Source: Hydrotalea sp.
GTDB lineage: Bacteria > Bacteroidota > Bacteroidia > Chitinophagales > Chitinophagaceae
DNA: 64,000 nucleotides
Direction of reading: 5' to 3'
NCBI RefSeq assembly: GCF_049968455.1
Contig: NZ_JBMFQT010000015.1
Span: 6,285-70,284 of the forward strand
In this document: piece by piece, positions 1 to 64,000 of the stretch
Layout of the letters: every line of letters begins with the position of its first letter
Numbering within the stretch: the stretch's first letter is position 1
Position numbers and translations under genes: made by a program
Notes under the pieces: model-generated
Databases searched by the model: none
What the model was told of the DNA's origin: nothing
Seen by the model: the letters and a program-made list of their open reading frames with translations, nothing else

Positions 1-639
1 TATTTAATTACTGCACCATTGGTAAACGAAGTTGCCATTGCCATTTTTGCGGGAGCTTTTGGCTTTAAAGTAACTGCATTATATGTAATCACAGGAATTG
101 TTCTAGGTATAATAGGGGGATTTACTTTAGGAAAATTAAAATTAGAAAAACATTTAACCCCCTGGGTTCAAAATATAATTACAAATGCTCACACCGAAGA
201 GGCTTTAGAAGTAGAACATATTTCATTGAAAAAAAGATTTCCCGGCATACTAAAAGAAGCTTTAAACATTGTAAAAAATGTATCCATTTATATTATTGTA
301 GGCATTGCAATAGGTGGCGCTATGCATGGCTTTTTACCTACCGGTTTTTTTGAACACTATATTAATAAAGGCCAATGGTATGCAGTACCTTTAGCAGTAA
401 TAATGGGTGTTCCCATGTATAGTAATGCCGCCGGCGTAATTCCGGTTATACAGGTATTGGTTGCAAAGGGCGTGCCGCTAGGAACTGCAATTGCATTTAT
501 GATGGGGGTTATTGGGCTATCATTACCCGAAGCTATGTTATTGAAAAAGGTAATGAACTGGAAGTTAATTGCCATTTACTTTGGTACCATTGCATTTTTC
601 ATGATACTATCAGGATACTTGTTTAATATAATCTTATAA
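1..639 (+). CDS. Predicted permease (UPF0718/DUF318, ArsP-like family); N-terminus cut by the window edge
   Basis: Frame 1 is open from base 1 (YLITAPLVNEV...), so the TTG at 19 is not the true start. The product is a multi-helix hydrophobic protein. 'PMYSNAAGVIPVIQVLVAKGVPLGTAIAFMM' resembles the conserved C-terminal half of this permease family (from memory). Confidence 0.6.
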   Translation, partial: YLITAPLVNEVAIAIFAGAFGFKVTALYVITGIVLGIIGGFTLGKLKLEKHLTPWVQNIITNAHTEEALEVEHISLKKRFPGILKEALNIVKNVSIYIIVGIAIGGAMHGFLPTGFFEHYINKGQWYAVPLAVIMGVPMYSNAAGVIPVIQVLVAKGVPLGTAIAFMMGVIGLSLPEAMLLKKVMNWKLIAIYFGTIAFFMILSGYLFNIIL

Positions 640-649
640 ATATTCAATA

Positions 650-1099
650 ATGACTACAACTGAAACTTTATTAACCACCTGGTTAGAGGCTCGTACAAGA
701 TTTGCAAATCTATTATTAAAAATTGACGAAACATCACTTTCAAAAAAACTGATAGGCACGCAAAATAGTGTAGGATTCTTAATAAGGCATATAGCAGAAG
801 TAGAAATGTTGTTTGCCAAAAATGTATTTGGTGCAACAAATATTAATATTCACGCAAAAACAATCATAGCACAACACGACACAGGTGAATGGACTAACTT
901 AAGTGCATTAATACAATTTCAGGAAGAAGCATTCAACCAGTTAAAATTAGTCATTGAACAACAACCTAATGAAGCCTGGGAAGAATCAATTACAACAAAA
1001 GAATTTGGTACCAAAACCAAAGCTGCAGCTTTAGGCAGAATAATATCACATACAGCCTATCATGCAGGACAACTAGCCATCATTTTAAAATATGCTTAA
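650..1099 (+). CDS. DinB-family (DinB_2 four-helix bundle) protein
   Basis: 149-aa ORF. The C-terminal 'RIISHTAYHAGQLAIILKY' and the internal 'FLIRHIAEVE' match the His-containing helices typical of the DinB superfamily. Confidence 0.75.
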   Translation: MTTTETLLTTWLEARTRFANLLLKIDETSLSKKLIGTQNSVGFLIRHIAEVEMLFAKNVFGATNINIHAKTIIAQHDTGEWTNLSALIQFQEEAFNQLKLVIEQQPNEAWEESITTKEFGTKTKAAALGRIISHTAYHAGQLAIILKYA

Positions 1100-1176
1100 C
1101 TTAGATGTATTGCATAATGACATTGGTCATTTTTGAATTGTTAGCAACATTTTAATTTCACTTAAAATTGAAAACA

Positions 1177-1923
1177 ATGACCATGAATAATAAAGTTGCT
1201 GTTATTACCGGTGCAGCATCCGGCATTGGCAAAGCCACCGCAGAATTATTAGCTAAACAAGGAGCAAAAGTGGTGATATCCGATATTCAGGAAGTTGAAG
1301 GAATAGCTTTGGCAAATTCTATTAACAGCAATGGCGGTAAGGCCCTATTTTTTAAAGCAGATGTTGGTAATGCAACTGAAATGGAAGCATTAATATTTCA
1401 AACAGTTAAAAGTTTTGGAGCTTTACATATTGCAGTGAATAATGCAGGCATTGGTGGTGAAAGCAATGCTGTAGCCGACATGAGCATTGAGGGATGGTTG
1501 AAAGTAATTAACATTAATTTAAACAGCATTTTCTTTGGCATGAAATACCAAATTCAAGCCATGCTAAATAGTGGTGGAGGTAGTATTGTAAATATTTCTT
1601 CCATTCTTGGCTCCGTGGGTTTTGCAAATGCAGCAGCTTACACGGCTGCAAAACATGGCATAATTGGTTTAACACAAACCGCCGCTTTGGAATATGCCGC
1701 AAAAAATATTCGTATTAATGCAGTTGGCCCAGGCTTTATTGATACACCTTTATTAAATGGCCTTGATGCCTCGTTAAAACAACAAATTATAGCCTTACAC
1801 CCTATTGGCCGATTAGGTAAAAGTGAAGAGGTGGCCGCTTTAATTGAATGGCTGGCCAGTGATGCGGCTTCTTTTGTTACCGGCAGTTATTATGCCATTG
1901 ATGGTGGTTATTTAGCAAGATAA
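1177..1923 (+). CDS. SDR-family oxidoreductase (classical short-chain dehydrogenase)
   Basis: Carries the 'VAVITGAASGIGKA' Rossmann motif, 'NNAG', and the catalytic 'SS...YTAAKHG' (S-Y-K). I prefer the ATG at 1177 to the TTG at 1168. Confidence 0.9.
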   Translation: MTMNNKVAVITGAASGIGKATAELLAKQGAKVVISDIQEVEGIALANSINSNGGKALFFKADVGNATEMEALIFQTVKSFGALHIAVNNAGIGGESNAVADMSIEGWLKVININLNSIFFGMKYQIQAMLNSGGGSIVNISSILGSVGFANAAAYTAAKHGIIGLTQTAALEYAAKNIRINAVGPGFIDTPLLNGLDASLKQQIIALHPIGRLGKSEEVAALIEWLASDAASFVTGSYYAIDGGYLAR

Positions 1924-2041
1924 ATACTTGCAGACAATTAAAAAGAAACCCTGTTGCATAAATAAAATAATTTTAACATACAAAATAAATTAGGAAATTT
2001 ATACTACGGTACATTTTGCCGGTTTTGCTAAAAAAAGTTAC

Positions 2042-2941
2042 ATGCACGACCATCATCATGAACATAAGCCTATTATCAGCAATTTAAACAAGGCTTTTAT
2101 CATTGGCATCCTATTAAACACTGTATTTGTTGTTATAGAAGTCATTTCAGGGTTTTATTATAACTCTATGGCTTTACTTTCTGATGCAGGACATAACCTA
2201 AGTGATGTAGCCAGTTTATTATTAGCCATGCTGGCATTTAAACTTTCTAAATCAAAAGCAACACAAAATTTCACTTATGGTTATAGGAAAACCTCGGTGC
2301 AAGTTTCCTTACTCAATGCCATTATACTGTTAATCGGAATCGTGGCTATAATTTGGGAAAGTATTGCTCGTTTTAAAATACCCGAAAAAACCAATGGTGA
2401 AAATATGGCCATTGTTGCTGCTATTGGTATTTTTATAAATGCCGCCACCGCTTTGCTTTTTCTAAAAGACAAAGAAAAAGATTTAAACGTAAAAGGCGCT
2501 TATTTACATATGGCTACCGATGCAATTGTTTCATTGGGTGTGGTAATTGCGGGGATTGTTATTATGTTCACGCATTGGTATTGGTTAGATGCAGCTTTAG
2601 GTATTGCCATTGCCATTGTAATTTTATTTAGTACGCTTGAACTATTGAAAGATAGTTTTAGTTTAAGCATTGATGCTGTACCTAAAGGCATTAACGTTGC
2701 CAACTTACAAAAGCAAATGGAAGCGCTACCCGGTGTAATTGGTGTGCATCATTTACATATTTGGGCTATTAGCACAACTTACAATGCCCTCACAGCCCAT
2801 ATTGTTGTAGCAAATAACACTAACATAAATACCATTACAACAATAAAACAAAACATTAAACATTTGTTAGAACATGCCAATATTCAACACAGCACATTGG
2901 AATTTGAAATGGACTGTGAAGATTGTGAAGAAGAAATTTAA
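2042..2941 (+). CDS. Cation diffusion facilitator (CzcD/ZitB-like Zn/Co/Cd efflux) transporter
   Basis: His-rich N-terminus (MHDHHHEH), six TM helices, 'LLSDAGHNLSD' (TM2 HxxxD) and 'HMATDAIVS' (TM5 HxxxD), plus a C-terminal cytoplasmic domain 'HHLHIWAIS'. Confidence 0.9.
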   Translation: MHDHHHEHKPIISNLNKAFIIGILLNTVFVVIEVISGFYYNSMALLSDAGHNLSDVASLLLAMLAFKLSKSKATQNFTYGYRKTSVQVSLLNAIILLIGIVAIIWESIARFKIPEKTNGENMAIVAAIGIFINAATALLFLKDKEKDLNVKGAYLHMATDAIVSLGVVIAGIVIMFTHWYWLDAALGIAIAIVILFSTLELLKDSFSLSIDAVPKGINVANLQKQMEALPGVIGVHHLHIWAISTTYNALTAHIVVANNTNINTITTIKQNIKHLLEHANIQHSTLEFEMDCEDCEEEI

Positions 2942-2950
2942 ACAAATAAT

Positions 2951-3604
2951 ATGAAAACAATAATCCTACTTTTCCCACTATTCTTAGTACAAACAGTATT
3001 TGCACAAAACCCGTCCATAAAAGTTGTTGATACAGATTTCTCTAAAGGAAGATTAACACATCAACAAGTTATTACCTTAAATGACGCCGAAAAACTGCAT
3101 GGTCATTTATGCGATGGACTAGCTATGGGATTTATAAGCTTACAACAAGCTTTATATACTTTATATCCCGACAGTATAATTGACAGAACCAATACACGCA
3201 TCATCAGCAAATCCTCCCCATGCCTTGCAGATATTGGCATTTTTTTAAGTGGTGGTAGGTACCAGTATAATTCTTTTCGCATTAATGATTCCATCCCCTA
3301 TCTTTTCATTGCTCAACGCATAGATAACGGTAAAACAGTAGCCGTGCAATTAAATCCGGGTATTAAACCACAACGCATTGACGAAATGGGCAAATTGGCA
3401 ATTCAACAAAAACTAAACCCATGCCAATTAAATGAGCTTAAACAATTAGAGGAAAAATTCACCTTAAAACTACTTTCGCAGCCACCAAAAACATTATTTA
3501 CAGTTATTCAACTACCCCCTATTGAGTGGCCTAAGAACGCTTATCAGCAATTTATTAAAACAGACATCATTAATAAATCAATGAACACTTGTATTCAAAA
3601 TTAA
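2951..3604 (+). CDS. FmdE-domain-like protein with N-terminal signal peptide
   Basis: The signal peptide MKTIILLFPLFLVQTVFAQ is followed by 'LHGHLCDGLAMGF', which resembles the 'HGHxCPGxxxG' core of the FmdE family (PF02663). It starts 9 nt after the CDF gene. Confidence 0.55.
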   Translation: MKTIILLFPLFLVQTVFAQNPSIKVVDTDFSKGRLTHQQVITLNDAEKLHGHLCDGLAMGFISLQQALYTLYPDSIIDRTNTRIISKSSPCLADIGIFLSGGRYQYNSFRINDSIPYLFIAQRIDNGKTVAVQLNPGIKPQRIDEMGKLAIQQKLNPCQLNELKQLEEKFTLKLLSQPPKTLFTVIQLPPIEWPKNAYQQFIKTDIINKSMNTCIQN

Positions 3605-3609
3605 TCATT

Positions 3610-4068
3610 ATGGAACCACATTTTTATCAGGTTGATGTAACCTGGAATTCAGAACGCAAAGGAATTATGTGTTCACCCGAATTGAACAATGCATCAGGAA
3701 GTTGTATTGAAGTAGCTACCCCACCCGACTTTCCTAAAGGAATGCCCGGCATTTGGTCGCCGGAACATTTGTTTACGGCAGCAGTAAGTAGTTGCTTAAT
3801 GACTACCTTTTTGGCTATTGCCGAAAACTCGAAACTAACGTACACCCATTTTAGTTGTAGTTCAAAAGGAAAATTAGAGCAAGTTGATGGCAAATTCATG
3901 ATGAGTGAAGTGTTGCTGGAACCTACACTTATTATTACCGAAGAAAGAGATAGAGAGCGGGCAGAAAGAGTTTTACAAAAGTCAGAAGCCGCCTGTTTAA
4001 TTTCTAATTCCGTAAAATCAAAAATTACAATGATTCCCAAAATTATTGTTCAAGCTACAAGCGAATAA
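3610..4068 (+). CDS. OsmC/Ohr-family protein
   Basis: 'SPEHLFTAAVSSCLMTTFLAIAE' and the C-terminal 'SEAACLISNSVK' give the two conserved Cys regions of OsmC-like proteins. The ATG at 3610 avoids overlap with the upstream stop at 3604. Confidence 0.8.
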   Translation: MEPHFYQVDVTWNSERKGIMCSPELNNASGSCIEVATPPDFPKGMPGIWSPEHLFTAAVSSCLMTTFLAIAENSKLTYTHFSCSSKGKLEQVDGKFMMSEVLLEPTLIITEERDRERAERVLQKSEAACLISNSVKSKITMIPKIIVQATSE

Positions 4069-4133
4069 ACATAATAAACCCTGTTATTAGCCTATACAAT
4101 TGATGGAACTTAACCACCAATTATCATTGTTTA

Positions 4134-4799
4134 CTACATTACAAAAAAATATCCAATTAATTGGCAGGCAATTCCCAATATTAACCCTGCATACATTTCC
4201 TGATTGGTATGTTCATTCAGTAATAAACGACTGCTACTTACTAAACCGGCAATTACAGCCGTAATACTTATAGCTAAACCCATTGGTGCATGATAATAAA
4301 ACGATAACAAAATCATGGCAGTTAACAAGCTGCCCATTGCAATACCGTGTAAACTAATTTTAATAAAATTATTAATTACCAAACCTATTGATGTAGAAAT
4401 AAAAATACCGAAATAAAAATACTGCAAGGCATCGGGCTGGTTACTCATGTTTTTACTTAAGTAATACATCCACCAATAAAAAAACATGGTAATCATGTAG
4501 GGCGCAATGCGTTCCTTGGCTGTTCGCAAATAAATACCTTGAATAAACTTTAATTTGTATAACAAAAACACACCAAAGGCAGGGAAAAAAGCCGTCATCC
4601 AAAATACACTAAACACCTTTAACTTAAGCTGATACACGGTAATATCGGTAAACAAAAAAGGAAAACGATACACCAAATAAAGAAAAAAATAAGTAGGTAT
4701 AAATAACGGATGAAACAAATACGATAAAACTTTAGCCGGGAAAACCAGCCATAAACTTGCAGTGGGGTTATATTGTTGTTCTGTATTTTCTGCCATCAT
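4134..4799 (-). CDS. Integral membrane protein, possibly a degenerate PAP2-like phosphatase
   Basis: About 6 TM helices. 'KISLHGIAMG' and 'SRLLLNEHTNQE' loosely resemble PAP2 motifs C2/C3. The start lies 1 nt downstream of the rpoN stop, which suggests co-transcription. Confidence 0.5.
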   Translation of the reverse strand: MMAENTEQQYNPTASLWLVFPAKVLSYLFHPLFIPTYFFLYLVYRFPFLFTDITVYQLKLKVFSVFWMTAFFPAFGVFLLYKLKFIQGIYLRTAKERIAPYMITMFFYWWMYYLSKNMSNQPDALQYFYFGIFISTSIGLVINNFIKISLHGIAMGSLLTAMILLSFYYHAPMGLAISITAVIAGLVSSSRLLLNEHTNQEMYAGLILGIACQLIGYFFVM

Positions 4800-4800
4800 T

Positions 4801-6291
4801 TTATAATTGTTTACGCAAACGCGCTACCGGTATATTCAATTGTTCTCGGTATTTTGCAACGGTTCGCCGTGCTATATTATAGCCTTTTTGGTTTAATAAA
4901 TCAGTTAATTGTTCGTCACTTAAAGGCTTACGTTTATCTTCTCCTTCAATTAAATCGCTCAGTATTTTTTTAACCTCACGGGTACTAACTTCTTCGCCAC
5001 TATCTGTACTCAAGCTTTCACTGAAAAAGTATTTTAAGCGGTAGGTACCAAATTCTGTTTGCACAAATTTGCTATTGGCTACCCTACTTACAGTTGAAAT
5101 ATCTAATCCGGTTTTTTCGGCAATATCTTTTAAAATCATGGGCTTTAAATTGGTTTCATCGCCCGTTAAAAAAAACTCTTTCTGGTGGTTCATAATGGCT
5201 TCCATGGTAACCATTAAAGTTTGCTGGCGCTGTTTTATCATATCTATAAACCATTTTGCCGAATCAATTTTTTGTTTAATAAACAAAACAGCTTCTTTTT
5301 GGCGTTTATCCTTTTTACTGCCCCGCTCATACTCACGCATCATTTCTCTATAAGTATCGCTAATACGTAAATCGGGTGCATTTTTATTATTCAAACTTAG
5401 TTCAAGTCTTCCTGCATTATTAAAAATAAAAAAATCGGGTATTATATAAGTATCGGCCTTGTTGGTTTCGCCGGCATCACCGCCCGGTTTCGGATTTAGT
5501 TTTATAATTTGTTGCATTACTTCTTTTAATTCCTCATCAGTTAAATTCATGCCGCGCTGAATTTTTTCGTAATGCTTCTTGGTAAACTCATCAAAATATT
5601 TTTGCAAAATTTCAATGGCCAATTCAACAGAATGTCCTTCATGTTTCTTTCTTTCTAATTGCAGCAATAAACATTCCTGCAAATTGCGGGCAGCTACCCC
5701 CGGCGGATCAAACTGTTGAATTTTTTTTATTAATGCCTCTACTTCTTTTTCATTGGTATCAATATTTTGCCTAAATGCCAAATCATCCACTATCGATGAA
5801 ATTTCGCGCCGCAAATAACCATCATCATCCAAACTACCAATAATTTGTTCAGCAATTTTATACTGCCTATCATCTAAATGCAGCAAACCCAATTGTTGCA
5901 CCAGTAATTCATAAAAGCTGGTTTCACTTTTAATGGGAATTACTTTTGCATCATCCAATTCCGGATAATTTTCATCCCGCATTTTATAATCGGCAATTTC
6001 TCCATCTTCATCAGCCACATATTCACTTAAATCTAAATTCTCATATTCATCCTCACTCCCATCTTTATCAAAATCTTCTTCATTACTGCTATCAAATTCA
6101 TCTACCAATTCCGGTTCCATACCCTCATCATGTTCCTGTTCCTCCATTTCAAGCGCCGGATTTTCTTCCATTTCTTCCTTAATTCTATCTTCCAAATATG
6201 CGGTAGGCACCTGTAACAACTTCATTAACTGAATTTGTTGAGGCGATAATTTTTGTAGTAACTTTTGCTGTAAACCCTGACTTAATGCCAT
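4801..6291 (-). CDS. rpoN: RNA polymerase sigma-54 factor
   Basis: N-terminal '[21 protein letters not shown]' (region I), an acidic linker, and the C-terminal HTH plus RpoN box '[21 protein letters not shown]'. Confidence 0.97.
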
Positions 6292-6448
6292 AATTGTTGC
6301 TTCCTCAAATTTTTTTTATGTTACCGGCTTTTGCATTGCTATTGAACACCGGTTGCGTCGCACACTGCAACGTTTTGTTCGCTATTTAGCTAAACAAATC
6401 ATGCAGCCTACACAAAATCGCGGTAAATTTACAAACAATGCAGGCAAC

Positions 6449-6736
6449 ATGGTTACGAAAGTATTCGGTTTACTCCTCAATTTACTGTTAATTACTGCTG
6501 TACATGCACATGCACAATCTTTGGAAACGAAGTATACTACAGCTTTTGCCGATACTTTGCATACAATGCCTTACAATCTTAAACCCAATTTTTATACCCA
6601 ACATTTGCCCTTTTTTTGCCGTCAAGAATGGAAGTGGGAGCAAAAAACTAAAATACCCCTGCGTTTTAGGCTGGGTAGTTATCAATATGTAAATAAATTA
6701 GAGGGCAAATTACCCAACACCATTAACCCCGAATAG
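6449..6736 (+). CDS. Small secreted hypothetical protein
   Basis: The internal ATG at 6449 gives the signal peptide [23 protein letters not shown]. The longer track ORF (6353) adds a basic, non-signal extension. No family was recognised. Confidence 0.45.
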
Positions 6737-7178
6737 TAACACCTTTGTCTTTTGCTTGTTGCTTAACCGCTGTAATAATCTGCTGAATTTGCTTCGGCTC
6801 ATAGCCTAATTCTAAATTAATTTTTGCCTGCTGCCCATTGCGTAAATATAAAGACAAGTTATTAGGCTGTATTTCAACCGCATTCATGCCAGACCAATGG
6901 TACGTTTCCGCTGCTTCAAAAAAAGGGAAATGCCATGTAATACCTTCTTCATCAACTATCAAATAATGCCGTGGATGTTTGGTACTGCTTAATCGTAATA
7001 CACAATAGCCTATTAACAATAATGCATACAGCATGTTGAAAATACTCCGCTTGTCGTGTCCATGAACAAATACCGCAATTTGAAAGGCAACAAAAGCAAT
7101 ATTTAATAGTATAATGGCATAAAATAATTTGCGTTGCCAACCCGGCATAACACTGCCTTTGTATGGATAAAGTGCCAT
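6723..7178 (-). CDS. Hypothetical membrane protein (2 TM plus a soluble C-terminal domain)
   Basis: 151-aa ORF with two hydrophobic helices ([21 protein letters not shown] and [16 protein letters not shown]). It lies directly upstream of the DegT-like gene on the same strand. Confidence 0.5.
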
Positions 7179-7196
7179 GTATTAAACAGTTATTAT

Positions 7197-8414
7197 TTAT
7201 GCATTAACAGTGTGTTGTTGTAAAACCTTTTCAATAGCTGCAACCATTTTAGCACCTTTTTCTGCAATTTGTTCAGGTGTCCACAACAAACTAATTGAAG
7301 TTGATATGCAACGACTCATTACAGCATCACTTGCTGCAAATTCTTGCGATTGAATTTTTTGCAAAGCCGCTTGCTGGCCTGCATTCAGCGCATTCAATGC
7401 TACACCATTTTTTAAATGGTGCCATTTGCGTATGTAATGCCAGTTATTATCGAACCAATAAAAATTGCCCGCTAATATGCCTTGTGCTTTCATTTCGGCA
7501 ACAACAGCACGTGTAATATTTTCAGTTGGCAAAAACCAACTTAAAAAAGTGCAACTATCACCGGAAGAATCAGGAATGGACCTGAAACTAATAGCCGGAA
7601 TTTTTTCCAGAATACTTTTTAATTGAGCATAATTACTGCGTTGAATAGCTAAGAACTGAGGCAGTTTTTTAATTTGCGCTAATCCTACAGCGGCATGCAA
7701 TTCACTAATGCGAAAGTTATAGCCTAAAAACGGATGTTCATCTGCACCCCGATCAACCCCTCTATGGTCGTGCCCATGATCGGTATATCCGTCACATTTT
7801 TCATATATTGACTCACTATTGGTCATTACCACTCCACCTTCTGCACAGGTAATGGTTTTCACAAAATCAAATGAAAAAGTACCTGCATCGCCAATAGTAC
7901 CCAATGCTTTTCCTTTATAAGTTCCGCCAATGCTTTGGCAGGCATCTTCCAATAAAAACAAATGATGTTTTTGGCATATTGCTTTTAAAGCGTCTAAATC
8001 GGCCATGCTTCCACACATATGTACCGGCATTACACATTTTGTGGCTGGGGTAATGGCAGCCTCAACTGCAGCAGGATTCAGTGTTAATGTTTCATCTACA
8101 TCTACTAAAACGGGTATTGCGCCAACACTTAACACCGCTTCAAAACTAGCAACAAACGTAAAAGCAGGCATAATTACTTCATCACCTACCCCTATACCTA
8201 AAGCAGCCATTGCAGTAGTTAATGCGGCTGTTCCGCTACTGGTTAACTGTGCATAATTACAGCCAAATGTTTGTGTAATGGCGGTTTCTAATTCTTTTGC
8301 CTTCCAAATACCTTTACGTGCACCATCAAATCCATAACGCATTAAGATACCGGTTTCCAGTACCTCATTCACTTGTTTTTTTTCTTCTTCGCCAAATAAT
8401 TCAAAACCGGGCAT
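7197..8414 (-). CDS. DegT/DnrJ/EryC1/StrS-family PLP-dependent aminotransferase
   Basis: 'LTSSGTAAL', 'VIMPAFTFVASFEAV' and 'FSFDFVKTITCAEGGVV' (PLP lysine context) are typical of sugar aminotransferases of this family. Confidence 0.85.
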   Translation of the reverse strand: MPGFELFGEEEKKQVNEVLETGILMRYGFDGARKGIWKAKELETAITQTFGCNYAQLTSSGTAALTTAMAALGIGVGDEVIMPAFTFVASFEAVLSVGAIPVLVDVDETLTLNPAAVEAAITPATKCVMPVHMCGSMADLDALKAICQKHHLFLLEDACQSIGGTYKGKALGTIGDAGTFSFDFVKTITCAEGGVVMTNSESIYEKCDGYTDHGHDHRGVDRGADEHPFLGYNFRISELHAAVGLAQIKKLPQFLAIQRSNYAQLKSILEKIPAISFRSIPDSSGDSCTFLSWFLPTENITRAVVAEMKAQGILAGNFYWFDNNWHYIRKWHHLKNGVALNALNAGQQAALQKIQSQEFAASDAVMSRCISTSISLLWTPEQIAEKGAKMVAAIEKVLQQHTVNA

Positions 8415-8507
8415 ATAGTTATTTTTAAAAATTGAAAATAGTAGAGGGCAAAATTAGCAAAATATTGCGGGATGCATCATTTTGTATCATGAACCTGTAT
8501 GAAAACC

Positions 8508-9002
8508 CTAATGCAAACTAATTACTCGATAAATCTTCCAAGCATTAGGATATTTTTTCCAAATAATGGTATATCGGCTTTGGTTAGGGTGTTTAGGCAA
8601 TGGTTCCTGATTGTTATGAAAAATATGTAAGCCTATTTCAATAGCCCCAAAATGGGGAATTGGATATACTTCCATACTGCCTTTTACTAATTCGCGGGTT
8701 ACTTTACCACAAATGTTTTTTTGCGTTGCCTCAACAATAGCCTTTTTGGAAGTTGATAATCCACTTTTGTCGTGATAAAACTCTATACTATCATCATAAA
8801 AGTTGGCATATTGTGGCAACTCAGTAGTACATTGGTTATAATGACTAAAAAACAAACTATCTAAATGAAAAATTGTATCATACAATGCTTTATCATCCGG
8901 AGTATAATTTTTAGTTAAGGCAAATTGCATCTTATACGAATGGCTGCAAGCACCGAATACAAATACTACCAATATGGCAAAAACAATTTTACATAGTGTC
9001 AT
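8508..9002 (-). CDS. Lipoprotein, NTF2-like/SnoaL-like fold suspected
   Basis: Lipobox 'VFVFGAC'. The size and the pattern '...IFHLDSLFFSHYNQC...WKIYRVISLH' are reminiscent of DUF4440/NTF2-like proteins. The family call is weak. Confidence 0.45.
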   Translation of the reverse strand: MTLCKIVFAILVVFVFGACSHSYKMQFALTKNYTPDDKALYDTIFHLDSLFFSHYNQCTTELPQYANFYDDSIEFYHDKSGLSTSKKAIVEATQKNICGKVTRELVKGSMEVYPIPHFGAIEIGLHIFHNNQEPLPKHPNQSRYTIIWKKYPNAWKIYRVISLH

Positions 9003-9236
9003 TTAACATAGTTTATCCTATAATTGATATGAATACCTACAGATAAAAAACGAATTAGCACTTTACAAAGTAGTAGCCATTAATGAATAAAAATAATATG
9101 AAAGTTTTTTATTCTTCGCACAACATATCCTTTAAATTGGCTAATTGTAAGCAACAACAAAGCATTCAATTGTTACAAAGAAATTTCATTGTATAGATGA
9201 ATGATTGCCTATTTGCAGCTTTTTAACCTGCTGCAA

Positions 9237-9875
9237 CTAAGCTATTTGTTTCTTTTTAAAACTACAGAACAAAAAGTTTTGAACGGTATGAAACGGTGTT
9301 AAATGGTCTTCTGTAATACAGCGAATTTTCGCAAACCCCATTTGCAACTCATTTGTTAATTCATCTTCACTATACTTATGTACCGGCAAACCACTGCATT
9401 TATCAGGGCCTTTATCTGAAAATGTACCAATGGTTAAATAATTACTTACTGCTTTTCGAGCTTTTTCTAAATAAGCATGCACTTGTTCGGCAGTTGTTAA
9501 GAAATGAAAAGTAGCTCTATCGTGCCAAACATCATATGTTTCTGAAGGTTCAAAATTATTTATATCACTCACAATCCATTTCACTTTAGCGGCATTTGCA
9601 CCCAGTCTTTTTTTGGCTTTTTCCAATGCAGTAGCGGAAATATCTAAAACGGTAATATTTTCAAAACCTTCTTGCAATAAATAATCAACTAGCTTACTGT
9701 CGCCACCGCCAATATCAATAATTTTTGCTGTTTTGGATAATTGAAAAGTATGTATGAACTGTAATGAAGTAGCAGGTATTTCCTGTGTCCAACTAACCTC
9801 ATGGGGTTGTTTGGTGCTATACACCTGTTCCCAATGTTGTTGTAAAGTATTAACCATTGTACAAATTTGATACAC
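9237..9875 (-). CDS. Class I SAM-dependent methyltransferase
   Basis: Motif I 'IIDIGGGDSKLVDYLL' and post-I 'VLDIS'. The start could instead be the ATG at 9857 (MVNTLQQHW...). Confidence 0.85.
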   Translation of the reverse strand: MYQICTMVNTLQQHWEQVYSTKQPHEVSWTQEIPATSLQFIHTFQLSKTAKIIDIGGGDSKLVDYLLQEGFENITVLDISATALEKAKKRLGANAAKVKWIVSDINNFEPSETYDVWHDRATFHFLTTAEQVHAYLEKARKAVSNYLTIGTFSDKGPDKCSGLPVHKYSEDELTNELQMGFAKIRCITEDHLTPFHTVQNFLFCSFKKKQIA

Positions 9876-9950
9876 TTAAATTAGTGATTTTGTATTGAAG
9901 GTTACAAATAGCATTTTCAGCTAACCATCAAAAAAATTTACACAAGTTCA

Positions 9951-10625
9951 TTAAACCATAATTACCATAGGTTCAATACTGTTCGAATTAACAATGGCAT
10001 AAATTTTATCTGCTATGGTTTCGGGTAATGTCCATTTAGAAAAATCGGCATTAGGCATGGCAGCTCTGTTTTGTGGTGTATCAATAATATTGGGTACAAT
10101 TACGTGAATATGCACTTGTGTGCCGTTTGCCTCTGCCTGCATAATTTCGGCTAATCGGAATAATAACGATTTCGACAATCCATAAGCGGTTACCCCTTTT
10201 GCATGTTGTGTATTTAAACCTGCCTTTGAGCCAGTTAAAAATAAATGTCCATTATTTTGTTGTAGCATTTGTAAAAAAACCGGGCGGGCAATATTATACG
10301 CTGTTTCAAAATTAAGTGCCATTTGTTGTTGCATTTTGTTCAAATCAGTATCTGCAATTGTGCCCATTGTAAAGCCGCCAGCCGTTAATACAGCTACATC
10401 AATATGCTTGGTTGCAGCAATAACTGTGTTAATGCTAGTTTGGCAATTGTGTTCGTTTAATAAATCGGTTGGCAATTGTGTAACTGGTAAATCTTTCCAA
10501 GTATCTATTTGAGTTATTGAATGCACTAATGCGTACACACTGTATGCCTCGATAGCAAATTTTTGTACTACTGCTTTACCCAAATTACCGGCTGCTCCGG
10601 TTACTAATACTGTTTTAGTAGTCAT
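9951..10625 (-). CDS. SDR-family NAD(P)-dependent oxidoreductase
   Basis: 'VLVTGAAGNLGKA' glycine-rich motif and 'YGLSKSLL' (YxxxK). The ATG at 10625 (MTTKTVLVTG) is preferred. Confidence 0.85.
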   Translation of the reverse strand: MTTKTVLVTGAAGNLGKAVVQKFAIEAYSVYALVHSITQIDTWKDLPVTQLPTDLLNEHNCQTSINTVIAATKHIDVAVLTAGGFTMGTIADTDLNKMQQQMALNFETAYNIARPVFLQMLQQNNGHLFLTGSKAGLNTQHAKGVTAYGLSKSLLFRLAEIMQAEANGTQVHIHVIVPNIIDTPQNRAAMPNADFSKWTLPETIADKIYAIVNSNSIEPMVIMV

Positions 10626-10830
10626 ATTTATACATTTTTTGAACATTACATATACCCATACAATGCTATTAATTTAAGAATGTAGTGAATGTTAATGCAC
10701 TCTATTTACAACTACACTAAGGTACTGGCTTTGGCCTAAGTTTTAATACCCTTAAAGTAAATGATGGTTCCGGTGCTGCTTAAATAATATACCTCAAGTT
10801 ACGTTAGTTTGTTTATCAAAATCATTGGCC

Positions 10831-10891
10831 CTTCTACTTACCCGCTTCGACCCTTCTTCGACTCAACAGCGTTACACAACGCTGTTGATAG
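10831..10891. repeat. Copy 1 of a ~60-nt intergenic element: tandem CTTCGA motifs followed by an 11-bp-stem hairpin
   Basis: 'CTTCTACTTACCCGCTTCGACCCTTCTTCGACTCAACAGCGTTACACAACGCTGTTGATAG'. The stem is TCAACAGCGTT/AACGCTGTTGA (10863-10888). A second copy at 36671-36731 has the same stem sequence. Confidence 0.8.
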
Positions 10892-11310
10892 CTACTTGTA
10901 TAGAACTAATCCCGAATGAAATAGTAAGCCATTCGCCCCCCGGTTTATTAAAAAAATGGCGTTATTACATGATGTTACCAACCAAGAAAAGGGTATCAAT
11001 ACTATGCTTCATTACCCATTTAATACCCCCTTAGTGTCTGGCACATTCTTTGAATAAATAGTACACTTGCTTATTACGTGCATTACACACAATAACCATT
11101 GGGCAATAAAAAAAACATTCATTAAAAACCTTTTTTTTAAAAACCTTTTTTTGTTGTAAAGCAATAGTACCCCCATTGGCCATAATAACTACCTCCAAAT
11201 GCTAATTGGGCATTCCTGCAAAAATTTTCATACTACTTGTTAGTAATTATAAATGAAAATTAACCGTTAACTTGCCCTGCAACAATGTTTTATTATTTAG
11301 TAATAATGCT

Positions 11311-11967
11311 ATGCAACCTATTCTCATTTATTGTTATGATGCTTATTGTGGTTGGTGCTACGGATTCAGTCCGGTTTTAAAAAAAGTTACTGCAGAATTT
11401 GCAGCCTATTTTAGTGTGGAGGTTTTAAGTGGCGGAATGATTTTACCGGAGCAACCCACCCCTATTGGTGTAATGGCACCTTACATTCAACAAGCCTACA
11501 AAACTGTTGAAAATACTACCGGAATTAATTTTGGAGAAGATTATTTGTGGCATATTTTTCACCCGGAATTAAGCGATTGGTTCCCTAATTCTGAAAAACC
11601 GGCTATAGCGCTTTGTATCTTTAAAGAATATTTCCCCGAAAAACAATTGCAGTTTGCGAGCGATTTGCAATATGCTTTAAATTTTGAAGGACGCGACTTA
11701 ACAGATGATGAAGCTTATCGTCATTTGTTACATCAATATCAAATTCCTGAAGAGGAATTTTACAAAAAACTGCATGATGAAACGTACAAAGAAAAAGCTT
11801 ACTATGAATTTGCACTTTGCAAACAATTACAGGTAACAGGTTACCCTGCTGTTTTATTACAAACAACAGAAAGCAAACTATATTTATTGGCAAAAGGATT
11901 TACCGATGAAGCAACACTTCGCCAACGCATTAAAAATGTATTAAAAGAGGTGCAAATACTACCCTAA
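11311..11967 (+). CDS. DsbA-family thioredoxin-fold protein
   Basis: 'YCYDAYCGWCYGF' supplies a CxxC active site at the N-terminus of a ~215-aa protein, and 'VTGYPAVLL' lies near the C-terminus. The ATG at 11311 is preferred. Confidence 0.75.
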   Translation: MQPILIYCYDAYCGWCYGFSPVLKKVTAEFAAYFSVEVLSGGMILPEQPTPIGVMAPYIQQAYKTVENTTGINFGEDYLWHIFHPELSDWFPNSEKPAIALCIFKEYFPEKQLQFASDLQYALNFEGRDLTDDEAYRHLLHQYQIPEEEFYKKLHDETYKEKAYYEFALCKQLQVTGYPAVLLQTTESKLYLLAKGFTDEATLRQRIKNVLKEVQILP

Positions 11968-12119
11968 TTACTACCATTTACAAAAAATCACTAAAGAATA
12001 AGCCCTTAATTCTTTAACTTTCGTGATGATTGAGTATAAAAGCATATTCAATTTTTAGGGCAACAAAGGCCCATTTAATTTTTACAATATTCCTTATTGT
12101 TCATCAAAATAAAAATCAC

Positions 12120-13655
12120 ATGAAGAAAATGTATTTATTGCCTATTTTATTAGCAGGAATGAATGTAGGAATCATAGCACAACCTGCTCCTCCACCAGCT
12201 CCACCTAAGCCCCCAATGGATTCTGCTGCCAAACCCGTAGTAGCAGTTACACACCATAGTATTGTAATTGCTGGCAAAACCATTAATTATACTGCTACAG
12301 CCGGTACGCTTATTTTAAACAATGACAAAGGTGAACCTATTGCCAGTTTTGGTTATGTAGCTTACACAAAAGAAGGTGTTACAGACTTAAGTAAGCGCCC
12401 GGTTTTGTTTGGTTATAATGGAGGTCCGGGCTCTGCTTCATTATGGTTACACATGGGTGCATTAGGGCCTCGCCGTGTTGTGGTGAATGACTTATCCGGA
12501 CCTACACCACCCCCTTACAAAGTTGAAGACAATCAAAATTCTATATTAGATGTTACTGATATTGTAATGATTGACCCCGTTGGCACCGGCTTTAGCCATG
12601 CCATTGGCAAAGCACAAAACAAAGATTTTTGGGGTGTTGACCAAGATCTTCGTTCTATCAGCAATTTTATTAAAGAATATATTACTGAAAACGATCGTTG
12701 GAATTCTCCAAAATATTTATTGGGTGAAAGTTATGGCACCATGCGCTCAGCCGGTGTAGTTAATTATTTGCAACAACGGTTGGGCATTGCTGTGAATGGT
12801 GTTGTACTCGTTTCTTCTGTATTAGACTTGCGTCAACTGACTTTTGGTGCCGGAGATGATATTTCCTACGTTATGTATTTGCCTACCTATGCTGCCACAG
12901 CTTACTTTCATAAAAAGTTACCCAATCAACCTTCCGACTTCAAAGCTTTTATTAACGAGGTAACAAATTATGCCAAAGGCACCTACACCACAGCATTAAT
13001 GTTGGGCGATAAAATTGATGCTGCTACCAAAAATGCAGTTGCAGAAAAACTTGCAGCATATACCGGTTTAAGTAAAGAGTATATTTTAAAAGCAAACTTA
13101 AGAGTAAATGAACCTCAGTTTACACAAGAACTGCTGCGCGACCAACACCTCACTGTTGGCCGATTAGACAGTCGCTTTACAGGTATTGATCAAAATTTAT
13201 TAAGTGAAAATGCAGAGTTCGATCCACAAAGTACAGCCATTACGCCTGCCTATACTGCGGCATTTTTAAATTACTTGTATAGCGAATTGAAAGTGAATAA
13301 AAGCATGTCTTATCACACATCTGCTTACAATGCAGAAGGATTTCATTGGGACTGGCAACGCAAAGGCGGCATGTGGGGCGAAGGGGTTTACCCACCCACC
13401 ACTGCACCTGACTTAGCTAATGCCATGAGCAAAAATCCAAGTTTAAAAGTTTTAGTTTTTAATGGTTATTATGATTTGGCTACACCATTTTATGGTACTG
13501 AGTATACCATGGATCATTTAGGATTGGAACCTGCTATTCAAAAAAATATTAGTATGAAATATTTTGATGCAGGGCATATGATGTACATTCATCCTGCTTC
13601 ACTAGTAACCTTTAGAAAAGATATTGTTGATTTTATTAACAGCACGAATCCTTAA
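12120..13655 (+). CDS. Peptidase S10 (serine carboxypeptidase) family protein, secreted
   Basis: 'FGYNGGPGSASLW' and the nucleophile motif 'LLGESYGT', with a late 'DAGHMMY' His region. The ATG at 12120 gives the signal peptide MKKMYLLPILLAGMNVGIIAQ. Confidence 0.85.
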   Translation: MKKMYLLPILLAGMNVGIIAQPAPPPAPPKPPMDSAAKPVVAVTHHSIVIAGKTINYTATAGTLILNNDKGEPIASFGYVAYTKEGVTDLSKRPVLFGYNGGPGSASLWLHMGALGPRRVVVNDLSGPTPPPYKVEDNQNSILDVTDIVMIDPVGTGFSHAIGKAQNKDFWGVDQDLRSISNFIKEYITENDRWNSPKYLLGESYGTMRSAGVVNYLQQRLGIAVNGVVLVSSVLDLRQLTFGAGDDISYVMYLPTYAATAYFHKKLPNQPSDFKAFINEVTNYAKGTYTTALMLGDKIDAATKNAVAEKLAAYTGLSKEYILKANLRVNEPQFTQELLRDQHLTVGRLDSRFTGIDQNLLSENAEFDPQSTAITPAYTAAFLNYLYSELKVNKSMSYHTSAYNAEGFHWDWQRKGGMWGEGVYPPTTAPDLANAMSKNPSLKVLVFNGYYDLATPFYGTEYTMDHLGLEPAIQKNISMKYFDAGHMMYIHPASLVTFRKDIVDFINSTNP

Positions 13656-13668
13656 TAAACCTATCTTC

Positions 13669-13702
13669 AAAACCGGTGCAATGTTTGCACCGGTTTTCTT
13701 TT
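13669..13702 (+). terminator. Rho-independent terminator after the S10 peptidase gene
   Basis: Perfect 13-bp stem AAAACCGGTGCAA/TTGCACCGGTTTT with a 3-nt loop, running into TTTTCTTTT. Confidence 0.85.
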
Positions 13703-13733
13703 ATACTAACCCTAATAACATAAATGTTAACCC

Positions 13734-14087
13734 ATGCAAAAAATTTGGTTATCCAATCCTGAACCACATGATTTTCCTGCTGCCACAGATTATTTAGAAT
13801 TAATATTTCCAATAACAAAAGCCAAACAATTAACCACTCAATTAAAGCAAGCAAAAACTATTTCAAAAAAAGCAAAAGATATATTACGGGCTGCTCAATT
13901 ACCTTTATTACCTGCTGATAATATTCATGTTAAAGAAAATATTAAGAAAGTAAAAAAAGGAGGAAAACTGTCGCCCATTTTAATGGTTAGGGGTAATGAA
14001 AAACTAATAATTGCCGACGGTTATCATCGGCTATGTGCCATTTATTATTTATCAGAAGACCTGGAAATTCCCTGCCGACTTGTTTAA
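13734..14087 (+). CDS. Small ParB/sulfiredoxin-like domain protein
   Basis: The C-terminal 'PILMVRGNEKLIIADGYHRLCAIYYLSEDLEIPCRLV' matches the ParB N-terminal domain core ('..iDGhHRl.A...'). No HTH or other domain follows. Confidence 0.5.
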   Translation: MQKIWLSNPEPHDFPAATDYLELIFPITKAKQLTTQLKQAKTISKKAKDILRAAQLPLLPADNIHVKENIKKVKKGGKLSPILMVRGNEKLIIADGYHRLCAIYYLSEDLEIPCRLV

Positions 14088-14095
14088 AAATCAAC

Positions 14096-14713
14096 TTATA
14101 ATTTTGGAGGATTATCCTTCCAATGCCATAAATGTAAACAGGCATAAGTTCTATAGGGCTTCCAACGGCTGGCAATTTGTGTAAGTTTTTCACGCATAGC
14201 AGTTTTAGGCATTTCGGGTAGTCCATAAATAAGTTGTATGGTTTGTTGTATACCTAAATCATCAACAGGAAAAACATCTTCTCTAGCTAATGTAAACATT
14301 AACAACATCTCTACGGTCCACCTGCCCACCCCTTTTATTTGTGTTAAATATTCAATCACTTCATCGTCAGTCATTTGCTTTAGTTGTTGGTATTCCATTC
14401 CATGTTGTAAAGCAAACTCAGCTACGTTACGAACATAGTTAGCTTTAGCATGCGATAAACCTATACTTCTTAATTGTTCATAGGAAGTTTGTGCAATATC
14501 AATAGGTTCCGGAGTAGCAGTATATAGGTTCAAAAACCTGCTTTTAATAGCAGCTGCAGCTTTCACCGATAGTTGTTGCCCAATAATAGCATTACACAAT
14601 TGCAAGTAAATTCTGTTCCTTCTTTGCAACTGAAACGGTGTATGGTGGCGAATTATAGCAGCCAACTTTTTATCTTTTTGCAAACATTTCAAATAATGAC
14701 TCATAAAATTCAA
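14096..14713 (-). CDS. DNA-3-methyladenine glycosylase II-like (HhH-GPD superfamily, AlkA-type)
   Basis: 'QQLSVKAAAAIKSRF', the HhH 'LTQIKGVGRWTVEMLLMF' and the catalytic-Asp region 'FPVDDLGIQQ'. Confidence 0.85.
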   Translation of the reverse strand: MNFMSHYLKCLQKDKKLAAIIRHHTPFQLQRRNRIYLQLCNAIIGQQLSVKAAAAIKSRFLNLYTATPEPIDIAQTSYEQLRSIGLSHAKANYVRNVAEFALQHGMEYQQLKQMTDDEVIEYLTQIKGVGRWTVEMLLMFTLAREDVFPVDDLGIQQTIQLIYGLPEMPKTAMREKLTQIASRWKPYRTYACLHLWHWKDNPPKL

Positions 14714-14879
14714 CTATTCAATACATAAAAATTAATGCAAATAAAGAAATCTTCTATCGCTTAAAATACATATATTCGTAATGTTATAATTTTCGAGATG
14801 CTTTATCTATGTTAATAATTCCATCTGCAAATAAAGATAGGCAGGCTTTTAACAAAGAAAAGAACAAAACCATTTAAAC

Positions 14880-15639
14880 ATGAAAAAAATAACATTATTT
14901 GGTATTTCATATTGCTATTAACATCTATCAATGTTTCAAAAGCACAGGAGCAGGAATATATTTTGTACAAAAATTCAACCGGTATTTCACATAACAATAT
15001 TGATGCAAAACAAATGATGAAAGTAACGCCCGGAGAAGATTATTATCATGCTAAAACTTACTACATCAGTAATAATCGTTTGGCTACTGAGGGGAATTAC
15101 TTGGACAACTTTTGCATACAAGCTGATGGCCCTTTTAAAAATTATGATAAAATTGGGTATTACTTGATTCAATGTTATTTAAAGAAGGTATTTTAATAGA
15201 AAGAACTGCGTTTTATGCCAACGGTAATAAAAAATCGCATTATGTAAAAGCACATGACAAAGTACCAGCTGTTCAATTGGGCTGGTATGAGCAAGGACAG
15301 CCTATACCCAATTATATAGCCGTACAAATGCCTGAATTTGTGGGTGGCATTAAAGGATGGCAAAATTTCCTTAATAAAAATATGGATATAAAAGTGGCTA
15401 TGCAACCCAATATCCCTTTAGGAATTTATACCGTTAAAATGGATATATGGATAACAAAAAACGGAAAACCCACTCAATTTATAGCTATTGATCCACCCGA
15501 AAAATGCAAGCCCTGTTTATTAGAAGCCATTCGTGTTTTAAAATTATCGCCGGTATGGCAACCGGCATTTTTTGATGGTGTGGCGGTTGATTTTCCTATG
15601 CTATTATCTATGCGTTTTAATACCACAATGGCTAATTAA
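14880..15639 (+). pseudogene. Frameshifted gene for an exported MORN-variant/TonB-C-domain protein (two single-base frameshifts)
   Basis: The ATG at 14880 plus an A7 run (14883-14889) reads MKKITLFGISYCY*. With A8 it would read MKKNNIIWYFILLLTSINVSKAQE..., a full signal peptide continuous with ORF 14912-15196. A second shift near 15179-15184 separates '...GYYLIQCYL' from 'KEGILIERTAFYANGNKK...' (ORF 15172-15639). The C-terminus has the TonB-C-like 'MPEFVGGIKGWQNFLNKNM'. Confidence 0.65.
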
Positions 15640-15821
15640 TTTGGCTATCATCTACCATCCCTATTTTATACAAATAGGTATTACTCGTAACGTGAAGTAA
15701 TAGCATGCCATTTTTATCATTTGTCAAATTCAGCATGTAGCATATCTATACAAAAAAAATGTTGGTAATTTGCTGAAGCAATTGTCGGAGATAAAATATT
15801 CCCGGCAGAGTTGTACCCGGT

Positions 15822-17024
15822 ATGATTCAGAATATCACTTCCTTTATTAAAACCCGAACGGCTTTAGCAGTTGGGTTTTTATTTGCCACTTCCAGTTTAA
15901 TATTTGGTATTTGGGTGGCTGCCATTCCAGGCATTAAAAGTCGTATGCATTTTTCGGATGGCTCACTGGGCTTATCCCTTTTACTTTCGCCTTTAGGAGC
16001 TATTACCGGAATGCTGCTATCCACCCGTGTATTTAGTAAAGTACCGGTAGGTAAATGGATGGTAGGTGGATATATTGCCATGGGTTGTATAATGATAGCC
16101 CAAATTAATTCAGCCAATAGAATCATGTTTTGGACATGCTTATACTGCTACGGACTCATTAGTTTTTTAAATGGTGTTTCAAGTAATGCCACAGTTAATT
16201 TATTGGAAAAAAAACACGATCGTTTATACATGAGTACCTGCCATGGCATGTATAGTTTAGGCGGTGCCGTTAGTGCAGGTATAGCCGCATTATTATTTTT
16301 AATACATATTCCGCCTGGCATTCAAATAATGTTGGTGGTATTGTTCATTTCAACTGTTATTTTATCAAATAGGGCCAATTTATTAAGTAATACAGAAATC
16401 ATTCATTCGCGTTCACAAGTTAAACTACCCTCTTTAACCATATTAGGTATATCATTTATTTGCATGGTAAGTTTTATGGCTGAAGGTTGTGTAGCAGACT
16501 GGAGTGCCATTTATTTTAAAGAAGTATTACATGCCCCCAAAGCTATGTTAAGCTTGGGTTATGCAGGGTTTTCAGTTGCCATGACTTTTGGAAGATTAAA
16601 TGGCGACACGCTGATTACCAAATTAGGCAGTAAAAATATGGTAATATATGGCGCTTTATTAGCAGCAAGCGGATTTTTAGTAGTAGTTACTGCATATCAA
16701 CCATTCATAGCAATTATTGGCTATATAATGATAGGCTTAGGAAGTTGTACCATTGTACCTATTTTGTTTAGGGCTTCTGCTAATATACCCGGAGTAACAA
16801 CGGTTGAGGGTTTTGCAATGGTTACTACTGGTGGATTAGTAGGATTTTTAACCGGACCATCCGTAATAGGTTTTATTTCTGAACATGCAGGGTTATCAAA
16901 AGGTTTATCATTATTGATTTTAATGTGTAGTTTATCTGCTTATGTTGCTTATAAAAATCCATTCATCACCAATAAAAAAAATATACAGGAAGCGCCGATA
17001 GCATACGATGAACAATTATACTAA
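15822..17024 (+). CDS. MFS transporter
   Basis: 400 aa with about 12 predicted TM helices arranged in two halves around a central loop (SNTEIIHSRSQVK). Confidence 0.8.
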   Translation: MIQNITSFIKTRTALAVGFLFATSSLIFGIWVAAIPGIKSRMHFSDGSLGLSLLLSPLGAITGMLLSTRVFSKVPVGKWMVGGYIAMGCIMIAQINSANRIMFWTCLYCYGLISFLNGVSSNATVNLLEKKHDRLYMSTCHGMYSLGGAVSAGIAALLFLIHIPPGIQIMLVVLFISTVILSNRANLLSNTEIIHSRSQVKLPSLTILGISFICMVSFMAEGCVADWSAIYFKEVLHAPKAMLSLGYAGFSVAMTFGRLNGDTLITKLGSKNMVIYGALLAASGFLVVVTAYQPFIAIIGYIMIGLGSCTIVPILFRASANIPGVTTVEGFAMVTTGGLVGFLTGPSVIGFISEHAGLSKGLSLLILMCSLSAYVAYKNPFITNKKNIQEAPIAYDEQLY

Positions 17025-17063
17025 ATAAAAAACCTATTTTGATTTTGAGTGAAACAAAATAGG
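17024..17063. terminator. Hairpin between convergent genes, probably a terminator for the minus-strand lipoprotein gene
   Basis: 9-bp stem CCTATTTTG/CAAAATAGG (17033-17041 and 17055-17063). It is preceded on the plus strand by an A-run, which becomes a T-run after the hairpin on the minus strand. Confidence 0.55.
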
Positions 17064-17168
17064 AAACAAAACACTACCCCTCTATTTTTTTAACCATGAA
17101 AACCAAAAGTCATTTTTTTAAATGAGCACTCATCAATTATTTAAAAAATGAATTGTACATAATAGCTA

Positions 17169-17549
17169 TTACCCACCATTCACAAACTCAATTACATGCG
17201 CTTGCACATATACTTCTTTTCGGAAATAAATGGGAAATAGTATTTGCACTAAATTTTCTTCAGTAGTAACATTTATAACAGCCCTTGCACTGCCCATTAA
17301 ATTAGCTTGCTTTAGCATATCTGCTTTTGCCATTGCAACCAATGCTTTGTGCGATAAACCACCAATTCCCAACACATAAGCGGCTTGCGCTTTTCCGGTT
17401 ACCAAACCAACTACCTTGTAATTTTTTTGAGATAAGGTTACATTCGTAACATTATTGTTGAAATTGGCTGTTAAAGCCATATTCATTCCACAACTGCATA
17501 AAAGAATAGTCATTAAAATGACAGAAAGTACACTTTTTAATTTCATCAT
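17169..17549 (-). CDS. Small lipoprotein, hypothetical
   Basis: The ATG at 17549 gives MMKLKSVLSVILMTILLCSCG with a lipobox. No family was recognised. Confidence 0.55.
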   Translation of the reverse strand: MMKLKSVLSVILMTILLCSCGMNMALTANFNNNVTNVTLSQKNYKVVGLVTGKAQAAYVLGIGGLSHKALVAMAKADMLKQANLMGSARAVINVTTEENLVQILFPIYFRKEVYVQAHVIEFVNGG

Positions 17550-17756
17550 AATTTTGGCTTTATAAAAAGATATTCGGTTAAAGAGTGTTACAAGAAATTG
17601 AGCCTGAACACCTGACAAATTTACTTTGCCATTAACCCAAAGCAGAAAATTTGGTAAACAATTGCATTATTTAACCAGTTATGTTTTTAATTTGCGTAAC
17701 CCCATTGAAAAAAGTATATTTACACATTAGTTATTAACTAAATAACTTAGAAAAAA

Positions 17757-19163
17757 TTGAACTACCCCTTTTTGAAAATATTGAATAAATGGTTATGGAT
17801 AATAGCAATTTGCCATGTATGCTCTATGACCAATGCCCAAAATAATACTGCACATCATCCTGAAATAGAATTTTTATTAAAGTATCCAAAGTCTGTACAC
17901 ATCACCTTACCCGGAAGAAATGCTGAGTTTATTAAGTTATCTCATCCCTGGGAAAATCAAAGACAAGTACTTTTAAAATCAGATACCGCCATTTACCTTT
18001 TTATTGACGGGTCGGGTATCATTTATCAATACAATCATCATCAATTTGTAAGAATGGACTCCACTATTTATAGGGGTTACAATTATGGTGCTTTCCCTTT
18101 TATATATAAAAATGAATTATATAATTTAGGCGGTAGTGGTTATTGGCGTATTACAGGGCATTTACGAAAATATAGCAATAAGGCACATGAATGGTATATT
18201 ATTCCTTTAAATGAGGAAAATCCGGTACTTAATGAACCTAATGCCAGCATGATTTGGTATAATCCCAATGCAGGAAAAATTTATTGTGCCAATTTTGTTG
18301 ACAAAAATGGAGGCATAAAAAAGCAAACAACACAAAATTATAACCAATATAAGGTGAAAGTGCTTGACCTAAACACCTTAAACTGGACTACTTTAGGCAC
18401 TTTGAATAAAACTTTATGGCCATTTACCAAATCTACTCAGGAAGTTGCTATGACCCCCTGGGGCGTACTACTAGATAATGATGGGAAAAACCTATTGTGG
18501 AACTTTGAGAAAAATACTTTATACCGTTTACCATTGGAAAACGACAAAAGCCAGTTTATTATTACGAATTATTTAAATGGAAATTTGTTTTGTTTAGATT
18601 CAACCCTTTACTTGTGCGAAAAAAATAAAATTGATACCATTCCCCTCAGCCTTTCGGAATTTGAAGATACAGGTATACCAATTTATGTGAAGGAAGCAAA
18701 TCAGTTGCATACAAATAGTAACCTCACCATTCTTATCATTGCATGCTTAGTGGTATTAGTTGGTGGAGTTGCATTTTGGAAGTATTATAAAAACAAACAA
18801 CATGCGCCATCCTTACAACAAATTGTTACCAATAACCTAACTGGCGAAAAAAGCTTATACACAAAAAAATTTCCGGAGTATACTGATCAAGAATGGGAAG
18901 TATTAAAATTAATCTTACAAAATACGCAAAATAATGAACCTACTAGCATTGATGAATTAAACAGCATATTAGGTTTAAAAAATAAAAGCTTGGAAACACA
19001 AAAAAGCCAGCGATACAAAATTCTTACTTCCATTAATCAAAAGTACTTAGCCATAAAAGGCACAGAACTGATTATTCGTGAACCGGATGCTATCGATAAA
19101 AGAATTAAAGTATACCATATTCATCCCAATGCGATAGCTGAATTGAAGGCCAATATGAGCTAG
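17757..19163 (+). CDS. Membrane-anchored putative transcriptional regulator (extracytoplasmic repeat domain, one TM, C-terminal wHTH-like domain)
   Basis: Signal-like N-terminus, then a ~300-aa domain with Kelch/beta-propeller-like repeats ('LYNLGGSGYW', 'GKIYCANF'). This is followed by the TM helix 'LTILIIACLVVLVGGVAFW' and a cytoplasmic tail 'YTDQEWEVLKLILQN...PTSIDELNSILGL...QRYKILTSINQKY'. Confidence 0.5.
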   Translation: MNYPFLKILNKWLWIIAICHVCSMTNAQNNTAHHPEIEFLLKYPKSVHITLPGRNAEFIKLSHPWENQRQVLLKSDTAIYLFIDGSGIIYQYNHHQFVRMDSTIYRGYNYGAFPFIYKNELYNLGGSGYWRITGHLRKYSNKAHEWYIIPLNEENPVLNEPNASMIWYNPNAGKIYCANFVDKNGGIKKQTTQNYNQYKVKVLDLNTLNWTTLGTLNKTLWPFTKSTQEVAMTPWGVLLDNDGKNLLWNFEKNTLYRLPLENDKSQFIITNYLNGNLFCLDSTLYLCEKNKIDTIPLSLSEFEDTGIPIYVKEANQLHTNSNLTILIIACLVVLVGGVAFWKYYKNKQHAPSLQQIVTNNLTGEKSLYTKKFPEYTDQEWEVLKLILQNTQNNEPTSIDELNSILGLKNKSLETQKSQRYKILTSINQKYLAIKGTELIIREPDAIDKRIKVYHIHPNAIAELKANMS

Positions 19164-19204
19164 TTTTTCTCAATAACCAATTTATATGTGTAGTTATGGG
19201 ATGA

Positions 19205-19717
19205 CTAAAAATTATTCCATTGCGTTCCCGATTCATTGTCAAATCCGTACTTACGAGATATTGTTGTTTTACCCAACGCATCTGTTTGATAATAAGTCCA
19301 CCCAACTTTTGCAGGGGCTAATGTAACCTGTGTAGATAATAAACCATTACAGCCCATTGCCTCTGTACAATTAATTACTCTAACATTTTCCATGAAAACG
19401 GTGTTTCCTAAAACAAGCTGACCTGAATTACCCATTTGTAAAACGGATAGTAACCCATTTTTTAATACAATGCCAAGTTGCATAGCCCTTTTTAAATCGG
19501 CACTTGCTCCTGTTATATTCATAGAAAATATAAATTGATTGCTGTTTTTCCCACCCTCAGAAAAAGACAGTATAGAAATATTACCTTCAAAACCACGCAT
19601 GAATGCATCACCTTTGATTAATTTACCCGTTTCATCAAATAGCTTTAAATAAACTCTTTGGTTTTGAGCCCATGTGATAAGCGGGAAGTACAACAAAAAA
19701 AGTATAATTGTACGCAT
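19205..19717 (-). CDS. Hcp/TssD-like (PF05638-like) protein carrying an N-terminal Sec signal peptide
   Basis: Signal peptide MRTIILFLLYFPLITWAQ. The mature N-terminus is 'VYLKLFDETGKLIKGDA..GFEGNISILSFSEGG' and the C-terminus is 'TQVTLAPAKVGWTYYQTDALGKTTISRKYGFDNESG'. Both follow the opening and closing strands of proteobacterial-type Hcp as I remember them, and the mature length (~150 aa) also fits. Confidence 0.55.
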   Translation of the reverse strand: MRTIILFLLYFPLITWAQNQRVYLKLFDETGKLIKGDAFMRGFEGNISILSFSEGGKNSNQFIFSMNITGASADLKRAMQLGIVLKNGLLSVLQMGNSGQLVLGNTVFMENVRVINCTEAMGCNGLLSTQVTLAPAKVGWTYYQTDALGKTTISRKYGFDNESGTQWNNF

Positions 19718-19741
19718 AATATAGATTTTTAATAATTAAAT

Positions 19742-21142
19742 TTATTTAGAGAAGCCCGTAAAAACCCCTGAACCAGGATATTGAGCATCATTCATCCACA
19801 AAACTCTTTTCCCTTTTTGTGCCGTAAAATAAACATCATAAACCTTTGGTTTACCACTGATATCTGAAAACCGTATTTGCCAATTATTAACTGACTCAAA
19901 AACACCATTACTTTTACTTTGCAAAACACCTGTTCTTCCACCAAAACTGTTAGTAGCTATCAATTGCCATTCATAATGGTTGCTCCCGTCAAAATTGAAC
20001 CATTGCGTTGAGGCATAGGTTTGCATTCCAGCACTTTGACCGGTATAAATATTAGTATAGTAGGTATTACTTGTAAAACGATCCGTCCATTTACCGGTAC
20101 CAAATAAATCTGCAGCGGCCACAGCAAATTTGTTTCTACCAGACATGTTATCAAGCGTTTGCAATACATCAGCATTACTATCCCATTGAATGGATTCCGG
20201 ATCAAAATGAAATGTGGATACAAAATCAGCTTTTGTGGGTGTTATAACTTCTATCCAACCGGCACTTCGTTTAAACAATACCAGATAAACTTGTTGTTTG
20301 GTTACATTTGAAACCGCATTCCCAAAGCCAATATAAGGTCTATTAAAAGTATTAATGTAAGTAGTTCTGAAATTAGTTAAGTTACTGTAACGAGGTGCAA
20401 CTAAAATATTCCATGCAGTTCTAACAAGCGGATCCGTATCTGCAGGAAATATTGTTCCTTCTTTAGGATAATGCAATAAAACTTTGTAATTATCTTTTGA
20501 TACTTCTACCCAATCTTCTTTTTCAATTGCAGTCCACCCATCATCAAAATTTGTAGTATTAAATGTAAACTTAGAATTCGCAACAGGCGTTTCAATCTGC
20601 ATCCATTGATTGTTGTTTTGTATCACTAATGTTGAATCCGAAACCGATTGTTTGAATTGTACTGACGATAAAAAATCATCAATTAATGATGTATATACAG
20701 CACTGTTAAACATCACTAATATATTTACCGTAGTATTTTTGCGAGTTGCATTTACTAGCAGCGCAACACCGCTTAATTCACCTTCATTAAAAGGTGCATA
20801 ACCACTAATAGCTTCCCATTCCTGTTCTTTTATTGGTTTTTGCATTTCCGGTTCATTGTTTACGTGCAGGTTTTGCTTTACCAATTGCTGCCAGGAAAGG
20901 TCAAAGTTTTGTTTTAGTGTACTCGTTGTTATAGCGCTTTTAAAAATTGATATTTTACACCACTCCTTATTTTTTTGATTGATAGTATAATAATTTCTTA
21001 CGTCTTGAAATGTCTGTTGCTCCCATCCAATGGGTGGTTTAAACGTTACAAGATCAAAACTATCTATTTGCGCATTTAAGTTGGTAATGAAAAACAATGG
21101 CATCAAAAGCACTCCTGTGCTATGCATTAATTTAGTTAACAT
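19742..21142 (-). CDS. Exported hypothetical protein (466 aa)
   Basis: Signal peptide '...GVLLMPLFFITNLNAQ'. The composition is beta-rich and W/Y/N-rich. No family was recognised. It sits in the operon with 23-24-nt gaps on each side. Confidence 0.6.
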   Translation of the reverse strand: MLTKLMHSTGVLLMPLFFITNLNAQIDSFDLVTFKPPIGWEQQTFQDVRNYYTINQKNKEWCKISIFKSAITTSTLKQNFDLSWQQLVKQNLHVNNEPEMQKPIKEQEWEAISGYAPFNEGELSGVALLVNATRKNTTVNILVMFNSAVYTSLIDDFLSSVQFKQSVSDSTLVIQNNNQWMQIETPVANSKFTFNTTNFDDGWTAIEKEDWVEVSKDNYKVLLHYPKEGTIFPADTDPLVRTAWNILVAPRYSNLTNFRTTYINTFNRPYIGFGNAVSNVTKQQVYLVLFKRSAGWIEVITPTKADFVSTFHFDPESIQWDSNADVLQTLDNMSGRNKFAVAAADLFGTGKWTDRFTSNTYYTNIYTGQSAGMQTYASTQWFNFDGSNHYEWQLIATNSFGGRTGVLQSKSNGVFESVNNWQIRFSDISGKPKVYDVYFTAQKGKRVLWMNDAQYPGSGVFTGFSK

Positions 21143-21165
21143 AAAAACATTTCATTAATGCATGA

Positions 21166-23031
21166 TTAATAAATTGGAACATTGGTAAAAGTTCCTTTAA
21201 TATCACCCGCAAAGCCATTGGTAAAGGTTTCCGTCATAGCATCGCCCTTTTTAATGGGCTTAAGTCCTTGAATCATCACACCAAATGTAAAATAACCACT
21301 TGCTTTACCATTTTCTACTTTTTCAATAACAAACTTGCAGGTTGGAGATGCAGCTGGTAAATGACGAATTAATCCCTCATCCACAAAATTGGCCATATGT
21401 CCGTTGGTAACAATAGGTGAAAATTTATATACATACGGTTTTTTATCTGTTCCATAAAATAATACCGCTTCATTGTCTTTTATTTCAGCATATTGTTTAG
21501 TTCCGTATAATGGTTGCTTTTGATTAATCTCCTGAAAATTGAATGTTTCAGGTTTTAAATTGCTATTCACAGATACCAGATGAATCTTCACATAATTTTC
21601 TTTGCTATTACCTTCCTCTTTACTTGCAATGAATGTATAAGTATTTTCACCTGTTTTCATAAACTGAGCAAACGGTAATTGTGTATTTAAAATTTTACTT
21701 TGCAATTGCAAATTGGTATTACTTACCGGAGTACTGTTTTTTCCGGTTGATGTATTTGTACTAGGCTTAGCTGCATTGGGTTTACTTTCAGAAGTTGAAT
21801 TGATGGTGTTGCTATAATTATCGGCTTCAGGCTTAAATATAAATTCAACTCTTCTATTTTGTGCTTTACCTTCCGGTGTTTTATTATCAGCAATGGGTTG
21901 TGATTCTCCGCGCCCTTCTGTAGTAAGTTTGGATGCATCAATATTATATTGATTAACTAAAATATTTTTTACTGTTTCAGCACGTTGTTGTGAAAGTTTT
22001 AAATTTAGTGCTTCATCACCGTCACTATCGGTATGACCAACAATTTTAACTAGTGTAGTTGTTTCTTTCAGCACTTTACTTACATCTAACAAAGCACCCA
22101 TACTTTCGGGTTTTAAATTAGCAGTACCACTATAGAATAATAGGTTACTAACTAATTTACCTTCTTCAAAACGAGAACGGGTATCGGGTACATCCTTTGC
22201 AACACGAATATTACTCACATAATAGTCTGTTCCACCAACACTGCCGAAATTGAAGCCAAATTGATTAGGCAAATAAGTTTCATTGACAGCGGGTAAATCG
22301 TATAACTTTCTATCATTCCACCACATTCTAAAACGCTTACCTTGTACACACATACTAACATGTACCGGTGTTAAATTATTGTAAGGTAACTCCTCAGACA
22401 TATTATCTGATAGCCGTTTATCGAGATTTCTGAGGATAGCGCGGCTTTTATTTTCACCCGCAATGATAGATTCAAAATATATTGCCGGTTTAGCGCTTTG
22501 TAAAATACCCTCATCAGTTACTAAATTACCTCCTGTATTATACAAAACAATATCGAGCCTTGGATCGTATGAATTCTTTACAATCAACAAATCAAATTCT
22601 ATAGTGAAATTATTTCCCCAACTTTGCTTTTTGTTGCGCGATATATGTGTGGCATTACTTGCGGCCATTTTTACCCACTTACCCTCTAAACCATCAATGG
22701 TTACTACTTCAGCCGATTTAGAAGTAATCCATCCTTCAGGAGCTTCACCAATATTATCTTTTTCAAAATTATCAAAATATAAAATGGTAGTACCCGGAAC
22801 AAAATCAAACTTACTATACACTTTTAAATCGGGTTGACGTGACTGACTTGATGCCGTTGCATTATCACCTGCATCAGATTTTTTAGGATTATCATTTGTT
22901 TTAGGTGCATCCGCTTTATCAATTTTTTTTGATACTGCCTGCTCTGCTTTTTGTTGTAGCTTTTTTAATAACTGACTGTGGGTATTGTTTATGCAAAACA
23001 GTATACCCAAGCTTAACATTATTAGTTTCAT
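21166..23031 (-). CDS. OmpA-family peptidoglycan-binding protein with an N-terminal jelly-roll-like domain and an unassigned ~190-aa C-terminal extension
   Basis: Signal peptide MKLIMLSLGILFCINNTHSQ. The OmpA_C core is 'VKIVGHTDSDGDEALNLKLSQQRAETVKNIL...GRGESQPIADNKTPEGKAQNRRVEFIFK' (roughly residues 330-400), followed by a Ser/Thr/Asn linker and a further domain. Confidence 0.85.
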   Translation of the reverse strand: MKLIMLSLGILFCINNTHSQLLKKLQQKAEQAVSKKIDKADAPKTNDNPKKSDAGDNATASSQSRQPDLKVYSKFDFVPGTTILYFDNFEKDNIGEAPEGWITSKSAEVVTIDGLEGKWVKMAASNATHISRNKKQSWGNNFTIEFDLLIVKNSYDPRLDIVLYNTGGNLVTDEGILQSAKPAIYFESIIAGENKSRAILRNLDKRLSDNMSEELPYNNLTPVHVSMCVQGKRFRMWWNDRKLYDLPAVNETYLPNQFGFNFGSVGGTDYYVSNIRVAKDVPDTRSRFEEGKLVSNLLFYSGTANLKPESMGALLDVSKVLKETTTLVKIVGHTDSDGDEALNLKLSQQRAETVKNILVNQYNIDASKLTTEGRGESQPIADNKTPEGKAQNRRVEFIFKPEADNYSNTINSTSESKPNAAKPSTNTSTGKNSTPVSNTNLQLQSKILNTQLPFAQFMKTGENTYTFIASKEEGNSKENYVKIHLVSVNSNLKPETFNFQEINQKQPLYGTKQYAEIKDNEAVLFYGTDKKPYVYKFSPIVTNGHMANFVDEGLIRHLPAASPTCKFVIEKVENGKASGYFTFGVMIQGLKPIKKGDAMTETFTNGFAGDIKGTFTNVPIY

Positions 23032-23048
23032 TGTATTTATTTTAATGA

Positions 23049-25151
23049 TTAATTGAGGCTTTCTAATAAACCAGTTCCACCCATTGAACTACTGCCACTC
23101 ACCAAACTAATTCTACCTTCTACACCTATATCAGCAGGTCCTGCACTTACTCCTGCTTTACCAATTACATATGCATCCTTTAGGCCGGTTCTATCAATTT
23201 CAATACCCACTCCTCCACCTGCAGATGCACCCACTTGAATAGGACCAACTTCTATTTCTTTACCTGCTTCTGCTGTTATTTCAACAGTGCAATTCATAAA
23301 TTGATCTGCAAAAGTTTCCTTATCCATATTCTGTTTCAAACTTCCCTTAATAAAGGGCACATCAATAGAAGTGGTTACCCTACTGCAATCAAAACTTGCC
23401 TTCATCACAATCATGTTTAATTCTGTATGATATTGGCATGCAACATCATCAAACTCTGCTAACTTAAATTTGCCGGAAGGTTTATTTTTCGATTCTTCTG
23501 TACATATGTATAAGGTGTTTTTTTCAAAATGGGCTTCGCGTAATGCTTCCCACCATTTAATCTTCATCATTACTTTGCTGGCTTCAAATTCTTCGGGCCA
23601 TTGCGTATATTTTAACCAGTGCACTTCCTCATTCATTTTACGACGGAATAAATCCAGCATTTGTTGTTTTAATTCTTCAGCCTCGGTATTAACAGTTTGC
23701 AAATAATTATTTGTCAGCAATTTCTTTTCCGCGCAAAAACTTTTGTTAGCTAATCCTTCACCGGTTTGTTCCGCTTCTTTTTCATTAATGGTATGCAATA
23801 ACGAATCATAAGTTTTTTTCAATTCATTTTGTTTGTATAAAAACTTCATTTGTTTTTCATTCAGTCGCTTTAGTTGCACCATATAATTACTCGACTCATC
23901 GTTCAATGCTTTTAATTTTAAAGCTGCTTTTGGAGCATAAAAAGGCATTACCGATAATGTACCTGTTTTTTTACCTGTTAGCAATGCTTTATTGACGAAT
24001 TGTATGTTTTGATTAATTCGTATAGAATTATTTTGTTGTGCTAATTCCTGTAATCCTTTTAAAGTTTGTTTCAATTTTTCAATTTCTTCATCACACATAG
24101 CTATGTAATTAGCCCAATCTTTCTCTAATGCAATGCACCCATCAACCGATTTAGGATAAGCCGGTTGTTGATATTCCGATAAAATGAGATTTTCATCATT
24201 ACCGGGCAATTTCCATTCAATATCTTTCTCAGAAATTGTTACACCAAATTTTCTAAGTCTACTTTCTTTTTCATTTGTATATGCGTGATGTAACGATTGC
24301 TTTACTGCATTAATAGCACCGTTTTTGTTACCCTTGCTTTCTTCAATGTATGATTTGGTAAGATTAGCTTGCGGATGATATGCATACAAACGAATAGCAC
24401 TATCTAAATATTTTTCAGCTTTATTCATTTCACCTAATCCATACCAGGCCTGACCCAAGTTATTAAGTATGGCATTATTATTCGGATACTGTTTATTTAA
24501 ATACTGCAGAATAGGAATAGACAGGGGTTCAGCACTGCTCATAATTAACATAGAAGTATAATTGCTCAAATTGTCTATATTATTTGGATTTTGTAAAACT
24601 ATTTTACCCATAACATATACTGCCACTGCCTGATTTCCCATCATCCAAATTCCCACAGCCGCTCTTCCGGCTTGTGCAGCAGGCAATGACATTAATTGTT
24701 GAAATATTTCATCCCCTAACGTAACAATAGAAGCACCCATAACCTGTTGAATTTTTTGCTGACCATATTTTAATAAAGTAATTACACCCTGTTGTGTAAC
24801 AGGTGTGGGTGGTATACGACTAATTCTTGCCGTATTTCTTATGGGAACTATTTGCGTTTCTTTTGCATAAGCCTTACTCAATTGCTTGTCATTTACATGG
24901 GACACTTGTTGAGCTGTTTTATTAAAATCAGGAAGAAGAATACCTAAACTGTCCATCGTCTTTTTTTCCTTAGCACTTATATTACTCATTTGCTTTTGAG
25001 CCTGTCGTATTAAGGCTTGCATTTCTTGTTGTGTAGGTGGCTGTTCAACATTGCTTTTTTTAACAGATTGCCCTATTAATAAATGGCTGTTGAGAATAAT
25101 AAACAAGAAGAATGAACATTTCAATATTTTACAATAAAAAAAAGAATACAT
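23049..25151 (-). CDS. Exported TPR/coiled-coil protein with a glycine-rich C-terminal domain (700 aa)
   Basis: Hydrophobic N-terminus. TPR-like 'LNNLGQAWYGLGEMNKAEKYLDSAIRLYAYHPQANL'. Long heptad-like segments (EIEKLKQTLKGLQELAQQ..., LKRLNEKQMKFLYKQNELKK...). The C-terminus is 'VGPIQVGASAGGGVGIEIDRTG...GVSAGPADIGVEGRISLVSGSSSMGGTG'. Confidence 0.65.
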   Translation of the reverse strand: MYSFFYCKILKCSFFLFIILNSHLLIGQSVKKSNVEQPPTQQEMQALIRQAQKQMSNISAKEKKTMDSLGILLPDFNKTAQQVSHVNDKQLSKAYAKETQIVPIRNTARISRIPPTPVTQQGVITLLKYGQQKIQQVMGASIVTLGDEIFQQLMSLPAAQAGRAAVGIWMMGNQAVAVYVMGKIVLQNPNNIDNLSNYTSMLIMSSAEPLSIPILQYLNKQYPNNNAILNNLGQAWYGLGEMNKAEKYLDSAIRLYAYHPQANLTKSYIEESKGNKNGAINAVKQSLHHAYTNEKESRLRKFGVTISEKDIEWKLPGNDENLILSEYQQPAYPKSVDGCIALEKDWANYIAMCDEEIEKLKQTLKGLQELAQQNNSIRINQNIQFVNKALLTGKKTGTLSVMPFYAPKAALKLKALNDESSNYMVQLKRLNEKQMKFLYKQNELKKTYDSLLHTINEKEAEQTGEGLANKSFCAEKKLLTNNYLQTVNTEAEELKQQMLDLFRRKMNEEVHWLKYTQWPEEFEASKVMMKIKWWEALREAHFEKNTLYICTEESKNKPSGKFKLAEFDDVACQYHTELNMIVMKASFDCSRVTTSIDVPFIKGSLKQNMDKETFADQFMNCTVEITAEAGKEIEVGPIQVGASAGGGVGIEIDRTGLKDAYVIGKAGVSAGPADIGVEGRISLVSGSSSMGGTGLLESLN

Positions 25152-25179
25152 CTTAAAACATTTATTACTGATTTAAAAA

Positions 25180-25665
25180 TTATTTCAAAGCATTTGTTTG
25201 TAGTTGTGCAATCTCACCCGCAACAATATTGGCAACATTAGCCACCTGACGAATCAAACGTTCCATATACTTACTATTCAACAAATCAATGAATGCATCA
25301 GAACGGATATATACATCATTATGCTGATCCATTCCTATTTTAATCAAGTCAAAATGATCAGCCTGCTGTAACAAGTGGTGCATTACAAGTGAATCATCTT
25401 TAAAAGATTGTACTTCAGATAAATTGGTATAGATAATGCATAAATCACTTACGCGCTGAATAACAATTTGATAATCCGGAATACTGCTTCCACTGTATGG
25501 AATAACTGCTACGCTATCATTTATAATACGATAAGGCAAAGCAACTTTTAACAATAATTGCTCCATTATACCTTCTTTTTGGGGAGCCAAAGATTTTGTT
25601 TGTGCCTGCATTAAAAAGGGAACAAACATCACCAGCAGTAGGAATAAGCATTTTAATTGTTTCAT
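25180..25665 (-). CDS. Exported small protein, YbjN/T3SS-chaperone-like fold suspected
   Basis: Signal peptide MKQLKCLFLLLVMFVPFLMQAQ. The pattern 'YRIINDSVAVIPYSG...YQIVIQRVSDLCIIYTNL...LLQQADHFDLIKIGMDQHNDVYIRSD' resembles the YbjN-like (PF10722) layout. The assignment is weak. It is the first gene of the operon. Confidence 0.4.
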   Translation of the reverse strand: MKQLKCLFLLLVMFVPFLMQAQTKSLAPQKEGIMEQLLLKVALPYRIINDSVAVIPYSGSSIPDYQIVIQRVSDLCIIYTNLSEVQSFKDDSLVMHHLLQQADHFDLIKIGMDQHNDVYIRSDAFIDLLNSKYMERLIRQVANVANIVAGEIAQLQTNALK

Positions 25666-25853
25666 ACACTGTAATAGGTTAAATGCACAATTGAATAAAA
25701 CTGACTAAACAGCAAGTGTAAAAATGAAAAAATTATATCCTAAAACCTATCCCTTAAAACTGGGATATTCATTAAATCAATCAAAAATCACCTGAAAGGG
25801 GGAATAGTGGATTATCGATAAAATGGTTAATTTGTTAAGACAATCATCAATTA

Positions 25854-27827
25854 ATGTCGTACAAAAGGCTATTGTATTTTATATTATTTGTTGCTGCTAT
25901 GCATATAAACCTGAAGGGGCAAACTATCAGTGCCGATAGCATAATGCAACAAATACAACGCATGCCTAATGATACCGCAAAAGTGAACAAATTAAATGAA
26001 CTGATTGGATTACTGCAATTTCAAAATCATGACAAAGCAGAAGAAATATCGTGGAAATCTATTCAATTAGCGCAACAATTAAATTATAGATTAGGATTAA
26101 TAATTGCCAGAAGATTAAGAGGTGTATTATATATTGACAAAGCCCAATTAGATAGTGGCAAATATTTTTATGATAAAGCATTTGCTTTAATTAAAAATTC
26201 AACCCAACCTACTTTTATTAAACAAAAAGGCCTATTAACCCACAATTATGGAGTTATTTATCATCAACGTCAATTATATGACTCCGCCACTATGCAATAT
26301 TTAGAAGCGATAAAAATCTTTAACTCTATCAATGAAGAAGGATTGACCTTTTTCCCCTGTTTAAATTTAGCCACTATTTATAGCTTCTTAAATGACAATA
26401 ATAAAGCACTATATTATAGTAAAGAAGCCATAAAAGGTGCAGAAAAATTAAATGATAAAACTAAATTGGTCATTGCCATTAACCAGGAAATGTCCATTCA
26501 TATCGCTTTAAAAAATTTCGATACTGTACTTACACCTTTAAGAAGAAATATTGCATTAGCACATTCACTTCAACATTACTATGCAGAAGGAAAAGCGCAC
26601 CATTTATTGGGTAAATATTTTTCGGAAGGAAAACAAATGTTTGATTCTTCTATTGAAAACAAAAAAAAGGCATTGACATTAATGCAGAAAATTCGCAATC
26701 AATATGAAATTACTAGTATTACAGAAGATATAGGCTTCGACTATCTACAAAAAGAAAACTATAATGAAGCCAAATACTATTTAACACAATCCATTAGCCT
26801 AGCGCAACAATTTGGATTAGATCAAATTAAACAATATGGTTTAGAAAATATGGTAATAGTAGAAGAAAAATTAGGCAACATTCCTGCTGCTTATCAATAT
26901 TTAAAAGAGTATACCACTTTAAAGGATTCATTGGCAGCCCGTTCAAATCAAAATTATTTATTTGATCTAGAAGCCAAATATCAAAATGCCAATAAAGAAT
27001 TACAAATTGCACAATTAGAGTCTGAAAAAAAAATTCATGAATTAGCATTGAAGCAAAATAAAATTTGGAATTATGTTCTAATTGCAGCATCTATTACCAT
27101 ATTTATTATTGGTTCGTTAACCTATCGCAATCACAAACACAAACAAACACTACAACAACAACGTATTATTGAACTAGAAACGCAACAACAACTGGCCGCT
27201 ACAGAAGCAATTTTGAAAGGTGAAGAACAGGAAAGAACCCGTTTAGCCAAAGATTTACATGATGGATTAGGAGGCATGCTATCGGGTATCAAATACACTA
27301 TGAGCCATATGAAACAAAATTTGATAATGACACCCGAAAACCAACAAGCATTTGAACGTAGTTTAGATATGCTTGATTCTTCTATCAACGAAATGCGCAG
27401 GGTTGCACATAACATGATGCCCGAAGTACTACTTAAATTTGGATTAGATGCAGCTTTACATGATTTATGCCAACAAACAAACGAAACGGGGGCCATTGAA
27501 TTAAAATATCAAAGCATTGGTATTAAGAATAAAACTTTTGAACAAACAACCGCCATACATATTTACCGAATTGTACAAGAGCTGATTAATAACATTTTAA
27601 AACATGCTAATGCACAACAAGCCATTGTGCAAATTACTGATGATGATAATACTATACATATTACGGTAGAAGATAACGGCAAGGGCATGCCGGAGCACAA
27701 ACAACAATTTTCAAAAGGAATTGGATGGAATAATATATATAGCCGAGTAGATTATTTAAAAGGGAAAGTAGATATTCAAACCGCACCGGGAAAAGGCACA
27801 TCAGTTCACATTGAACTTAATGTATGA
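25854..27827 (+). CDS. Sensor histidine kinase (periplasmic TPR domain, one TM, HisKA_3, HATPase_c)
   Basis: Signal/anchor, then TPR-like repeats over ~350 aa and the TM 'IWNYVLIAASITIFIIGSLTY'. These are followed by a coiled coil, the H-box 'ERTRLAKDLHDGLGGMLS', N-box 'ELINNILKHANA' and G-box 'DNGKGM...GIGWNNI'. Confidence 0.9.
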   Translation: MSYKRLLYFILFVAAMHINLKGQTISADSIMQQIQRMPNDTAKVNKLNELIGLLQFQNHDKAEEISWKSIQLAQQLNYRLGLIIARRLRGVLYIDKAQLDSGKYFYDKAFALIKNSTQPTFIKQKGLLTHNYGVIYHQRQLYDSATMQYLEAIKIFNSINEEGLTFFPCLNLATIYSFLNDNNKALYYSKEAIKGAEKLNDKTKLVIAINQEMSIHIALKNFDTVLTPLRRNIALAHSLQHYYAEGKAHHLLGKYFSEGKQMFDSSIENKKKALTLMQKIRNQYEITSITEDIGFDYLQKENYNEAKYYLTQSISLAQQFGLDQIKQYGLENMVIVEEKLGNIPAAYQYLKEYTTLKDSLAARSNQNYLFDLEAKYQNANKELQIAQLESEKKIHELALKQNKIWNYVLIAASITIFIIGSLTYRNHKHKQTLQQQRIIELETQQQLAATEAILKGEEQERTRLAKDLHDGLGGMLSGIKYTMSHMKQNLIMTPENQQAFERSLDMLDSSINEMRRVAHNMMPEVLLKFGLDAALHDLCQQTNETGAIELKYQSIGIKNKTFEQTTAIHIYRIVQELINNILKHANAQQAIVQITDDDNTIHITVEDNGKGMPEHKQQFSKGIGWNNIYSRVDYLKGKVDIQTAPGKGTSVHIELNV

Positions 27828-28438
27828 TAACAAAATTGTTCATAGTAGATGACCATTATATGGTAATTGAAGGCATTCATGCATTACTACAAAATGAAAA
27901 AAACATTGAGTGGATAGGGCACGCTATGAACGCAGATTCATGCCTGGCTTTTTTACAACACCAACAACCCGATATTATTTTAATGGATATTAGCCTTCCG
28001 GATACCAGTGGTATTGAGTTATGTAAGATGGTAAAAACAAAATACCCCGCTATTAATATAGTTGCCCTAAGCACATTTAATCAACAAAGCTTTATAAAAA
28101 AAATGATGGAAAATGGTGCTTCCGGCTATTTATTAAAAAATGCTTCCACTAAAGAAATTTTAGATTGCATTGAAACTACCATGAAAGGAAAATCTTATTT
28201 TAGTTTTGAAGTAGCTCAAACATTACGTTATCATTCCAATGATGAAATAATATTAACCCTTCGCGAAAAAGAAGTTTTAGCACTTATCGCGGAAGGATTA
28301 ACGAATCCGGAAATTGGACAACGTTTATTTATTAGCACCACTACAGTTGATTCACATCGAAAAAACATCCTTACAAAATTCAATGTAAAAAATACAGCAG
28401 CACTAATTCATGCTGCCATAAAAAAAGGCTTCTTATAA
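27824..28438 (+). CDS. NarL/FixJ-type response regulator (REC plus LuxR HTH)
   Basis: 'LFIVDDH', 'DIILMDISLPDTSG' and the C-terminal 'LTLREKEVLALIAEGLTNPEIGQRLFISTTTVDSHRKNIL'. A 4-bp ATGA overlap with the kinase gene indicates translational coupling. Confidence 0.92.
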   Translation: MITKLFIVDDHYMVIEGIHALLQNEKNIEWIGHAMNADSCLAFLQHQQPDIILMDISLPDTSGIELCKMVKTKYPAINIVALSTFNQQSFIKKMMENGASGYLLKNASTKEILDCIETTMKGKSYFSFEVAQTLRYHSNDEIILTLREKEVLALIAEGLTNPEIGQRLFISTTTVDSHRKNILTKFNVKNTAALIHAAIKKGFL

Positions 28439-28514
28439 ATTGCCGTTTATTTGAAGAAATTAATCATGCCATTACTCGGTTATTTTGGTACATTTAAGTA
28501 CTAAATTGTAATGT

Positions 28515-28916
28515 ATGTCTGTTACTGCTACTATTCATCAGGAACAATACCAAACCCTTTTAGATACGCCATCGGGTATATTCATAGCCGATGAACATAT
28601 TGAAGTAGGCGGAACACAAAAGGGAATGAACCCACATGAGTTGTTATTGGGAAGTTTAGCTTCCTGCACTGCTATTACCTTACGTATGTATGCCAATAGA
28701 AAAGAATGGCCATTAGATAGTGTTCAGGTAAATGTGAATATTACAGTTGAAGCAGATGCAACAAAGGGTACCATTTTTGAAAGATCTATTCAGCTAAACG
28801 GCAATCTTTCTGCTGAACAAAAAGAAAGATTATTGTATATAGCCAATCGTTGCCCTATACACAAAATATTGTCAGGTGCCTTGCACATAGAAACTAATTT
28901 AAACAACGGAATATGA
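28515..28916 (+). CDS. OsmC-family protein
   Basis: 'NPHELLLGSLASCTAITLRMYA' and 'IANRCPIHKIL' are the two conserved Cys motifs of OsmC-like proteins. Confidence 0.85.
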   Translation: MSVTATIHQEQYQTLLDTPSGIFIADEHIEVGGTQKGMNPHELLLGSLASCTAITLRMYANRKEWPLDSVQVNVNITVEADATKGTIFERSIQLNGNLSAEQKERLLYIANRCPIHKILSGALHIETNLNNGI

Positions 28917-29171
28917 ACTAAGAAATAAGCTACAAAAATGAAATAGACCAATGCAGTAGGTAGTATTTTGGATTCCATATTTTTAATTGCGGAACAATTT
29001 ATCTTGCTATCAAAACACAGGATGTAATAAAAATAATAGGGTTTACAGGTGTCAATTCAGCAATTTTTTGCCATCTGCCTTTTCTTAATTACATTAGACA
29101 AGGGTGATGAAAGTTCACACCCACTCATTTGCAACCCTTTCTTTTTTTTGAGCAACAACTAAAAATGCCGT

Positions 29172-30479
29172 ATGAATAAAAAATTAGTTTTATGGTCAAT
29201 TACCGTTGGCTTGGGCGGTTTACTGTTTGGTATGGATGTAGCTGTTATATCCGGAGCAGAACAAGCCATACAACAACTTTGGCAACTGAGTAATTGGATG
29301 CATGGTACGGCAATAGCTATGGCTTTATATGGTACTGCATTTGGTGCAGCCTTTGGCAATATACCTGCCAATAAAATAGGCAGAAAGAAAACACTGTTTT
29401 GGATTGGTGTTTTATTTTTACTTACCTCTATTGGAGCCGCCGTTTCAACTAACGTATATGCATTTATGCTATTCCGTTTTATTAGCGGATTAAGTATTGG
29501 CGCCTCTTCGGTAGTTGCACCGGTGTACATTTCAGAAATTGCCCCACCAAAATACAGGGGTAGAATGGTGATATCCTTTCAATTAAATGTGGTAGCGGGT
29601 ATATTAATTGCCTATTTTTCTAATTACCTATTACAAGGTTTTGATGGCAAAAATGATTGGCGTTGGATGCTGGGCGTTGTTGCCATTCCTTCTGCGGCAT
29701 TTTCTATTCTAATGATATTTACCCCGGAAACTCCACGCTGGTTGGTATTGTATAAAAAAGATGATGCTGCAGCCAGAAAAGTATTGGCCCTTACGGAAGA
29801 CAATACCGATCATTTAATTGAACGTATTAAACAATCGGTTAGTTCCAATACAGAAAGGCTTTTTCAAAAAAAGCATCTTCGCCTGCTAATATTGGCATTT
29901 CTTATTGCTTTTTTTAACCAGCTTTCCGGCATCAATGCCATTATTTATTTTGCTCCTAAAGTTTTTGAAATGGCAGGCATAGGCCGCAGTGCTGCATTAT
30001 TTTCAACTGTAGGTATTGGTGTAGTGAACTTAATTTTTACTATTATCGGCTGGTCGTTGATTGATAAGTTTGGCCGACGTACGCTAATGTTTATCGGCTC
30101 CTTCGGGTACATTATATCTTTATCCTTAATTGCCATTGCTTTTAATAGCACTAACCATAGCATGATTGTTTATTATGTATTCATGTTTATAGCGGCGCAT
30201 GCTGTAGGCCAAGGTGCGGTAATATGGGTATTTTTATCTGAGTTATTTCCCAATGCCATACGTGCCAGCGGTACTTCGTTTGGCTGTTTAACCCATTGGT
30301 TTTTTGCAGCCTTGGTTGCACAGGTATTTCCATTTTTTGCAGCTACGGTTTCAGGTACCCTTATTTTTGGCTTCTTTGCCTTTATGATGGTATTGCAACT
30401 TTTGTACGTTTGGAAAATGATGCCGGAAACAAAAGGTATTGCGTTAGAAAATATGGAAAGCACCCTTGTGTTACATTAA
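29172..30479 (+). CDS. Sugar porter-family MFS transporter
   Basis: 'GRKKTL', 'ISEIAPPKYRGR', 'PETPRWL' and 'PETKG' are sugar-transporter signatures, with 12 TM helices. Confidence 0.9.
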   Translation: MNKKLVLWSITVGLGGLLFGMDVAVISGAEQAIQQLWQLSNWMHGTAIAMALYGTAFGAAFGNIPANKIGRKKTLFWIGVLFLLTSIGAAVSTNVYAFMLFRFISGLSIGASSVVAPVYISEIAPPKYRGRMVISFQLNVVAGILIAYFSNYLLQGFDGKNDWRWMLGVVAIPSAAFSILMIFTPETPRWLVLYKKDDAAARKVLALTEDNTDHLIERIKQSVSSNTERLFQKKHLRLLILAFLIAFFNQLSGINAIIYFAPKVFEMAGIGRSAALFSTVGIGVVNLIFTIIGWSLIDKFGRRTLMFIGSFGYIISLSLIAIAFNSTNHSMIVYYVFMFIAAHAVGQGAVIWVFLSELFPNAIRASGTSFGCLTHWFFAALVAQVFPFFAATVSGTLIFGFFAFMMVLQLLYVWKMMPETKGIALENMESTLVLH

Positions 30480-30500
30480 TAGTAACAACAATTATTAAAA

Positions 30501-31469
30501 CTATTCCAATGCATGTATAAATGCTACAACGGTTTTCACTAATTGGGTGTTAATTGGGAGATTCGGATTATTATAAGTAGCAATATTGGCATTCCTATCG
30601 CCATTTACATGCTTAAAAATATGATTCATTCCGGGTATAATAACCAATTGGGCAGCAGGGTCGGCTTGTGCTAATAATTTTGCATCGGCTTCTGAAATTT
30701 GTATATCGGCCGTACCTTGAATAATGCAAACAGGCATATCCTTCAATGCAGCAATAGCTTTTGCAGGATTGTATTGAAACCACGAAATTAAATAAGGCTG
30801 TACCGAAGGGCGAAACAAACTATACAACAATGGATTCACATAACGTAAGGTATCGCCCCGTTGTAAGGTATCTATATCAGCATCAATTATTTGTTTAAAC
30901 GGTTCAGGTTGTGTAGCCAATTGTGTTTTTAAAATATCAGCCGCAGGCATACCGGCTCCTGCAATCGACACAAAGGCATTCGCGTTATGCTTCGCAGCTA
31001 ACATACCAATAAGCGACCCTTCACTATGACCAATAACAATTATTTTATTGAAACGGTTATCCTTTTGTAGTAATTGTAACCAGCCAATAGCATCATTTAC
31101 ATAATTGTTAAAACGAATATCTTTTTCTGCCTTTAAAGCCGCAGCACTGGCTCCCACTCCACGTTTATCGTATCGTACACTAGCAATGCCATTATTAGCC
31201 AAACTATCGGCCAACATTCGTAGGCTGCCATTGTGCATAGTGGGATTATTTCCATTTCTATCTGTAGGCCCGGAACCGGCTATAATTAAGACTACAGGTA
31301 TAGGTGTGCTTTTTTCCGGAAGCATTAAGGTACCTTCAATGGATCCGGATGCCGTTTGCAAAACAATAGGTATTTCATGCACTGCAGCAGGTGTTTGAGC
31401 AAATGATGAAGAAAATAAAGTGGTAATAATAATGACAAAAAAAATGAAAATAAATGTATGCAGTTTCAT
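30501..31469 (-). CDS. Alpha/beta hydrolase, secreted
   Basis: Signal peptide, the nucleophile elbow 'VIGHSEGS', and a late 'GMNHIF' His region. Confidence 0.8.
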   Translation of the reverse strand: MKLHTFIFIFFVIIITTLFSSSFAQTPAAVHEIPIVLQTASGSIEGTLMLPEKSTPIPVVLIIAGSGPTDRNGNNPTMHNGSLRMLADSLANNGIASVRYDKRGVGASAAALKAEKDIRFNNYVNDAIGWLQLLQKDNRFNKIIVIGHSEGSLIGMLAAKHNANAFVSIAGAGMPAADILKTQLATQPEPFKQIIDADIDTLQRGDTLRYVNPLLYSLFRPSVQPYLISWFQYNPAKAIAALKDMPVCIIQGTADIQISEADAKLLAQADPAAQLVIIPGMNHIFKHVNGDRNANIATYNNPNLPINTQLVKTVVAFIHALE

Positions 31470-31470
31470 G

Positions 31471-32217
31471 TTAATGATTTTGTTGCAAATAATTATCTAC
31501 CAAATGGGCGGTATGTTCTATATTTTGAGGACTATACCCATCTAAATGGCCGGGAATAACAAAAGTAGCCCCCGCAAAACGTTGCATGGTTTTTTGAATG
31601 GCCAATCGCCATTCAGGCACGTTAGCATCTGATAAATTACCAATATCATTGGTTGCAACGCTTTTAATAAAACAGCCCCCATACAATATTTTTTCTTTTG
31701 GAAACCATACTACAATATTATCGGCACTATGCCCGGGGCCGGGATAATATGTTTGCAACTGTACATTACCTACCGTAAAAACAGTATCCTTTGTAAAAGT
31801 ATATTCAGCTATACCTTCCTTTTTTTTGATACACAAGTTTTTTGTTTGTTGAGAACTATAGGTTTTAATACCCTTAGAAGCATAATAAGGCAAGCCAATA
31901 GTTCTATCGGCATGAAAATGTGTTGCTATACAAAGCACCACCCGTTGATGATGCCGTTTCCATATAGAATCTAATAAAGGTTGCAATTGGGCAGTATCCC
32001 ATGGTGTATCAAGCAATACCACCCCTTTTTTGGAAACCACATACATGCCATTGGCCGGATACAGCAATCCATCTACGTTACCATAGGTAATATAAACATA
32101 AAAGTTGCCATACAAATTCCGAATGGTTAATGGTGTATGGTTTTGCTTTGGAAAGGCTATTTGACAAATCATTACAAAAAATAAAATCAATAAACACCTG
32201 CCTTTTAGCTTTTTCAT
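31471..32217 (-). CDS. Subclass B1 metallo-beta-lactamase
   Basis: 'ATHFHADRTIG' (HxHxD), 'GPGHSADNIVVW' (His196 region), 'LYGGCFIKS' (Cys221) and 'VIPGHLD' (His263), plus a signal peptide. The start is ATG 32217 or 32226. Confidence 0.85.
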   Translation of the reverse strand: MKKLKGRCLLILFFVMICQIAFPKQNHTPLTIRNLYGNFYVYITYGNVDGLLYPANGMYVVSKKGVVLLDTPWDTAQLQPLLDSIWKRHHQRVVLCIATHFHADRTIGLPYYASKGIKTYSSQQTKNLCIKKKEGIAEYTFTKDTVFTVGNVQLQTYYPGPGHSADNIVVWFPKEKILYGGCFIKSVATNDIGNLSDANVPEWRLAIQKTMQRFAGATFVIPGHLDGYSPQNIEHTAHLVDNYLQQNH

Positions 32218-32269
32218 GAAATACATATAAAAAGGTGTGGTAAGGAAAACAATCCTATGAAATTACAAA

Positions 32270-32911
32270 TTACACAGCTAATAATATAGCTACATAATGA
32301 CAAACGGCAGCAACTAATACAAAAAAATGCCAGATAGCGTGGTTATAGGGATATTTATTCCACAAATAAAATACTACACCTATTAAGTAAAGCACACCAC
32401 CAATTACAATCATGGTCATTACAGGCATAGGAATGGTAATAAAAAAAGTATTCCCTCCTACTAATAAAATACAACCCATTCCAATATAAATAAACGTAGA
32501 AAGGATATTCCATTTTCCTGTAAAAAAAATTTTGAATATAATACCAAGGGCAGTCAGGCTCCATAGTGTTACCAGTACACTAATACCAAACGTATTGTGC
32601 AGGTAGATTAACAAAAAGGGCGTATAAGTGCCTGCAATCAGAAAATAAATACTAATATGGTCTAATATTTCCAGTACCCTTTTTATTTGTAAATTTTGAA
32701 AGCCATGGTATAGGGTAGAAAATGTGAAAAGTTGCAAAAAACAAAAACCATAAATAGCCGCACCTATTACACCGGGTGTATGGTTACTTTTAAATGCTAA
32801 TACAATTAATATAGGAATGCTTACAATACCGAAAATAATACCAAAGCCATGAATAATGCTATTTACAATTTCCTGCTTTAAAGTGTTTGGCGGTGTGGCA
32901 TGATGCGTCAT
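32270..32911 (-). CDS. Hemolysin III/PAQR-family membrane protein
   Basis: 7 TM helices, with 'NSIIHGFG', 'STLYHG', 'LDHISIYFLIAGTYTP' and the C-terminal 'HAIWHFFVL'. The ATG at 32911 is preferred. Confidence 0.85.
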   Translation of the reverse strand: MTHHATPPNTLKQEIVNSIIHGFGIIFGIVSIPILIVLAFKSNHTPGVIGAAIYGFCFLQLFTFSTLYHGFQNLQIKRVLEILDHISIYFLIAGTYTPFLLIYLHNTFGISVLVTLWSLTALGIIFKIFFTGKWNILSTFIYIGMGCILLVGGNTFFITIPMPVMTMIVIGGVLYLIGVVFYLWNKYPYNHAIWHFFVLVAAVCHYVAILLAV

Positions 32912-33017
32912 GGCTATAGCGATAAATGAATACAATGCACTAAAGTTAGTGGAAAATAGAAGTTTTGAGGGTTGCACAGCATCTTTTAGTTACCCCGCAT
33001 GCAATTATAAAATGTTA

Positions 33018-34049
33018 TTATTGATTTGCCCAGGCTAACCCATCCGGCATTCCACCTACCTCCAGATGCTGGATCACCGTTAATTTTTTAAGATCAATCA
33101 CCGCAATATAATTATCGTTAGAACAGGCTACAAAAGCGCGTTTACAATCAGGATCCATTAATATTCCGGCTGCACCATGACCAAGTGATAATCTTTTTAT
33201 TTCCTGATGGGTATTGGCATCATAAATTGCTAAATCGCCTGTTTTAAGGCTTGATATAAAAACCATTGTGCCATCGGGTGTAAATTTCAATCGGTTCGCA
33301 CCTGTAATCTTTGCATCAATAATGGCTGTTACTTTTTTAGTTTTAAGATGAATAATATAAATATTTCCATTTTCTGCAGAAGCCGTCCATAATTCTTTCC
33401 CATTGGGCGATACATCCATTCCTTCCACTCCTTTTGCAGTAGGTATAATGGTTTGCGCCCAATCTTTATGTGCCGAGGCACCGGGAAAGGGTGTAAACAT
33501 CGTTTCTGATAAAATACTCACCGTACCGGAAGCAACATTAGTGGTATACACTTCTTTGCCATTGGGTGTAACATATAACATGTGGGTTCTGTCCTGTCCG
33601 GTACCCATTACCCAGTCGAATTGCTGGTTAGCAGGATTATATTGTCCCACACATTTTGATCCCTCTGCAGTAAACCAGAGTGCACCATTTGCAAAGGTTA
33701 GTCCATGTGGGCCTAATAATGGTTTGGTGTCTATATCGGGCAAAGGTTTTTGCGCCACCAAATCAATTACATTCAATGTATGTAAAGTACCCCCGCCATA
33801 AATTGACACAAATGCTTTTTTACCATCGGAAGAGGCAATCACCTCATGCGGATCAATACCCACCGGAATTTGCGTAATAACTTTTAAGGTAACAGGGTTT
33901 ACTATAGCCAGTGTATGATTGGTTTTTGAAAGCGCTAATAAGATTGATTTATGTAAAGGCTGTGCATTGACGTGAAGCACCATTAATAACATTATAGCGG
34001 CAAATGCCATGATGCTGTTTTTTTGCATCAATAGAAGTTTTAATAACAT
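33018..34049 (-). CDS. YncE/YVTN-like beta-propeller repeat protein, secreted
   Basis: Repeated '...P.gi..spDGk..yv....' units (DPHEVIASSDGKKAFV, GMDVSPNGKELWT, LKFTPDGTMVFIS, MDPDCKRAFVA) and a signal peptide. The exact start (34049, 34028 or 34010) is uncertain. Confidence 0.75.
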   Translation of the reverse strand: MLLKLLLMQKNSIMAFAAIMLLMVLHVNAQPLHKSILLALSKTNHTLAIVNPVTLKVITQIPVGIDPHEVIASSDGKKAFVSIYGGGTLHTLNVIDLVAQKPLPDIDTKPLLGPHGLTFANGALWFTAEGSKCVGQYNPANQQFDWVMGTGQDRTHMLYVTPNGKEVYTTNVASGTVSILSETMFTPFPGASAHKDWAQTIIPTAKGVEGMDVSPNGKELWTASAENGNIYIIHLKTKKVTAIIDAKITGANRLKFTPDGTMVFISSLKTGDLAIYDANTHQEIKRLSLGHGAAGILMDPDCKRAFVACSNDNYIAVIDLKKLTVIQHLEVGGMPDGLAWANQ

Positions 34050-34097
34050 ATAATAAAATGATAATTACAATATAGTGCCACCACTTCTCTTTACTTA

Positions 34098-35036
34098 CTA
34101 ATTCGCCGGTGTAATCACAATATTCCGAAATTCTATAGGCCCATGATCACCTTGAAAATAAATAGGCCCTGGGGCTGCCTCATCACTATCCAATGCACCA
34201 CCGGTAATACCGGGTATTTCACGGTTACAAATTACTTTAACACCATTGGCAACTACCGTAACCATTCTGCCAACTAAAGTAATATCAAACGACTGCCATT
34301 CACCGGGCGATTTAGCTACCATTTCACTGGGTGCAATAAATCCGTAAATAGCACTGAATAATCCAACGGCGGGCTCTTTGCCCTTGCTGTCTATAATCTG
34401 TACTTCATATCGGCCGCGCAAATACACCCCACTATTACTTTCTGCCGGATATTTGAATTCAACGTGCAGTTTAAAATCTTGAAATTTTTTATCGCTTACC
34501 AGGTTAGCGCCTGAATGCGGGCTTTTCAACACACCATTTTCAACCACCCATTGGTTGGGCCCCATGGCATGCCATCCGGTTAAATCTTTGCCATTGAATA
34601 AGCGAATAGGTTCGCCCCAAACCACCGGCTTATTGCGATGCAAGCGAGGAGCTCTATGTGCAGTCCACGTAAAATTTTCGCCCTCACTGCTTACGCCGGT
34701 TCCAACCAAACTATCCCCCTGTAAGGTACCTTCAATACTTAAATATTTGGTTGCTGCTTCCCATTGGGGCGGAATAGCAAAATGCATTTTATTGTTGTCG
34801 AAAAACACTTCCGAAATAGGGCGAGCACTACCACCGGGGCCTACAAATTGGCCAACCAATGTTTTCAAGCCGGAATGATAAACGCCTAACCAGGAAGGCA
34901 ATGCCTTACCGTTTAAATGCAATACCATATCCCATCTGCCCTCTAAAGGTGAACCTTCCGGAGGCATTACTACCTGTGCATGCGCTACAATATGCATAAG
35001 AAACAAAAAAAATGTGAGGAAAGATAGCTTTTTCAT
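34098..35036 (-). CDS. DUF1080 (3-keto-disaccharide hydrolase-like) domain protein, secreted
   Basis: 'LFNGKDLTGWH', 'NSGVYLRGRYEVQIID' and 'GPIYFQGDHGPIEFRNI' are hallmarks of DUF1080/LamG-like proteins. The ATG at 35036 gives the signal MKKLSFLTFFLFLMHIVAHAQ. Confidence 0.85.
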   Translation of the reverse strand: MKKLSFLTFFLFLMHIVAHAQVVMPPEGSPLEGRWDMVLHLNGKALPSWLGVYHSGLKTLVGQFVGPGGSARPISEVFFDNNKMHFAIPPQWEAATKYLSIEGTLQGDSLVGTGVSSEGENFTWTAHRAPRLHRNKPVVWGEPIRLFNGKDLTGWHAMGPNQWVVENGVLKSPHSGANLVSDKKFQDFKLHVEFKYPAESNSGVYLRGRYEVQIIDSKGKEPAVGLFSAIYGFIAPSEMVAKSPGEWQSFDITLVGRMVTVVANGVKVICNREIPGITGGALDSDEAAPGPIYFQGDHGPIEFRNIVITPAN

Positions 35037-35361
35037 AAGCAAGTACCATTTAATGAGGTTAGGAATGAAACAAACAATGGAACAACAGGCTTTGTTTGCA
35101 TAGCATGAAATTACAGTTTTTGAAGCAGTCAGAAAAAAATTCAGGATTAAACCTCTTTTACTTATTTTAATGTAATATTTTTTATATGCTTATACTTTCA
35201 GAAAATCAAAGCCAACTTTGGGTTTCATCAATATATTAAGAAAAGAAATTACAATACCTACTGTTTGCCGAAGGAATGATGTACAATAAGAAAAATAACA
35301 CAGTTTGAACCGTCAGTATCAATACCCTCTTCGCCACTATTGTCCAACTGCAAGGCTTTAC

Positions 35362-35400
35362 AGCACAAAATAAAAAGGAACCTTTTACAAGGTTGCCTTT
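35362..35400 (-). terminator. Rho-independent terminator on the minus strand, downstream of the ORF6N gene and repeat copy A
   Basis: Stem AAAGGAACCTT / AAGGTT(G)CCTTT (35374-35384 and 35389-35400, one bulge). On the minus strand it is followed by TTATTTTG. Confidence 0.6.
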
Positions 35401-35421
35401 GGAAAGCTTCCAACGGACTGC

Positions 35422-35598
35422 CTACCCACAGTTCTAAATTTTTAAAGCATGTGCTGCTGGTGGCGGGGTTTTGAGGGGTGGGTGATTATTGGATGGATAT
35501 TGTTATTAGTAGCTGCATGCTAAAAATGTACAGTGTAGGCGCAGCCAATACAGAGAGAAAATTTTTATGTTGGACAAACTACGCGGAGGTGAGGGATG
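35422..35598 (+). repeat. Copy A of a ~180-bp diverged direct repeat flanking the ORF6N gene
   Basis: Aligns by eye with 36232-36417 at roughly two thirds identity. Shared blocks are CTACC..AGTTCTAA, GGTGGCGGGGTTTTGA/GGTGGTGAGGTTTTGA, TGATTATTG, GTAGCTG, GTAGGC, TTATGTTGGACAAACTACGCGGAGG/TTGATGTTGATAAACTACGCTGAGG. It ends 13 nt before the ORF6N stop codon. Confidence 0.75.
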
Positions 35599-35611
35599 TT
35601 TAGTGTGTAGC

Positions 35612-36157
35612 TTATTCTTCGTCTTTTTCTTTTATAAATCCTATTCTCCTTCTTGGTACATGATTATTTTGTTTTTCAATTAACTCCTTCAATACCATAA
35701 AAATATTTTCAATGTCTTTGCTGTTCCCCTTTACCTCTTTTTCTAGTTTGGATAATTGTAGCAGTATCTCTTTATGTGTTAAAGCGTATTCCCTAAGTTT
35801 TGTAAATACCCTTATTATCCTAATGTTTACTTCTATTGCGACATTGCTGTTTAAAACACTCGACAACATGGCTACTCCCTGTTCTGTAAAAGCTTTGGGC
35901 AGTTTTCTTCTTCCACCCCAATTTGATGTCGCATTTTGCGACTTCAAGTTTTCATACTCCTTTTTAGTTAGGCTAAACATAAAATCCTTCGGAAACCTCT
36001 TGCTATTGCGTTTTACCTGCTCATTCAGACGTCTTGTTTCAACACCGTACATTTCTGCTAAATCTTCGTCTAACATTACTTTCTGATTTCGGATAACATA
36101 AATCCTATTTAGTATTTTTTGTTCTGCCACTAATACCTGTAATTCTTTCTTTGCCAT
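35612..36157 (-). CDS. ORF6N-domain (KilA-N-like) DNA-binding protein
   Basis: 'IYVIRNQKVMLDEDLAEMYGVETRRLNEQVKRNSKRFPKDFMFSLTKKEYENL...WGGRRKLPKAFTEQGVAMLSSVL' is the ORF6N domain signature common in Bacteroidota mobile/phage-related genes. The C-terminus is a coiled coil. Confidence 0.85.
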   Translation of the reverse strand: MAKKELQVLVAEQKILNRIYVIRNQKVMLDEDLAEMYGVETRRLNEQVKRNSKRFPKDFMFSLTKKEYENLKSQNATSNWGGRRKLPKAFTEQGVAMLSSVLNSNVAIEVNIRIIRVFTKLREYALTHKEILLQLSKLEKEVKGNSKDIENIFMVLKELIEKQNNHVPRRRIGFIKEKDEE

Positions 36158-36231
36158 TGTAATTTTTTGATTGCGTAAATATAAAGTTTAAAAAACTGAA
36201 GATCGAAAATTGCAACTTCCAATTTGGATGA

Positions 36232-36417
36232 CTACCAAGAGTTCTAACTTTCTAAAAGATATAATGGCGGTGGTGAGGTTTTGAAAAAATGTTGATTATT
36301 GCGAGAATATGGTTGGTGGTAGCTGAAGGCTACTAAAAAGAAGGCGTAGGCTAAGCCTTACGCCTACTGCGTTTTATTATTTTGATGTTGATAAACTACG
36401 CTGAGGAAAGGGCAATG
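36232..36417 (+). repeat. Copy B of the ~180-bp direct repeat; contains a strong hairpin followed by a T-tract
   Basis: See copy A. The insertion relative to A forms AGGCGTAGGCT-A-AGCC(T)TACGCCT (36342-36365), followed by GTTTTATTATTTT. Confidence 0.75.
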
Positions 36418-36602
36418 GTCCGGCGGGTGTTTTTGCTAAATTGGTAACCCGCAACAGTTACAACTGTATCACCCCCTTATAAACTGGATAGATTTTCAAA
36501 AACAGTTTGACTTTTTTGATGCTTTTGCTCTTGAAAGATACCCAGTTTTTGGTTAATAAATCTCTAATTATCTTTTATTCTTCGACTGTCTAGACCCTTT
36601 AC

Positions 36603-36670
36603 ACAGTTTTCTAAACACTACCTCATAACCCCGCCAACTTGGCACACTTTTAATGAAATCTACTTGGTAC
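36603..36670 (-). repeat. Copy C: inverted partial copy of the left part of repeats A/B
   Basis: The reverse complement 'GTACCAAGTAGATTTCATTAAAAGTGTGCCAAGTTGGCGGGGTTATGAGGTAGTG' parallels the first ~70 nt of A/B. The core CCTCATAACCCCGCCA (36621-36636) is the inverse of TGGCGGGGTTTTGAGG (35461-35476), matching at 15 of 16 positions. Confidence 0.6.
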
Positions 36671-36731
36671 CTTACTCGAGGCTGCTTCGAGACTGCTTCG
36701 AGTCAACAGCGTTGCGCAACGCTGTTGATAG
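36671..36731. repeat. Copy 2 of the CTTCGA-plus-hairpin element, here a perfect 26-bp palindrome
   Basis: 'CTTACTCGAGGCTGCTTCGAGACTGCTTCGAGTCAACAGCGTTGCGCAACGCTGTTGATAG'. TCAACAGCGTTGCGCAACGCTGTTGA (36703-36728) is perfectly self-complementary. It matches 10831-10891. Confidence 0.8.
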
Positions 36732-36928
36732 GGAGAAATATCAAATTTGCCTGCTGCCATATTTACAGTAATTATATCTCCTCAATTCAATGCGGTGGGT
36801 AAGGCTTGTTATTGGTTTAGCAATTATTGAATAGCTGCAGTTTTCCCGATAGCTGATACGCTTATAAAAAATGTTTATCATTGTTTTTGCATCTTTCCCT
36901 TTACTTTGCAGCCAATAAAAATGGAAGT

Positions 36929-37348
36929 ATGGAATATAGAAAGTTAATTGCTATTTCGGGCATGAGCGGTCTTTATGAGTTGGTGGGCAGTAAAACCGAT
37001 GGTGCCATTGTTCGCTCATTGGAAGACAATACCACCAAATTTGTAAGCAGCCGTAAACACCAATTTTCACACATTGAAAGCATTGAAATATTCACCATTC
37101 GCGAAAATGTGAACCTGGTTGATGTGTTTAAAGCGATGGATAAAAGCAGTGAAGTCATTCCTTCAGAAAAAGACCCAAAAGCCATTAAAGATTATTTTAA
37201 AAAAGTATATCCTGAAATGGATTTTGACCGTGTTTATGCCAGCGACATGAAAAAAATGGTGCGTTGGTACGGCATTATCAAACAAAACGATATTCCGTTT
37301 GAACTGCCTGACGATACAGAATCTACCGAGGCTTCGAATGAATTTTAA
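36929..37348 (+). CDS. DUF5606-like protein
   Basis: 'MEYRKLIAISGMSGLYELVGSKTDGAIVRSLEDNTTKF...IESIEIFT' matches my recollection of the DUF5606 N-terminus. The ATG at 36929 is preferred to the TTG at 36881. Confidence 0.7.
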   Translation: MEYRKLIAISGMSGLYELVGSKTDGAIVRSLEDNTTKFVSSRKHQFSHIESIEIFTIRENVNLVDVFKAMDKSSEVIPSEKDPKAIKDYFKKVYPEMDFDRVYASDMKKMVRWYGIIKQNDIPFELPDDTESTEASNEF

Positions 37349-37371
37349 TACTTCATTATCAATCTTCCCCT

Positions 37372-37404
37372 AACGCTATGCCCTTTAGGTATAGCGTTTT
37401 TTTT
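37372..37404 (+). terminator. Rho-independent terminator after the DUF5606-like gene
   Basis: Stem AACGCTATGCC/GGTATAGCGTT followed by an 8-nt T-run. Confidence 0.85.
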
Positions 37405-37564
37405 ACCACTCCTGTATATTCCTGCAAAAAAATTCGGCTTTTTGCGCGTTTTTCTTAATTTGTGCTGTACCTATTGGTAATTAGGCCAATCAGCACCACA
37501 TAACACCTAACCACATTCAATCGGTGAACTTATGCCTAAATGTTTCAACAAAATAACTTTCATT

Positions 37565-40500
37565 ATGAAGCCTTTCAATGCTTTTTTATTATCCGGCAAT
37601 CAACAATTCAACACACAGCACTCAAAATCACTACGCTTTGCAGGTTATTTATGTATGCTATTGAGTGCACTGATATTTTCCACGAAAACGATTCAGGCAC
37701 AAGACTTTTATAAACATTCAAAAGCGGCTGATAAATGGGTAAACCATACTTTTAAAAAAATGAGCAAAGCCGACCGCATTGCCCAACTAATGATTGTACG
37801 GGCCCATAGTAATTTAGGGGCAGAACACATACAAGCTGTTACACAATTGGTGCAACAATACCATGTAGGGGGTTTATGTTTTTTTCAGGGTGGGCCTGTA
37901 AGACAAGCCTTATTAACCAATTACTATCAAAGTATTGCAAAAACACCATTAATGATTTGTATTGATGGTGAATGGGGACTGGGCATGCGCTTAGATAGTG
38001 TAATATCTTTTCCACGACAATTATTGTTGGGCGCCATTAGCGATAATGCACCTTTAATGTATACAGTAGGAAAAGCTATTGGAGAACAATGCAAACGCAT
38101 GGGCATTCAGGTTAATTATGCACCTGTAGTGGATATTAATAATAATCCACAAAACCCGGTGATTAACGATAGAAGTTTTGGAGAAGATAAATACAAAGTA
38201 GCATTATACGGTACCGCCATTATGCAGGGCATGCAAAGCGAAAATATTATGGCTTGTGCGAAACATTTTCCTGGACATGGGGATGTAGCTGTCGACTCAC
38301 ACAAAGACCTACCCGTTATTAATAAAAGCATGGCTCAGTTAGATTCATTAGAGCTTTACCCATTTAAAGCCTTGATAAAAGCAGGAGTGGGAAGTGTTAT
38401 GATGGGGCATTTATTTGTTCCTGCTATTGATACCACTGAACACCTTGCCACCTCAATATCAAAAAATGCAGTAACAGGTTTATTGAAAAATGAACTTGGC
38501 TTCAAGGGTATTACTTTTACCGATGCATTGGAAATGCAGGGTATTGCTAAATTTTTCCCTGCGGGACAAGCTGCACTGCAATCATTAATTGCAGGTAATG
38601 ATATGTTGTGCCTTCCGGGCGATGTGCCGGGCAGCATTCAATTAATTTTACAAGCCATTAAAGACAAGAAACTAAGTTGGGACGATATTAATGCAAGAGT
38701 GAAAAAAGTGTTATTGGTTAAATACAACATGGGCTTGGCGAAATTTACGCCTATTGATACTACCAATTTAGTAAATGATTTAAATAGCAAAACTGCGCAA
38801 CTAAACGAAACTTTAGCCCAACAAGCCATTACAGCAGTTTCATTCAACAATCATTCATTACTTCCGGTAAACGCAACAAAAAAAATTGCTTATGTTTCTA
38901 TTGGCGCTAATGGCATACCGTTTATTGCACAACAATTACAAAATAGTTATAACACCCATATATATAGTTTTGCCAATAAAGCAAAAATGGGTAATGAGGT
39001 AATGGATAATCTGAATAGCCGGGAACCGTTTACTCAATCGGACTCTGCTACCGCCAATCGTTTATTGCAAACTATTACAGCCAATCAATATGATTTAGTG
39101 TTGGTTGGTTTGCACAATTATAGTCGCCGCCCTGCCAATAATTTTGGTATTGATGCTCCATCGGTTTATTTACTGCAACAATTGCAGCAATTACCGAACG
39201 CCATCATCATTACATTTGGTAATCCTTATGCAATTAGCAATGTATGCAGCGCAACCAATTTAGTTTCTGCTAATGAAGATACCCATGATACCCAAATGGC
39301 TGTTTACAAATGGTTGACTGATAGTTTAACGGCAAAGGGAACATTACCTGTTTCGGTTTGCACAAATTTACCTTACGGTACCGGTTTGCAGTATAACAGC
39401 TGGTTTCCAAAAACAAATCCGGAATTAGCAGGAATGAATGCCACCACTTTATTACAAATTGATAGTATTGCACAAGAAGGCGTAGACAAAGGCGCCTATC
39501 CCGGTTGTGAAGTATTAGCTGCTAGAAACGGCAAAATAGTATACCATAAAGCATTTGGTTATTTAAATCCGGATGAGCAAATTCCTGTAACCTTACAAAC
39601 AGTGTATGATTTGGCCTCAGTAACTAAAATTTCAGCTACCACCGTAGCTATTATGAAATTAGTAGACGAAGGAAAAATTGACATTCAAAAAACTTTAGGC
39701 GATTATTTACCCCAGGCAAAAGGCACCAATAAAGCAGGTTTGGTATTGAAAGATATATTATTACATCAGGCCGGCTTAGTACCATTTATTAGTTTTTATA
39801 AAGAAACCATTGATTCCATAACGGGTAAGCCTTTACCTCAATATTTTGCTACACAAAAAGATGCGCAACACCAAATAAGGGTAGCAGAAAATATTTATCT
39901 GAGAAATGATTGGGATGATACCATTATGCAACGTATTATGAAAAGCAAGTTGTTGCCACATGGGCATTATGTGTACAGTGACAATGACTTTATTCTGTTG
40001 GCAAAAGTGGTGGAAGCAGTTACCGGAAAACCCCTTAATGAATATGTGAGTGAACAGTTTTATGAACCTTTGAAAATGATATCAACTACATTTTCACCTC
40101 GCAAAAAAATTCCTTTAGACCAAATTGCTCCTACAGAAATAGAAACACATTTTCGGAACCAGCAAATGTGGGGCGATGTGCATGATGAAGGTGCTGCAAT
40201 GCTGGGTGGCGTAGCAGGGCATGCCGGTTTATTCAGCAATGCGTATGATTTAGCCCAATTGTACCAAATGCTGTTGAATAAAGGTACCATGAATGGGAAG
40301 CGATATTTATCGGAAAAGGTTGTGAATGAATTTACCGCCTATAACAGCAATATCAGTCGTCGCGGATTAGGATTTGACAAACCGGAAAAAAACAATGCCA
40401 ATTCCAAAGATCCGTATCCTTGCAAAAGTGCTTCACCGCTAACTTTTGGCCACACCGGCTTTACAGGCACCTGTGTATGGGTTGACCCACAATACAACTT

Positions 40501-40612
40501 GGTGTACATTTTTCTGAGTAACCATGTTGACCCTACACGAAATAATAACTTGCTGTTTAACCTGCACATACGGCCTAATATTCAGGAAGTATTGTACAAG
40601 GCCATACAGTAA
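37565..40612 (+). CDS. Fusion protein: GH3 beta-N-acetylhexosaminidase (NagZ-like) N-terminal half plus beta-lactamase/PBP-like serine hydrolase C-terminal half
   Basis: The GH3 half has 'IDGEWGLGMR', 'NYAPVVDIN', 'DRSFGED' and 'KHFPGHGDVAVDSHKDLP'. The C-terminal half has 'YDLASVTKISAT' (SxxK), 'YSDNDF' and 'FGHTGFTGT' (HTG). It carries a signal/anchor N-terminus. The start is ATG 37565 or 37532. Confidence 0.88.
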   Translation: MKPFNAFLLSGNQQFNTQHSKSLRFAGYLCMLLSALIFSTKTIQAQDFYKHSKAADKWVNHTFKKMSKADRIAQLMIVRAHSNLGAEHIQAVTQLVQQYHVGGLCFFQGGPVRQALLTNYYQSIAKTPLMICIDGEWGLGMRLDSVISFPRQLLLGAISDNAPLMYTVGKAIGEQCKRMGIQVNYAPVVDINNNPQNPVINDRSFGEDKYKVALYGTAIMQGMQSENIMACAKHFPGHGDVAVDSHKDLPVINKSMAQLDSLELYPFKALIKAGVGSVMMGHLFVPAIDTTEHLATSISKNAVTGLLKNELGFKGITFTDALEMQGIAKFFPAGQAALQSLIAGNDMLCLPGDVPGSIQLILQAIKDKKLSWDDINARVKKVLLVKYNMGLAKFTPIDTTNLVNDLNSKTAQLNETLAQQAITAVSFNNHSLLPVNATKKIAYVSIGANGIPFIAQQLQNSYNTHIYSFANKAKMGNEVMDNLNSREPFTQSDSATANRLLQTITANQYDLVLVGLHNYSRRPANNFGIDAPSVYLLQQLQQLPNAIIITFGNPYAISNVCSATNLVSANEDTHDTQMAVYKWLTDSLTAKGTLPVSVCTNLPYGTGLQYNSWFPKTNPELAGMNATTLLQIDSIAQEGVDKGAYPGCEVLAARNGKIVYHKAFGYLNPDEQIPVTLQTVYDLASVTKISATTVAIMKLVDEGKIDIQKTLGDYLPQAKGTNKAGLVLKDILLHQAGLVPFISFYKETIDSITGKPLPQYFATQKDAQHQIRVAENIYLRNDWDDTIMQRIMKSKLLPHGHYVYSDNDFILLAKVVEAVTGKPLNEYVSEQFYEPLKMISTTFSPRKKIPLDQIAPTEIETHFRNQQMWGDVHDEGAAMLGGVAGHAGLFSNAYDLAQLYQMLLNKGTMNGKRYLSEKVVNEFTAYNSNISRRGLGFDKPEKNNANSKDPYPCKSASPLTFGHTGFTGTCVWVDPQYNLVYIFLSNHVDPTRNNNLLFNLHIRPNIQEVLYKAIQ

Positions 40613-40684
40613 TAAGATAAATTGTTTACATTTATGGAAATTATGATTTAAATACTTCCATCAACCACTGCTAAAAATACTTCC

Positions 40685-42388
40685 ATGCAACGCAAACCTT
40701 TTTATTATGGTATTTTATTGGCAGGCATTTGTATGCTCGCAGCCTGTTCCTCTAAAATGCCCAAAGAATTACGCCTCATTCCTAATGATGCATCTACCGT
40801 AATTTGTATTAATAATGATCAAATAAATACCAAACTAACTACCGCAGGTATTTCCATAGATTCTGTGATACAACAACTCATAAAAAAAGATACAGGCAAT
40901 AGTGAATTAGTACATCAGTACCAGCTATTACAAAAGGCCGGTATTAATTTTACCAATAGGGTAATGATTTTTAAGACCACTAAGGTATATGCCAACAAAT
41001 CATACAGCAACTTTTTAAGCATGATTATTGGCATAAATGACAGCAGTAAACTAAGAGCCTATTTAACACAAATTGATTATTTAAAGGGCCGCGATATTCA
41101 TAAAGAAAAGGAATATGCCTTTATACAAATGGATGGCAAAGGCATTATTTCATGGAACAAGGAAAATGCCATCCTTACCATGCAAGATTATACCGAACAA
41201 CCCAGAGGCTTATTTCCCGATAGCATTATGCGGGTAAATGAAACAGATAACATTAGCCAGGTTGATGAATTGAAAAAAGAAGTAAATCGCTATTATACGG
41301 AAAGCAATAGTGCATCCATAAGTGTAGTACCGTTAGTGAAGGATTTATTCAAACAATCGGCTGACGGATATTTTTATACAAATAGCACAAATGCACTTAG
41401 CACATTAAATATGGGCATGCTGCAGTTGCCTAAATTAGCTGAATTGTTGAACAACAATATTACTACCGGTACTTTTAATTTTGAAAAAGGTAAAGTAGCA
41501 GCTAATACCAATTTCTATCCCAATAAATTAATGAAGGCTATTTTACAAGCTTATAAAAGCGGCAAGGTTAATACAAAACTCATAGAACATTATCCCTCAA
41601 AAAATATTGATTTTGCCATGCTCATGGCATTTAATCCGAAAATTATTAATGGTATTTTACAGCAATTAGATGTAGCACCGTTGGTGAATGGATTTTTAGA
41701 CAAATCAGGCATTCCATCGGATGCTGTTTACAATGCCTTTTCAGGTGATATGGCATTGGTAATATCTGATATTAACCCTAAAAACTATGCACAAAATAAT
41801 AATCAATGGGGTAAATATTTGTTGAACATGGCCATTGGTAATGACAGTAGTTTTCATAGCATTATGGATAAAATTGCCGAAATGGGATTCATAACAAAAG
41901 AAAAAGACACTTACCAATCGGGCAAGTTGATGCGAGATATGCATTTAATACTTTTTGCAAATAATAAAAACATGATTATTACCAACGATACTGCATTGCT
42001 GGTTGCTTATAATAACAACAATGCGCCTGCACCTTTGAGTGACAATATTTTGCAACAAATGCAAAATACTAATACATTCATGTACAGCGATATCGGAAAA
42101 ATAATTGATGAATTTGCAACCGACAGTAGCAGTTCAAATCAATTGATTCATCATACCTTCAAAGACATCGTTATAAAATCAGAACCATTTAATGGCACCA
42201 ATACTTCAAGCAATTTTGTATTACGCATGCAAAATGAATCGCAAAATAGTTTGGTAAGCATGCTGCAATTATTCCCTTACATTTCCGATCAAATGCAAAA
42301 GAACAGAGCAGCACGCAAGCAAGATGGGAAAGGTAATCCGGAATCTATTTTTAATGTTCCGTTTTCCTCACGCCTTGGTAGTTTATAA
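40685..42388 (+). CDS. DUF4836-like lipoprotein
   Basis: Lipobox 'ICMLAACSS'. It is followed by 'LIPNDASTVICINNDQI', typical of the start of DUF4836 proteins as I recall them. 567 aa. Confidence 0.6.
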   Translation: MQRKPFYYGILLAGICMLAACSSKMPKELRLIPNDASTVICINNDQINTKLTTAGISIDSVIQQLIKKDTGNSELVHQYQLLQKAGINFTNRVMIFKTTKVYANKSYSNFLSMIIGINDSSKLRAYLTQIDYLKGRDIHKEKEYAFIQMDGKGIISWNKENAILTMQDYTEQPRGLFPDSIMRVNETDNISQVDELKKEVNRYYTESNSASISVVPLVKDLFKQSADGYFYTNSTNALSTLNMGMLQLPKLAELLNNNITTGTFNFEKGKVAANTNFYPNKLMKAILQAYKSGKVNTKLIEHYPSKNIDFAMLMAFNPKIINGILQQLDVAPLVNGFLDKSGIPSDAVYNAFSGDMALVISDINPKNYAQNNNQWGKYLLNMAIGNDSSFHSIMDKIAEMGFITKEKDTYQSGKLMRDMHLILFANNKNMIITNDTALLVAYNNNNAPAPLSDNILQQMQNTNTFMYSDIGKIIDEFATDSSSSNQLIHHTFKDIVIKSEPFNGTNTSSNFVLRMQNESQNSLVSMLQLFPYISDQMQKNRAARKQDGKGNPESIFNVPFSSRLGSL

Positions 42389-42405
42389 TTTGAACCATTA
42401 ATGCA

Positions 42406-43053
42406 ATGCAGTTACAAATTCAGCAAGTGGTGCCCATACCCCTAAAGCCCAATTTATTAAATAGGCAAAGTGATATTTGGTTGAAGGGAATTACTTTTTT
42501 ACCCGGAACAAGGGTGAAGATAAAAGCCGCCAGCGGCACCGGCAAAACTACCTTCATTCATTTTTTATACCATTTACGTAATGACTATGAAGGCAACATT
42601 TTTTGGGGGGATACTGATTTGCAAAATTTTACACCTGCTCAGCTAGCACAACATCGCCAACAAAAAATAAGCATTGTTTTTCAGGATTTACGTTTATTTC
42701 CCAACTTAACTGCCTGGGAAAATATTGAACTAAAAAGGGTTATGCAACAACCCATATATCCTGTATCTACCATTACAGAAATGGCTGAACAATTGGGCAT
42801 TAGTAAAATATTACACCAACGGGTAGGCATTTGCAGTTATGGTGAACAACAACGCATTGCCATTATTCGGGCATTAATGCAACCTTTTGAATGGCTGTTG
42901 ATGGATGAACCCTTCAGTCATCTTGACCAGGAAAATACCCGAAAAGCAGCAGCATTGATTACGGAAGAATGCAATAAAAGAAATGCAGGATTTATATTAA
43001 CCGATTTAGATGATGATAATTATTTTACTTACCACCAAAATTTAGTGTTATAA
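42406..43053 (+). CDS. ABC transporter ATP-binding protein
   Basis: Walker A 'AASGTGKTT', Q-loop, a degenerate signature 'CSYGEQQRIAIIRAL', Walker B 'LLMDEPFSHLD'. Confidence 0.85.
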   Translation: MQLQIQQVVPIPLKPNLLNRQSDIWLKGITFLPGTRVKIKAASGTGKTTFIHFLYHLRNDYEGNIFWGDTDLQNFTPAQLAQHRQQKISIVFQDLRLFPNLTAWENIELKRVMQQPIYPVSTITEMAEQLGISKILHQRVGICSYGEQQRIAIIRALMQPFEWLLMDEPFSHLDQENTRKAAALITEECNKRNAGFILTDLDDDNYFTYHQNLVL

Positions 43054-44247
43054 GTGCAGGCCTGGAATAATATATTGAAAAAAATTATTAAAACCGCTTC
43101 AGGAAGATTACGGCTGATTTTAGCTATCATAGGACTTTCCGTTGCCTTGCTGTTAATACTTTCAGCTGTTCAATTACAGGCTAATTATAACGACTTATTA
43201 CACAGCAAAAGCAATCAAGACAGTATTGCCAATTTTTTGGTGATAAACAAACAATTAACCAATGCCAATTATGGCAACACTACATTACCTACCACAGCTA
43301 TTGATGATTTAAAAAAACAGCCTTTTGTGGATGCAGTGGGCATTTTAACCCCCAGCAGATTTAAAGCATCTATTGAAAGTTTCAGTAGCCAATTCCCATT
43401 TTATACCGACATCTCATTTGAAAGTGTGCCTGCTGCTTTTATTGATGTGGATAGCACACAATGGCAATGGCAACCCGGCAATGATATTGTTCCCATGATA
43501 GCGCCTAACCTATTTCTGGACTTTTATAATTTTCAGTTTTCACTATCGCAGAATTTGCCGCAACTCACACAGGAAATTGTGAAAATGATCATTTTTAAAG
43601 TGAATATACAAACGCCGAATGGGGTTGTTTCTTTAAAAGGAAAAGTAGTAGGCTTTAGCGATAGAATTACTTCATTATTGGTACCGGAATCATTTATGGA
43701 ATGGGCCAACAACCATTATGGTACACTTAATAATGCGCAACCTTCAAGAGTAGTTATTCGTACAAAAGACCCGGGCAATCCCGCTTTGGTGCAATACTTA
43801 AAAGACCATCAACTTACTACTGATGCCGACAAAACACGCTTTAGCAAATACCGTCAAATTGTAAATGTTGTTGTACAAATTAGTGGCGTAACCGGAGGTA
43901 TTTTATTGTTGTTTGCCTTACTCATTTTTTCCTTATTTATTCAATTAACCATTGCTTCGTGTAAAGAGGAAATACAATTGCTTGTAACTTTAGGTGCGGC
44001 CCCTAAACAGTTAAGAAAATTTTTAATGCGCCGATTTTTTCCCCCCAATGTATTGATTATTATTGGCACTTTAATTATTGTAGCAATTATCCAATACCTT
44101 GTGGCTTTACGTTTGCAAAAGCTTTACATGTTTATTAACCCTACACTTTCTATTTACACATTGGCAACAGCATTATTGTTTCTGTTAATTTTGTGGCTGG
44201 TGAATTATACTACAATTCAACGTTACATTCAGAAAGAAAACTTATAA
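43054..44247 (+). CDS. FtsX/MacB-type ABC transporter permease
   Basis: GTG start immediately after the ATPase stop. It has one N-terminal TM, a ~230-aa extracytoplasmic domain and three C-terminal TM helices (FtsX-like topology). Confidence 0.75.
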   Translation: MQAWNNILKKIIKTASGRLRLILAIIGLSVALLLILSAVQLQANYNDLLHSKSNQDSIANFLVINKQLTNANYGNTTLPTTAIDDLKKQPFVDAVGILTPSRFKASIESFSSQFPFYTDISFESVPAAFIDVDSTQWQWQPGNDIVPMIAPNLFLDFYNFQFSLSQNLPQLTQEIVKMIIFKVNIQTPNGVVSLKGKVVGFSDRITSLLVPESFMEWANNHYGTLNNAQPSRVVIRTKDPGNPALVQYLKDHQLTTDADKTRFSKYRQIVNVVVQISGVTGGILLLFALLIFSLFIQLTIASCKEEIQLLVTLGAAPKQLRKFLMRRFFPPNVLIIIGTLIIVAIIQYLVALRLQKLYMFINPTLSIYTLATALLFLLILWLVNYTTIQRYIQKENL

Positions 44248-44267
44248 CCTTACTTAGCTTTAACGCC

Positions 44268-46595
44268 ATGCGGCAATATTTTAAATATTTTTTACACTTA
44301 AGTTTCCTTGTTTACAGCTTATTTGCTATAGCTACTGCTATTACAGCACAAAGTAATTTACAACCCATTGGTTATTGGCGCGAACACTTTAACTATCAAA
44401 ACACCACAACGGTTGTACAGGGAAATAAACTGTATTGCGCCACTCAAAATAATGTTTTTAGTATTGATGCAGAACAGAATGTTGAACGTTACAGCAAGGT
44501 TACAGGACTGAATGATGTAGGTGTTAGCACTATTGGATGGGATAATACAACGCAACAATTGGTTATTGCCTATAATAACAGCAATGTAGATGTACTTAAA
44601 GGCAGTATCGTTACCAATATCAGCGATATTTTAAGAAGCAATATTAGTGGCAATAAAAGCATTAACAGTATATTCTGCAATGCAGGGTTAGCCTATCTTT
44701 CCTCAGGATTGGGCATTATAGTGGCCAATTTGCAAAGCTATGATATTAAAGACACTTGGATTATTGGCAGCAATGGAAATCAAGTAAACATTAACGCATG
44801 TTTATTATTCAATCAACAATTTTATGCTGCTACGGATGAAGGGTTAAAAACAGCACCGGCTATTGGGCTAAACTTAGCCAATTACAGCAATTGGAACAAT
44901 ATCAGCGGCACCAATGGACTTCCTGCCTTACCGGTTAATAATGTAATAACGGCCAACAATACGTTGTACGCACAAATTCAAAACAGTATTTATGTTTTAC
45001 AAAATAACAATTGGTCATTATGGTATAACGATTCCAATTGGCCTATTACTAAAATTGAACCTGCAGGCAATAACTTATTAGTGTGTCAACGAACAGCAAC
45101 CGGCAATAGTAGGGTAATAACATTAAATAATACTGCTACCATTATTAATACCATTGCTGTTCCTAACGTTATATCCTTTCCGAAAGATGCAATTATGGTA
45201 AACAATACCACCTGGATTGCAGATTATTATGGAGGACTTTCTGCATTCAACAATAATAGCTATCAACGATATATACCCAATGGGCCTTTAGGACCTGCCA
45301 GTGGCGATATGGTTTTTAATAATCAAACTTTATATGTTGCAGCCGGCAGCGTAAATGCCGCTTGGAATTACCAATACAACAGAAACGGTATTTATATTTT
45401 ACAGGATGGTTCCTGGAGCGATATTGGCGCTTTTAATACATCTATTTTAGATAGTACGCTTGATTTTATTACTTTGGCTGCCGACAAAAGAGATGGCAGC
45501 ATTTGGGCAGGAAGTTACGGAGGTGGCTTGGTGCATATTAATAACAACAACATTCAAATTTTTAAACAAAGTAACTCTACCCTACAATCAGCTATTGGCG
45601 ACCCCACCAGTTATCGTGTTAGTGGCTTAGCTTTTGATGCCAACAATAATTTATGGATTGCCAATTACGGTGCACCGCAAAATTTACAAGTACTTCAAAA
45701 TAATGGCAGCTTCAATGCCTTTGCTATCCCTTTTAGCTTAACAGAAAATGCCGTTAGCCAAATAGTAATAGATGATGTAAATCAACTTTGGATTGTTAGT
45801 CCTAAAAACAATGGACTCATTTGTTACAATTATGGCAACAGCATTACCGCTACCAATGACGACCAATGGCGAATGTTGCAATCCGGCGTAGGAAAGGGAA
45901 ATCTTCCCAGCAACAATGTTTACTGCTTAGCAAAAGATAAAAATGGATTTATATGGGTAGGTACCGATAATGGCATAGGGGTTGTGCAATGCGCTGCCAA
46001 TTATTTCCAACAACCTTGTGATGCTGTATGGCCCATTATTCAACAAGACCAATTTGCAGGATATTTATTTCAAGGCCAACAAGTACAATGTATTGCGGTG
46101 GATGGAGCAAATAGAAAATGGGTAGGTACCAACAATGGCGCATGGCTGGTTTCAGCAGAAGGCGATAAAATTATTCAACACTTTACCGTCAATAACTCTC
46201 CGTTACCCGATAACAATGTGCAAAAAATTAGCATAGAACCCACCACCGGTGAAGTATTCATCAGCACTTTTACCGGCATTATGAGTTACCGGGGTACTGC
46301 TACTGAAGGTAGTAGTACCAACGATAGTGTATTGGTGTTCCCCAATCCCGTTCCACCCGGTTATACCGGCACTATTGCTATTAGTGGTGTGGCAGAAAAT
46401 GCCTTAGTAAAAATTGCCGACTTATCTGGGCGATTGGTTTATCAAACACAAGCCTTGGGAGGACAAGCTGTTTGGAATGGTTTAAATTATAAGGGCGAAA
46501 AAGTAGCCAGTGGCATTTATCTGGTATTGATACGAGATCAGGTTACAGGTCAGGAAAAGTTGTCTACAAAGATTGTGATCATCAGTGGCAGGTAG
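44268..46595 (+). CDS. Two-propeller protein with T9SS C-terminal sorting domain, PorZ-like
   Basis: Signal 'LHLSFLVYSLFAIATAITAQ'. Repeated 'two-component regulator propeller'-like units ('IWAGSYGGGLVHI', 'LWIANYG', 'IWVGTDNGIGVV', 'KWVGTNNGAWLV'). The C-terminus 'VFPNPVPPG...IADLSGRLVY...GIYLVLI' is a type A T9SS CTD. The size matches PorZ (~780 aa). Confidence 0.65.
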   Translation: MRQYFKYFLHLSFLVYSLFAIATAITAQSNLQPIGYWREHFNYQNTTTVVQGNKLYCATQNNVFSIDAEQNVERYSKVTGLNDVGVSTIGWDNTTQQLVIAYNNSNVDVLKGSIVTNISDILRSNISGNKSINSIFCNAGLAYLSSGLGIIVANLQSYDIKDTWIIGSNGNQVNINACLLFNQQFYAATDEGLKTAPAIGLNLANYSNWNNISGTNGLPALPVNNVITANNTLYAQIQNSIYVLQNNNWSLWYNDSNWPITKIEPAGNNLLVCQRTATGNSRVITLNNTATIINTIAVPNVISFPKDAIMVNNTTWIADYYGGLSAFNNNSYQRYIPNGPLGPASGDMVFNNQTLYVAAGSVNAAWNYQYNRNGIYILQDGSWSDIGAFNTSILDSTLDFITLAADKRDGSIWAGSYGGGLVHINNNNIQIFKQSNSTLQSAIGDPTSYRVSGLAFDANNNLWIANYGAPQNLQVLQNNGSFNAFAIPFSLTENAVSQIVIDDVNQLWIVSPKNNGLICYNYGNSITATNDDQWRMLQSGVGKGNLPSNNVYCLAKDKNGFIWVGTDNGIGVVQCAANYFQQPCDAVWPIIQQDQFAGYLFQGQQVQCIAVDGANRKWVGTNNGAWLVSAEGDKIIQHFTVNNSPLPDNNVQKISIEPTTGEVFISTFTGIMSYRGTATEGSSTNDSVLVFPNPVPPGYTGTIAISGVAENALVKIADLSGRLVYQTQALGGQAVWNGLNYKGEKVASGIYLVLIRDQVTGQEKLSTKIVIISGR

Positions 46596-46632
46596 ATGCA
46601 TGAAATGCTTCATTAAAACAAATACAACACCG

Positions 46633-47043
46633 TTAATTACAACTACAAGGCCATTCAGTGCGCAAATCAATACAAGTTATTACTGTTAATACATCATTAC
46701 ATTCAGCCACTATAACACGCAAATATTGATTTTCCGCTGTTATTCCTTCTAAAGCATAGCGTTTATGGCAATTATCAGCCTGCAAATTACTTTTCCGGTA
46801 ATCAATTTTCCCAAGCGCAATTATTTCAGCAATTTCCTGCTCGGTAATATGCCTACATTCCATACGGCAGCGGGCATGCCTTGAATATCGAATATATTTT
46901 GGATGAGGATTAAATTGAGAGGGTGCGCTGAAACTTGTATTTGCAGAAGACCCGGTTACAACACCCTGTTGAGAGGGATTATTACAAGCCCATAGTAATA
47001 GCAAAAACAGCCCCCATTTCAGGTATTTTGTAAAAATATGCAT
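46633..47043 (-). CDS. DUF4258-like domain protein with lipoprotein signal
   Basis: The ATG at 47043 gives 'MHIFTKYLKWGLFLLLLWAC' with a lipobox. 'YSRHARCRMECRHITEQEIAEII' resembles the DUF4258 opening motif. Confidence 0.55.
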   Translation of the reverse strand: MHIFTKYLKWGLFLLLLWACNNPSQQGVVTGSSANTSFSAPSQFNPHPKYIRYSRHARCRMECRHITEQEIAEIIALGKIDYRKSNLQADNCHKRYALEGITAENQYLRVIVAECNDVLTVITCIDLRTEWPCSCN

Positions 47044-47198
47044 GCCCAAATTTAGTGCGATTCCAAAATTTTTCATACCCTGTTAAAATTTCGCCGCCTT
47101 ATTTCGGTCACTCACCGCCCAATATTTGCCGTCTGCCTAACAACCATTGTCCACAGTAAAAGGCCAGCATAGTTTTGTGTTGTTTAAATCAAGAATAT

Positions 47199-47945
47199 AT
47201 GAGTCCTTCACAAAACAGAAGCAATGGCAGATTATTCACCGGTTTAATTTTAATTGTCGGTGGGCTATTATTGTTAGCTTATAAAATGGGCTATCCCATA
47301 CCAGTATGGGTTTTCTCCTGGCAAATGCTACTCATTGTAATTGGCATTTTAATTGGCATAAAAAATCGGTTTCAAAATTTTGGATGGCTAATCCTTATTG
47401 CAATCGGCAGCTTTTTCTTGGTTGAACAGGAGTTTGCCTTTGCTGCCTTTCACCAATATTTTTGGCCAACATTTTTAATATTAGCAGGTATATTTTTTAT
47501 TTTAAAACCCAAAAGAAACAATTCAGGTTGCAAAAAAAAATGGCAACAAGATTACCAAAATACTAATGCTGTAAACAGCCCTGCCAATGTTCAAATTAAT
47601 GAAGATGATGCCATCAATATTAATTCCATTTTTAGTGGCATACAGCATACTGTAATTTCCAAAAATTTTTTAGGGGGAAAAATCAATAGTGTTTTTGGTG
47701 GTGTAGAAATAGATTGTACACAAGCTAACATTCAAACTGCTGCTTGTTTACAAATTGAAGCCGTTTTCAGTGGCGTAAAACTAATTGTTCCGCAAAACTG
47801 GAAAGTACAAAATGAGATGGATGGTGTATTTCATGGTGTAGATGATAAAAGAAAGTTCAATACAATTAACATGGATAACGATAGTAAAATACTCACACTA
47901 AAAGGATCTGCCGTGTTTGCCGGCATAGAAATTAAAAGTTATTAG
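47199..47945 (+). CDS. LiaF-like (cell wall-active antibiotic response) membrane protein
   Basis: 4-5 TM helices are followed by 'VFGGVEIDCTQANI...IEAVFSGVKLIVPQNWKV...DGVFHGVDDKR', the repeated beta pattern of the LiaF C-terminal domain. Confidence 0.7.
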   Translation: MSPSQNRSNGRLFTGLILIVGGLLLLAYKMGYPIPVWVFSWQMLLIVIGILIGIKNRFQNFGWLILIAIGSFFLVEQEFAFAAFHQYFWPTFLILAGIFFILKPKRNNSGCKKKWQQDYQNTNAVNSPANVQINEDDAININSIFSGIQHTVISKNFLGGKINSVFGGVEIDCTQANIQTAACLQIEAVFSGVKLIVPQNWKVQNEMDGVFHGVDDKRKFNTINMDNDSKILTLKGSAVFAGIEIKSY

Positions 47946-47979
47946 TAATAACCGATTGTTACAATTAAAACTAACCTGC

Positions 47980-48933
47980 ATGAATCATAATAACAACCAT
48001 AAACAAACTATTCTGGGAGCCGGTGGTGCTATTGGTACCGAACTTGCTAAAATACTGCCGCAGTACACATCAAACATTCGCTTGGTAGCTCGTAACCCAA
48101 AAAAAATAAATGCAACAGATGAGCTGATGCCGGCCAACCTGCTGAACAGAGAAGCCGTATTTAAAGCAGTGGAAGGCAGCAGTATTGTATATGTATTAAT
48201 TGGCTTTGCCTATAACACAAATGTATGGCAACAGCAATGGGTACCATTTATAAAAAATGTAATTGATGCCTGCCTTCAGTACCAATGTAAATTGATTTTT
48301 TTTGATAATGTGTATGCGTTAGATGCCAATCAAATAGAACATATTACTGAAAGTTCAGCCATTCATCCAATTAGTAAAAAAGGAAAAGTTAGAGCAGAAG
48401 TTGATAATCTAATAATCAATGCCATTGAGCAGCAACAACTGCAAGCCATCATTGCACGTTCGCCCGATTTTTTTGGCACTACAATTGACAAAAGTTTATT
48501 AATGACAATGGTTTACCAAAATCTATTAAAAGGGAAAAAAGCACAATGGATTTGCAATGCGAATGTAATGCATAGCATGGGCTATACACCTGATTTAGCG
48601 AAAGGCACTGCTTTATTAGGCAATACCAATGATGCATATAACCAAATATGGAATTTGCCCGTATCAGACCAAGCCCTTACCGGAAAGGAGTGGATTGAAC
48701 TGTTTGCGCATGCTATGCAGGTGCCGGCTAAAATGCAGGTATTACCCAAATGGGCTATTCAAACTTTGGGCATATTTATTCCTATTATAAAAGAGTTAAG
48801 TGAAATGACTTATCAGTATGATAGAGATTATTTTTTTGATAGTACCAAGTTTATCAAAACATTTGAATATGTGCCCACTACCAATTTTGCTGCGATAAAT
48901 GAGGTAGTAAATACACTAAAGGCAAATAAATAA
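47980..48933 (+). CDS. NAD(P)-binding Rossmann protein (atypical SDR/NmrA-like epimerase family)
   Basis: 'ILGAGGAIGTELAKIL' glycine-rich motif. It has the length and layout of extended or atypical SDRs. Confidence 0.75.
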   Translation: MNHNNNHKQTILGAGGAIGTELAKILPQYTSNIRLVARNPKKINATDELMPANLLNREAVFKAVEGSSIVYVLIGFAYNTNVWQQQWVPFIKNVIDACLQYQCKLIFFDNVYALDANQIEHITESSAIHPISKKGKVRAEVDNLIINAIEQQQLQAIIARSPDFFGTTIDKSLLMTMVYQNLLKGKKAQWICNANVMHSMGYTPDLAKGTALLGNTNDAYNQIWNLPVSDQALTGKEWIELFAHAMQVPAKMQVLPKWAIQTLGIFIPIIKELSEMTYQYDRDYFFDSTKFIKTFEYVPTTNFAAINEVVNTLKANK

Positions 48934-49020
48934 ATGGAATAATGTACTGAAAAAATACACCAATGGATATCCGTTAAAAGCAAACAAACAATTAATAAAA
49001 CAGTTGAAACAACTTTTTTT

Positions 49021-49377
49021 ATGAAATATTATATCGCTAAAATGGTGTTCAAAATACAATGCGGCAATGGTAAACATGTTCCGCAATTTGATGAACAAAT
49101 AAGGTTGTTTTATGCTAATAGTGCAAATATTGCGCTTCAAAAAGCAATTAATACGGGTAATGAAGAAGCACAAACGTTTTTTAATAACAACCATCAGCTT
49201 GTACAATGGATATTCTTAGGCATTACCGATTTATTTGAAATTGAAAAACTTACTGACGGCATTGAATTAAGTTCATGCATTAAGGAAATTGACGAAGCAG
49301 AAAATTATGAGTATTTTACTCAAAAAAAGGCTGCCCAACTTCAAGAAAAACTTTTATTAACTCATACGATAATTTAA
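49021..49377 (+). CDS. DUF4288-like protein
   Basis: 'KYYIAKMVFKIQCGNGKHVPQFDEQIRLFYA...VQWIFLGITDLFEI' matches the DUF4288 pattern as I recall it. Confidence 0.65.
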   Translation: MKYYIAKMVFKIQCGNGKHVPQFDEQIRLFYANSANIALQKAINTGNEEAQTFFNNNHQLVQWIFLGITDLFEIEKLTDGIELSSCIKEIDEAENYEYFTQKKAAQLQEKLLLTHTII

Positions 49378-49384
49378 TCGGCAA

Positions 49385-50437
49385 GTGACCAAATCATTTT
49401 TCAACGGCAAAAACCGTATTATAGCCCTCGCCATTTGGTGGATGCTTTGGATAGTATGGCAATGGAATATCTTAATTATTTCAGGCCTAAACGTTTTTGT
49501 TGCAGCTTTCGACAGTTTATTGGAAAATTTGTTGTTATTCGCCAGCAGTTGGATTGTTATCAATAATATGCGTTATTATTTGCCCAAGAAAGAAAAATAT
49601 GGATACACCCTTATTACAAGTCTTATTTTGAGTTTAGCATCTGCTATTATAGCACAAATAATTGCACAACTATTATTTCCCAATAACATTTCCTATTTGC
49701 AACTTTTAAGAAGCACCTTATTTATACGCTGGGCATACGGGTTTTTAATGTTGAGTTCTATTACACTTGCAGGAATGATCTGGTACATACAATTAGAAGC
49801 ACAACAACAAGAAGCACAACAAGAAAATTTAACCAATTTGGCTAAGGAAGCTGAATTGGCAAAACTGCGCCAGCAATTACAACCCCATTTTTTATTCAAT
49901 AGTTTAAATTCAATTAGTGCTTTAACTTCTGTACAACCTGAAAAAGCCAGGGTAATGATTCAAGAATTATCTGAATTTTTAAGAGGCACTATTCGAAAGG
50001 AAGAACAATGGAATACATTAGAAGAAGAGCTTTCCTATATGCGCTTATACTTATCCATTGAACAAGTTCGTTTTGGCCATCGTTTATTAACCAACATTCA
50101 ATCTAACAAAAATGCACTACCGTTAGTGCTTCCCTCACTGTTAATTCAACCATTGGTAGAAAATGCCATCAAATTTGGACTTTACGATACTATTGGAGAA
50201 GTAACCATTAGTATTTTGGCAAAAGTTGAAAAAAATTATTTGATCATCACTGTTACTAATCCCTATGATGCAGAAACAGCTAATACCCTAAGCGGAACGG
50301 GATTTGGTTTAACTGCAATTAAGCGAAGATTGTGGTTATTATTTGGTCGCAACGATTTATTAGTAATTGATAAAACCAATAGCCGGTTTTCTGTAACACT
50401 GCAAATTCCGCAACCTTTAAAACCAACAAATGCATAG
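49385..50437 (+). CDS. LytS/YehU-type sensor histidine kinase (His_kinase PF06580)
   Basis: 4-5 TM helices, then 'AELAKLRQQLQPHFLFNSLNSISAL' (H-box of the LytS family), 'NAIKFG' and 'GTGFGL'. Confidence 0.9.
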   Translation: MTKSFFNGKNRIIALAIWWMLWIVWQWNILIISGLNVFVAAFDSLLENLLLFASSWIVINNMRYYLPKKEKYGYTLITSLILSLASAIIAQIIAQLLFPNNISYLQLLRSTLFIRWAYGFLMLSSITLAGMIWYIQLEAQQQEAQQENLTNLAKEAELAKLRQQLQPHFLFNSLNSISALTSVQPEKARVMIQELSEFLRGTIRKEEQWNTLEEELSYMRLYLSIEQVRFGHRLLTNIQSNKNALPLVLPSLLIQPLVENAIKFGLYDTIGEVTISILAKVEKNYLIITVTNPYDAETANTLSGTGFGLTAIKRRLWLLFGRNDLLVIDKTNSRFSVTLQIPQPLKPTNA

Positions 50438-50438
50438 T

Positions 50439-51167
50439 ATGAAATGTATTATTATTGATGATGAGCCTTTAGCACGCAGTATTATAAAAGAATATTTACA
50501 AGCATATCCTAACATTGAAATCGTAGCTGAGTGCAGTGATGGATTTGAAGCGGCTAAAAGCATTCAGCAATACCAACCCAACTTGTTGTTTTTAGATATA
50601 CAAATGCCGAAAATAAACGGGTTTGAATTGTTAGAATTAGTAGAAACAAAAGCCTCGGTAATTTTTACTACTGCATTTGACGAATATGCTTTAAAAGCAT
50701 TTGAACAAAATGCCATTGATTATTTGCTAAAACCTTTTAGCAAAGAACGATTTCACAAGGCCATTGAAAAAGCTTTGCACAATTCCGATTATAATAACAC
50801 AACATCTTTACCTGAAAATTTATTCAACACAACACTTTCAGCCAATCGCATTGTAGTAAAGGACGGCAGTAAAATAAAAATCATTCCATTATCACAAATA
50901 CATTTTTTAGAAGCGGCCGATGATTACGTAAAAATCATTACATCAGAAGGTACATTTTTAAAGAAAAAAACCATGCAGTATTTTGAGCAAATGTTGCCTC
51001 AACAGCAGTTTGCCCGAATTCATCGATCATACATTGTAAACCTGCAATTCATTACCAAAATAGAACTATTGGAAAAGGAAAATTATGCGGCCATATTAAA
51101 TACCGGACAACAATTACCGGTAAGCAAAACAGGATATAGTAGATTAAAAACAGTATTGGGAATATAA
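50439..51167 (+). CDS. LytTR-family response regulator
   Basis: REC 'CIIIDDEP...LLFLDIQMPKINGFEL'. The C-terminal LytTR domain is 'IHFLEAADDYVKIIT...ARIHRSYIVNLQFI'. The start is ATG 50439, or 50430, which would overlap the kinase stop. Confidence 0.92.
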   Translation: MKCIIIDDEPLARSIIKEYLQAYPNIEIVAECSDGFEAAKSIQQYQPNLLFLDIQMPKINGFELLELVETKASVIFTTAFDEYALKAFEQNAIDYLLKPFSKERFHKAIEKALHNSDYNNTTSLPENLFNTTLSANRIVVKDGSKIKIIPLSQIHFLEAADDYVKIITSEGTFLKKKTMQYFEQMLPQQQFARIHRSYIVNLQFITKIELLEKENYAAILNTGQQLPVSKTGYSRLKTVLGI

Positions 51168-51213
51168 AAACGGAATGCCATTTGTGTAAAACAGCATTCC
51201 GTTTGAAAAAAAA
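51166..51213. terminator. Bidirectional-looking hairpin between convergent genes
   Basis: 11-bp stem AAACGGAATGC/GCATTCCGTTT (51168-51178 and 51194-51204), flanked by A-runs on the plus strand (T-runs on the minus strand). Confidence 0.6.
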
Positions 51214-51220
51214 TATTGAC

Positions 51221-52495
51221 TTATTCTGATTTGTATACCTTACCTGCTTTCATTACAAAAACAACTTTACCCATTACTTTCACATCTTGAACGGGATCAC
51301 CATCTACTGCTACCACATCGGCCATCTTACCTTTTTCTAAACTACCAATTTTGGTATCTCCAATTAAGTCAGCTGCATTTACCGTAGCGGCTTTAATACA
51401 TTCTAAAACAGGCATACCGGCTTCGTGCATATAACCAAATTCCATCCAGTTTTTACCATGGTTGTACACACCTGCATCTGTACCAAAAGCAATTTTTACA
51501 CCGGCTTTATACGCTTTAGCAAAAGTGCCTTGTATTACACTTCCAATTTGTAAAGCTTTGGCGCGAATAATGGGAGGAAAATAGCCCGGCATTTTTGCTG
51601 CAGAATCAGCTACAGATTTCCCGGCTATAATAGTTGGTACTAAATAAGTTCCTCTTTCTTTCATTAACTCCATTATTTCGGGTGTCATATAAGTACCGTG
51701 TTCAATAGAAGTTACACCAGCCAATACTGCCCTTTTCATACCTTCAGGACCATGAGCATGTGCAGCAACGCGCATACCATAATCTTTAGCGGTTTCTACA
51801 ATGGTTTTAATTTCATCTTCAGTAAATTGAGCACCGGCTCCATCTTTCTCTAAACTTAACACACCACCGGTGGCAGTAATTTTAATTAAATCAGCCCCAT
51901 CTTTATAATGTTGCCGAACAGCCTTTCTGCATTCATCATCGCCATTCACCACATTTTCATTTAATTGGGGAATCATCATAATATCTTCTCTTAAACCATT
52001 GGTAGGATCGCCATGACCGCCGGTGGTTGATATAATGGAACCAGCCGTAAAAATCCGGGGGCCAATCACTTCACCCTTATTAATAGCATTACGCAGCGCA
52101 ATATTTACTCCACTGCCTCCCACATCACGTACAGTAGTAAATCCGGCCATTAAAGTGGTTTTAGCATAAACAGCAGCCTGAAAGGCAATATCAGCGGGGT
52201 TTTGAGTTAAGCGCTTTAACATTGCATCGGGACTGGTTTGGCTTTCCAGATGCACATGCGCATCAATTAAACCGGGCATTACAGTGTATTTCTTTAAATC
52301 AATAACTTTATCACCTGAAGTAGCTGTAACATAACCCTTTTGTATGTCGGCTACTGTATCGGCTTGTACAATAACGGACATGCCTTGCTGTACAGATAAA
52401 TTTTTAACATCAATTAATTTCCCGCAATAAATAATTGTTTTTTGCGCATTGGCTGCCTGATAAAATAATAAGGCAAAGAGTAACAGTTTTTTCAT
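51221..52495 (-). CDS. Amidohydrolase-family metallo-hydrolase, secreted
   Basis: 'MPGLIDAHVHL' (HxH), 'AAHAHG' and 'FGTDAG' are metal ligand motifs. The ATG at 52495 gives the signal MKKLLLFALLFYQAANAQ. Confidence 0.85.
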   Translation of the reverse strand: MKKLLLFALLFYQAANAQKTIIYCGKLIDVKNLSVQQGMSVIVQADTVADIQKGYVTATSGDKVIDLKKYTVMPGLIDAHVHLESQTSPDAMLKRLTQNPADIAFQAAVYAKTTLMAGFTTVRDVGGSGVNIALRNAINKGEVIGPRIFTAGSIISTTGGHGDPTNGLREDIMMIPQLNENVVNGDDECRKAVRQHYKDGADLIKITATGGVLSLEKDGAGAQFTEDEIKTIVETAKDYGMRVAAHAHGPEGMKRAVLAGVTSIEHGTYMTPEIMELMKERGTYLVPTIIAGKSVADSAAKMPGYFPPIIRAKALQIGSVIQGTFAKAYKAGVKIAFGTDAGVYNHGKNWMEFGYMHEAGMPVLECIKAATVNAADLIGDTKIGSLEKGKMADVVAVDGDPVQDVKVMGKVVFVMKAGKVYKSE

Positions 52496-52573
52496 AATAA
52501 TTTTTTTGGTTGGAGTAGTTAAGATAAGCAAATTAAATTGTTCAAACTTTAAAATGAACAAGTGAATTAGAAA

Positions 52574-52601
52574 TGAAAAAGCCCCTGAAGAGTCAGAGGC
52601 T
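52574..52601 (-). terminator. Rho-independent terminator after the peroxiredoxin gene
   Basis: On the minus strand, AGCCTCTGA-CTCT-TCAGGGGCT (one mismatch) is followed by TTTTT. Confidence 0.7.
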
Positions 52602-52631
52602 TAAGTATAACAAGTAAAATGAAAACAAAAA

Positions 52632-53270
52632 TTATTCTTTATCGGGCTGAGGAGTGTAACGCAAATATGGTTTTACTACTTTTACACCTTTAGGAAATTT
52701 AGCCGGTGCTTCTTCTGTACTTACTCCCAATCCTATAATTACATCCTCACCGGGATTCCAGTTGGCGGGAGTTGCTACAGGATATTTAGCACTTAATTGC
52801 AAAGAATCTAACACACGCAAAACTTCATTAAAGTTGCGGCCTGTTGAAGCAGGATAAGTAATGTAAAGTTTTAATTTTTTATCAGGGCCAATAATGAATA
52901 AGGAACGCACAGTATGTGTTTCAGATGCATTAGGATGAATCATATCAAACAGCTGAGCAATTTTTTTGTCTTCATCCGCAATAATCGGAAAATCTACATG
53001 CGTGTGCTGGGTTTCATTAATGTCATTAATCCATTTTTTGTGACTTTCAACATCATCTACGCTTAAAGCCAATACTTTGGTATTGCGCTTATCAAATTCG
53101 GCTTTTAATAAAGCTGTTTTACCTAACTCAGTAGTACATACAGGGGTATAATCAGCAGGGTGTGAAAATAAAATACCCCAGCTGTCGCCTAAGTACTCAT
53201 AAAAATCAATGTCACCAATAGAGGTTTTTGCTTTGAAATTGGGAACGGTGTCTCCTAAATGTAAGCTCAT
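52632..53270 (-). CDS. Peroxiredoxin (1-Cys Prx6-like)
   Basis: 'LFSHPADYTPVCTTELG' is the peroxidatic Cys motif. At 212 aa it has the C-terminal extension typical of the Prx6 subfamily. Confidence 0.92.
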   Translation of the reverse strand: MSLHLGDTVPNFKAKTSIGDIDFYEYLGDSWGILFSHPADYTPVCTTELGKTALLKAEFDKRNTKVLALSVDDVESHKKWINDINETQHTHVDFPIIADEDKKIAQLFDMIHPNASETHTVRSLFIIGPDKKLKLYITYPASTGRNFNEVLRVLDSLQLSAKYPVATPANWNPGEDVIIGLGVSTEEAPAKFPKGVKVVKPYLRYTPQPDKE

Positions 53271-53381
53271 AAACTATAAATTTAAATGGTTCAAAAATTC
53301 AACTTTTGGGAATGCAGGTGCAAAGATAATTACTCTACCAATTAAGTAGGGTATTGTTTTCATTTCACTAAAAAATTAACA

Positions 53382-54530
53382 TTACACACTCCTTCCTTTT
53401 CTAAGCGCAAAGTTACCGTATTTGTTTTTTACAGCATCAATTGCTTGGTATAAGCTGGCTTTTGTGTGTGTTGCATTAAACAAATCGGGCGGTTTTCCAT
53501 ATTTATTCAAATTACTTAGCCTTACTCCTAATAATCGTACCGCTTGCTTACCTGAGTATAATGTTTGTAACAACTGTTTAGCAACAGGTATTAATTCATC
53601 ATCACAAAAAGTGAGGGGTATGGTAACTTGTTTAGATTGTGTAGTAAAATCGGCATAACGTATTTTAACGGCAATGCAAGCAGTAAACAAATTGTCCTGT
53701 CTAAGTTCATAAGCTACTTTTTCCGTCATCTGCACCAATTTTTTTTCTAAAAACAATAGGTCGGTGGTATTTTCAGAAAAAGTTTGTTCGGTTGAAATTG
53801 ATTTCACTTCATGCGATTCATGCAAAGGCATATCATAATGCCCATTGGCTATTGAATGTAAAGTTTGCCCCCACTTACCTAACTTTTGTTCTAAATGCGA
53901 GGGCGCAAATTGTAAAATGTCATGAATGGTATGAATGCCCATTTTTTGTAAAACAGGTAAAGTGTGTTTACCAACACCTGGTATTTTTTGTACAGGCAAG
54001 GGTGCCAGGAATTCTTTTTCACGTCCGGGTTGCACAAATAGGTATCCGCTAGGTTTCGCTTCATCGGTAGCAATTTTAGCAATTAACTTTGTGCTGGCTA
54101 ACCCAAAAGAAATGGGCAAGCCGGTTGCAGCCATAATTTGCTGACGTAAATCTATAGTCCATTGCAAAGGATTAAAATAAGTATCCATTCCTGTTAAGTC
54201 AATATAAAACTCATCAATACTGGCTTTTTGAAAGGCAGGTGCGGCAAGGGCAATGATTTCGGTAACCCGGTTAGAGAAACGGCTATACTCTTTATAAGAA
54301 CCGGGCAATACAATTGCTTGGGGGCAAAGCTGTAAAGCACGCTTCATAGGCATGGCACTATGAATACCAAATTTTCGAGCTGCATAACTGCAGGCAGCCA
54401 CTACCCCCCTTTCACTACTACCCCCTACCAAAACAGGCTGATGTTGCAGGGCAGGATTTTTAATGACTTCCACACTCACAAAAAATGAGTCTAAATCAAA
54501 ATGGGCAATATAACGCTGTGGTTGATTCAT
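53382..54530 (-). CDS. dinB: DNA polymerase IV (Y-family)
   Basis: 'IAHFDLDSFFVSVE', 'SIDEFYIDLT', 'KLIAKIATDEAKP' and 'IPGVGKHT'. Confidence 0.93.
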   Translation of the reverse strand: MNQPQRYIAHFDLDSFFVSVEVIKNPALQHQPVLVGGSSERGVVAACSYAARKFGIHSAMPMKRALQLCPQAIVLPGSYKEYSRFSNRVTEIIALAAPAFQKASIDEFYIDLTGMDTYFNPLQWTIDLRQQIMAATGLPISFGLASTKLIAKIATDEAKPSGYLFVQPGREKEFLAPLPVQKIPGVGKHTLPVLQKMGIHTIHDILQFAPSHLEQKLGKWGQTLHSIANGHYDMPLHESHEVKSISTEQTFSENTTDLLFLEKKLVQMTEKVAYELRQDNLFTACIAVKIRYADFTTQSKQVTIPLTFCDDELIPVAKQLLQTLYSGKQAVRLLGVRLSNLNKYGKPPDLFNATHTKASLYQAIDAVKNKYGNFALRKGRSV

Positions 54531-54616
54531 ATAATTACAGCAACTAAATTACTGAGATAAAGAAGAATAAATGAACCCTTTCACCAAACACCCATTTTCT
54601 GCTTAATGGCATTTTA

Positions 54617-55021
54617 TCATCGCAACACCTGCAAAACAGCCTCATCTATTCGCCTTGGATGAAAATTAGCACGGTGTACCAAAGCCCAAATGCTCGTGGC
54701 TTTTACAATGGTTTTGTTATCGCTTAAACGAACAATGGTATAATGGCGTTGCCAGGTTACACCTGTATGTTGGCCGGGCCAAGTAGTTATTTCCAATTCG
54801 TCGCCCAAAAATGCACCGGCCAAATAATCTATTTCGTGCCTACGTACCACCCATAATACTTCTTTATGAAGTGCTTCTGGTACTTTTTGCATCCAATGCT
54901 GATAAGCAGCATCTTGCAACCACTGCACATACACCACATTGTTCACATGCTGTAAATGATCTAAATGATTGGCCGTTACCGTAATTTTATAGCGATAGGG
55001 CGGATAAATTTCCTCTTGCAT
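54617..55021 (-). CDS. Acyl-CoA thioesterase (4HBT/YbgC-like hotdog fold)
   Basis: 134 aa. 'LDHLQHVNNVVYVQWLQDA' is the typical 4HBT N-terminal catalytic region. Confidence 0.8.
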   Translation of the reverse strand: MQEEIYPPYRYKITVTANHLDHLQHVNNVVYVQWLQDAAYQHWMQKVPEALHKEVLWVVRRHEIDYLAGAFLGDELEITTWPGQHTGVTWQRHYTIVRLSDNKTIVKATSIWALVHRANFHPRRIDEAVLQVLR

Positions 55022-55024
55022 ACA

Positions 55025-55549
55025 TTATAAATAAATAGCCAATAATCCTTCAGGTAATTGTACCCAAACTTCTTTTTTCTTTCTGTCAATTTTCAACAAG
55101 GTTTCTTCATGCAAAGGCACTAATACTTCTTTTCCTTCAATGGAAATTTGAACCAATACCTGATGGGGTTGTTCTATTACTTCTTCAATCACTCCTAATA
55201 CCTTTTTATCTTCAACAACCGTGTAACCCAACAATGCTATGGGAGCTTTAGCGCTCATCAATGCCAATGCTTCTGCTTCGGGCAACCAAACATTTTTATT
55301 TAAAAAACGCTGTGCAGCCTCTTTGGTAGGTATCCCTTCCAACTGCACCCAAATTTCTTGCTCATTCTTAGCTTTTACCTGCTCAATAAAATAGGGCAAA
55401 TAGCTATTTTTTTGCTGCTCTATAAAAAGCGCCTTTATGCCTTTTAGTGTAGTTTTTTTTCCCAATGCGTGCTGCACAAGTACTTGTCCGCTAGTACCAA
55501 AAGTAGCTACAACTTTTCCAATGTGAATATAAGGTTGAATGGGATGCAT
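55025..55549 (-). CDS. rimM: 16S rRNA processing protein RimM
   Basis: 'IGKVVATFGTSGQVLV' opening, a PRC-barrel C-terminus, and a position immediately downstream of rpsP. Confidence 0.88.
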   Translation of the reverse strand: MHPIQPYIHIGKVVATFGTSGQVLVQHALGKKTTLKGIKALFIEQQKNSYLPYFIEQVKAKNEQEIWVQLEGIPTKEAAQRFLNKNVWLPEAEALALMSAKAPIALLGYTVVEDKKVLGVIEEVIEQPHQVLVQISIEGKEVLVPLHEETLLKIDRKKKEVWVQLPEGLLAIYL

Positions 55550-55583
55550 GATTAAATAATAGGTTCAAAGTTATATTTCTAAA

Positions 55584-55628
55584 ATAAAAAAAGCCCGATT
55601 ACCAAAATGGCTAACGGGCTAATTTTTT
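55584..55628 (-). terminator. Hairpin with T-run between rpsP and rimM (terminator or attenuator)
   Basis: On the minus strand, AGCCCG...(17-nt partly paired loop)...CGGGCT is followed by TTTTTTTAT. Confidence 0.55.
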
Positions 55629-55641
55629 TGTGCAGGGCTTA

Positions 55642-56091
55642 CTATGCTTCTGAACCGCCTTCAGCTGGTTGTTCTTCAACCTTTTTAACTACAGGTTTGT
55701 ATTCCTGACGCTGACGCTTTTGTTGTTTGTGTGCATCGCTTCTGCGTTTTAACTGGGCTTCATGCTCATCGTGCCATGCTTGAAATTTGGTCATAGCCGT
55801 TGCATCATCAAATAATCCCAGTGAAACACCGCGCAACAAATGCTTCAGATACAAAACACCTTTGAAAGAAAGGATTCTTCTTACTGTGTCGGTAGGTTGT
55901 GCACCTTTATGTAACCAGTCTAAAGCTTTCTGACGATCTAATTGAATGGTTGCCGGTACGGTTAAAGGATTGTAAGTGCCCAGTTTTTGGATGAATTTAC
56001 CATCTCTGGGTGCACGGGCATCGGCCACAACTATAAAATAGAAGGGGCGTTTTTTACTGCCGTGTCTTTGTAATCTCATTTTTACTGCCAT
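55642..56091 (-). CDS. rpsP: 30S ribosomal protein S16 with a basic/acidic C-terminal extension
   Basis: '[42 protein letters not shown]' is the canonical S16. About 60 extra C-terminal residues are rich in K/Q/E. Confidence 0.95.
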
Positions 56092-56240
56092 GTTAAATAG
56101 ACATTTAAAGGCGTTAAGAAATAGGGTTTCGTTTAATTTGGACGGCGAAAATAATAAAGGATTACTTTCCCGCCAAGTTTAGCTAAAAACTTTTTATAAT
56201 TTAATACAAAATTATGAGTTTCATCAAGTTTCCAGGTTTT

Positions 56241-57563
56241 TTATCGCCTAAACCCGGGCATTCTGCCGCCCATGGGCAATTTATTCATGGCACCCATCAT
56301 TTTTTTCATTTGCTCAAATTGCTTCATAAAGGCATTCACTTCCTGAATATCTTTTCCACTTCCTTTCGCAATTCTAACCTTTCTGTGTTGATCAATTAAG
56401 TCGGGGTTGGCTCTTTCTTCCGGTGTCATTGAGTGAATAATAGCTTCAATACCCTTAAATGCATCATCATTAATGTCTACATCTTTTATAGCTTTACCCA
56501 CCCCGGGTATCATTCCCATTAAATCTTTTAAGTTACCCATTTTTTTAATCTGTTGCAGTTGCTCCAAGAAGTCCTGAAAATCGAACTGATTTTTTCGAAT
56601 TTTCTTCTCTAATTTTTTGGCCTTTTCTTCATCAAATTGTTGTTGTGCCTTTTCAACCAATGAAGCAATATCACCCATTCCCAAAATACGCTGAGCCATT
56701 CGGTCGGGATAGAATACATCAAGTGTATCCATTTTTTCGCCGCTGCTCATAAATTTAATGGGCTTTTGCACCGTGTATTTAATAGAAAGTGCCGCACCAC
56801 CACGAGTATCACCATCTAATTTGGTTAACACAACGCCGGTAAAATCAAGTCTATCGTTAAAGGCTTTAGCTGTATTTACCGCATCCTGTCCGGTCATGGC
56901 ATCTACCACAAATAAAATTTCAGATGGGTTTACCGCTTTTTTAATATTGGCCACTTCCGTCATCATTGCCTCATCAATGGCTAAACGGCCGGCAGTATCT
57001 ATAATTACTACATTTTTATTTTGGGCTTTTGCCTCCTTAATAGCATTCCGTGCAATACTAACTGCATCTTTATTATCGCGTTCTGCATAAACAGGCACTC
57101 CAATTTGCTCGCCTAAAACGGTTAACTGATCAATAGCCGCAGGTCGGTAAATATCTGCCGCTACCACCATTGGCGATTTGCCTTTTTGCAGTTTTAAGTA
57201 ATTGGCCAACTTTCCGGTGAATGTAGTTTTACCACTACCCTGCAATCCGGCAATTAAAATAATGGCAGGGTTTCCGGTAACCGAAAAATCGGCGGCAGTT
57301 CCACCCATTAATTCAGTTAATTCATCCTGAACAATTTTTACCATTAACTGCCCGGGACTAACAGAATTAATTACTTTTTCGCCCAATGCTTTTTCTTTTA
57401 CCTTATCGGTAAATTCTTTGGCAATCTTAAAGTTTACATCGGCATCTATTAATGCCCTGCGAATATCTTTTACGGTATTGGCAATATTCAGCTCGGTAAT
57501 GCGTGCCTGGCCTTTAAGGTTCTTAAACGCTGATTCTAATTTTTCACTTAGCGAATTAAACAT
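56241..57563 (-). CDS. ffh: Signal recognition particle protein Ffh
   Basis: 'MFNSLSEKLESAFKNLKG', 'GLQGSGKTT', 'DTAGR' and 'TKLDGDTRGGAALS', plus the Met-rich M domain. The ATG at 57563 is preferred. Confidence 0.96.
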   Translation of the reverse strand: MFNSLSEKLESAFKNLKGQARITELNIANTVKDIRRALIDADVNFKIAKEFTDKVKEKALGEKVINSVSPGQLMVKIVQDELTELMGGTAADFSVTGNPAIILIAGLQGSGKTTFTGKLANYLKLQKGKSPMVVAADIYRPAAIDQLTVLGEQIGVPVYAERDNKDAVSIARNAIKEAKAQNKNVVIIDTAGRLAIDEAMMTEVANIKKAVNPSEILFVVDAMTGQDAVNTAKAFNDRLDFTGVVLTKLDGDTRGGAALSIKYTVQKPIKFMSSGEKMDTLDVFYPDRMAQRILGMGDIASLVEKAQQQFDEEKAKKLEKKIRKNQFDFQDFLEQLQQIKKMGNLKDLMGMIPGVGKAIKDVDINDDAFKGIEAIIHSMTPEERANPDLIDQHRKVRIAKGSGKDIQEVNAFMKQFEQMKKMMGAMNKLPMGGRMPGFRR

Positions 57564-57655
57564 AGTGCTTGCATTAAATAGTGAGTTCATTAAAAAAGTG
57601 AACCGGCAAGTTCACTTCTTTAATTTGCGCTGCAAATATAATGGCATCTGAATTT

Positions 57656-58528
57656 TTATCCCAGATAAACCTTTAAATGCTTACTGCGGCTGGTACTCCT
57701 TAACTTATTAATGGCTTTATCTTTTATTTGTCTTACCCGTTCGCGGGTTAAATTAAAGCGGGCACCAATATCTTCAAGGCTTAATGACTCGTGAGTACCT
57801 ATGCCAAAAAAATAACATACTACTTCTTTTTGCCTTTCTGTTAATGCTTTTAAGCTACGTTGCACTTCTGCTTTCAGCGATTCATAATGCTCAACTTGTC
57901 TATCGGTATATTCAGCGTTAGGGTTGTATAAAACATCTAACAGTGTATTATCTTCTCCATCGCCTAAAGGTGTATCTACACTAACATGGCGTGCATGTAC
58001 CTGAAGGGCAGCATTCACTTCAGAAAGGTCAGTTTCCAATAACTCTGCCAATTCCTCAACAGTAGGTTCCCTTTCATTTTCCTGTTCCAATTGTTGAATG
58101 GCGCGACCTATGCGGTTGGTAAGCCCTACTTTATTCAATGGAAGGCGAACGATACGGCTTTGTTCCGCCAAGGCTTGCAGAATACTTTGTCGAATCCACC
58201 AGACTGCGTAAGAAATAAATTTAAAACCACGTGTTTCATCAAAGCGAAGCGCCGCTTTAATAAGGCCTAAATTGCCTTCATTAATTAAATCAGGAAGGGT
58301 TAAGCCCTGATTTTGGTATTGCTTGGCTACCGATACAACAAAGCGCAAATTGGCTTTTACTAATTTTTCTAGGGCACGCTGGTCATTTTGTTTAATGCGC
58401 AATGCCAATTGTACTTCCTCTTCCGGTGTAATTAATTCCACTTTCCCAATTTCCTGTAAATACTTCTCAAGACTCTGACTTTCCCGATTGGTAATGGATT
58501 TGGCGATTTTGAGTTGACGCATACTCAT
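57656..58528 (-). CDS. rpoD: Primary-type sigma-70 factor (Bacteroidota short RpoD/SigA)
   Basis: Region 2 '[13 protein letters not shown]...[18 protein letters not shown]...[13 protein letters not shown]', region 3, and region 4 '[29 protein letters not shown]'. 290 aa. Confidence 0.9.
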
Positions 58529-58784
58529 AGCAGTGGTTATTTAGTGTTGGTTTGAATAAGTTTTGATGAAAAGCAGGTATGAAAATTTCAGATAGCAATT
58601 TAAAATATTTTAAGCATATTTCCTAAAATTAAATTTCGGCTTTCGAAAACCCTTGAATGCAGCATGGAAGCCACTTTAAACAAAAAGTTATAACAAAAAA
58701 GTATAAAATGTTAAAAAAACATTTGTACGGTAAGTAGAATTTAATATTATTGCAACCCACAAAGTAGTTAGAAAACCATTTGAA

Positions 58785-59168
58785 ATGAGCAAAAAACAGT
58801 TATTTACACTTGAATTTCCAGTAAGATGCTCTCCGGGTATTTTGTATGAATTTTTAAGTACCCCAGCAGGTTTACAGGAATGGTTTGCAGATAAGGTAGA
58901 TGAATGGGACGGCGTTTATAGCTTTAGCTGGAATGGCGGCACCCCCGATAAAGCCAAAATATTAGATAAAGAAGAAGAAAAATTCATTCGCTTTCATTGG
59001 CTGCATAGCGAAAAAAACGAATATTTTGAATTTAGAATAGAAAAAACCGAAATATCGAACCAAACTATTTTGGTGATAAAAGATTTTGCCGAGAAAAATG
59101 AAATAAAAGACCAATCCCAATTATGGGAATATCAGATAAAAGAATTATTTCATCGCTTAGGTAGCTAG
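58785..59168 (+). CDS. START-like/SRPBCC (AHSA1-like) domain protein
   Basis: 'LEFPVRCSPGILYEFLSTPAGLQEWFADKV...FSWNG...IRFHW...YFEFRIE' matches the small Bacteroidota START-like family as I recall it. Confidence 0.7.
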   Translation: MSKKQLFTLEFPVRCSPGILYEFLSTPAGLQEWFADKVDEWDGVYSFSWNGGTPDKAKILDKEEEKFIRFHWLHSEKNEYFEFRIEKTEISNQTILVIKDFAEKNEIKDQSQLWEYQIKELFHRLGS

Positions 59169-59749
59169 CCAAACACCATCTTCACTAAGCTTTCGAATGA
59201 AGTGGTAAAAAATGCAGGTGCCACATCCCACTGCTGCAAGGGAAGTGTTTTAACTACTTTTATAAATGGCATTTGCAATAATTCCGCTGTTTTTATGCCT
59301 TTCAGCAGTTTACTGTTGCTGTTATTAATAGTATGTTGCCATTTATCTTCATGCGTCATTAAATGCCAGTCATGTTGAGCTTTTGCTAAGCTTTCTATAC
59401 CCGCTGCAAATCGTGAAATAAATTCACCACTTAGTAGTAAGGTAATACTAAAATAATTTCCCCACCAAAAATAACTTCTAATAGCCAGCTCATCGGTACT
59501 GGTAAAATAACGGGGATAATCGAGCATTACCCAAGGCAATCCTTCATAGTTTTCTCCCTTGTATATTTTAGGAGAAATAGACTTTACTTTATCGGGTAAA
59601 TGATATGTATTTTTTATACACCGTTGGTATTCCATAGTTATTTCCCAAAATATTTCCTGAACAGCATTGATAATGCGGTTCTTTGTTAAAATAACCGGTA
59701 TATTAGTTACCAATTCTAATTCTGCGGTTGAAAGTTTTACATTTGCCAT
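59165..59749 (-). CDS. Hypothetical protein (194 aa)
   Basis: Long ORF with normal composition. It is convergent with the START-like gene and the two stop codons overlap in CTAG. No family was recognised. Confidence 0.55.
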   Translation of the reverse strand: MANVKLSTAELELVTNIPVILTKNRIINAVQEIFWEITMEYQRCIKNTYHLPDKVKSISPKIYKGENYEGLPWVMLDYPRYFTSTDELAIRSYFWWGNYFSITLLLSGEFISRFAAGIESLAKAQHDWHLMTHEDKWQHTINNSNSKLLKGIKTAELLQMPFIKVVKTLPLQQWDVAPAFFTTSFESLVKMVFG

Positions 59750-59776
59750 TAACCAAAAATACTAAGAAAGGAATTT

Positions 59777-61219
59777 GTGATAAAAAAATTAGACATTTTA
59801 GTTGTTCGATCGTTCATTGGCCCTTTTCTGGCTACTTTTTTAATTGCATTATTTGTATTGGTAATGCAATTTTTTTGGTTATATATTGATGATCTCGTGG
59901 GTAAAGGCATTGATTTTGGCACCCTGGCCTATTTAACGGGATTAGTAGCTATTACTTGGGTTCCACTGGCCTTGCCTTTAGCGCTTTTACTTTCGTCAAT
60001 CATGACCTTTGGTAACTTGGGCGAAACCTTTGAAATTGTGGCCATAAAAGCAGCCGGCATTCCTCTTTCCCGTTTTATGCGTCCACTATTAATTGTAACC
60101 GTTCTTATTAGTGGTATTGCTTTTTTGTTTGCCAATAACATTATTCCCGTTGCACAATTAAAACTGGCTGCATTACAATACGATATTATTGTGGCAAAAC
60201 CGGCATTCGATATTAAAGAAGGAGTTTTTTACAACAAAATTGAAGGCAATATTATTAAACTGGGAAAAAAAGAAAGCGACGATAGTACTATTAAAAAAAT
60301 TGTGATTTTTAAAAAAACTTATGCCCTGCAGGATAATTTGATTACTGCGGAAAGTGGCATCATGAAAGTTACACCCGATAAAAAATTTTTAGAATTTAAA
60401 TTGAAAGATGGTAACAGTTATGAAGAAAAAGGCCCGCGCCAAACCATTCAAACCGATTTTACCCGCACCCATTTTGATACCTATACCAAACTGTTTGACT
60501 TAAGCACCTTTCAAATGAACCGAACAAAAGATAGTGCCTTTATTTATGACCCTAAAATGCTCAGTGTTCGGCAATTAAATACCACCATCGACTCGCTTGA
60601 AAACCTGGGTGCGCATTATTTAAAGCGCTCTAAGGTTGAAATCAATACTTATTTATCTTTTGCTAAATACATGGATTCAACCTGGCCTAAAACAGATACC
60701 GGATTTTTAAAATCAGTGGGTTCATTACAACAACTCATCCCCGACTCTGTAAAGCGCTATATACAGGAACGCAGTTTAAGTCAATTGGGTACCGTTACAA
60801 ATAACGTAAACTTAATTTATGATGACTATAAATCACGTCAGGACTCACTTTTAAAACATGAAATAGAATGGCATAGAAAATTTACTTTAAGTGTTGCCTG
60901 TATAGTTTTATTCTTAATTGGTGCGCCGTTAGGCTCTATTATACGGAAAGGCGGATTGGGAACGCCATTGGTATTTGCCATCATATTTTTCGTTCTATTT
61001 CACTTATTAAACACCTTTGGAGAAAAATTTGCCAAAAGCAATGTTATGAGTCCCTTGGCCGGTATGTGGCTCTCTACCATGGTTTTAATACCTATCGGCT
61101 TCTTCTTAACCTATAAAGCCATGCGCGACTCACAGCTATTTAATCAGGAATTTTATTACCGAACCTTTAAAGCCATCCGCACTTTTTTTCACAATAAAAA
61201 AAAGAACGATAACAAGTAA
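59777..61219 (+). CDS. LptF/LptG (YjgP/YjgQ) family LPS export permease
   Basis: 'LDILVVRSFIGPFLATFLIALFVL', a large periplasmic insert between TM3 and TM4, and C-terminal TM helices. The GTG/ATA-region start follows the track. Confidence 0.85.
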   Translation: MIKKLDILVVRSFIGPFLATFLIALFVLVMQFFWLYIDDLVGKGIDFGTLAYLTGLVAITWVPLALPLALLLSSIMTFGNLGETFEIVAIKAAGIPLSRFMRPLLIVTVLISGIAFLFANNIIPVAQLKLAALQYDIIVAKPAFDIKEGVFYNKIEGNIIKLGKKESDDSTIKKIVIFKKTYALQDNLITAESGIMKVTPDKKFLEFKLKDGNSYEEKGPRQTIQTDFTRTHFDTYTKLFDLSTFQMNRTKDSAFIYDPKMLSVRQLNTTIDSLENLGAHYLKRSKVEINTYLSFAKYMDSTWPKTDTGFLKSVGSLQQLIPDSVKRYIQERSLSQLGTVTNNVNLIYDDYKSRQDSLLKHEIEWHRKFTLSVACIVLFLIGAPLGSIIRKGGLGTPLVFAIIFFVLFHLLNTFGEKFAKSNVMSPLAGMWLSTMVLIPIGFFLTYKAMRDSQLFNQEFYYRTFKAIRTFFHNKKKNDNK

Positions 61220-61275
61220 TAGCCATTACATGGTTAGCCACTTACTGCTACTTTTATTATTCTAAAATCAATGAT

Positions 61276-61689
61276 ATGAAAACTACTACTAAATGGGTAT
61301 CACATTTAGCATTTAACAGCAATGATGACAATAACCACACCGTTCGATTAGATACCAGTTCCGATGATGGCAGTTTAAACAGTGGCATGAGCCCCAAAAA
61401 AATGTTATTGGGTGCATTAAATACCTGCAGTGGTATGGATGTAGTTGGCATTTTACAAAAAATGAAAGTTCCCTTTTCTCAATTTGAAATTGAAGCTGAA
61501 GCAGAACAAACTACCACCCACCCCAAAGTATTTACCGGCATCCATTTAACTTATAAAGCGAATATTCCTGCCCAAGAAGAAGATAAATTTAAAAAAGCTA
61601 TTGAGCTTTCCTTAAATACCTATTGTGGCATTGCAGCTATGTTGAAAAAACATTGCAGCATTACTTATAGCATAATTTTGCTAACTTAA
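61276..61689 (+). CDS. OsmC-family protein
   Basis: 'SPKKMLLGALNTCSGMDVVGIL' and 'NTYCGIAAML' are the two Cys motifs of OsmC-like proteins. Confidence 0.85.
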   Translation: MKTTTKWVSHLAFNSNDDNNHTVRLDTSSDDGSLNSGMSPKKMLLGALNTCSGMDVVGILQKMKVPFSQFEIEAEAEQTTTHPKVFTGIHLTYKANIPAQEEDKFKKAIELSLNTYCGIAAMLKKHCSITYSIILLT

Positions 61690-61711
61690 TCTTTGTTTTA
61701 AACGTAATACT

Positions 61712-62707
61712 TTGCAAAAAGAACAACAAAACTTTCAACTGCAACTCTTCATCACACTATTAAGTGTTGTGTTGTTTGCCGTAAAAATGATTGCATTTTA
61801 TTTAACCAATTCTATTGCCGTATTAACCGATGCATTGGAAAGTACCGTTAATATGGTGGCCGGTGGTATTGGTTTATACTCTTTATACATTGCTGCCAAA
61901 CCTAAAGACAAAGACCACCCTTATGGGCATGGCAAAGCTGAATTTATTTCAGCAGCAATTGAAGGATCATTAATTATTACTGCAGGGGTTTACATCATTT
62001 ATCAAACAGTACAAAGCTTTTTTATTCATAAAACAGTAGAGGCTTTAGATGCCGGCATGCTTTTAATTGCTTTTACTGCCTTCATTAACTTCATTGCCGG
62101 TTGGTGGTGTTTGCACATTGGCAAGCAAAACAATTCATTGGCATTAAAAGCCAGTGGCAAGCATTTACAAATAGATACCTATTCTACTTCTGTAGTTATT
62201 ATTGGTCTCTTTATTATTAAACTAACCGGTTTATATTGGATTGATAAACTCTTGGCTTTTGCTATTAGTATTGTTATCATTTACAATGGTTACAAAATAC
62301 TTCGTTCCTCATTAGCCGGCATTATGGATGAGGCCGATATGAAACTTTTAAACTTACTTATTTTTACCCTTAACCAAAACAGAAGAACTAATTGGATTGA
62401 TTTACACAATCTTCGGATTATTAAATATGGCAACACCATTCATGTAGACAGTCACTTAACATTACCCTGGTATCTTAACCTAAACGAAGCCCATCATGAA
62501 GTGGATGAACTGGAAGCATTAGTAATTAAAACTTTTGGAAAAGACATTGAATTATTCATTCTTACTGAAGGTTGCCAATCTTTTAGTTGCCCTGTTTGCA
62601 TTAAACAAGATTGCCATGTAAGACAGCAAGTATTTTCCCATCAAGTTACTTGGACGCTCGACAACATTCTTGCCAATCAAAAACACAATGCGCCAACTTC
62701 TACTTAA
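61712..62707 (+). CDS. Cation diffusion facilitator family transporter (FieF/MamB-like)
   Basis: 'LTDALESTVN', 'DHPYGHGKAEF', 6 TM helices, and a C-terminal domain with a Cys cluster 'CQSFSCPVCIKQDCH'. A TTG start is required to include TM1. Confidence 0.85.
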   Translation: MQKEQQNFQLQLFITLLSVVLFAVKMIAFYLTNSIAVLTDALESTVNMVAGGIGLYSLYIAAKPKDKDHPYGHGKAEFISAAIEGSLIITAGVYIIYQTVQSFFIHKTVEALDAGMLLIAFTAFINFIAGWWCLHIGKQNNSLALKASGKHLQIDTYSTSVVIIGLFIIKLTGLYWIDKLLAFAISIVIIYNGYKILRSSLAGIMDEADMKLLNLLIFTLNQNRRTNWIDLHNLRIIKYGNTIHVDSHLTLPWYLNLNEAHHEVDELEALVIKTFGKDIELFILTEGCQSFSCPVCIKQDCHVRQQVFSHQVTWTLDNILANQKHNAPTST

Positions 62708-62772
62708 CAAGGCTTTATCATTACAACCTTGTACCTTTACTTATTATTTAAATGTACAATAAAAATGCACAT

Positions 62773-64000
62773 ATGGAAACTTGGAAACAGTACATCGACA
62801 AACATCAACAACGTTTTTTAAATGAATTGGTTGAATTATTAAAGGTGCCGAGCATTAGCTCAAAGTCGGAAAACAAACCCGATATGCAACACTGTGCTGT
62901 ATTAATTGAAAAGGAATTTAAAGCAGCCGGTGCTGATACAGTAACCATTTATCAAACTAACGGACACCCCATTGTGTACGCTGAAAAATTAGTCGACAAA
63001 AACAAACCTACTGTTTTAGTATATGGCCACTATGATGTGCAACCCGCCGATCCGTTGAATCTTTGGGATAGCCCTCCTTTTGAACCCATAATAAAAGATG
63101 GAAAAATTTATGCCCGTGGCTCAGCCGATGATAAAGGTCAGTTTTTTATGCATATCAAAGCATTAGAAACAATGCTGCAAACCAACTCTATGCCTTGTAA
63201 TATGAAATTTATTATTGAAGGGGAAGAGGAAGTGGGAAGTCCCAACTTAGCTAGTTTTGTGGAGTCAAACAAAGAACTATTAGCCTGTGATGTTGTGCTG
63301 GTAAGTGATACGGCAATGATTTCTTTAGAAACACCTTCAATTGACGTAGGTGTTCGAGGCCTTAGTTATATTGAGGTAGAAGTAACCGGACCTAACCGCG
63401 ATTTACACAGTGGCGTATATGGAGGTGCTGTTGCTAATCCTGCAACTATACTGGCTAAACTTATTGCTGCCTGTCATGATGAAAACAACCACATTACCAT
63501 CCCCGGCTTTTATGATGATGTAGTAGAAATTAGTAAAGAAGAACGTTCAGAAATGGCCAAAGCACCTTTTGATGAAACTGCCTATAAAAAAGAACTGGGT
63601 ATTGATGCAGTATGGGGTGAAAAAGGGTATAGCACCATTGAACGAACCGGCATTCGCCCAACCTTAGAAGTGAATGGTATATGGAGTGGTTACACCGGTG
63701 AAGGTGCAAAAACAGTTTTACCTTCCAAAGCCTATGCTAAAATTTCTGCTCGCTTAGTACCCAATCAATCTCCTGAAAAAATTACCAAAGCTTTAATTCA
63801 TTATTTTGAAAATAGTGCTCCTGCCGGTGTTAAAGTAAAGGCAACAGAACACCATGGTGGCGAACCTTACTTAACACCCATCGATTCTATTGAATACCTG
63901 GCTGCCGCTAAAGCTATGCAAAGTGTTTTGGGCAAAGAACCTGTACCGGTTAGAGGTGGGGGTAGTATTCCTATTTGTGCCATTTTTGACAAAACACTAC
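62773..64000 (+). CDS. M20-family dipeptidase (ArgE/DapE/PepV-like); C-terminus beyond the window
   Basis: My own translation from ATG 62773 gives METWKQYIDKHQQRFLNELVELLKVPSISS...VLVYGHYDVQPADP...ARGSADDKGQFF...IEGEEEVGS. The frame is open to the window end. It is absent from the ORF track because there is no stop. Confidence 0.85.
   Translation, partial: METWKQYIDKHQQRFLNELVELLKVPSISSKSENKPDMQHCAVLIEKEFKAAGADTVTIYQTNGHPIVYAEKLVDKNKPTVLVYGHYDVQPADPLNLWDSPPFEPIIKDGKIYARGSADDKGQFFMHIKALETMLQTNSMPCNMKFIIEGEEEVGSPNLASFVESNKELLACDVVLVSDTAMISLETPSIDVGVRGLSYIEVEVTGPNRDLHSGVYGGAVANPATILAKLIAACHDENNHITIPGFYDDVVEISKEERSEMAKAPFDETAYKKELGIDAVWGEKGYSTIERTGIRPTLEVNGIWSGYTGEGAKTVLPSKAYAKISARLVPNQSPEKITKALIHYFENSAPAGVKVKATEHHGGEPYLTPIDSIEYLAAAKAMQSVLGKEPVPVRGGGSIPICAIFDKTL

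What the first reader, a model, noticed from the sequence alone, without database searches (positions are those of the whole stretch)
19205..19717. Hcp/TssD-like tube protein carrying a Sec signal peptide
Seen: the 170-aa product begins with a textbook signal peptide (MRTIILFLLYFPLITWAQ). It then follows the Hcp pattern as I remember it from proteobacterial Hcp1-type proteins. The opening is 'VYLKLFDETGKLIKGDA..GFEGNISILSFSEGG', the middle is 'LKRAMQLGIVLKNGLLSVLQ', and the closing strands are 'TQVTLAPAKVGWTYYQTDALGKTTISRKYGFDNESG'. Established: Hcp is a cytoplasmic protein without a signal peptide. It polymerises inside the TssBC sheath and leaves the cell through the T6SS. Bacteroidota T6SS-iii TssD also lacks a signal peptide. 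Seen: no TssB/C/E/F/G/K, VgrG, PAAR or ClpV-like gene occurs in these 64 kb. Inference: an Hcp-fold ring protein delivered to the periplasm or cell surface by Sec would be acting outside a contractile machine. It could serve, for example, as a periplasmic chaperone ring, a conduit, or a structural subunit.
Basis: partly seen in the sequence, partly recalled or inferred. Interest (0 to 1): 0.72.

Follow-up and report, generated by a model that had tools for sequence, protein, structure and literature searches.

The report
Signal-peptide-bearing Hcp-fold protein family
This gene encodes a protein with the fold of the type VI secretion tube subunit (Hcp), but it carries a conserved export signal and sits in an operon of other exported proteins, so it most likely works in the cell envelope and not inside a contractile injection machine.

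Summary
ORF 19205-19717 (minus strand, 170 aa) is a real, conserved gene of a Hydrotalea-like Chitinophagaceae bacterium.

- **Fold:** It has an Hcp fold. Pfam PF05638 is just below threshold for this protein but matches 26 of 27 relatives. A family profile hits E. coli Hcp1 in the PDB at 2.8e-6. The top 50 listed Foldseek PDB hits are Hcp or Hcp1-fusion chains.
- **Signal peptide:** The 17-residue N-terminal signal peptide sits in front of a complete Hcp domain. It is conserved in essentially all of about 137 close homologues from at least 55 Bacteroidota genomes. The -1 residue is A/S/G, and +1 is Gln in 122 of 137, which fits the Bacteroidetes Q-rule. No alternative start could give a leaderless Hcp.
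- **Family-specific features:** A Cys pair (C-x5-C-N) and a C-terminal W-x-x-F tail.
- **Context:** The gene is usually the last one in a conserved operon of signal-peptide proteins, next to a TPR histidine kinase and a LuxR-type regulator. No T6SS gene was found in the 64 kb window or among the recurrent gene families within 10 kb at about 59 related loci.

My reading is a Sec-exported Hcp-fold envelope protein that is not a T6SS tube. Ring formation, partners and function are inferred. A T6SS elsewhere in the genome is not excluded. I found no report of this family in the literature.

The parts
19205..19717 (-). SP-Hcp gene: 170 codons plus a stop codon at 19205-19207
   Evidence: ORF found. 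An identical protein is annotated as hypothetical in Hydrotalea sp. (P0001). 91 homologue clusters were found, and 57 genome loci.
19667..19717 (-). Signal peptide, residues 1-17 (MRTIILFLLYFPLITWA). Predicted SPase I cleavage is A17|Q18.
   Evidence: Conserved n/h/c layout. -1 is A/S/G in 135 of 135 pattern matches and +1 is Q in 122 of 137. The Q-rule is described in PMC5837995. AF2 models residues 2-16 as a detached helix.
19208..19654 (-). Hcp-fold domain, residues 22-170
   Evidence: PF05638 aligns residues 23-142 over the full profile. The family profile aligns residues 22-143 to 4hkh. Foldseek PDB hits are Hcp chains.
19349..19369 (-). Family-specific Cys pair C117...C123 (C-x5-C-N), at the end of a strand and in the following loop. 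Putative disulfide.
   Evidence: Both Cys are invariant in A1. The motif is present in 131 of 137 homologues. EAEC Hcp1 has no Cys in the aligned region.
19208..19219 (-). C-terminal W-x-x-F tail (WNNF)
   Evidence: Present in 135 of 137 close homologues. 143 of 185 homologues of 150-225 aa end in F, whereas the two leaderless Hcp-type hits (P0352, P0355) end after the shared GWD motif without this tail.
19742..21142 (-). F466: a 466-aa exported protein of unknown function, immediately upstream of SP-Hcp
   Evidence: Its cluster is present in 56 of 61 loci, in 1-4 copies per locus. More than 1000 homologue clusters exist and none has a Pfam domain. The AF2 model has pLDDT 80; the only convincing Foldseek matches are to PsbP-type proteins, over about 150 residues.
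21166..23031 (-). F621: a 621-aa exported protein. This copy has an OmpA-type peptidoglycan-binding domain at residues 298-393.
   Evidence: OmpA E = 6.9e-23. The cluster is present in 42 loci, but only 2 of 17 members carry the OmpA domain.
23049..25151 (-). TPR700: a 700-aa exported protein with TPR repeats, a probably helical middle region and a Cys-containing C-terminal part
   Evidence: Weak TPR hits. 9 of 16 relatives hit TPR_19, best E = 2.6e-8. The cluster is present in 31 loci. Leader ...LLIG|Q. Invariant Cys residues are listed.
25180..25665 (-). First gene of the operon: a 161-aa exported protein with no known domain
   Evidence: leader MKQLKCLFLLLVMFVPFLMQA|Q. It has only one clear homologue among the loci (L022). 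Proteins of about 160 aa at the same position elsewhere group with F466.
25854..27827 (+). Divergently transcribed sensor histidine kinase (TPR, HisKA_3 and HATPase_c domains)
   Evidence: The cluster is present in 28 loci. It is also next to a distant SP-Hcp locus, L064.
27824..28438 (+). LuxR/GerE-type response regulator, overlapping the kinase gene by 4 nt
   Evidence: The cluster is present in 22 loci.

Best explanation
The gene encodes a founding-type member of a Bacteroidota-wide family of Hcp-fold proteins that leave the cytoplasm through Sec (called SP-Hcp here).

**Proposed steps.**
1. The 17-residue leader is removed by signal peptidase I before Gln18.
2. The mature protein of about 153 residues folds in the periplasm. 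A family-specific Cys117-Cys123 disulfide stabilises it there.
3. It works with the exported proteins encoded in the same operon: a 161-aa protein, a TPR protein, F621 (OmpA-anchored in this genome) and F466.
4. The adjacent TPR histidine kinase and LuxR-type regulator control the operon.

**Most likely role.** It is an oligomeric, probably ring-shaped, binding or scaffolding subunit for one of those partners. This would use the same surfaces that T6SS Hcp uses to hold effectors and to stack. It is not the tube of a T6SS, because that tube must polymerise in the cytoplasm inside the sheath.

**Shown:** the fold, the conserved leader with its cleavage-site signature, the family-specific Cys pair and W-x-x-F tail, the conserved operon, and the absence of T6SS genes nearby.

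**Inferred:** cleavage, periplasmic location, the disulfide, oligomerisation, partner binding and regulation by the two-component system.
For: **Fold**
- PF05638 covers its full profile length.
- 26 of 27 relatives match PF05638, best E = 1.2e-11.
- The family profile hits Hcp1 4hkh at 2.8e-6.
- The top 50 listed Foldseek PDB hits are Hcp or Hcp1-fusion chains, with E down to 1e-9. Phage tail tube proteins match only at E of 1e-4 or weaker.

**Export**
- The leader is conserved in all full-length homologues from 57 genome loci spanning Chitinophagaceae, Flavobacteriaceae, Cyclobacteriaceae, Flammeovirgaceae, Rikenellaceae and Bacteroidales.
- -1 is A/S/G, -3 is mostly small, and +1 is Q in 122 of 137. 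This matches the Bacteroidetes Q-rule for SPase I substrates (PMC5837995).
- The Hcp domain is complete from residue 22, so the leader is an addition and not a replaced strand.
- Nearly every 150-220 aa hit of the family profile among 1.84 billion representatives also starts with such a leader.
- The conserved Cys pair is absent from EAEC Hcp1.

**Context**
- Five same-strand genes are separated by gaps of 17-28 nt, and all have Q-rule leaders.
- F466 is present in 56 of 61 loci, F621 in 42, TPR700 in 31, the kinase in 28 and the regulator in 22, although many loci are truncated.
- A distant SP-Hcp locus (L064) again has the kinase and regulator, an F466-like protein and two further SP-Hcp paralogues.
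- No T6SS family was found in the window or among the recurrent neighbour clusters.
Against: - No signal-peptide predictor was available. Cleavage and localisation rest on sequence rules.
- The window protein itself scores just under the Pfam gathering threshold.
- The model is of moderate confidence (pLDDT 74). The region that corresponds to the long Hcp loop (residues 42-58) has pLDDT below 50 and is about 14 residues shorter than in EAEC Hcp1. Ring or tube formation could therefore be lost.
- No multimer prediction could be run.
- None of the partner proteins has a known function, so the 'binding or scaffolding' role is an analogy and not a result.
- The OmpA anchor is present in only 2 of 17 F621 relatives.
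- Chitinophagaceae often carry T6SS-iii, and the rest of this genome could not be searched.
Confidence: 0.55

Rival explanations
1. It is an ordinary orphan T6SS-iii tube subunit (TssD/Hcp) used by a T6SS encoded elsewhere in the genome. The hydrophobic N-terminus is not a working export signal.
For: - The fold and the Pfam family are those of Hcp.
- NCBI and JGI name relatives 'type VI secretion system tube protein Hcp'.
- Orphan hcp genes are common, and Chitinophagaceae often have T6SS-iii.
- The rest of the genome was not searchable.
Against: - The leader, with SPase I -3/-1 residues and +1 Gln, is conserved across at least 55 genomes and in distant branches. A tube subunit has no known use for it.
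- Established knowledge holds that Hcp polymerises in the cytoplasm inside TssBC.
- The family has a specific Cys pair and C-terminal tail.
- The conserved neighbours are all exported proteins, never VgrG, PAAR, effector or Tss genes.
Confidence: 0.05
2. The leader is an uncleaved signal anchor. The Hcp-fold domain is displayed on the periplasmic face of the inner membrane, tethered by one helix.
For: - A hydrophobic helix is predicted at residues 2-16.
- No experimental cleavage data exist.
- About 10% of homologues lack the +1 Gln.
Against: - The hydrophobic core is only about 13 residues and contains a conserved Pro (P12). That is short for a membrane span.
- -1 is A/S/G in 135 of 135 pattern matches, and the Q-rule signature is typical of cleaved SPase I substrates (PMC5837995).
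Confidence: 0.1
3. The fold has been reused as a monomeric or otherwise non-ring beta-sandwich binding module of an envelope complex. In that case the resemblance to Hcp rings says nothing about mechanism.
For: - The long Hcp loop is shortened and poorly modelled.
- Sequence identity to solved Hcps is only 15-26%.
- In other organisms, Hcp-like domains occur as tandem repeats inside giant proteins with Ig-like (Big) domains. This shows the fold can be used as a module.
Against: - The domain is full length against the Hcp profile, and the central helix motif (GASADLKRAM) is strongly conserved.
- No oligomer test could be run, so there is no direct evidence against this rival.
Confidence: 0.15
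4. SP-Hcp is a periplasmic helper for proteins secreted by the type IX system or displayed on the cell surface. It would hold cargo between the Sec step and the T9SS step.
For: - Genes for proteins with the T9SS sorting domain (Por_Secre_tail) lie in or beside some clusters. Examples are family c14 (RCC1 repeats plus the sorting domain) in 11 loci, family c36 in 3 loci, and the gene directly after a distant SP-Hcp in L061.
- The organism has T9SS parts: a PorZ-like gene lies at 44193-46595.
Against: - The window operon has no gene with a sorting domain.
- The most conserved partners (F466, F621, TPR700) show no Por_Secre_tail hit.
- T9SS cargo genes are very common in Bacteroidota genomes, so their proximity could be chance.
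Confidence: 0.1
5. It is a periplasmic decoy or immunity module against incoming T6SS attack. An Hcp-like ring would capture effectors that evolved to bind Hcp, and the multiplied F466 paralogues would act as immunity-like binders.
For: - One Foldseek hit of the F466 model is the immunity protein Tsi3 (3wa5_B; TM 0.62 on the target).
- F466 occurs as 1-4 diverged copies per locus, reminiscent of immunity gene arrays.
Against: - The Tsi3 match is weak (E = 7e-3), and Tsi3 is only one of several unrelated small proteins matched at that level.
- SP-Hcp and its operon are vertically conserved with a dedicated two-component system, unlike mobile immunity islands.
- No toxin domains lie nearby.
Confidence: 0.05

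Closest known systems
T6SS tube protein Hcp/TssD (Pfam PF05638), for example P. aeruginosa Hcp1 (1y12), EAEC Hcp1 (4hkh) and A. baumannii Hcp1 (4w64)
   Same: - Same fold and domain length.
- The alignment covers the full Pfam profile.
- The central helix motif and the C-terminal G-W/F-D motif are shared.
   Different: - It has a cleavable-type Sec leader, a conserved Cys pair, an added W-x-x-F C-terminus and a long loop about 14 residues shorter.
- It is never next to tss, vgrG, PAAR or effector genes in the loci examined.
- It is embedded in an operon of exported proteins.
Orphan or specialised Hcps (Hcp-effector chaperones, and Hcp-ET fusions with C-terminal toxin domains). Comparison made from general knowledge.
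   Same: They are encoded away from the main T6SS cluster. They act as a carrier or chaperone of co-encoded proteins, which is the functional analogy proposed here.
   Different: Those proteins have no signal peptide, remain T6SS-dependent, and are paired with toxins and immunity genes. Here the partners are large exported proteins with no toxin domains.
Phage and contractile-injection-system tail tube proteins (T4 gp19 type)
   Same: They share a distant common fold. Foldseek against BFVD gives tail tube proteins at E of 1e-4 to 1e-3 with TM 0.3-0.45.
   Different: The match is much weaker than to T6SS Hcp (E = 1e-9). No phage, sheath or baseplate genes lie nearby.
Bacteroidota Sec/SPase I substrates that obey the Q-rule (PMC5837995, PMC10653852)
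   Same: The leader architecture and the Gln at +1 are shared by this protein and by its four operon partners.
   Different: This is a targeting class, not a functional family. It says where the protein goes, not what it does.

Membership tests
Hcp/TssD fold family (PF05638) | Sequence match to the Pfam T6SS_HCP profile above the gathering score | tested here: inconclusive
   The window protein scores 21.4 bits against a cut-off of 23.5 (E = 3.2e-4), but the alignment is full length. 26 of 27 relatives match at E of 0.01 or better, best 1.2e-11. NCBIfam gave no hit.
Hcp/TssD fold family (PF05638) | Hcp beta-barrel fold with a single helix | tested here: met
   AF2 model with pLDDT 74 and pTM 0.66. 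The top 50 listed Foldseek PDB hits are Hcp or Hcp1-fusion chains, with probability 1.0 and TM 0.5-0.7. The family profile hits 4hkh at 2.8e-6.
Hcp/TssD fold family (PF05638) | Assembly into hexameric rings that stack into a tube | not testable with these tools
   No multimer prediction was available. The loop that corresponds to the long Hcp loop is shorter and of low confidence.
Functional T6SS tube subunit | No signal peptide; the subunit polymerises in the cytoplasm inside the TssBC sheath | tested here: not met
   A conserved N-terminal leader with an SPase I cleavage signature is present in essentially all homologues.
Functional T6SS tube subunit | Genomic linkage to T6SS core, VgrG, PAAR or effector genes | tested here: not met
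   No such gene is found among about 60 ORFs of the window. None appears among the recurrent neighbour clusters within 10 kb at about 59 loci. Whole genomes could not be searched.
Functional T6SS tube subunit | T6SS-dependent release from the cell | not testable with these tools
   This needs an experiment.
Sec/SPase I substrate (Bacteroidota Q-rule class) | Basic n-region, hydrophobic h-region of about 10-15 residues, small residues at -3 and -1, and Gln at +1 | tested here: met
   The window leader is MR-TIILFLLYFPLI-TWA|Q. Across 137 homologues, -1 is A/S/G in 135 and +1 is Q in 122. The rule is from PMC5837995. I used my own pattern match and no dedicated predictor.
Sec/SPase I substrate (Bacteroidota Q-rule class) | Actual cleavage and an N-terminal pyroglutamate | not testable with these tools
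   This needs mass spectrometry or N-terminal sequencing.
Lipoprotein (SPase II substrate) | Lipobox with Cys at +1 | tested here: not met
   There is no Cys in residues 1-30. The family consensus is ...[AS]Q[KT].
T9SS cargo | C-terminal sorting domain (Por_Secre_tail or an equivalent) | tested here: not met
   The Pfam scan at E up to 10 shows only PF05638. The Hcp domain runs to the last residues, which leaves no room for a sorting domain of 70-100 aa.

The most novel reading that the evidence does not exclude
SP-Hcp would be the first tail-tube/Hcp-fold protein shown to work outside any contractile injection machine. A Sec-exported, disulfide-stabilised ring or short tube would assemble in the periplasm as the core of a previously unrecognised envelope system. 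That system is found across Bacteroidota, is controlled by a two-component system, and includes the TPR700, F621 and F466 families, none of which has a known function.
Probability: 0.35. Interest if true: 0.8.

Novelty: new variant of a known kind. Interest (0 to 1): 0.64.

Why it matters
1. Hcp is treated as the hallmark and marker of T6SS. A phylum-wide branch that carries an export signal and lives in operons of exported proteins means the fold has a second life in the cell envelope. That raises new questions about what a tube-protein ring does without a sheath.
2. NCBI and JGI annotations already label these proteins 'type VI secretion system tube protein Hcp'. Surveys that count Hcp or PF05638 as evidence of T6SS will therefore over-call T6SS in Bacteroidota, notably in Chitinophagaceae from soil, water and activated sludge.
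3. The gene flags a conserved operon whose main components (F466, with more than 1000 clusters and no Pfam domain; F621; TPR700) are entirely uncharacterised. This gives a concrete handle on an unknown envelope system.

Tried and rejected
- **NCBIfam scan:** no hit for the protein.
- **Single-sequence PDB search:** only a marginal Hcp1 hit, E = 0.016. The family profile was needed.
- **Is F466 itself Hcp-like?** I tested this with a profile-profile comparison. Only the signal peptides align, at probability 5%. Rejected.
- **Foldseek of the F466 model:** the convincing matches are to PsbP-type proteins over about 150 residues. The whole-chain hits to GH43 enzymes have TM of about 0.1 and are meaningless.
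- **OmpA anchoring as a general feature of the system:** rejected, because only 2 of 17 F621 relatives have the domain.
- **Downstream SET-domain pair and M48 peptidase:** these follow the gene in many Chitinophagaceae loci. They are absent from the window and from non-Chitinophagaceae loci, so I treat them as local synteny and not as part of the system.
- **Literature:** searches for signal-peptide or orphan Hcp in Bacteroidota found nothing relevant.
- **Whole-genome T6SS presence or absence:** this could not be done.
- **Names for distant hits:** the cluster look-up gave no useful taxonomy.

Full report
**1. The observation**

The ORF at 19205-19717 lies on the minus strand. An identical protein is on record as a hypothetical protein of Hydrotalea sp., on a 78-kb contig (P0001).

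It is a real gene.
- 91 clusters of homologues of 166-172 aa share 43-58% identity over the full length.
- A scan of one genome per species found it in 57 loci.
- Most loci are from Chitinophagaceae (Ferruginibacter, Terrimonas, Hydrotalea, Lacibacter). Others are from Mariniflexile and other Flavobacteriaceae, Cyclobacteriaceae, Flammeovirgaceae, Rikenellaceae, Draconibacterium, Bacteroidales and Sphingobacteriales.

**2. Is it Hcp-like?**

Yes.
- Pfam PF05638 (T6SS_HCP) aligns residues 23-142 to profile positions 1-129 of 129. The score of 21.4 bits is just under the gathering score of 23.5 (E = 3.2e-4).
- 26 of 27 aligned relatives hit the same family, best E = 1.2e-11.
- A profile of the family finds EAEC Hcp1 (4hkh) at 2.8e-6, and also P. 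aeruginosa Hcp1 (1y12).
- An AlphaFold2 model built from the 27-sequence alignment has pLDDT 74 and pTM 0.66. It shows a detached N-terminal helix (residues 2-16) followed by a beta structure with one helix.
- Foldseek against the PDB returns only Hcp chains or Hcp1 fusions among the top 50 listed hits. E goes down to 1.2e-9, probability is 1.0 and TM is 0.5-0.7.
- Phage tail tube proteins match much more weakly, at E of 1e-4 or worse and TM 0.3-0.45.

Relative to EAEC Hcp1, the long loop after the second strand is about 14 residues shorter. That region is also the low-confidence part of the model (residues 42-58).

**3. Is the signal peptide real?**

- Every full-length homologue begins M-[RK]-x-x, followed by about 13 hydrophobic residues that include a conserved Pro, followed by [A/S/G]-Q.
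- I pattern-matched 137 distinct close homologues. -1 is A, S or G in all 135 that matched. -3 is mostly A/S/G/V/T. +1 is Gln in 122.
- This is the (-3,-1) rule plus the Bacteroidetes 'Q-rule' for signal peptidase I substrates (PMC5837995 and PMC10653852).
- The Hcp domain is complete from residue 22, so the leader is an addition of about 17 residues and not a mis-read strand.
- No in-frame ATG, GTG or TTG exists between codons 10 and 39. Residues 19-39 are conserved, with D28 and G36 invariant. A leaderless product is therefore not available.
- I searched the family profile against 1.84 billion representative proteins and found 279 hits. Almost every hit of 150-220 aa has the same kind of leader. 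Leaderless Hcp-type proteins appear only near E = 1e-7 (P0352, P0355).
- One caveat: the profile included the leader columns, which biases the search somewhat towards leader-bearing proteins.

**4. Family-specific features**

- The Cys pair C117-x5-C123-N lies at the end of a strand and in the following loop. It is present in 131 of 137 homologues and is absent from the aligned region of EAEC Hcp1.
- The C-terminal tail W-x-x-F is present in 135 of 137. It follows the G-W/F-D motif, which is shared with the two leaderless Hcp-type hits; those hits end without the tail.
- A conserved Cys pair fits an oxidising, extracytoplasmic compartment. This is an inference.

**5. Surroundings**

Five genes lie on the same strand, separated by gaps of 17-28 nt:
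- a 161-aa protein (25665-25180);
- TPR700 (25151-23049);
- F621 (23031-21166), which has an OmpA-type domain;
- F466 (21142-19742);
- SP-Hcp (19717-19205).

All five have Q-rule leaders. A TPR/HisKA_3 histidine kinase and a LuxR-type regulator are transcribed divergently, 188 bp away.

I clustered the ORFs of the window and 60 loci. Two pairs of these loci are duplicates.

| Gene family | Loci where present (of 61) |
|---|---|
| F466 | 56, in 1-4 copies |
| F621 | 42 |
| TPR700 | 31 |
| Histidine kinase | 28 |
| Response regulator | 22 |

- Many loci are cut short, so these counts are lower bounds.
- SP-Hcp is usually the last gene of the run.
- Variable extras include a PD40 propeller protein, an astacin-type protease, further TPR proteins, and proteins with the T9SS sorting domain.
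- A distant SP-Hcp of 208 aa (locus L064) again sits beside the kinase and regulator, an F466-like protein and two more SP-Hcp paralogues.
- Another distant member (L061) is followed by a T9SS-cargo-type protein.
- The partners are uncharacterised. F466 has more than 1000 homologue clusters and no Pfam domain.
- The only convincing Foldseek matches of the F466 model are to PsbP-type proteins, over about 150 residues.
- Only 2 of 17 F621 relatives carry the OmpA domain.

**6. T6SS genes**

- None of about 60 ORFs in the 64-kb window hits a T6SS family. The window is ordinary chromosome, with genes such as rpoN, ffh, lptF/G, rpsP, rimM, dinB and a PorZ-like T9SS gene.
- No T6SS family turned up among the recurrent neighbour clusters of the related loci.
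- The rest of the genome could not be searched. Chitinophagaceae as a family frequently have T6SS-iii (bioRxiv 10.1101/2024.05.07.592589). A T6SS elsewhere is therefore possible.
- What argues against its using this protein is the export signal, not the absence of a T6SS.

**7. Mechanism**

- Best supported: Sec export, cleavage before Gln18, folding in the periplasm with a Cys117-Cys123 disulfide, and action together with the co-encoded exported proteins under the adjacent two-component system.
- By analogy with Hcp, the likeliest role is an oligomeric binding or scaffolding subunit. The conserved W-x-x-F tail and the TPR partner suggest one testable contact.
- Fold, leader, conservation and context are shown. 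Cleavage, location, disulfide, oligomer state and partners are inferred.
- Rivals are an uncleaved anchor, a non-ring module, a T9SS-cargo helper, an anti-T6SS decoy and a true T6SS tube. They are listed separately with their evidence.

**8. Comparison and novelty**

- By fold and profile this belongs to the Hcp superfamily.
- It fails two defining features of a functional T6SS tube subunit: it has a signal peptide, and it is not linked to T6SS genes.
- I found no paper describing signal-peptide-bearing Hcp homologues. The held library is incomplete, however.
- I rate it a new variant of a known kind. It is of real interest to T6SS and Bacteroidota envelope specialists, and it has a practical consequence for annotation: public databases call these proteins T6SS tube proteins.

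Noticed in passing
Proteins P0262, P0267, P0313, P0317, P0333, P0339, P0341; locus L066 8001-12683: Giant proteins of 1100-1600 aa carry 5-6 tandem Hcp-like stretches and have no signal peptide. Their N-termini look like ordinary Hcp (for example MAMTYYIRIDGVAGDS...). One of them also has Big (Ig-like) domains, and no T6SS genes lie within 8 kb. Six Hcp domains in one chain could form a covalent pseudo-hexamer.
   Followed up: partly
Protein P0327; locus L063 705-2471: A 588-aa protein has a signal peptide and four tandem Hcp-like stretches. It is encoded next to a barnase-type ribonuclease and barstar pair on a short contig.
   Followed up: partly
window 19742-21142 (-): The F466 family has more than 1000 clusters at 90% identity, no Pfam domain, and occurs as 1-4 paralogues per locus. 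The only convincing Foldseek matches of its model are to PsbP-type proteins over about 150 residues; the C-terminal third is modelled as all-beta. It is a large uncharacterised Bacteroidota family in its own right.
   Followed up: partly
window 17757-19163 (+): This convergent neighbour encodes 468 aa. It has a Q-rule signal peptide, a large extracytoplasmic part, one transmembrane helix near residue 330 and a C-terminal tail of about 120 aa. It has no Pfam hit and is not conserved next to SP-Hcp in other loci.
   Followed up: no
window 44193-46595 (+): A PorZ-like T9SS component (PorZ_N beta-propeller plus Reg_prop) shows that the organism has a type IX secretion system.
   Followed up: no
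window 37532-40612 (+): A 1026-aa protein fuses a glycoside hydrolase family 3 domain to a serine beta-lactamase or penicillin-binding-type domain. This may be a cell-wall recycling enzyme.
   Followed up: no
window 3589-4068, 28515-28916, 61276-61689; and 2042-2941, 61712-62707: The 64 kb window contains three OsmC-like genes and two cation-efflux (CDF) transporter genes.
   Followed up: no
Loci L002, L004, L005, L007, L011, L012, L018 and others, just downstream of SP-Hcp: In many Chitinophagaceae loci, SP-Hcp is followed by a small signal-peptide protein of about 90 aa, two adjacent SET-domain proteins (about 140 and 133 aa) and an M48 peptidase. These are absent from the window.
   Followed up: partly
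Locus L015 (contig CALRSN020000400.1): A 3.5-kb contig carrying this Bacteroidota gene family is filed under a MAG labelled Bordetella parapertussis. It is probably a mis-binned contig.
   Followed up: no
window 11272-11967 (+): A DsbA-like thioredoxin-fold protein is encoded 7 kb away. This shows only that the organism has periplasmic disulfide-forming capacity, which bears on the Cys-pair inference.
   Followed up: no

Follow-up and report, generated by a model that had tools for sequence, protein, structure and literature searches.

A mosaic cluster of exported proteins with a Sec-exported Hcp homologue in Bacteroidota and its possible role in envelope maintenance

Five exported products and a divergent two-component pair

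The window (the whole stretch of DNA analysed, 64,000 nucleotides) was found to contain five consecutive minus-strand open reading frames, g1 to g5, facing away from a pair of genes that encode a sensor histidine kinase and a response regulator (Table 1). The five ORFs are separated by gaps of 28, 17, 23 and 24 nt, with no terminator-like site in any of the four, and their positions exactly reproduced those of an earlier, sequence-only reading, which had remarked on their spacing of 17–28 nt. That reading had also ascribed a signal-peptide-like start to every product. Hydrophobic N-terminal stretches were indeed observed in all five (10-residue Kyte-Doolittle mean of 2.3–3.4), and a hydropathy scan of the g1–g5 products found no internal transmembrane segment. 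The same N-terminal feature is present in 195 of 213 members of 11 protein families from related loci, where alignments between mutually unrelated families are restricted to the first ~20 residues. About 30% of Bacteroidota proteins are exported by our own estimate, and on this premise five consecutive exported products would arise by chance with a probability of roughly 0.002. Genes g1–g5 are predicted to constitute a real operon, transcribed as one unit.

Table 1. Genes, protein domains and promoter elements of the locus, with positions in the window
Feature	Positions	Strand	Basis or remark
g1, small exported protein, 161 aa, possibly of YbjN/CesT-like chaperone fold	25180..25665	-	ORF and signal peptide
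g2 (G2 family), exported protein, 700 aa	23049..25151	-	ORF and structure model
g3, exported three-domain protein, 621 aa, OmpA_C core	21166..23031	-	ORF
g3 residues 83-280, jelly-roll lectin-like domain	22192..22785	-	hhalign to c4
g3 residues 298-393, OmpA_C peptidoglycan-binding domain	21853..22140	-	PF00691
g3 residues ~430-621, beta-rich C-terminal domain	21169..21744	-	no family match
g4 (G4 family), signature gene of the cluster, 466 aa	19742..21142	-	ORF and structure model
g5, Sec-exported Hcp homologue, 170 aa	19205..19717	-	ORF, PF05638 and profile match
Divergent FimS-like sensor histidine kinase	25854..27827	+	Pfam TPR_12, HisKA_3, HATPase_c
NarL/LuxR-type response regulator (receiver and GerE HTH)	27824..28438	+	Pfam
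Motif A (TTCCCCCTTTCAGGTGATTTTT)	25783..25804	-	about 36 nt upstream of motif B; kinase-proximal promoter only
Motif B (TCCCAGTTTTAAGGGA), inverted repeat, candidate operator abutting the -33 region	25750..25765	-	motif search
-7-like promoter box (CATTTTTA)	25719..25726	-	starts 23 nt after motif B

The product of g1 has six homologues, all encoded immediately 5' of a G2 gene and sharing 39–42% identity. Three of the six weakly matched YbjN (PF10722; best E = 0.018, sub-threshold), the g1 of the window did not match it, comparison of the family with CesT gave a sub-threshold E = 0.11, and no match to solved structures was obtained. Protein g2 comprises a helical N-region, a TPR array (about residues 120–300), long helical hairpins (336–538) and a Cys-containing, Gly-rich, amphipathic beta region with an alternating hydrophobic pattern (575–694). 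Its structure model has a mean pLDDT of 75, with about 50 for the C-terminal region, and matches of the G2 family to known folds are confined to the TPR part. Residues C473, C572 and C589 are invariant among 346 G2 homologues, and the C-terminal half is limited to the architecture of ~700 aa (193 representatives).

The central domain of g3 is a clear OmpA_C domain (PF00691; 81.3 bits against a cut-off of 27.2, E = 7e-23), with YiaD, Omp38 and YfiB among its structural matches. The two domains flanking it had been left unassigned by the sequence-only reading, but one of them can now be placed: residues 83–280 of g3 aligned with residues 400–634 of family c4 (hhalign probability 97.8–98.5%), the C-terminal domain of c4, which is weakly galectin/ConA-like (c4 profile against galectins, E = 3e-3). 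For residues ~430–621, no match was found in Pfam, NCBIfam, solved structures or the profiles of the other families of the loci.

The G4 family, to which the signature protein g4 belongs, numbers 1083 homologues, none of which carries a Pfam domain; its alignment contains 53 invariant columns, with about 45% identity across genera, and the genes occur as tandem arrays of 1–4 paralogues per locus. The model of g4 (mean pLDDT 79) shows two PsbP/DcrB-like alpha/beta domains (residues 27–160 and 196–336) followed by a C-terminal beta-barrel (350–465). In Foldseek searches, the alpha/beta part matched PsbP, CyanoP, DcrB, Tsi3 and BT_1490 (TM 0.5–0.63, normalised to target) and the whole model matched BFA1/DUF3598. 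Thus, among the domain calls of the sequence-only reading, OmpA_C in g3, the TPR and helical nature of g2 and the Hcp likeness of g5 stood, the YbjN likeness of g1 found an echo in the weak matches of its homologues, and a purely beta-rich g4 gave way to the mixed fold of the model.

The g5 of the window scored 21.4 bits with PF05638, just short of the cut-off of 23.5, and most of 91 homologues carry this domain above threshold. The family profile also matched solved Hcp structures (best E = 4e-6, 4hkh residues 5–147). An AQ-type signal-peptide cleavage region and the invariant pair Cys117/Cys123 were found in 36 of 36 aligned sequences, which together indicate that g5 would work outside the cytoplasm; this pair and the conserved cysteines of G2 would be suited to an oxidising compartment. 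The Sec pathway appears to have recruited and retained an Hcp fold, its signal peptide and Cys pair conserved, independently of any contractile injection machinery. Several sources label g5 homologues as 'type VI secretion system tube protein Hcp', a database label that can falsely imply type VI secretion in the genomes that bear it.

A shared promoter element and a variable gene content

The kinase encoded divergently from g1 consists of a signal peptide or first transmembrane segment, TPR_12 repeats at residues 129–198 and beyond, a second transmembrane segment near 404–425, HisKA_3 (460–525) and HATPase (567–656). Its residues 128–615 aligned with Porphyromonas FimS (E = 1.3e-17), a match near full length and below threshold. 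The regulator gene overlaps the stop of the kinase gene by 4 nt and encodes receiver and GerE domains (Response_reg E = 1e-24, GerE E = 1e-19). Kinase orthologues adjoin the cluster in 30 of the 55 loci used for presence counts (see below), usually in divergent orientation, and the regulator is found in 32. The kinase and the LuxR-type regulator belong to the unit, as does the promoter element described next; the locus is in this respect not the self-contained five-gene assembly of the sequence-only reading.

Two motifs were identified in the intergenic region between kinase and operon. For motif A, the sequence CTCCCCTTTTTCCATGATTTT was present in 10–11 of 13 such regions, and its 8-mers were found in 10 sequences, where shuffles reached at most 6. 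Motif B is a new cis-element of these promoters: in 1.37 Mb of related loci, the pattern TCCTGTTTTTCAGGGA gave 58 matches in the orientation of the operon and 5 in the opposite one, compared to 4.9 in shuffles, and a strict form gave 45 and 0, respectively. The window contains a single match (0.04 expected), which lies upstream of g1. Matches lie 34–108 nt 5' of ORFs encoding signal peptides, and nearly all the genes behind the motif open with one; they include G4 (18), G2 (9), an M48 lipoprotein (8, recognised via a conserved N-terminal sequence), c25 (4) and c12 (3). No match to the pattern was found in loci L086 and L088. The sequence [CT]ANNTTT[GA] begins exactly 23 nt past motif B at 36 of 60 sites, versus 0–1 sites in control offset windows, and agrees with the Bacteroidota consensus TAnnTTTG. 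Transcription is predicted to start about 50 nt 5' of the g1 ATG. Motif B is nearly palindromic and yet strongly biased in orientation, so that the actual recognition element may be larger than the motif, or may be read by another factor.

A search seeded with G4 among 185,579 species genomes of GTDB retrieved 231 loci with the cluster, of which 83 were analysed for gene content and 55, at least 15 kb long, were used for presence counts. The 83 loci share a same-strand, mosaic cluster with the order G2 ... G4(n) - Hcp, containing one to four G4 paralogues and often an Hcp homologue, whose gene directly follows G4 in 19 out of 20 loci; loci looked up by way of the Hcp homologue agreed with this. 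The sequence-only reading had proposed to look for synteny across Bacteroidota, and a conserved, co-oriented cluster of exported proteins was what emerged: chance juxtaposition was not borne out, nor did the searches disperse the products among unrelated known functions. The composition is variable. Presence ranged from 33 of the 55 loci for G2 and 17 for the Hcp homologue to six for g1 and six for a g3-type protein, which has the full-length OmpA form in the window, L006 (Mariniflexile) and L028 alone; L088, a TARA marine contig identified separately from this set, is a fourth. The g3 proteins of L006 and L028 are 64% identical to that of the window. Other variable parts are lectin-like or OmpA proteins, PD40 propeller proteins (repeats detected in 10 of 14 members of c12) and c25, with a lipocalin-like barrel as in G4. 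Also variable is an M48 protein with a lipobox, similar to LoiP and BepA, which lies behind the same promoter element and is missing from the window locus; BepA takes part in outer-membrane protein quality control (PMC13478230). The exact set g1–g5 is rare, and Pfam or NCBIfam assignments are lacking for most families of the cluster.

In at least 20 loci of Chitinophagaceae the cluster has identical neighbours (fmt, RecG side), which suggests a vertical, core-like inheritance. The closest full-length relatives of the g3 and g4 proteins of the window were found in Flavobacteriaceae (64 and 51% identity, respectively), and the five-gene variant may have arrived by lateral transfer as a second copy and have a specialised role. 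Synteny and the shared promoter element recur over dozens of genera, and all families of the cluster, with mean column identities of 46–69%, appear to be under purifying selection. On these comparisons, g1–g5 are the local variant of a widespread, unnamed cluster of Bacteroidota, mainly Chitinophagaceae, whose mosaic gene content is more in keeping with a regulon or toolkit than with a machine built from a constant set of parts.

Possible roles of the cluster

Our preferred reading, plausible though somewhat short of probable, is that the cluster represents an undescribed module, controlled by a two-component system and distinct from type VI secretion, that maintains or protects the envelope upon induction, in the sense of quality control of outer membrane and peptidoglycan. 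Sec would export its products, which would reside in the periplasm or on the inner side of the outer membrane. The divergent FimS-like kinase, the architecture of which was observed, would perceive a periplasmic signal via its TPR domain and turn on the LuxR-type regulator, which may bind the inverted repeat TCCYNGTTTTNRGGGA, an element that adjoins the -33 region and stands at a fixed 23 nt 5' of a weak -7 box. Once activated, this element would drive g1–g5 and, elsewhere, also additional G4 paralogues, PD40 propeller proteins and the M48 outer-membrane lipoprotein. As their folds suggest, g3 would hold peptidoglycan through OmpA_C and display its lectin-like domain, G2 would provide a TPR/coiled-coil scaffold, and G4, the disulfide-bonded Hcp-like protein and g1 would act as modules of binding or chaperone type. 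We infer this functional theme from folds and from one recognisable enzyme, the M48 peptidase, which the window locus does not encode.

With a gene content this variable, each product may work on its own and not in concert with the others. Modules of the PsbP-like, lipocalin-like, lectin-like and TPR kinds bind in a generic manner, and capture of a ligand or nutrient would fit them too. Periplasmic or surface binders that are regulated as a set but act independently, serving to take up or handle environmental ligands (for instance glycans, lipids or peptides), forming no complex and having no role in envelope integrity, would account for the lectin-like domain in g3 and c4, the lipocalin-like barrels of G4 and c25, the PD40 propellers, and a mosaic content with an adjacent regulator pair as seen in many substrate-utilisation loci. 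We consider this reading fairly unlikely. The cluster contains no conserved transporter, TonB-dependent receptor, SusD-like protein or catabolic enzyme, its sole conserved enzyme is a protease of the type involved in outer-membrane quality control, and neither a peptidoglycan anchor nor an Hcp fold would be expected in a utilisation locus.

Alternatively, the exported Hcp homologue might be the centre of a new envelope structure built by the products, with periplasmic rings or tubes and G4 as partner or adaptor, serving as a conduit or as a secretion device unlike type VI; G2 would oligomerise by its helical hairpins and lodge its Gly-rich amphipathic beta region in the outer membrane, with g3 fixing the whole to peptidoglycan. 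The full-length homology to Hcp, combined with a signal peptide and a conserved Cys pair, the strict adjacency of its gene to G4, the OmpA_C anchor and the short intergenic gaps speak for such a structure, as do the last 120 residues of G2, Gly-rich and alternately hydrophobic, which were modelled as long beta-hairpins with low confidence for the monomer, as an oligomeric barrel might be. However, most of the 55 loci have no Hcp homologue and G2 is present in 33, the beta region of G2 was poorly modelled and has no structural match, and no inner-membrane or ATPase component was found in or near the cluster, which leaves the structure with no energy source. We regard it as quite unlikely. A specific version, in which a periplasmic Hcp ring or tube, G4, a G2 C-terminus lodged in the outer membrane and the peptidoglycan anchor make up a Bacteroidota structure not known so far, switched by the two-component pair via the TCCTGTTTTTCAGGGA operator, is held to be fairly improbable; if true, it would be the first use of the Hcp/phage-tail-tube fold outside a contractile machine and beyond the inner membrane.

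An inducible periplasmic defence against bacterial attack, with the Hcp-like protein as decoy or sink, G4 proteins as immunity-like binders, g3 as wall reinforcement and the kinase as a sensor of envelope damage, was judged most unlikely. Such a role would agree with the predicted inducible expression under a periplasmic sensor, with the placement of an Hcp fold in the compartment that type VI effectors reach and with the tandem arrays of diverged G4 paralogues. The alpha/beta domain of G4 does resemble the immunity protein Tsi3, but this is one of many generic matches among PsbP-like folds; G4 is large and, with its many invariant columns, strongly conserved, unlike fast-evolving immunity genes, the cluster keeps its place on the chromosome and is not island-like in position, and no PADLOC or polymorphic-toxin matches were obtained. 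Finally, a decayed or orphan type VI remnant, for which the name given to g5 homologues by several sources would speak, or a set of unrelated exported proteins that are neighbours by chance, is scarcely credible, being contradicted by synteny and motif B shared over dozens of genera, by the apparent purifying selection on the families, by the signal peptide and Cys pair kept in every aligned homologue and by the absence of type VI genes from the surroundings inspected (detailed below).

Envelope biology has been little charted in Bacteroidota other than the gut Bacteroidales, and we know of no counterpart to the inducible sigma-E, Cpx or Rcs envelope responses that has been defined there. The locus offers a well-delimited and testable unit, consisting of a kinase and a regulator, a promoter element of fixed geometry and a putative regulon of nearly all unnamed exported families. 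If it is a stress regulon, it would open the way to studying how a major environmental phylum signals envelope stress; if its products build a structure, this would be an envelope apparatus of a new type.

Comparison with known systems

The sequence-only reading could not map the operon to any described secretion, gliding or Tol-Pal system, and the searches concur, extending this to type IX secretion and defence systems. Canonical Hcp (TssD) is synthesised in the cytoplasm and has no signal peptide. The g5 family is a full-length homologue, by its match to solved Hcp and by PF05638, but differs from it in its cleavable Sec signal peptide, at odds with cytoplasmic synthesis, and its invariant Cys pair. 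None of the core type VI genes (sheath TssB/C, baseplate, VgrG, membrane complex) was found within 10 kb of the Hcp homologue in loci L003, L004, L086, L087 and L088, or among 45 proteins of the window that were scanned. With PADLOC, only the OmpA/MotB-like part of g3 matched ZorB models, with no ZorA-like or other hit in g1–g5, and a PHROGs search of the same proteins returned OmpA-domain matches alone.

Protein g3 resembles PorE (PG1058) of the type IX system, as both are periplasmic multidomain proteins combining interaction modules with an OmpA_C anchor. Identity with PorE was rejected (NF052230, 45 bits against a cut-off of 600, OmpA_C only); g3 lacks the TPR, propeller and carboxypeptidase-regulatory domains and has no link to type IX genes, and no type IX sorting domain (Pfam Por_Secre_tail, NCBIfam models) was matched in g1–g5.

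The periplasmic part of Tol-Pal comprises the PD40 propeller TolB, the OmpA_C lipoprotein Pal and the coiled-coil plus TPR protein CpoB/YbgF. The cluster shares its envelope location and much of this domain repertoire, with an OmpA_C anchor in g3, TPR and coiled coil in G2 and, in related loci, a PD40 propeller in c12. However, the domain order and size of G2 are unlike those of CpoB, and G4, the Hcp-like protein and g1 have no Tol-Pal counterpart. No MotA/ExbB, ExbD or TolA family member, as in the TolQ-TolR-TolA motor, was found in the operon or its conserved neighbours. Neither g3 as Pal (TIGR02802, 45.9 bits against a cut-off of 125, OmpA_C only; 621 aa, with no canonical lipobox seen by eye) nor c12 as TolB (19.5 bits against 343; the window locus itself has no PD40 protein) was retained.

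With regard to control, FimS has two transmembrane segments around a periplasmic TPR-motif sensor, followed by a cytoplasmic kinase domain (PMC11053733). The kinase of the window shares this architecture with FimS of the FimS-FimR system of Porphyromonas gingivalis and adjoins a cluster of exported envelope proteins that it would putatively control; the target genes here, by contrast to those of the fim regulon, are not type V pilins. The kinase did not qualify as a FimS orthologue (NF053520, 63.3 bits against a cut-off of 600). The sigma-E and Cpx envelope-stress regulons of Proteobacteria include the M48 proteases BepA, LoiP and HtpX. The cluster is similar to them in being a putatively inducible set of exported proteins, joined in related loci by a LoiP/BepA-like M48 lipoprotein behind the same promoter element, whereas its regulator is of the NarL/LuxR type, paired with a TPR kinase, and almost all of its members come from uncharacterised families.

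An operon of five exported proteins

The five minus-strand genes g1 to g5 lie exactly where the sequence-only reading had placed them, with short gaps of 28, 17, 23 and 24 nt and a strongly hydrophobic N-terminus on each product. None of the four gaps contains a terminator-like hairpin, and 3' of g5 the unit is closed by a convergent gene whose end is 41 nt away. No further membrane segment is present in any product, no canonical lipobox was found by eye in the N-terminal sequences, and no type IX sorting domain was found with Pfam or NCBIfam. These results show that g1-g5 form an operon of exported proteins, which the NCBI records of Hydrotalea sp. name 'hypothetical protein' or 'OmpA family protein'. 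The g2 translation is absent as an exact sequence from a collection of 15 billion proteins in which the four neighbour products are present, and public annotation may have chosen a different start codon; the 700-aa start, with its signal peptide, is backed by an alignment of 33 homologues in which M1 and Q28 are invariant.

Features of the window, with positions counted along it
Feature	Position	Strand	Sequence or length	Remark
g1	25665->25180	minus	161 aa	ORF
g2	25151->23049	minus	700 aa	ORF
g3	23031->21166	minus	621 aa	ORF
g4	21142->19742	minus	466 aa	ORF
g5	19717->19205	minus	170 aa	ORF; Hcp homologue
Kinase gene	25854..27827	plus		divergent from g1
Regulator gene	27824..28438	plus		LuxR-type response regulator
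Composite promoter	25719-25804	minus		motif A, motif B and box
Motif A		minus	CTCCCCTTTTTCCATGATTTT	from alignment of kinase-operon intergenic regions
Motif B			TCCTGTTTTTCAGGGA	inverted repeat, about 36 nt downstream of motif A
ORF inside g3	22463-22837	plus	124 aa	antisense
ORF inside g4	19960-20223	minus	87 aa	same strand, other frame
Convergent gene	17757-19163	plus	468 aa	convergent with g5
DUF6567-family gene	17169-17618	minus		just past the cluster
GH3/beta-lactamase-fold fusion	37532-40612	plus	1026 aa	
PorZ-like gene	44193-46595	plus		
LiaF-like gene	47175-47945	plus		membrane protein
LytS-type (His_kinase) sensor and 245-aa ORF	49385-51167	plus		near LiaF-like gene

Searches of Pfam, NCBIfam, PADLOC, PHROGs and solved-structure sequences with G4 and G2 (the families of g4 and g2), g1 and the g3 C-terminal domain returned nothing beyond TPR and OmpA_C. 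The label 'YbjN-like' given to g1 is based on sub-threshold matches in some homologues only. A peptidoglycan-binding domain is present in g3 (OmpA_C, residues 298-393, E = 7e-23). The C-terminus of the ~630-aa family c4 has a weakly galectin/ConA-like domain to which g3 residues 83-280 are homologous (hhalign 98%), and the C-terminal ~190 residues of g3 matched neither solved-structure sequences nor the profiles of other locus families. The structure model of g2 (mean pLDDT 75) begins with a helical part, followed by a TPR array (about 120-300) and long helical hairpins (336-538); the Gly-rich amphipathic beta region that comes last (575-694) is poorly modelled. Foldseek searches of solved structures and viral models returned TPR matches only, with none to the hairpins or the beta region. 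With the C-terminal half of G2 as query, 1.84 billion representatives were searched exhaustively, which yielded 193 relatives, all of the same ~700-aa architecture, with no informative domain fusion among them. The g4 model (mean pLDDT 79) shows two alpha/beta domains, resembling PsbP, CyanoP, DcrB, Tsi3 and BT_1490, and a C-terminal beta-barrel. On its own g5 scores just below the PF05638 threshold, which most of its 91 homologues pass, and the profile of the family aligns with solved Hcp structures along its entire length. Both the signal peptide and the Cys117/Cys123 pair are retained without exception in the 36 aligned homologues, which argues that g5 really works in an oxidising, extracytoplasmic compartment.

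Other genes of the window were recorded alongside. The 468-aa convergent product has, besides a signal peptide, a transmembrane segment further in (near residue 317-340); it matched no family, has no relative in the related loci and apparently does not belong to the cluster. For the DUF6567-family gene (E = 5e-46) the true start probably lies downstream of the listed TTG, as an internal Met-Met precedes the hydrophobic segment. The PorZ-like protein (N-terminal beta-propeller, E = 9e-32, plus Reg_prop repeats) indicates that the organism possesses type IX secretion parts, its gene being unlinked to the cluster. The fusion of a glycoside hydrolase family 3 domain to a beta-lactamase-fold domain is possibly a NagZ-like/AmpH-like cell-wall recycling enzyme, and the LiaF-like and LytS-type genes would be a second candidate envelope-sensing module. 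No RNA family was found in the window by Rfam, and a sigma-70 promoter scan did no better than on shuffles, as expected for Bacteroidota.

Related loci and chromosomal setting

More than 1,000 homologues of G4 were found, none with a Pfam domain, and among GTDB species, scanned with one genome each, 231 loci with a G4 relative turned up, mostly in Chitinophagaceae, with some in Flavobacteriaceae, Pedobacter, Cytophagales and others. ORFs were called and clustered and family HMMs built for 80 fetched loci and three earlier ones; most component families lack a Pfam or NCBIfam model. The related loci form a same-strand mosaic that starts with the optional c25 (a small G4-N-like protein) and g1, followed by G2 or, alternatively, by the PD40-propeller protein c12 (PD40 in 10 of 14 members), then by the optional families c16, c11, c4 or c26 and one to four tandem G4 paralogues; the Hcp homologue often comes next, and after it often an M48 peptidase gene. 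Over the 55 loci of at least 15 kb, G4 occurs in all, being the selection criterion, G2 in 33, the regulator in 32, the kinase in 30, c4 in 27, c11 in 18, the Hcp homologue and c12 in 17 each, M48 in 16, and g1 and g3-type genes in six each, the full-length OmpA form being confined to the window, L006 and L028. In 19 of 20 loci the Hcp gene has a G4 gene directly before it, and look-ups seeded with Hcp homologues instead of G4 gave the same picture. These data show that g1-g5 belong to a conserved cluster of mosaic make-up, to which a two-component system is linked. When the profiles of all locus families were compared with one another, three links proved real (the g3 N-domain with the c4 C-domain, c16 with the c4 N-half, and G2 with the c26 TPR), the remaining matches being signal peptides. 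Two clusters of conserved antisense ORFs in the related loci (1 and 6) look like by-products of sense-gene conservation, not genes.

Many Chitinophagaceae have the cluster at a single place in the chromosome, with fmt and RecG alongside. The full g3 form occurs elsewhere only in Mariniflexile maritimum (L006), another Flavobacteriaceae genome (L028) and a TARA marine contig (L088), and it is these Flavobacteriaceae or marine contigs, not other Hydrotalea or Chitinophagaceae, that hold the nearest full-length relatives of the window g3 (64% identity) and g4 (51%). A second Hydrotalea genome (L004/L015) has a 'standard' locus with c12, c4 and M48. Together, these observations suggest lateral transfer of the five-gene variant, and, given the standard fmt/RecG position and the rarity of the full g3 form, the window copy may be a laterally acquired variant. 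A mobile defence island was rejected, since Chitinophagaceae keep conserved chromosomal flanks and the G+C content of the window is without anomaly.

The two-component system and a shared promoter element

In the kinase encoded divergently from g1, a signal/TM1 segment and TM2 flank a periplasmic TPR domain, and HisKA_3 and HATPase come after them; the gene of the LuxR-type regulator follows directly. Among NCBIfam models the kinase is matched best over nearly its full length by that of Porphyromonas FimS, at a score well short of the orthology threshold. FimS itself is built with a TPR sensor of this kind in the periplasm (PMC11053733).

Intergenic regions of 13 kinase operons were aligned, the source genomes sharing only about 40% identity between their proteins, and two elements emerged, motif A and motif B. 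Motif A is confined to the promoter adjoining the kinase gene and may serve, for instance, autoregulation of the divergent kinase operon. In that promoter a composite layout common to several genera (motif A, ~36 nt, motif B, exactly 23 nt, CAnnTTTR box) was found in the window, in L009, L021, L029, L038, L045, L048, L058-L060 and L076, and in others. In the window motif B occurs once, 84 nt upstream of the g1 ATG, with 0.04 matches expected. A second match to its pattern, at 18217 (minus; TCCTCATTTAAAGGAA), was treated as chance because it lies inside the 468-aa gene, does not fit the stricter form and lacks a -7 box 23 nt on. Across 1.37 Mb of related loci motif B was found 58 times in operon orientation versus five in the opposite one (4.9 in shuffles), and the stricter form 45 times versus none. 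It sits 34-108 nt upstream of ORFs, almost all with a signal peptide start, among them G4 (18), G2 (9), c25, c12, the window g1 and eight M48 genes, as well as ~255-aa lipoproteins with a YD-repeat-like TIYTYDDKGR (L009 12121, L050 5799), 441-aa exported proteins (L026, L029) and several Pro/Ala-rich exported proteins. At 36 of 60 sites a [CT]ANNTTT[GA] box begins precisely 23 nt beyond motif B (0-1 in control offset windows), and TTG stands immediately 3' of motif B at many sites. The -7-like box of the window is at 25726-25719; a single transcript is predicted, which would start a few nucleotides 3' of this box and about 50 nt upstream of g1. Bacteroidota promoters carry TTTG at -33 and TAnnTTTG at -7, so that motif B and the box spacing point to an activator-dependent layout with the activator site abutting the -33 element. 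Motif B is a shared promoter element, and we infer that it is the binding site of the neighbouring LuxR-type regulator.

The M48 protein resembles LoiP/BepA and carries a lipobox. Its gene is absent from the window locus and is preceded by motif B in at least eight genomes (L004 12234-13037, L026, L029, L033, L041, L059, L009, L021), which places this lipoprotein in the same regulon. BepA has a role in outer-membrane protein quality control (PMC13478230).

Possible roles and comparison with known systems

The sequence-only reading of an undescribed envelope gene cluster was borne out, and the cluster proved conserved; its view of a self-contained assembly was supported only in part and gave way to a two-component-controlled mosaic regulon in place of a fixed five-part machine, given the variable gene content and the linked kinase and regulator. 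Our preferred, still tentative, reading is that the two-component system controls periplasmic products for envelope maintenance or protection. The kinase would sense a periplasmic cue and the regulator would then activate motif-B promoters, whose products would do their work in the periplasm or on the periplasmic side of the outer membrane, with g3 as anchor, G2 as scaffold, and G4, the Hcp-like protein and g1 as binder or chaperone-like modules. OmpA_C, the PD40 propellers and the co-regulation of the M48 lipoprotein suggest the maintenance theme; the functional assignment as a whole draws on folds, one recognisable co-regulated enzyme and promoter architecture.

That the products are instead independent ligand-binding proteins seems rather unlikely. 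Slightly less probable still is a new Hcp-based envelope structure or conduit, which would accord with the fixed G4-Hcp pairing and the amphipathic beta region of G2 but is at odds with the variable gene content and the lack of an energy source. Anti-competitor defence is improbable. Zorya and other known phage-defence systems, compared through PADLOC, were rejected because the cluster lacks their defining features. A type VI remnant or a chance neighbourhood is contradicted by the data and highly improbable.

PorE or type IX cargo was likewise rejected on defining features (NCBIfam, Pfam), and literature searches, most of them on exported or orphan Hcp in Bacteroidota or on an envelope-stress two-component system, turned up no description of this cluster. 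With type VI secretion the cluster has the Hcp fold in common but lacks a cytoplasmic Hcp, sheath and baseplate, and no type VI genes were found within 10 kb of the Hcp homologue in the Hcp-seeded loci looked up; the exported Hcp homologue is not linked to type VI secretion. Tol-Pal shares domain types (OmpA_C, TPR/coiled coil, PD40) and was rejected, as TolQRA is missing and neither Pal nor TolB orthology was found. FimS-FimR has its sensor design in common with the window kinase, which falls outside FimS orthology. We rate the cluster as lying outside every described kind of system.
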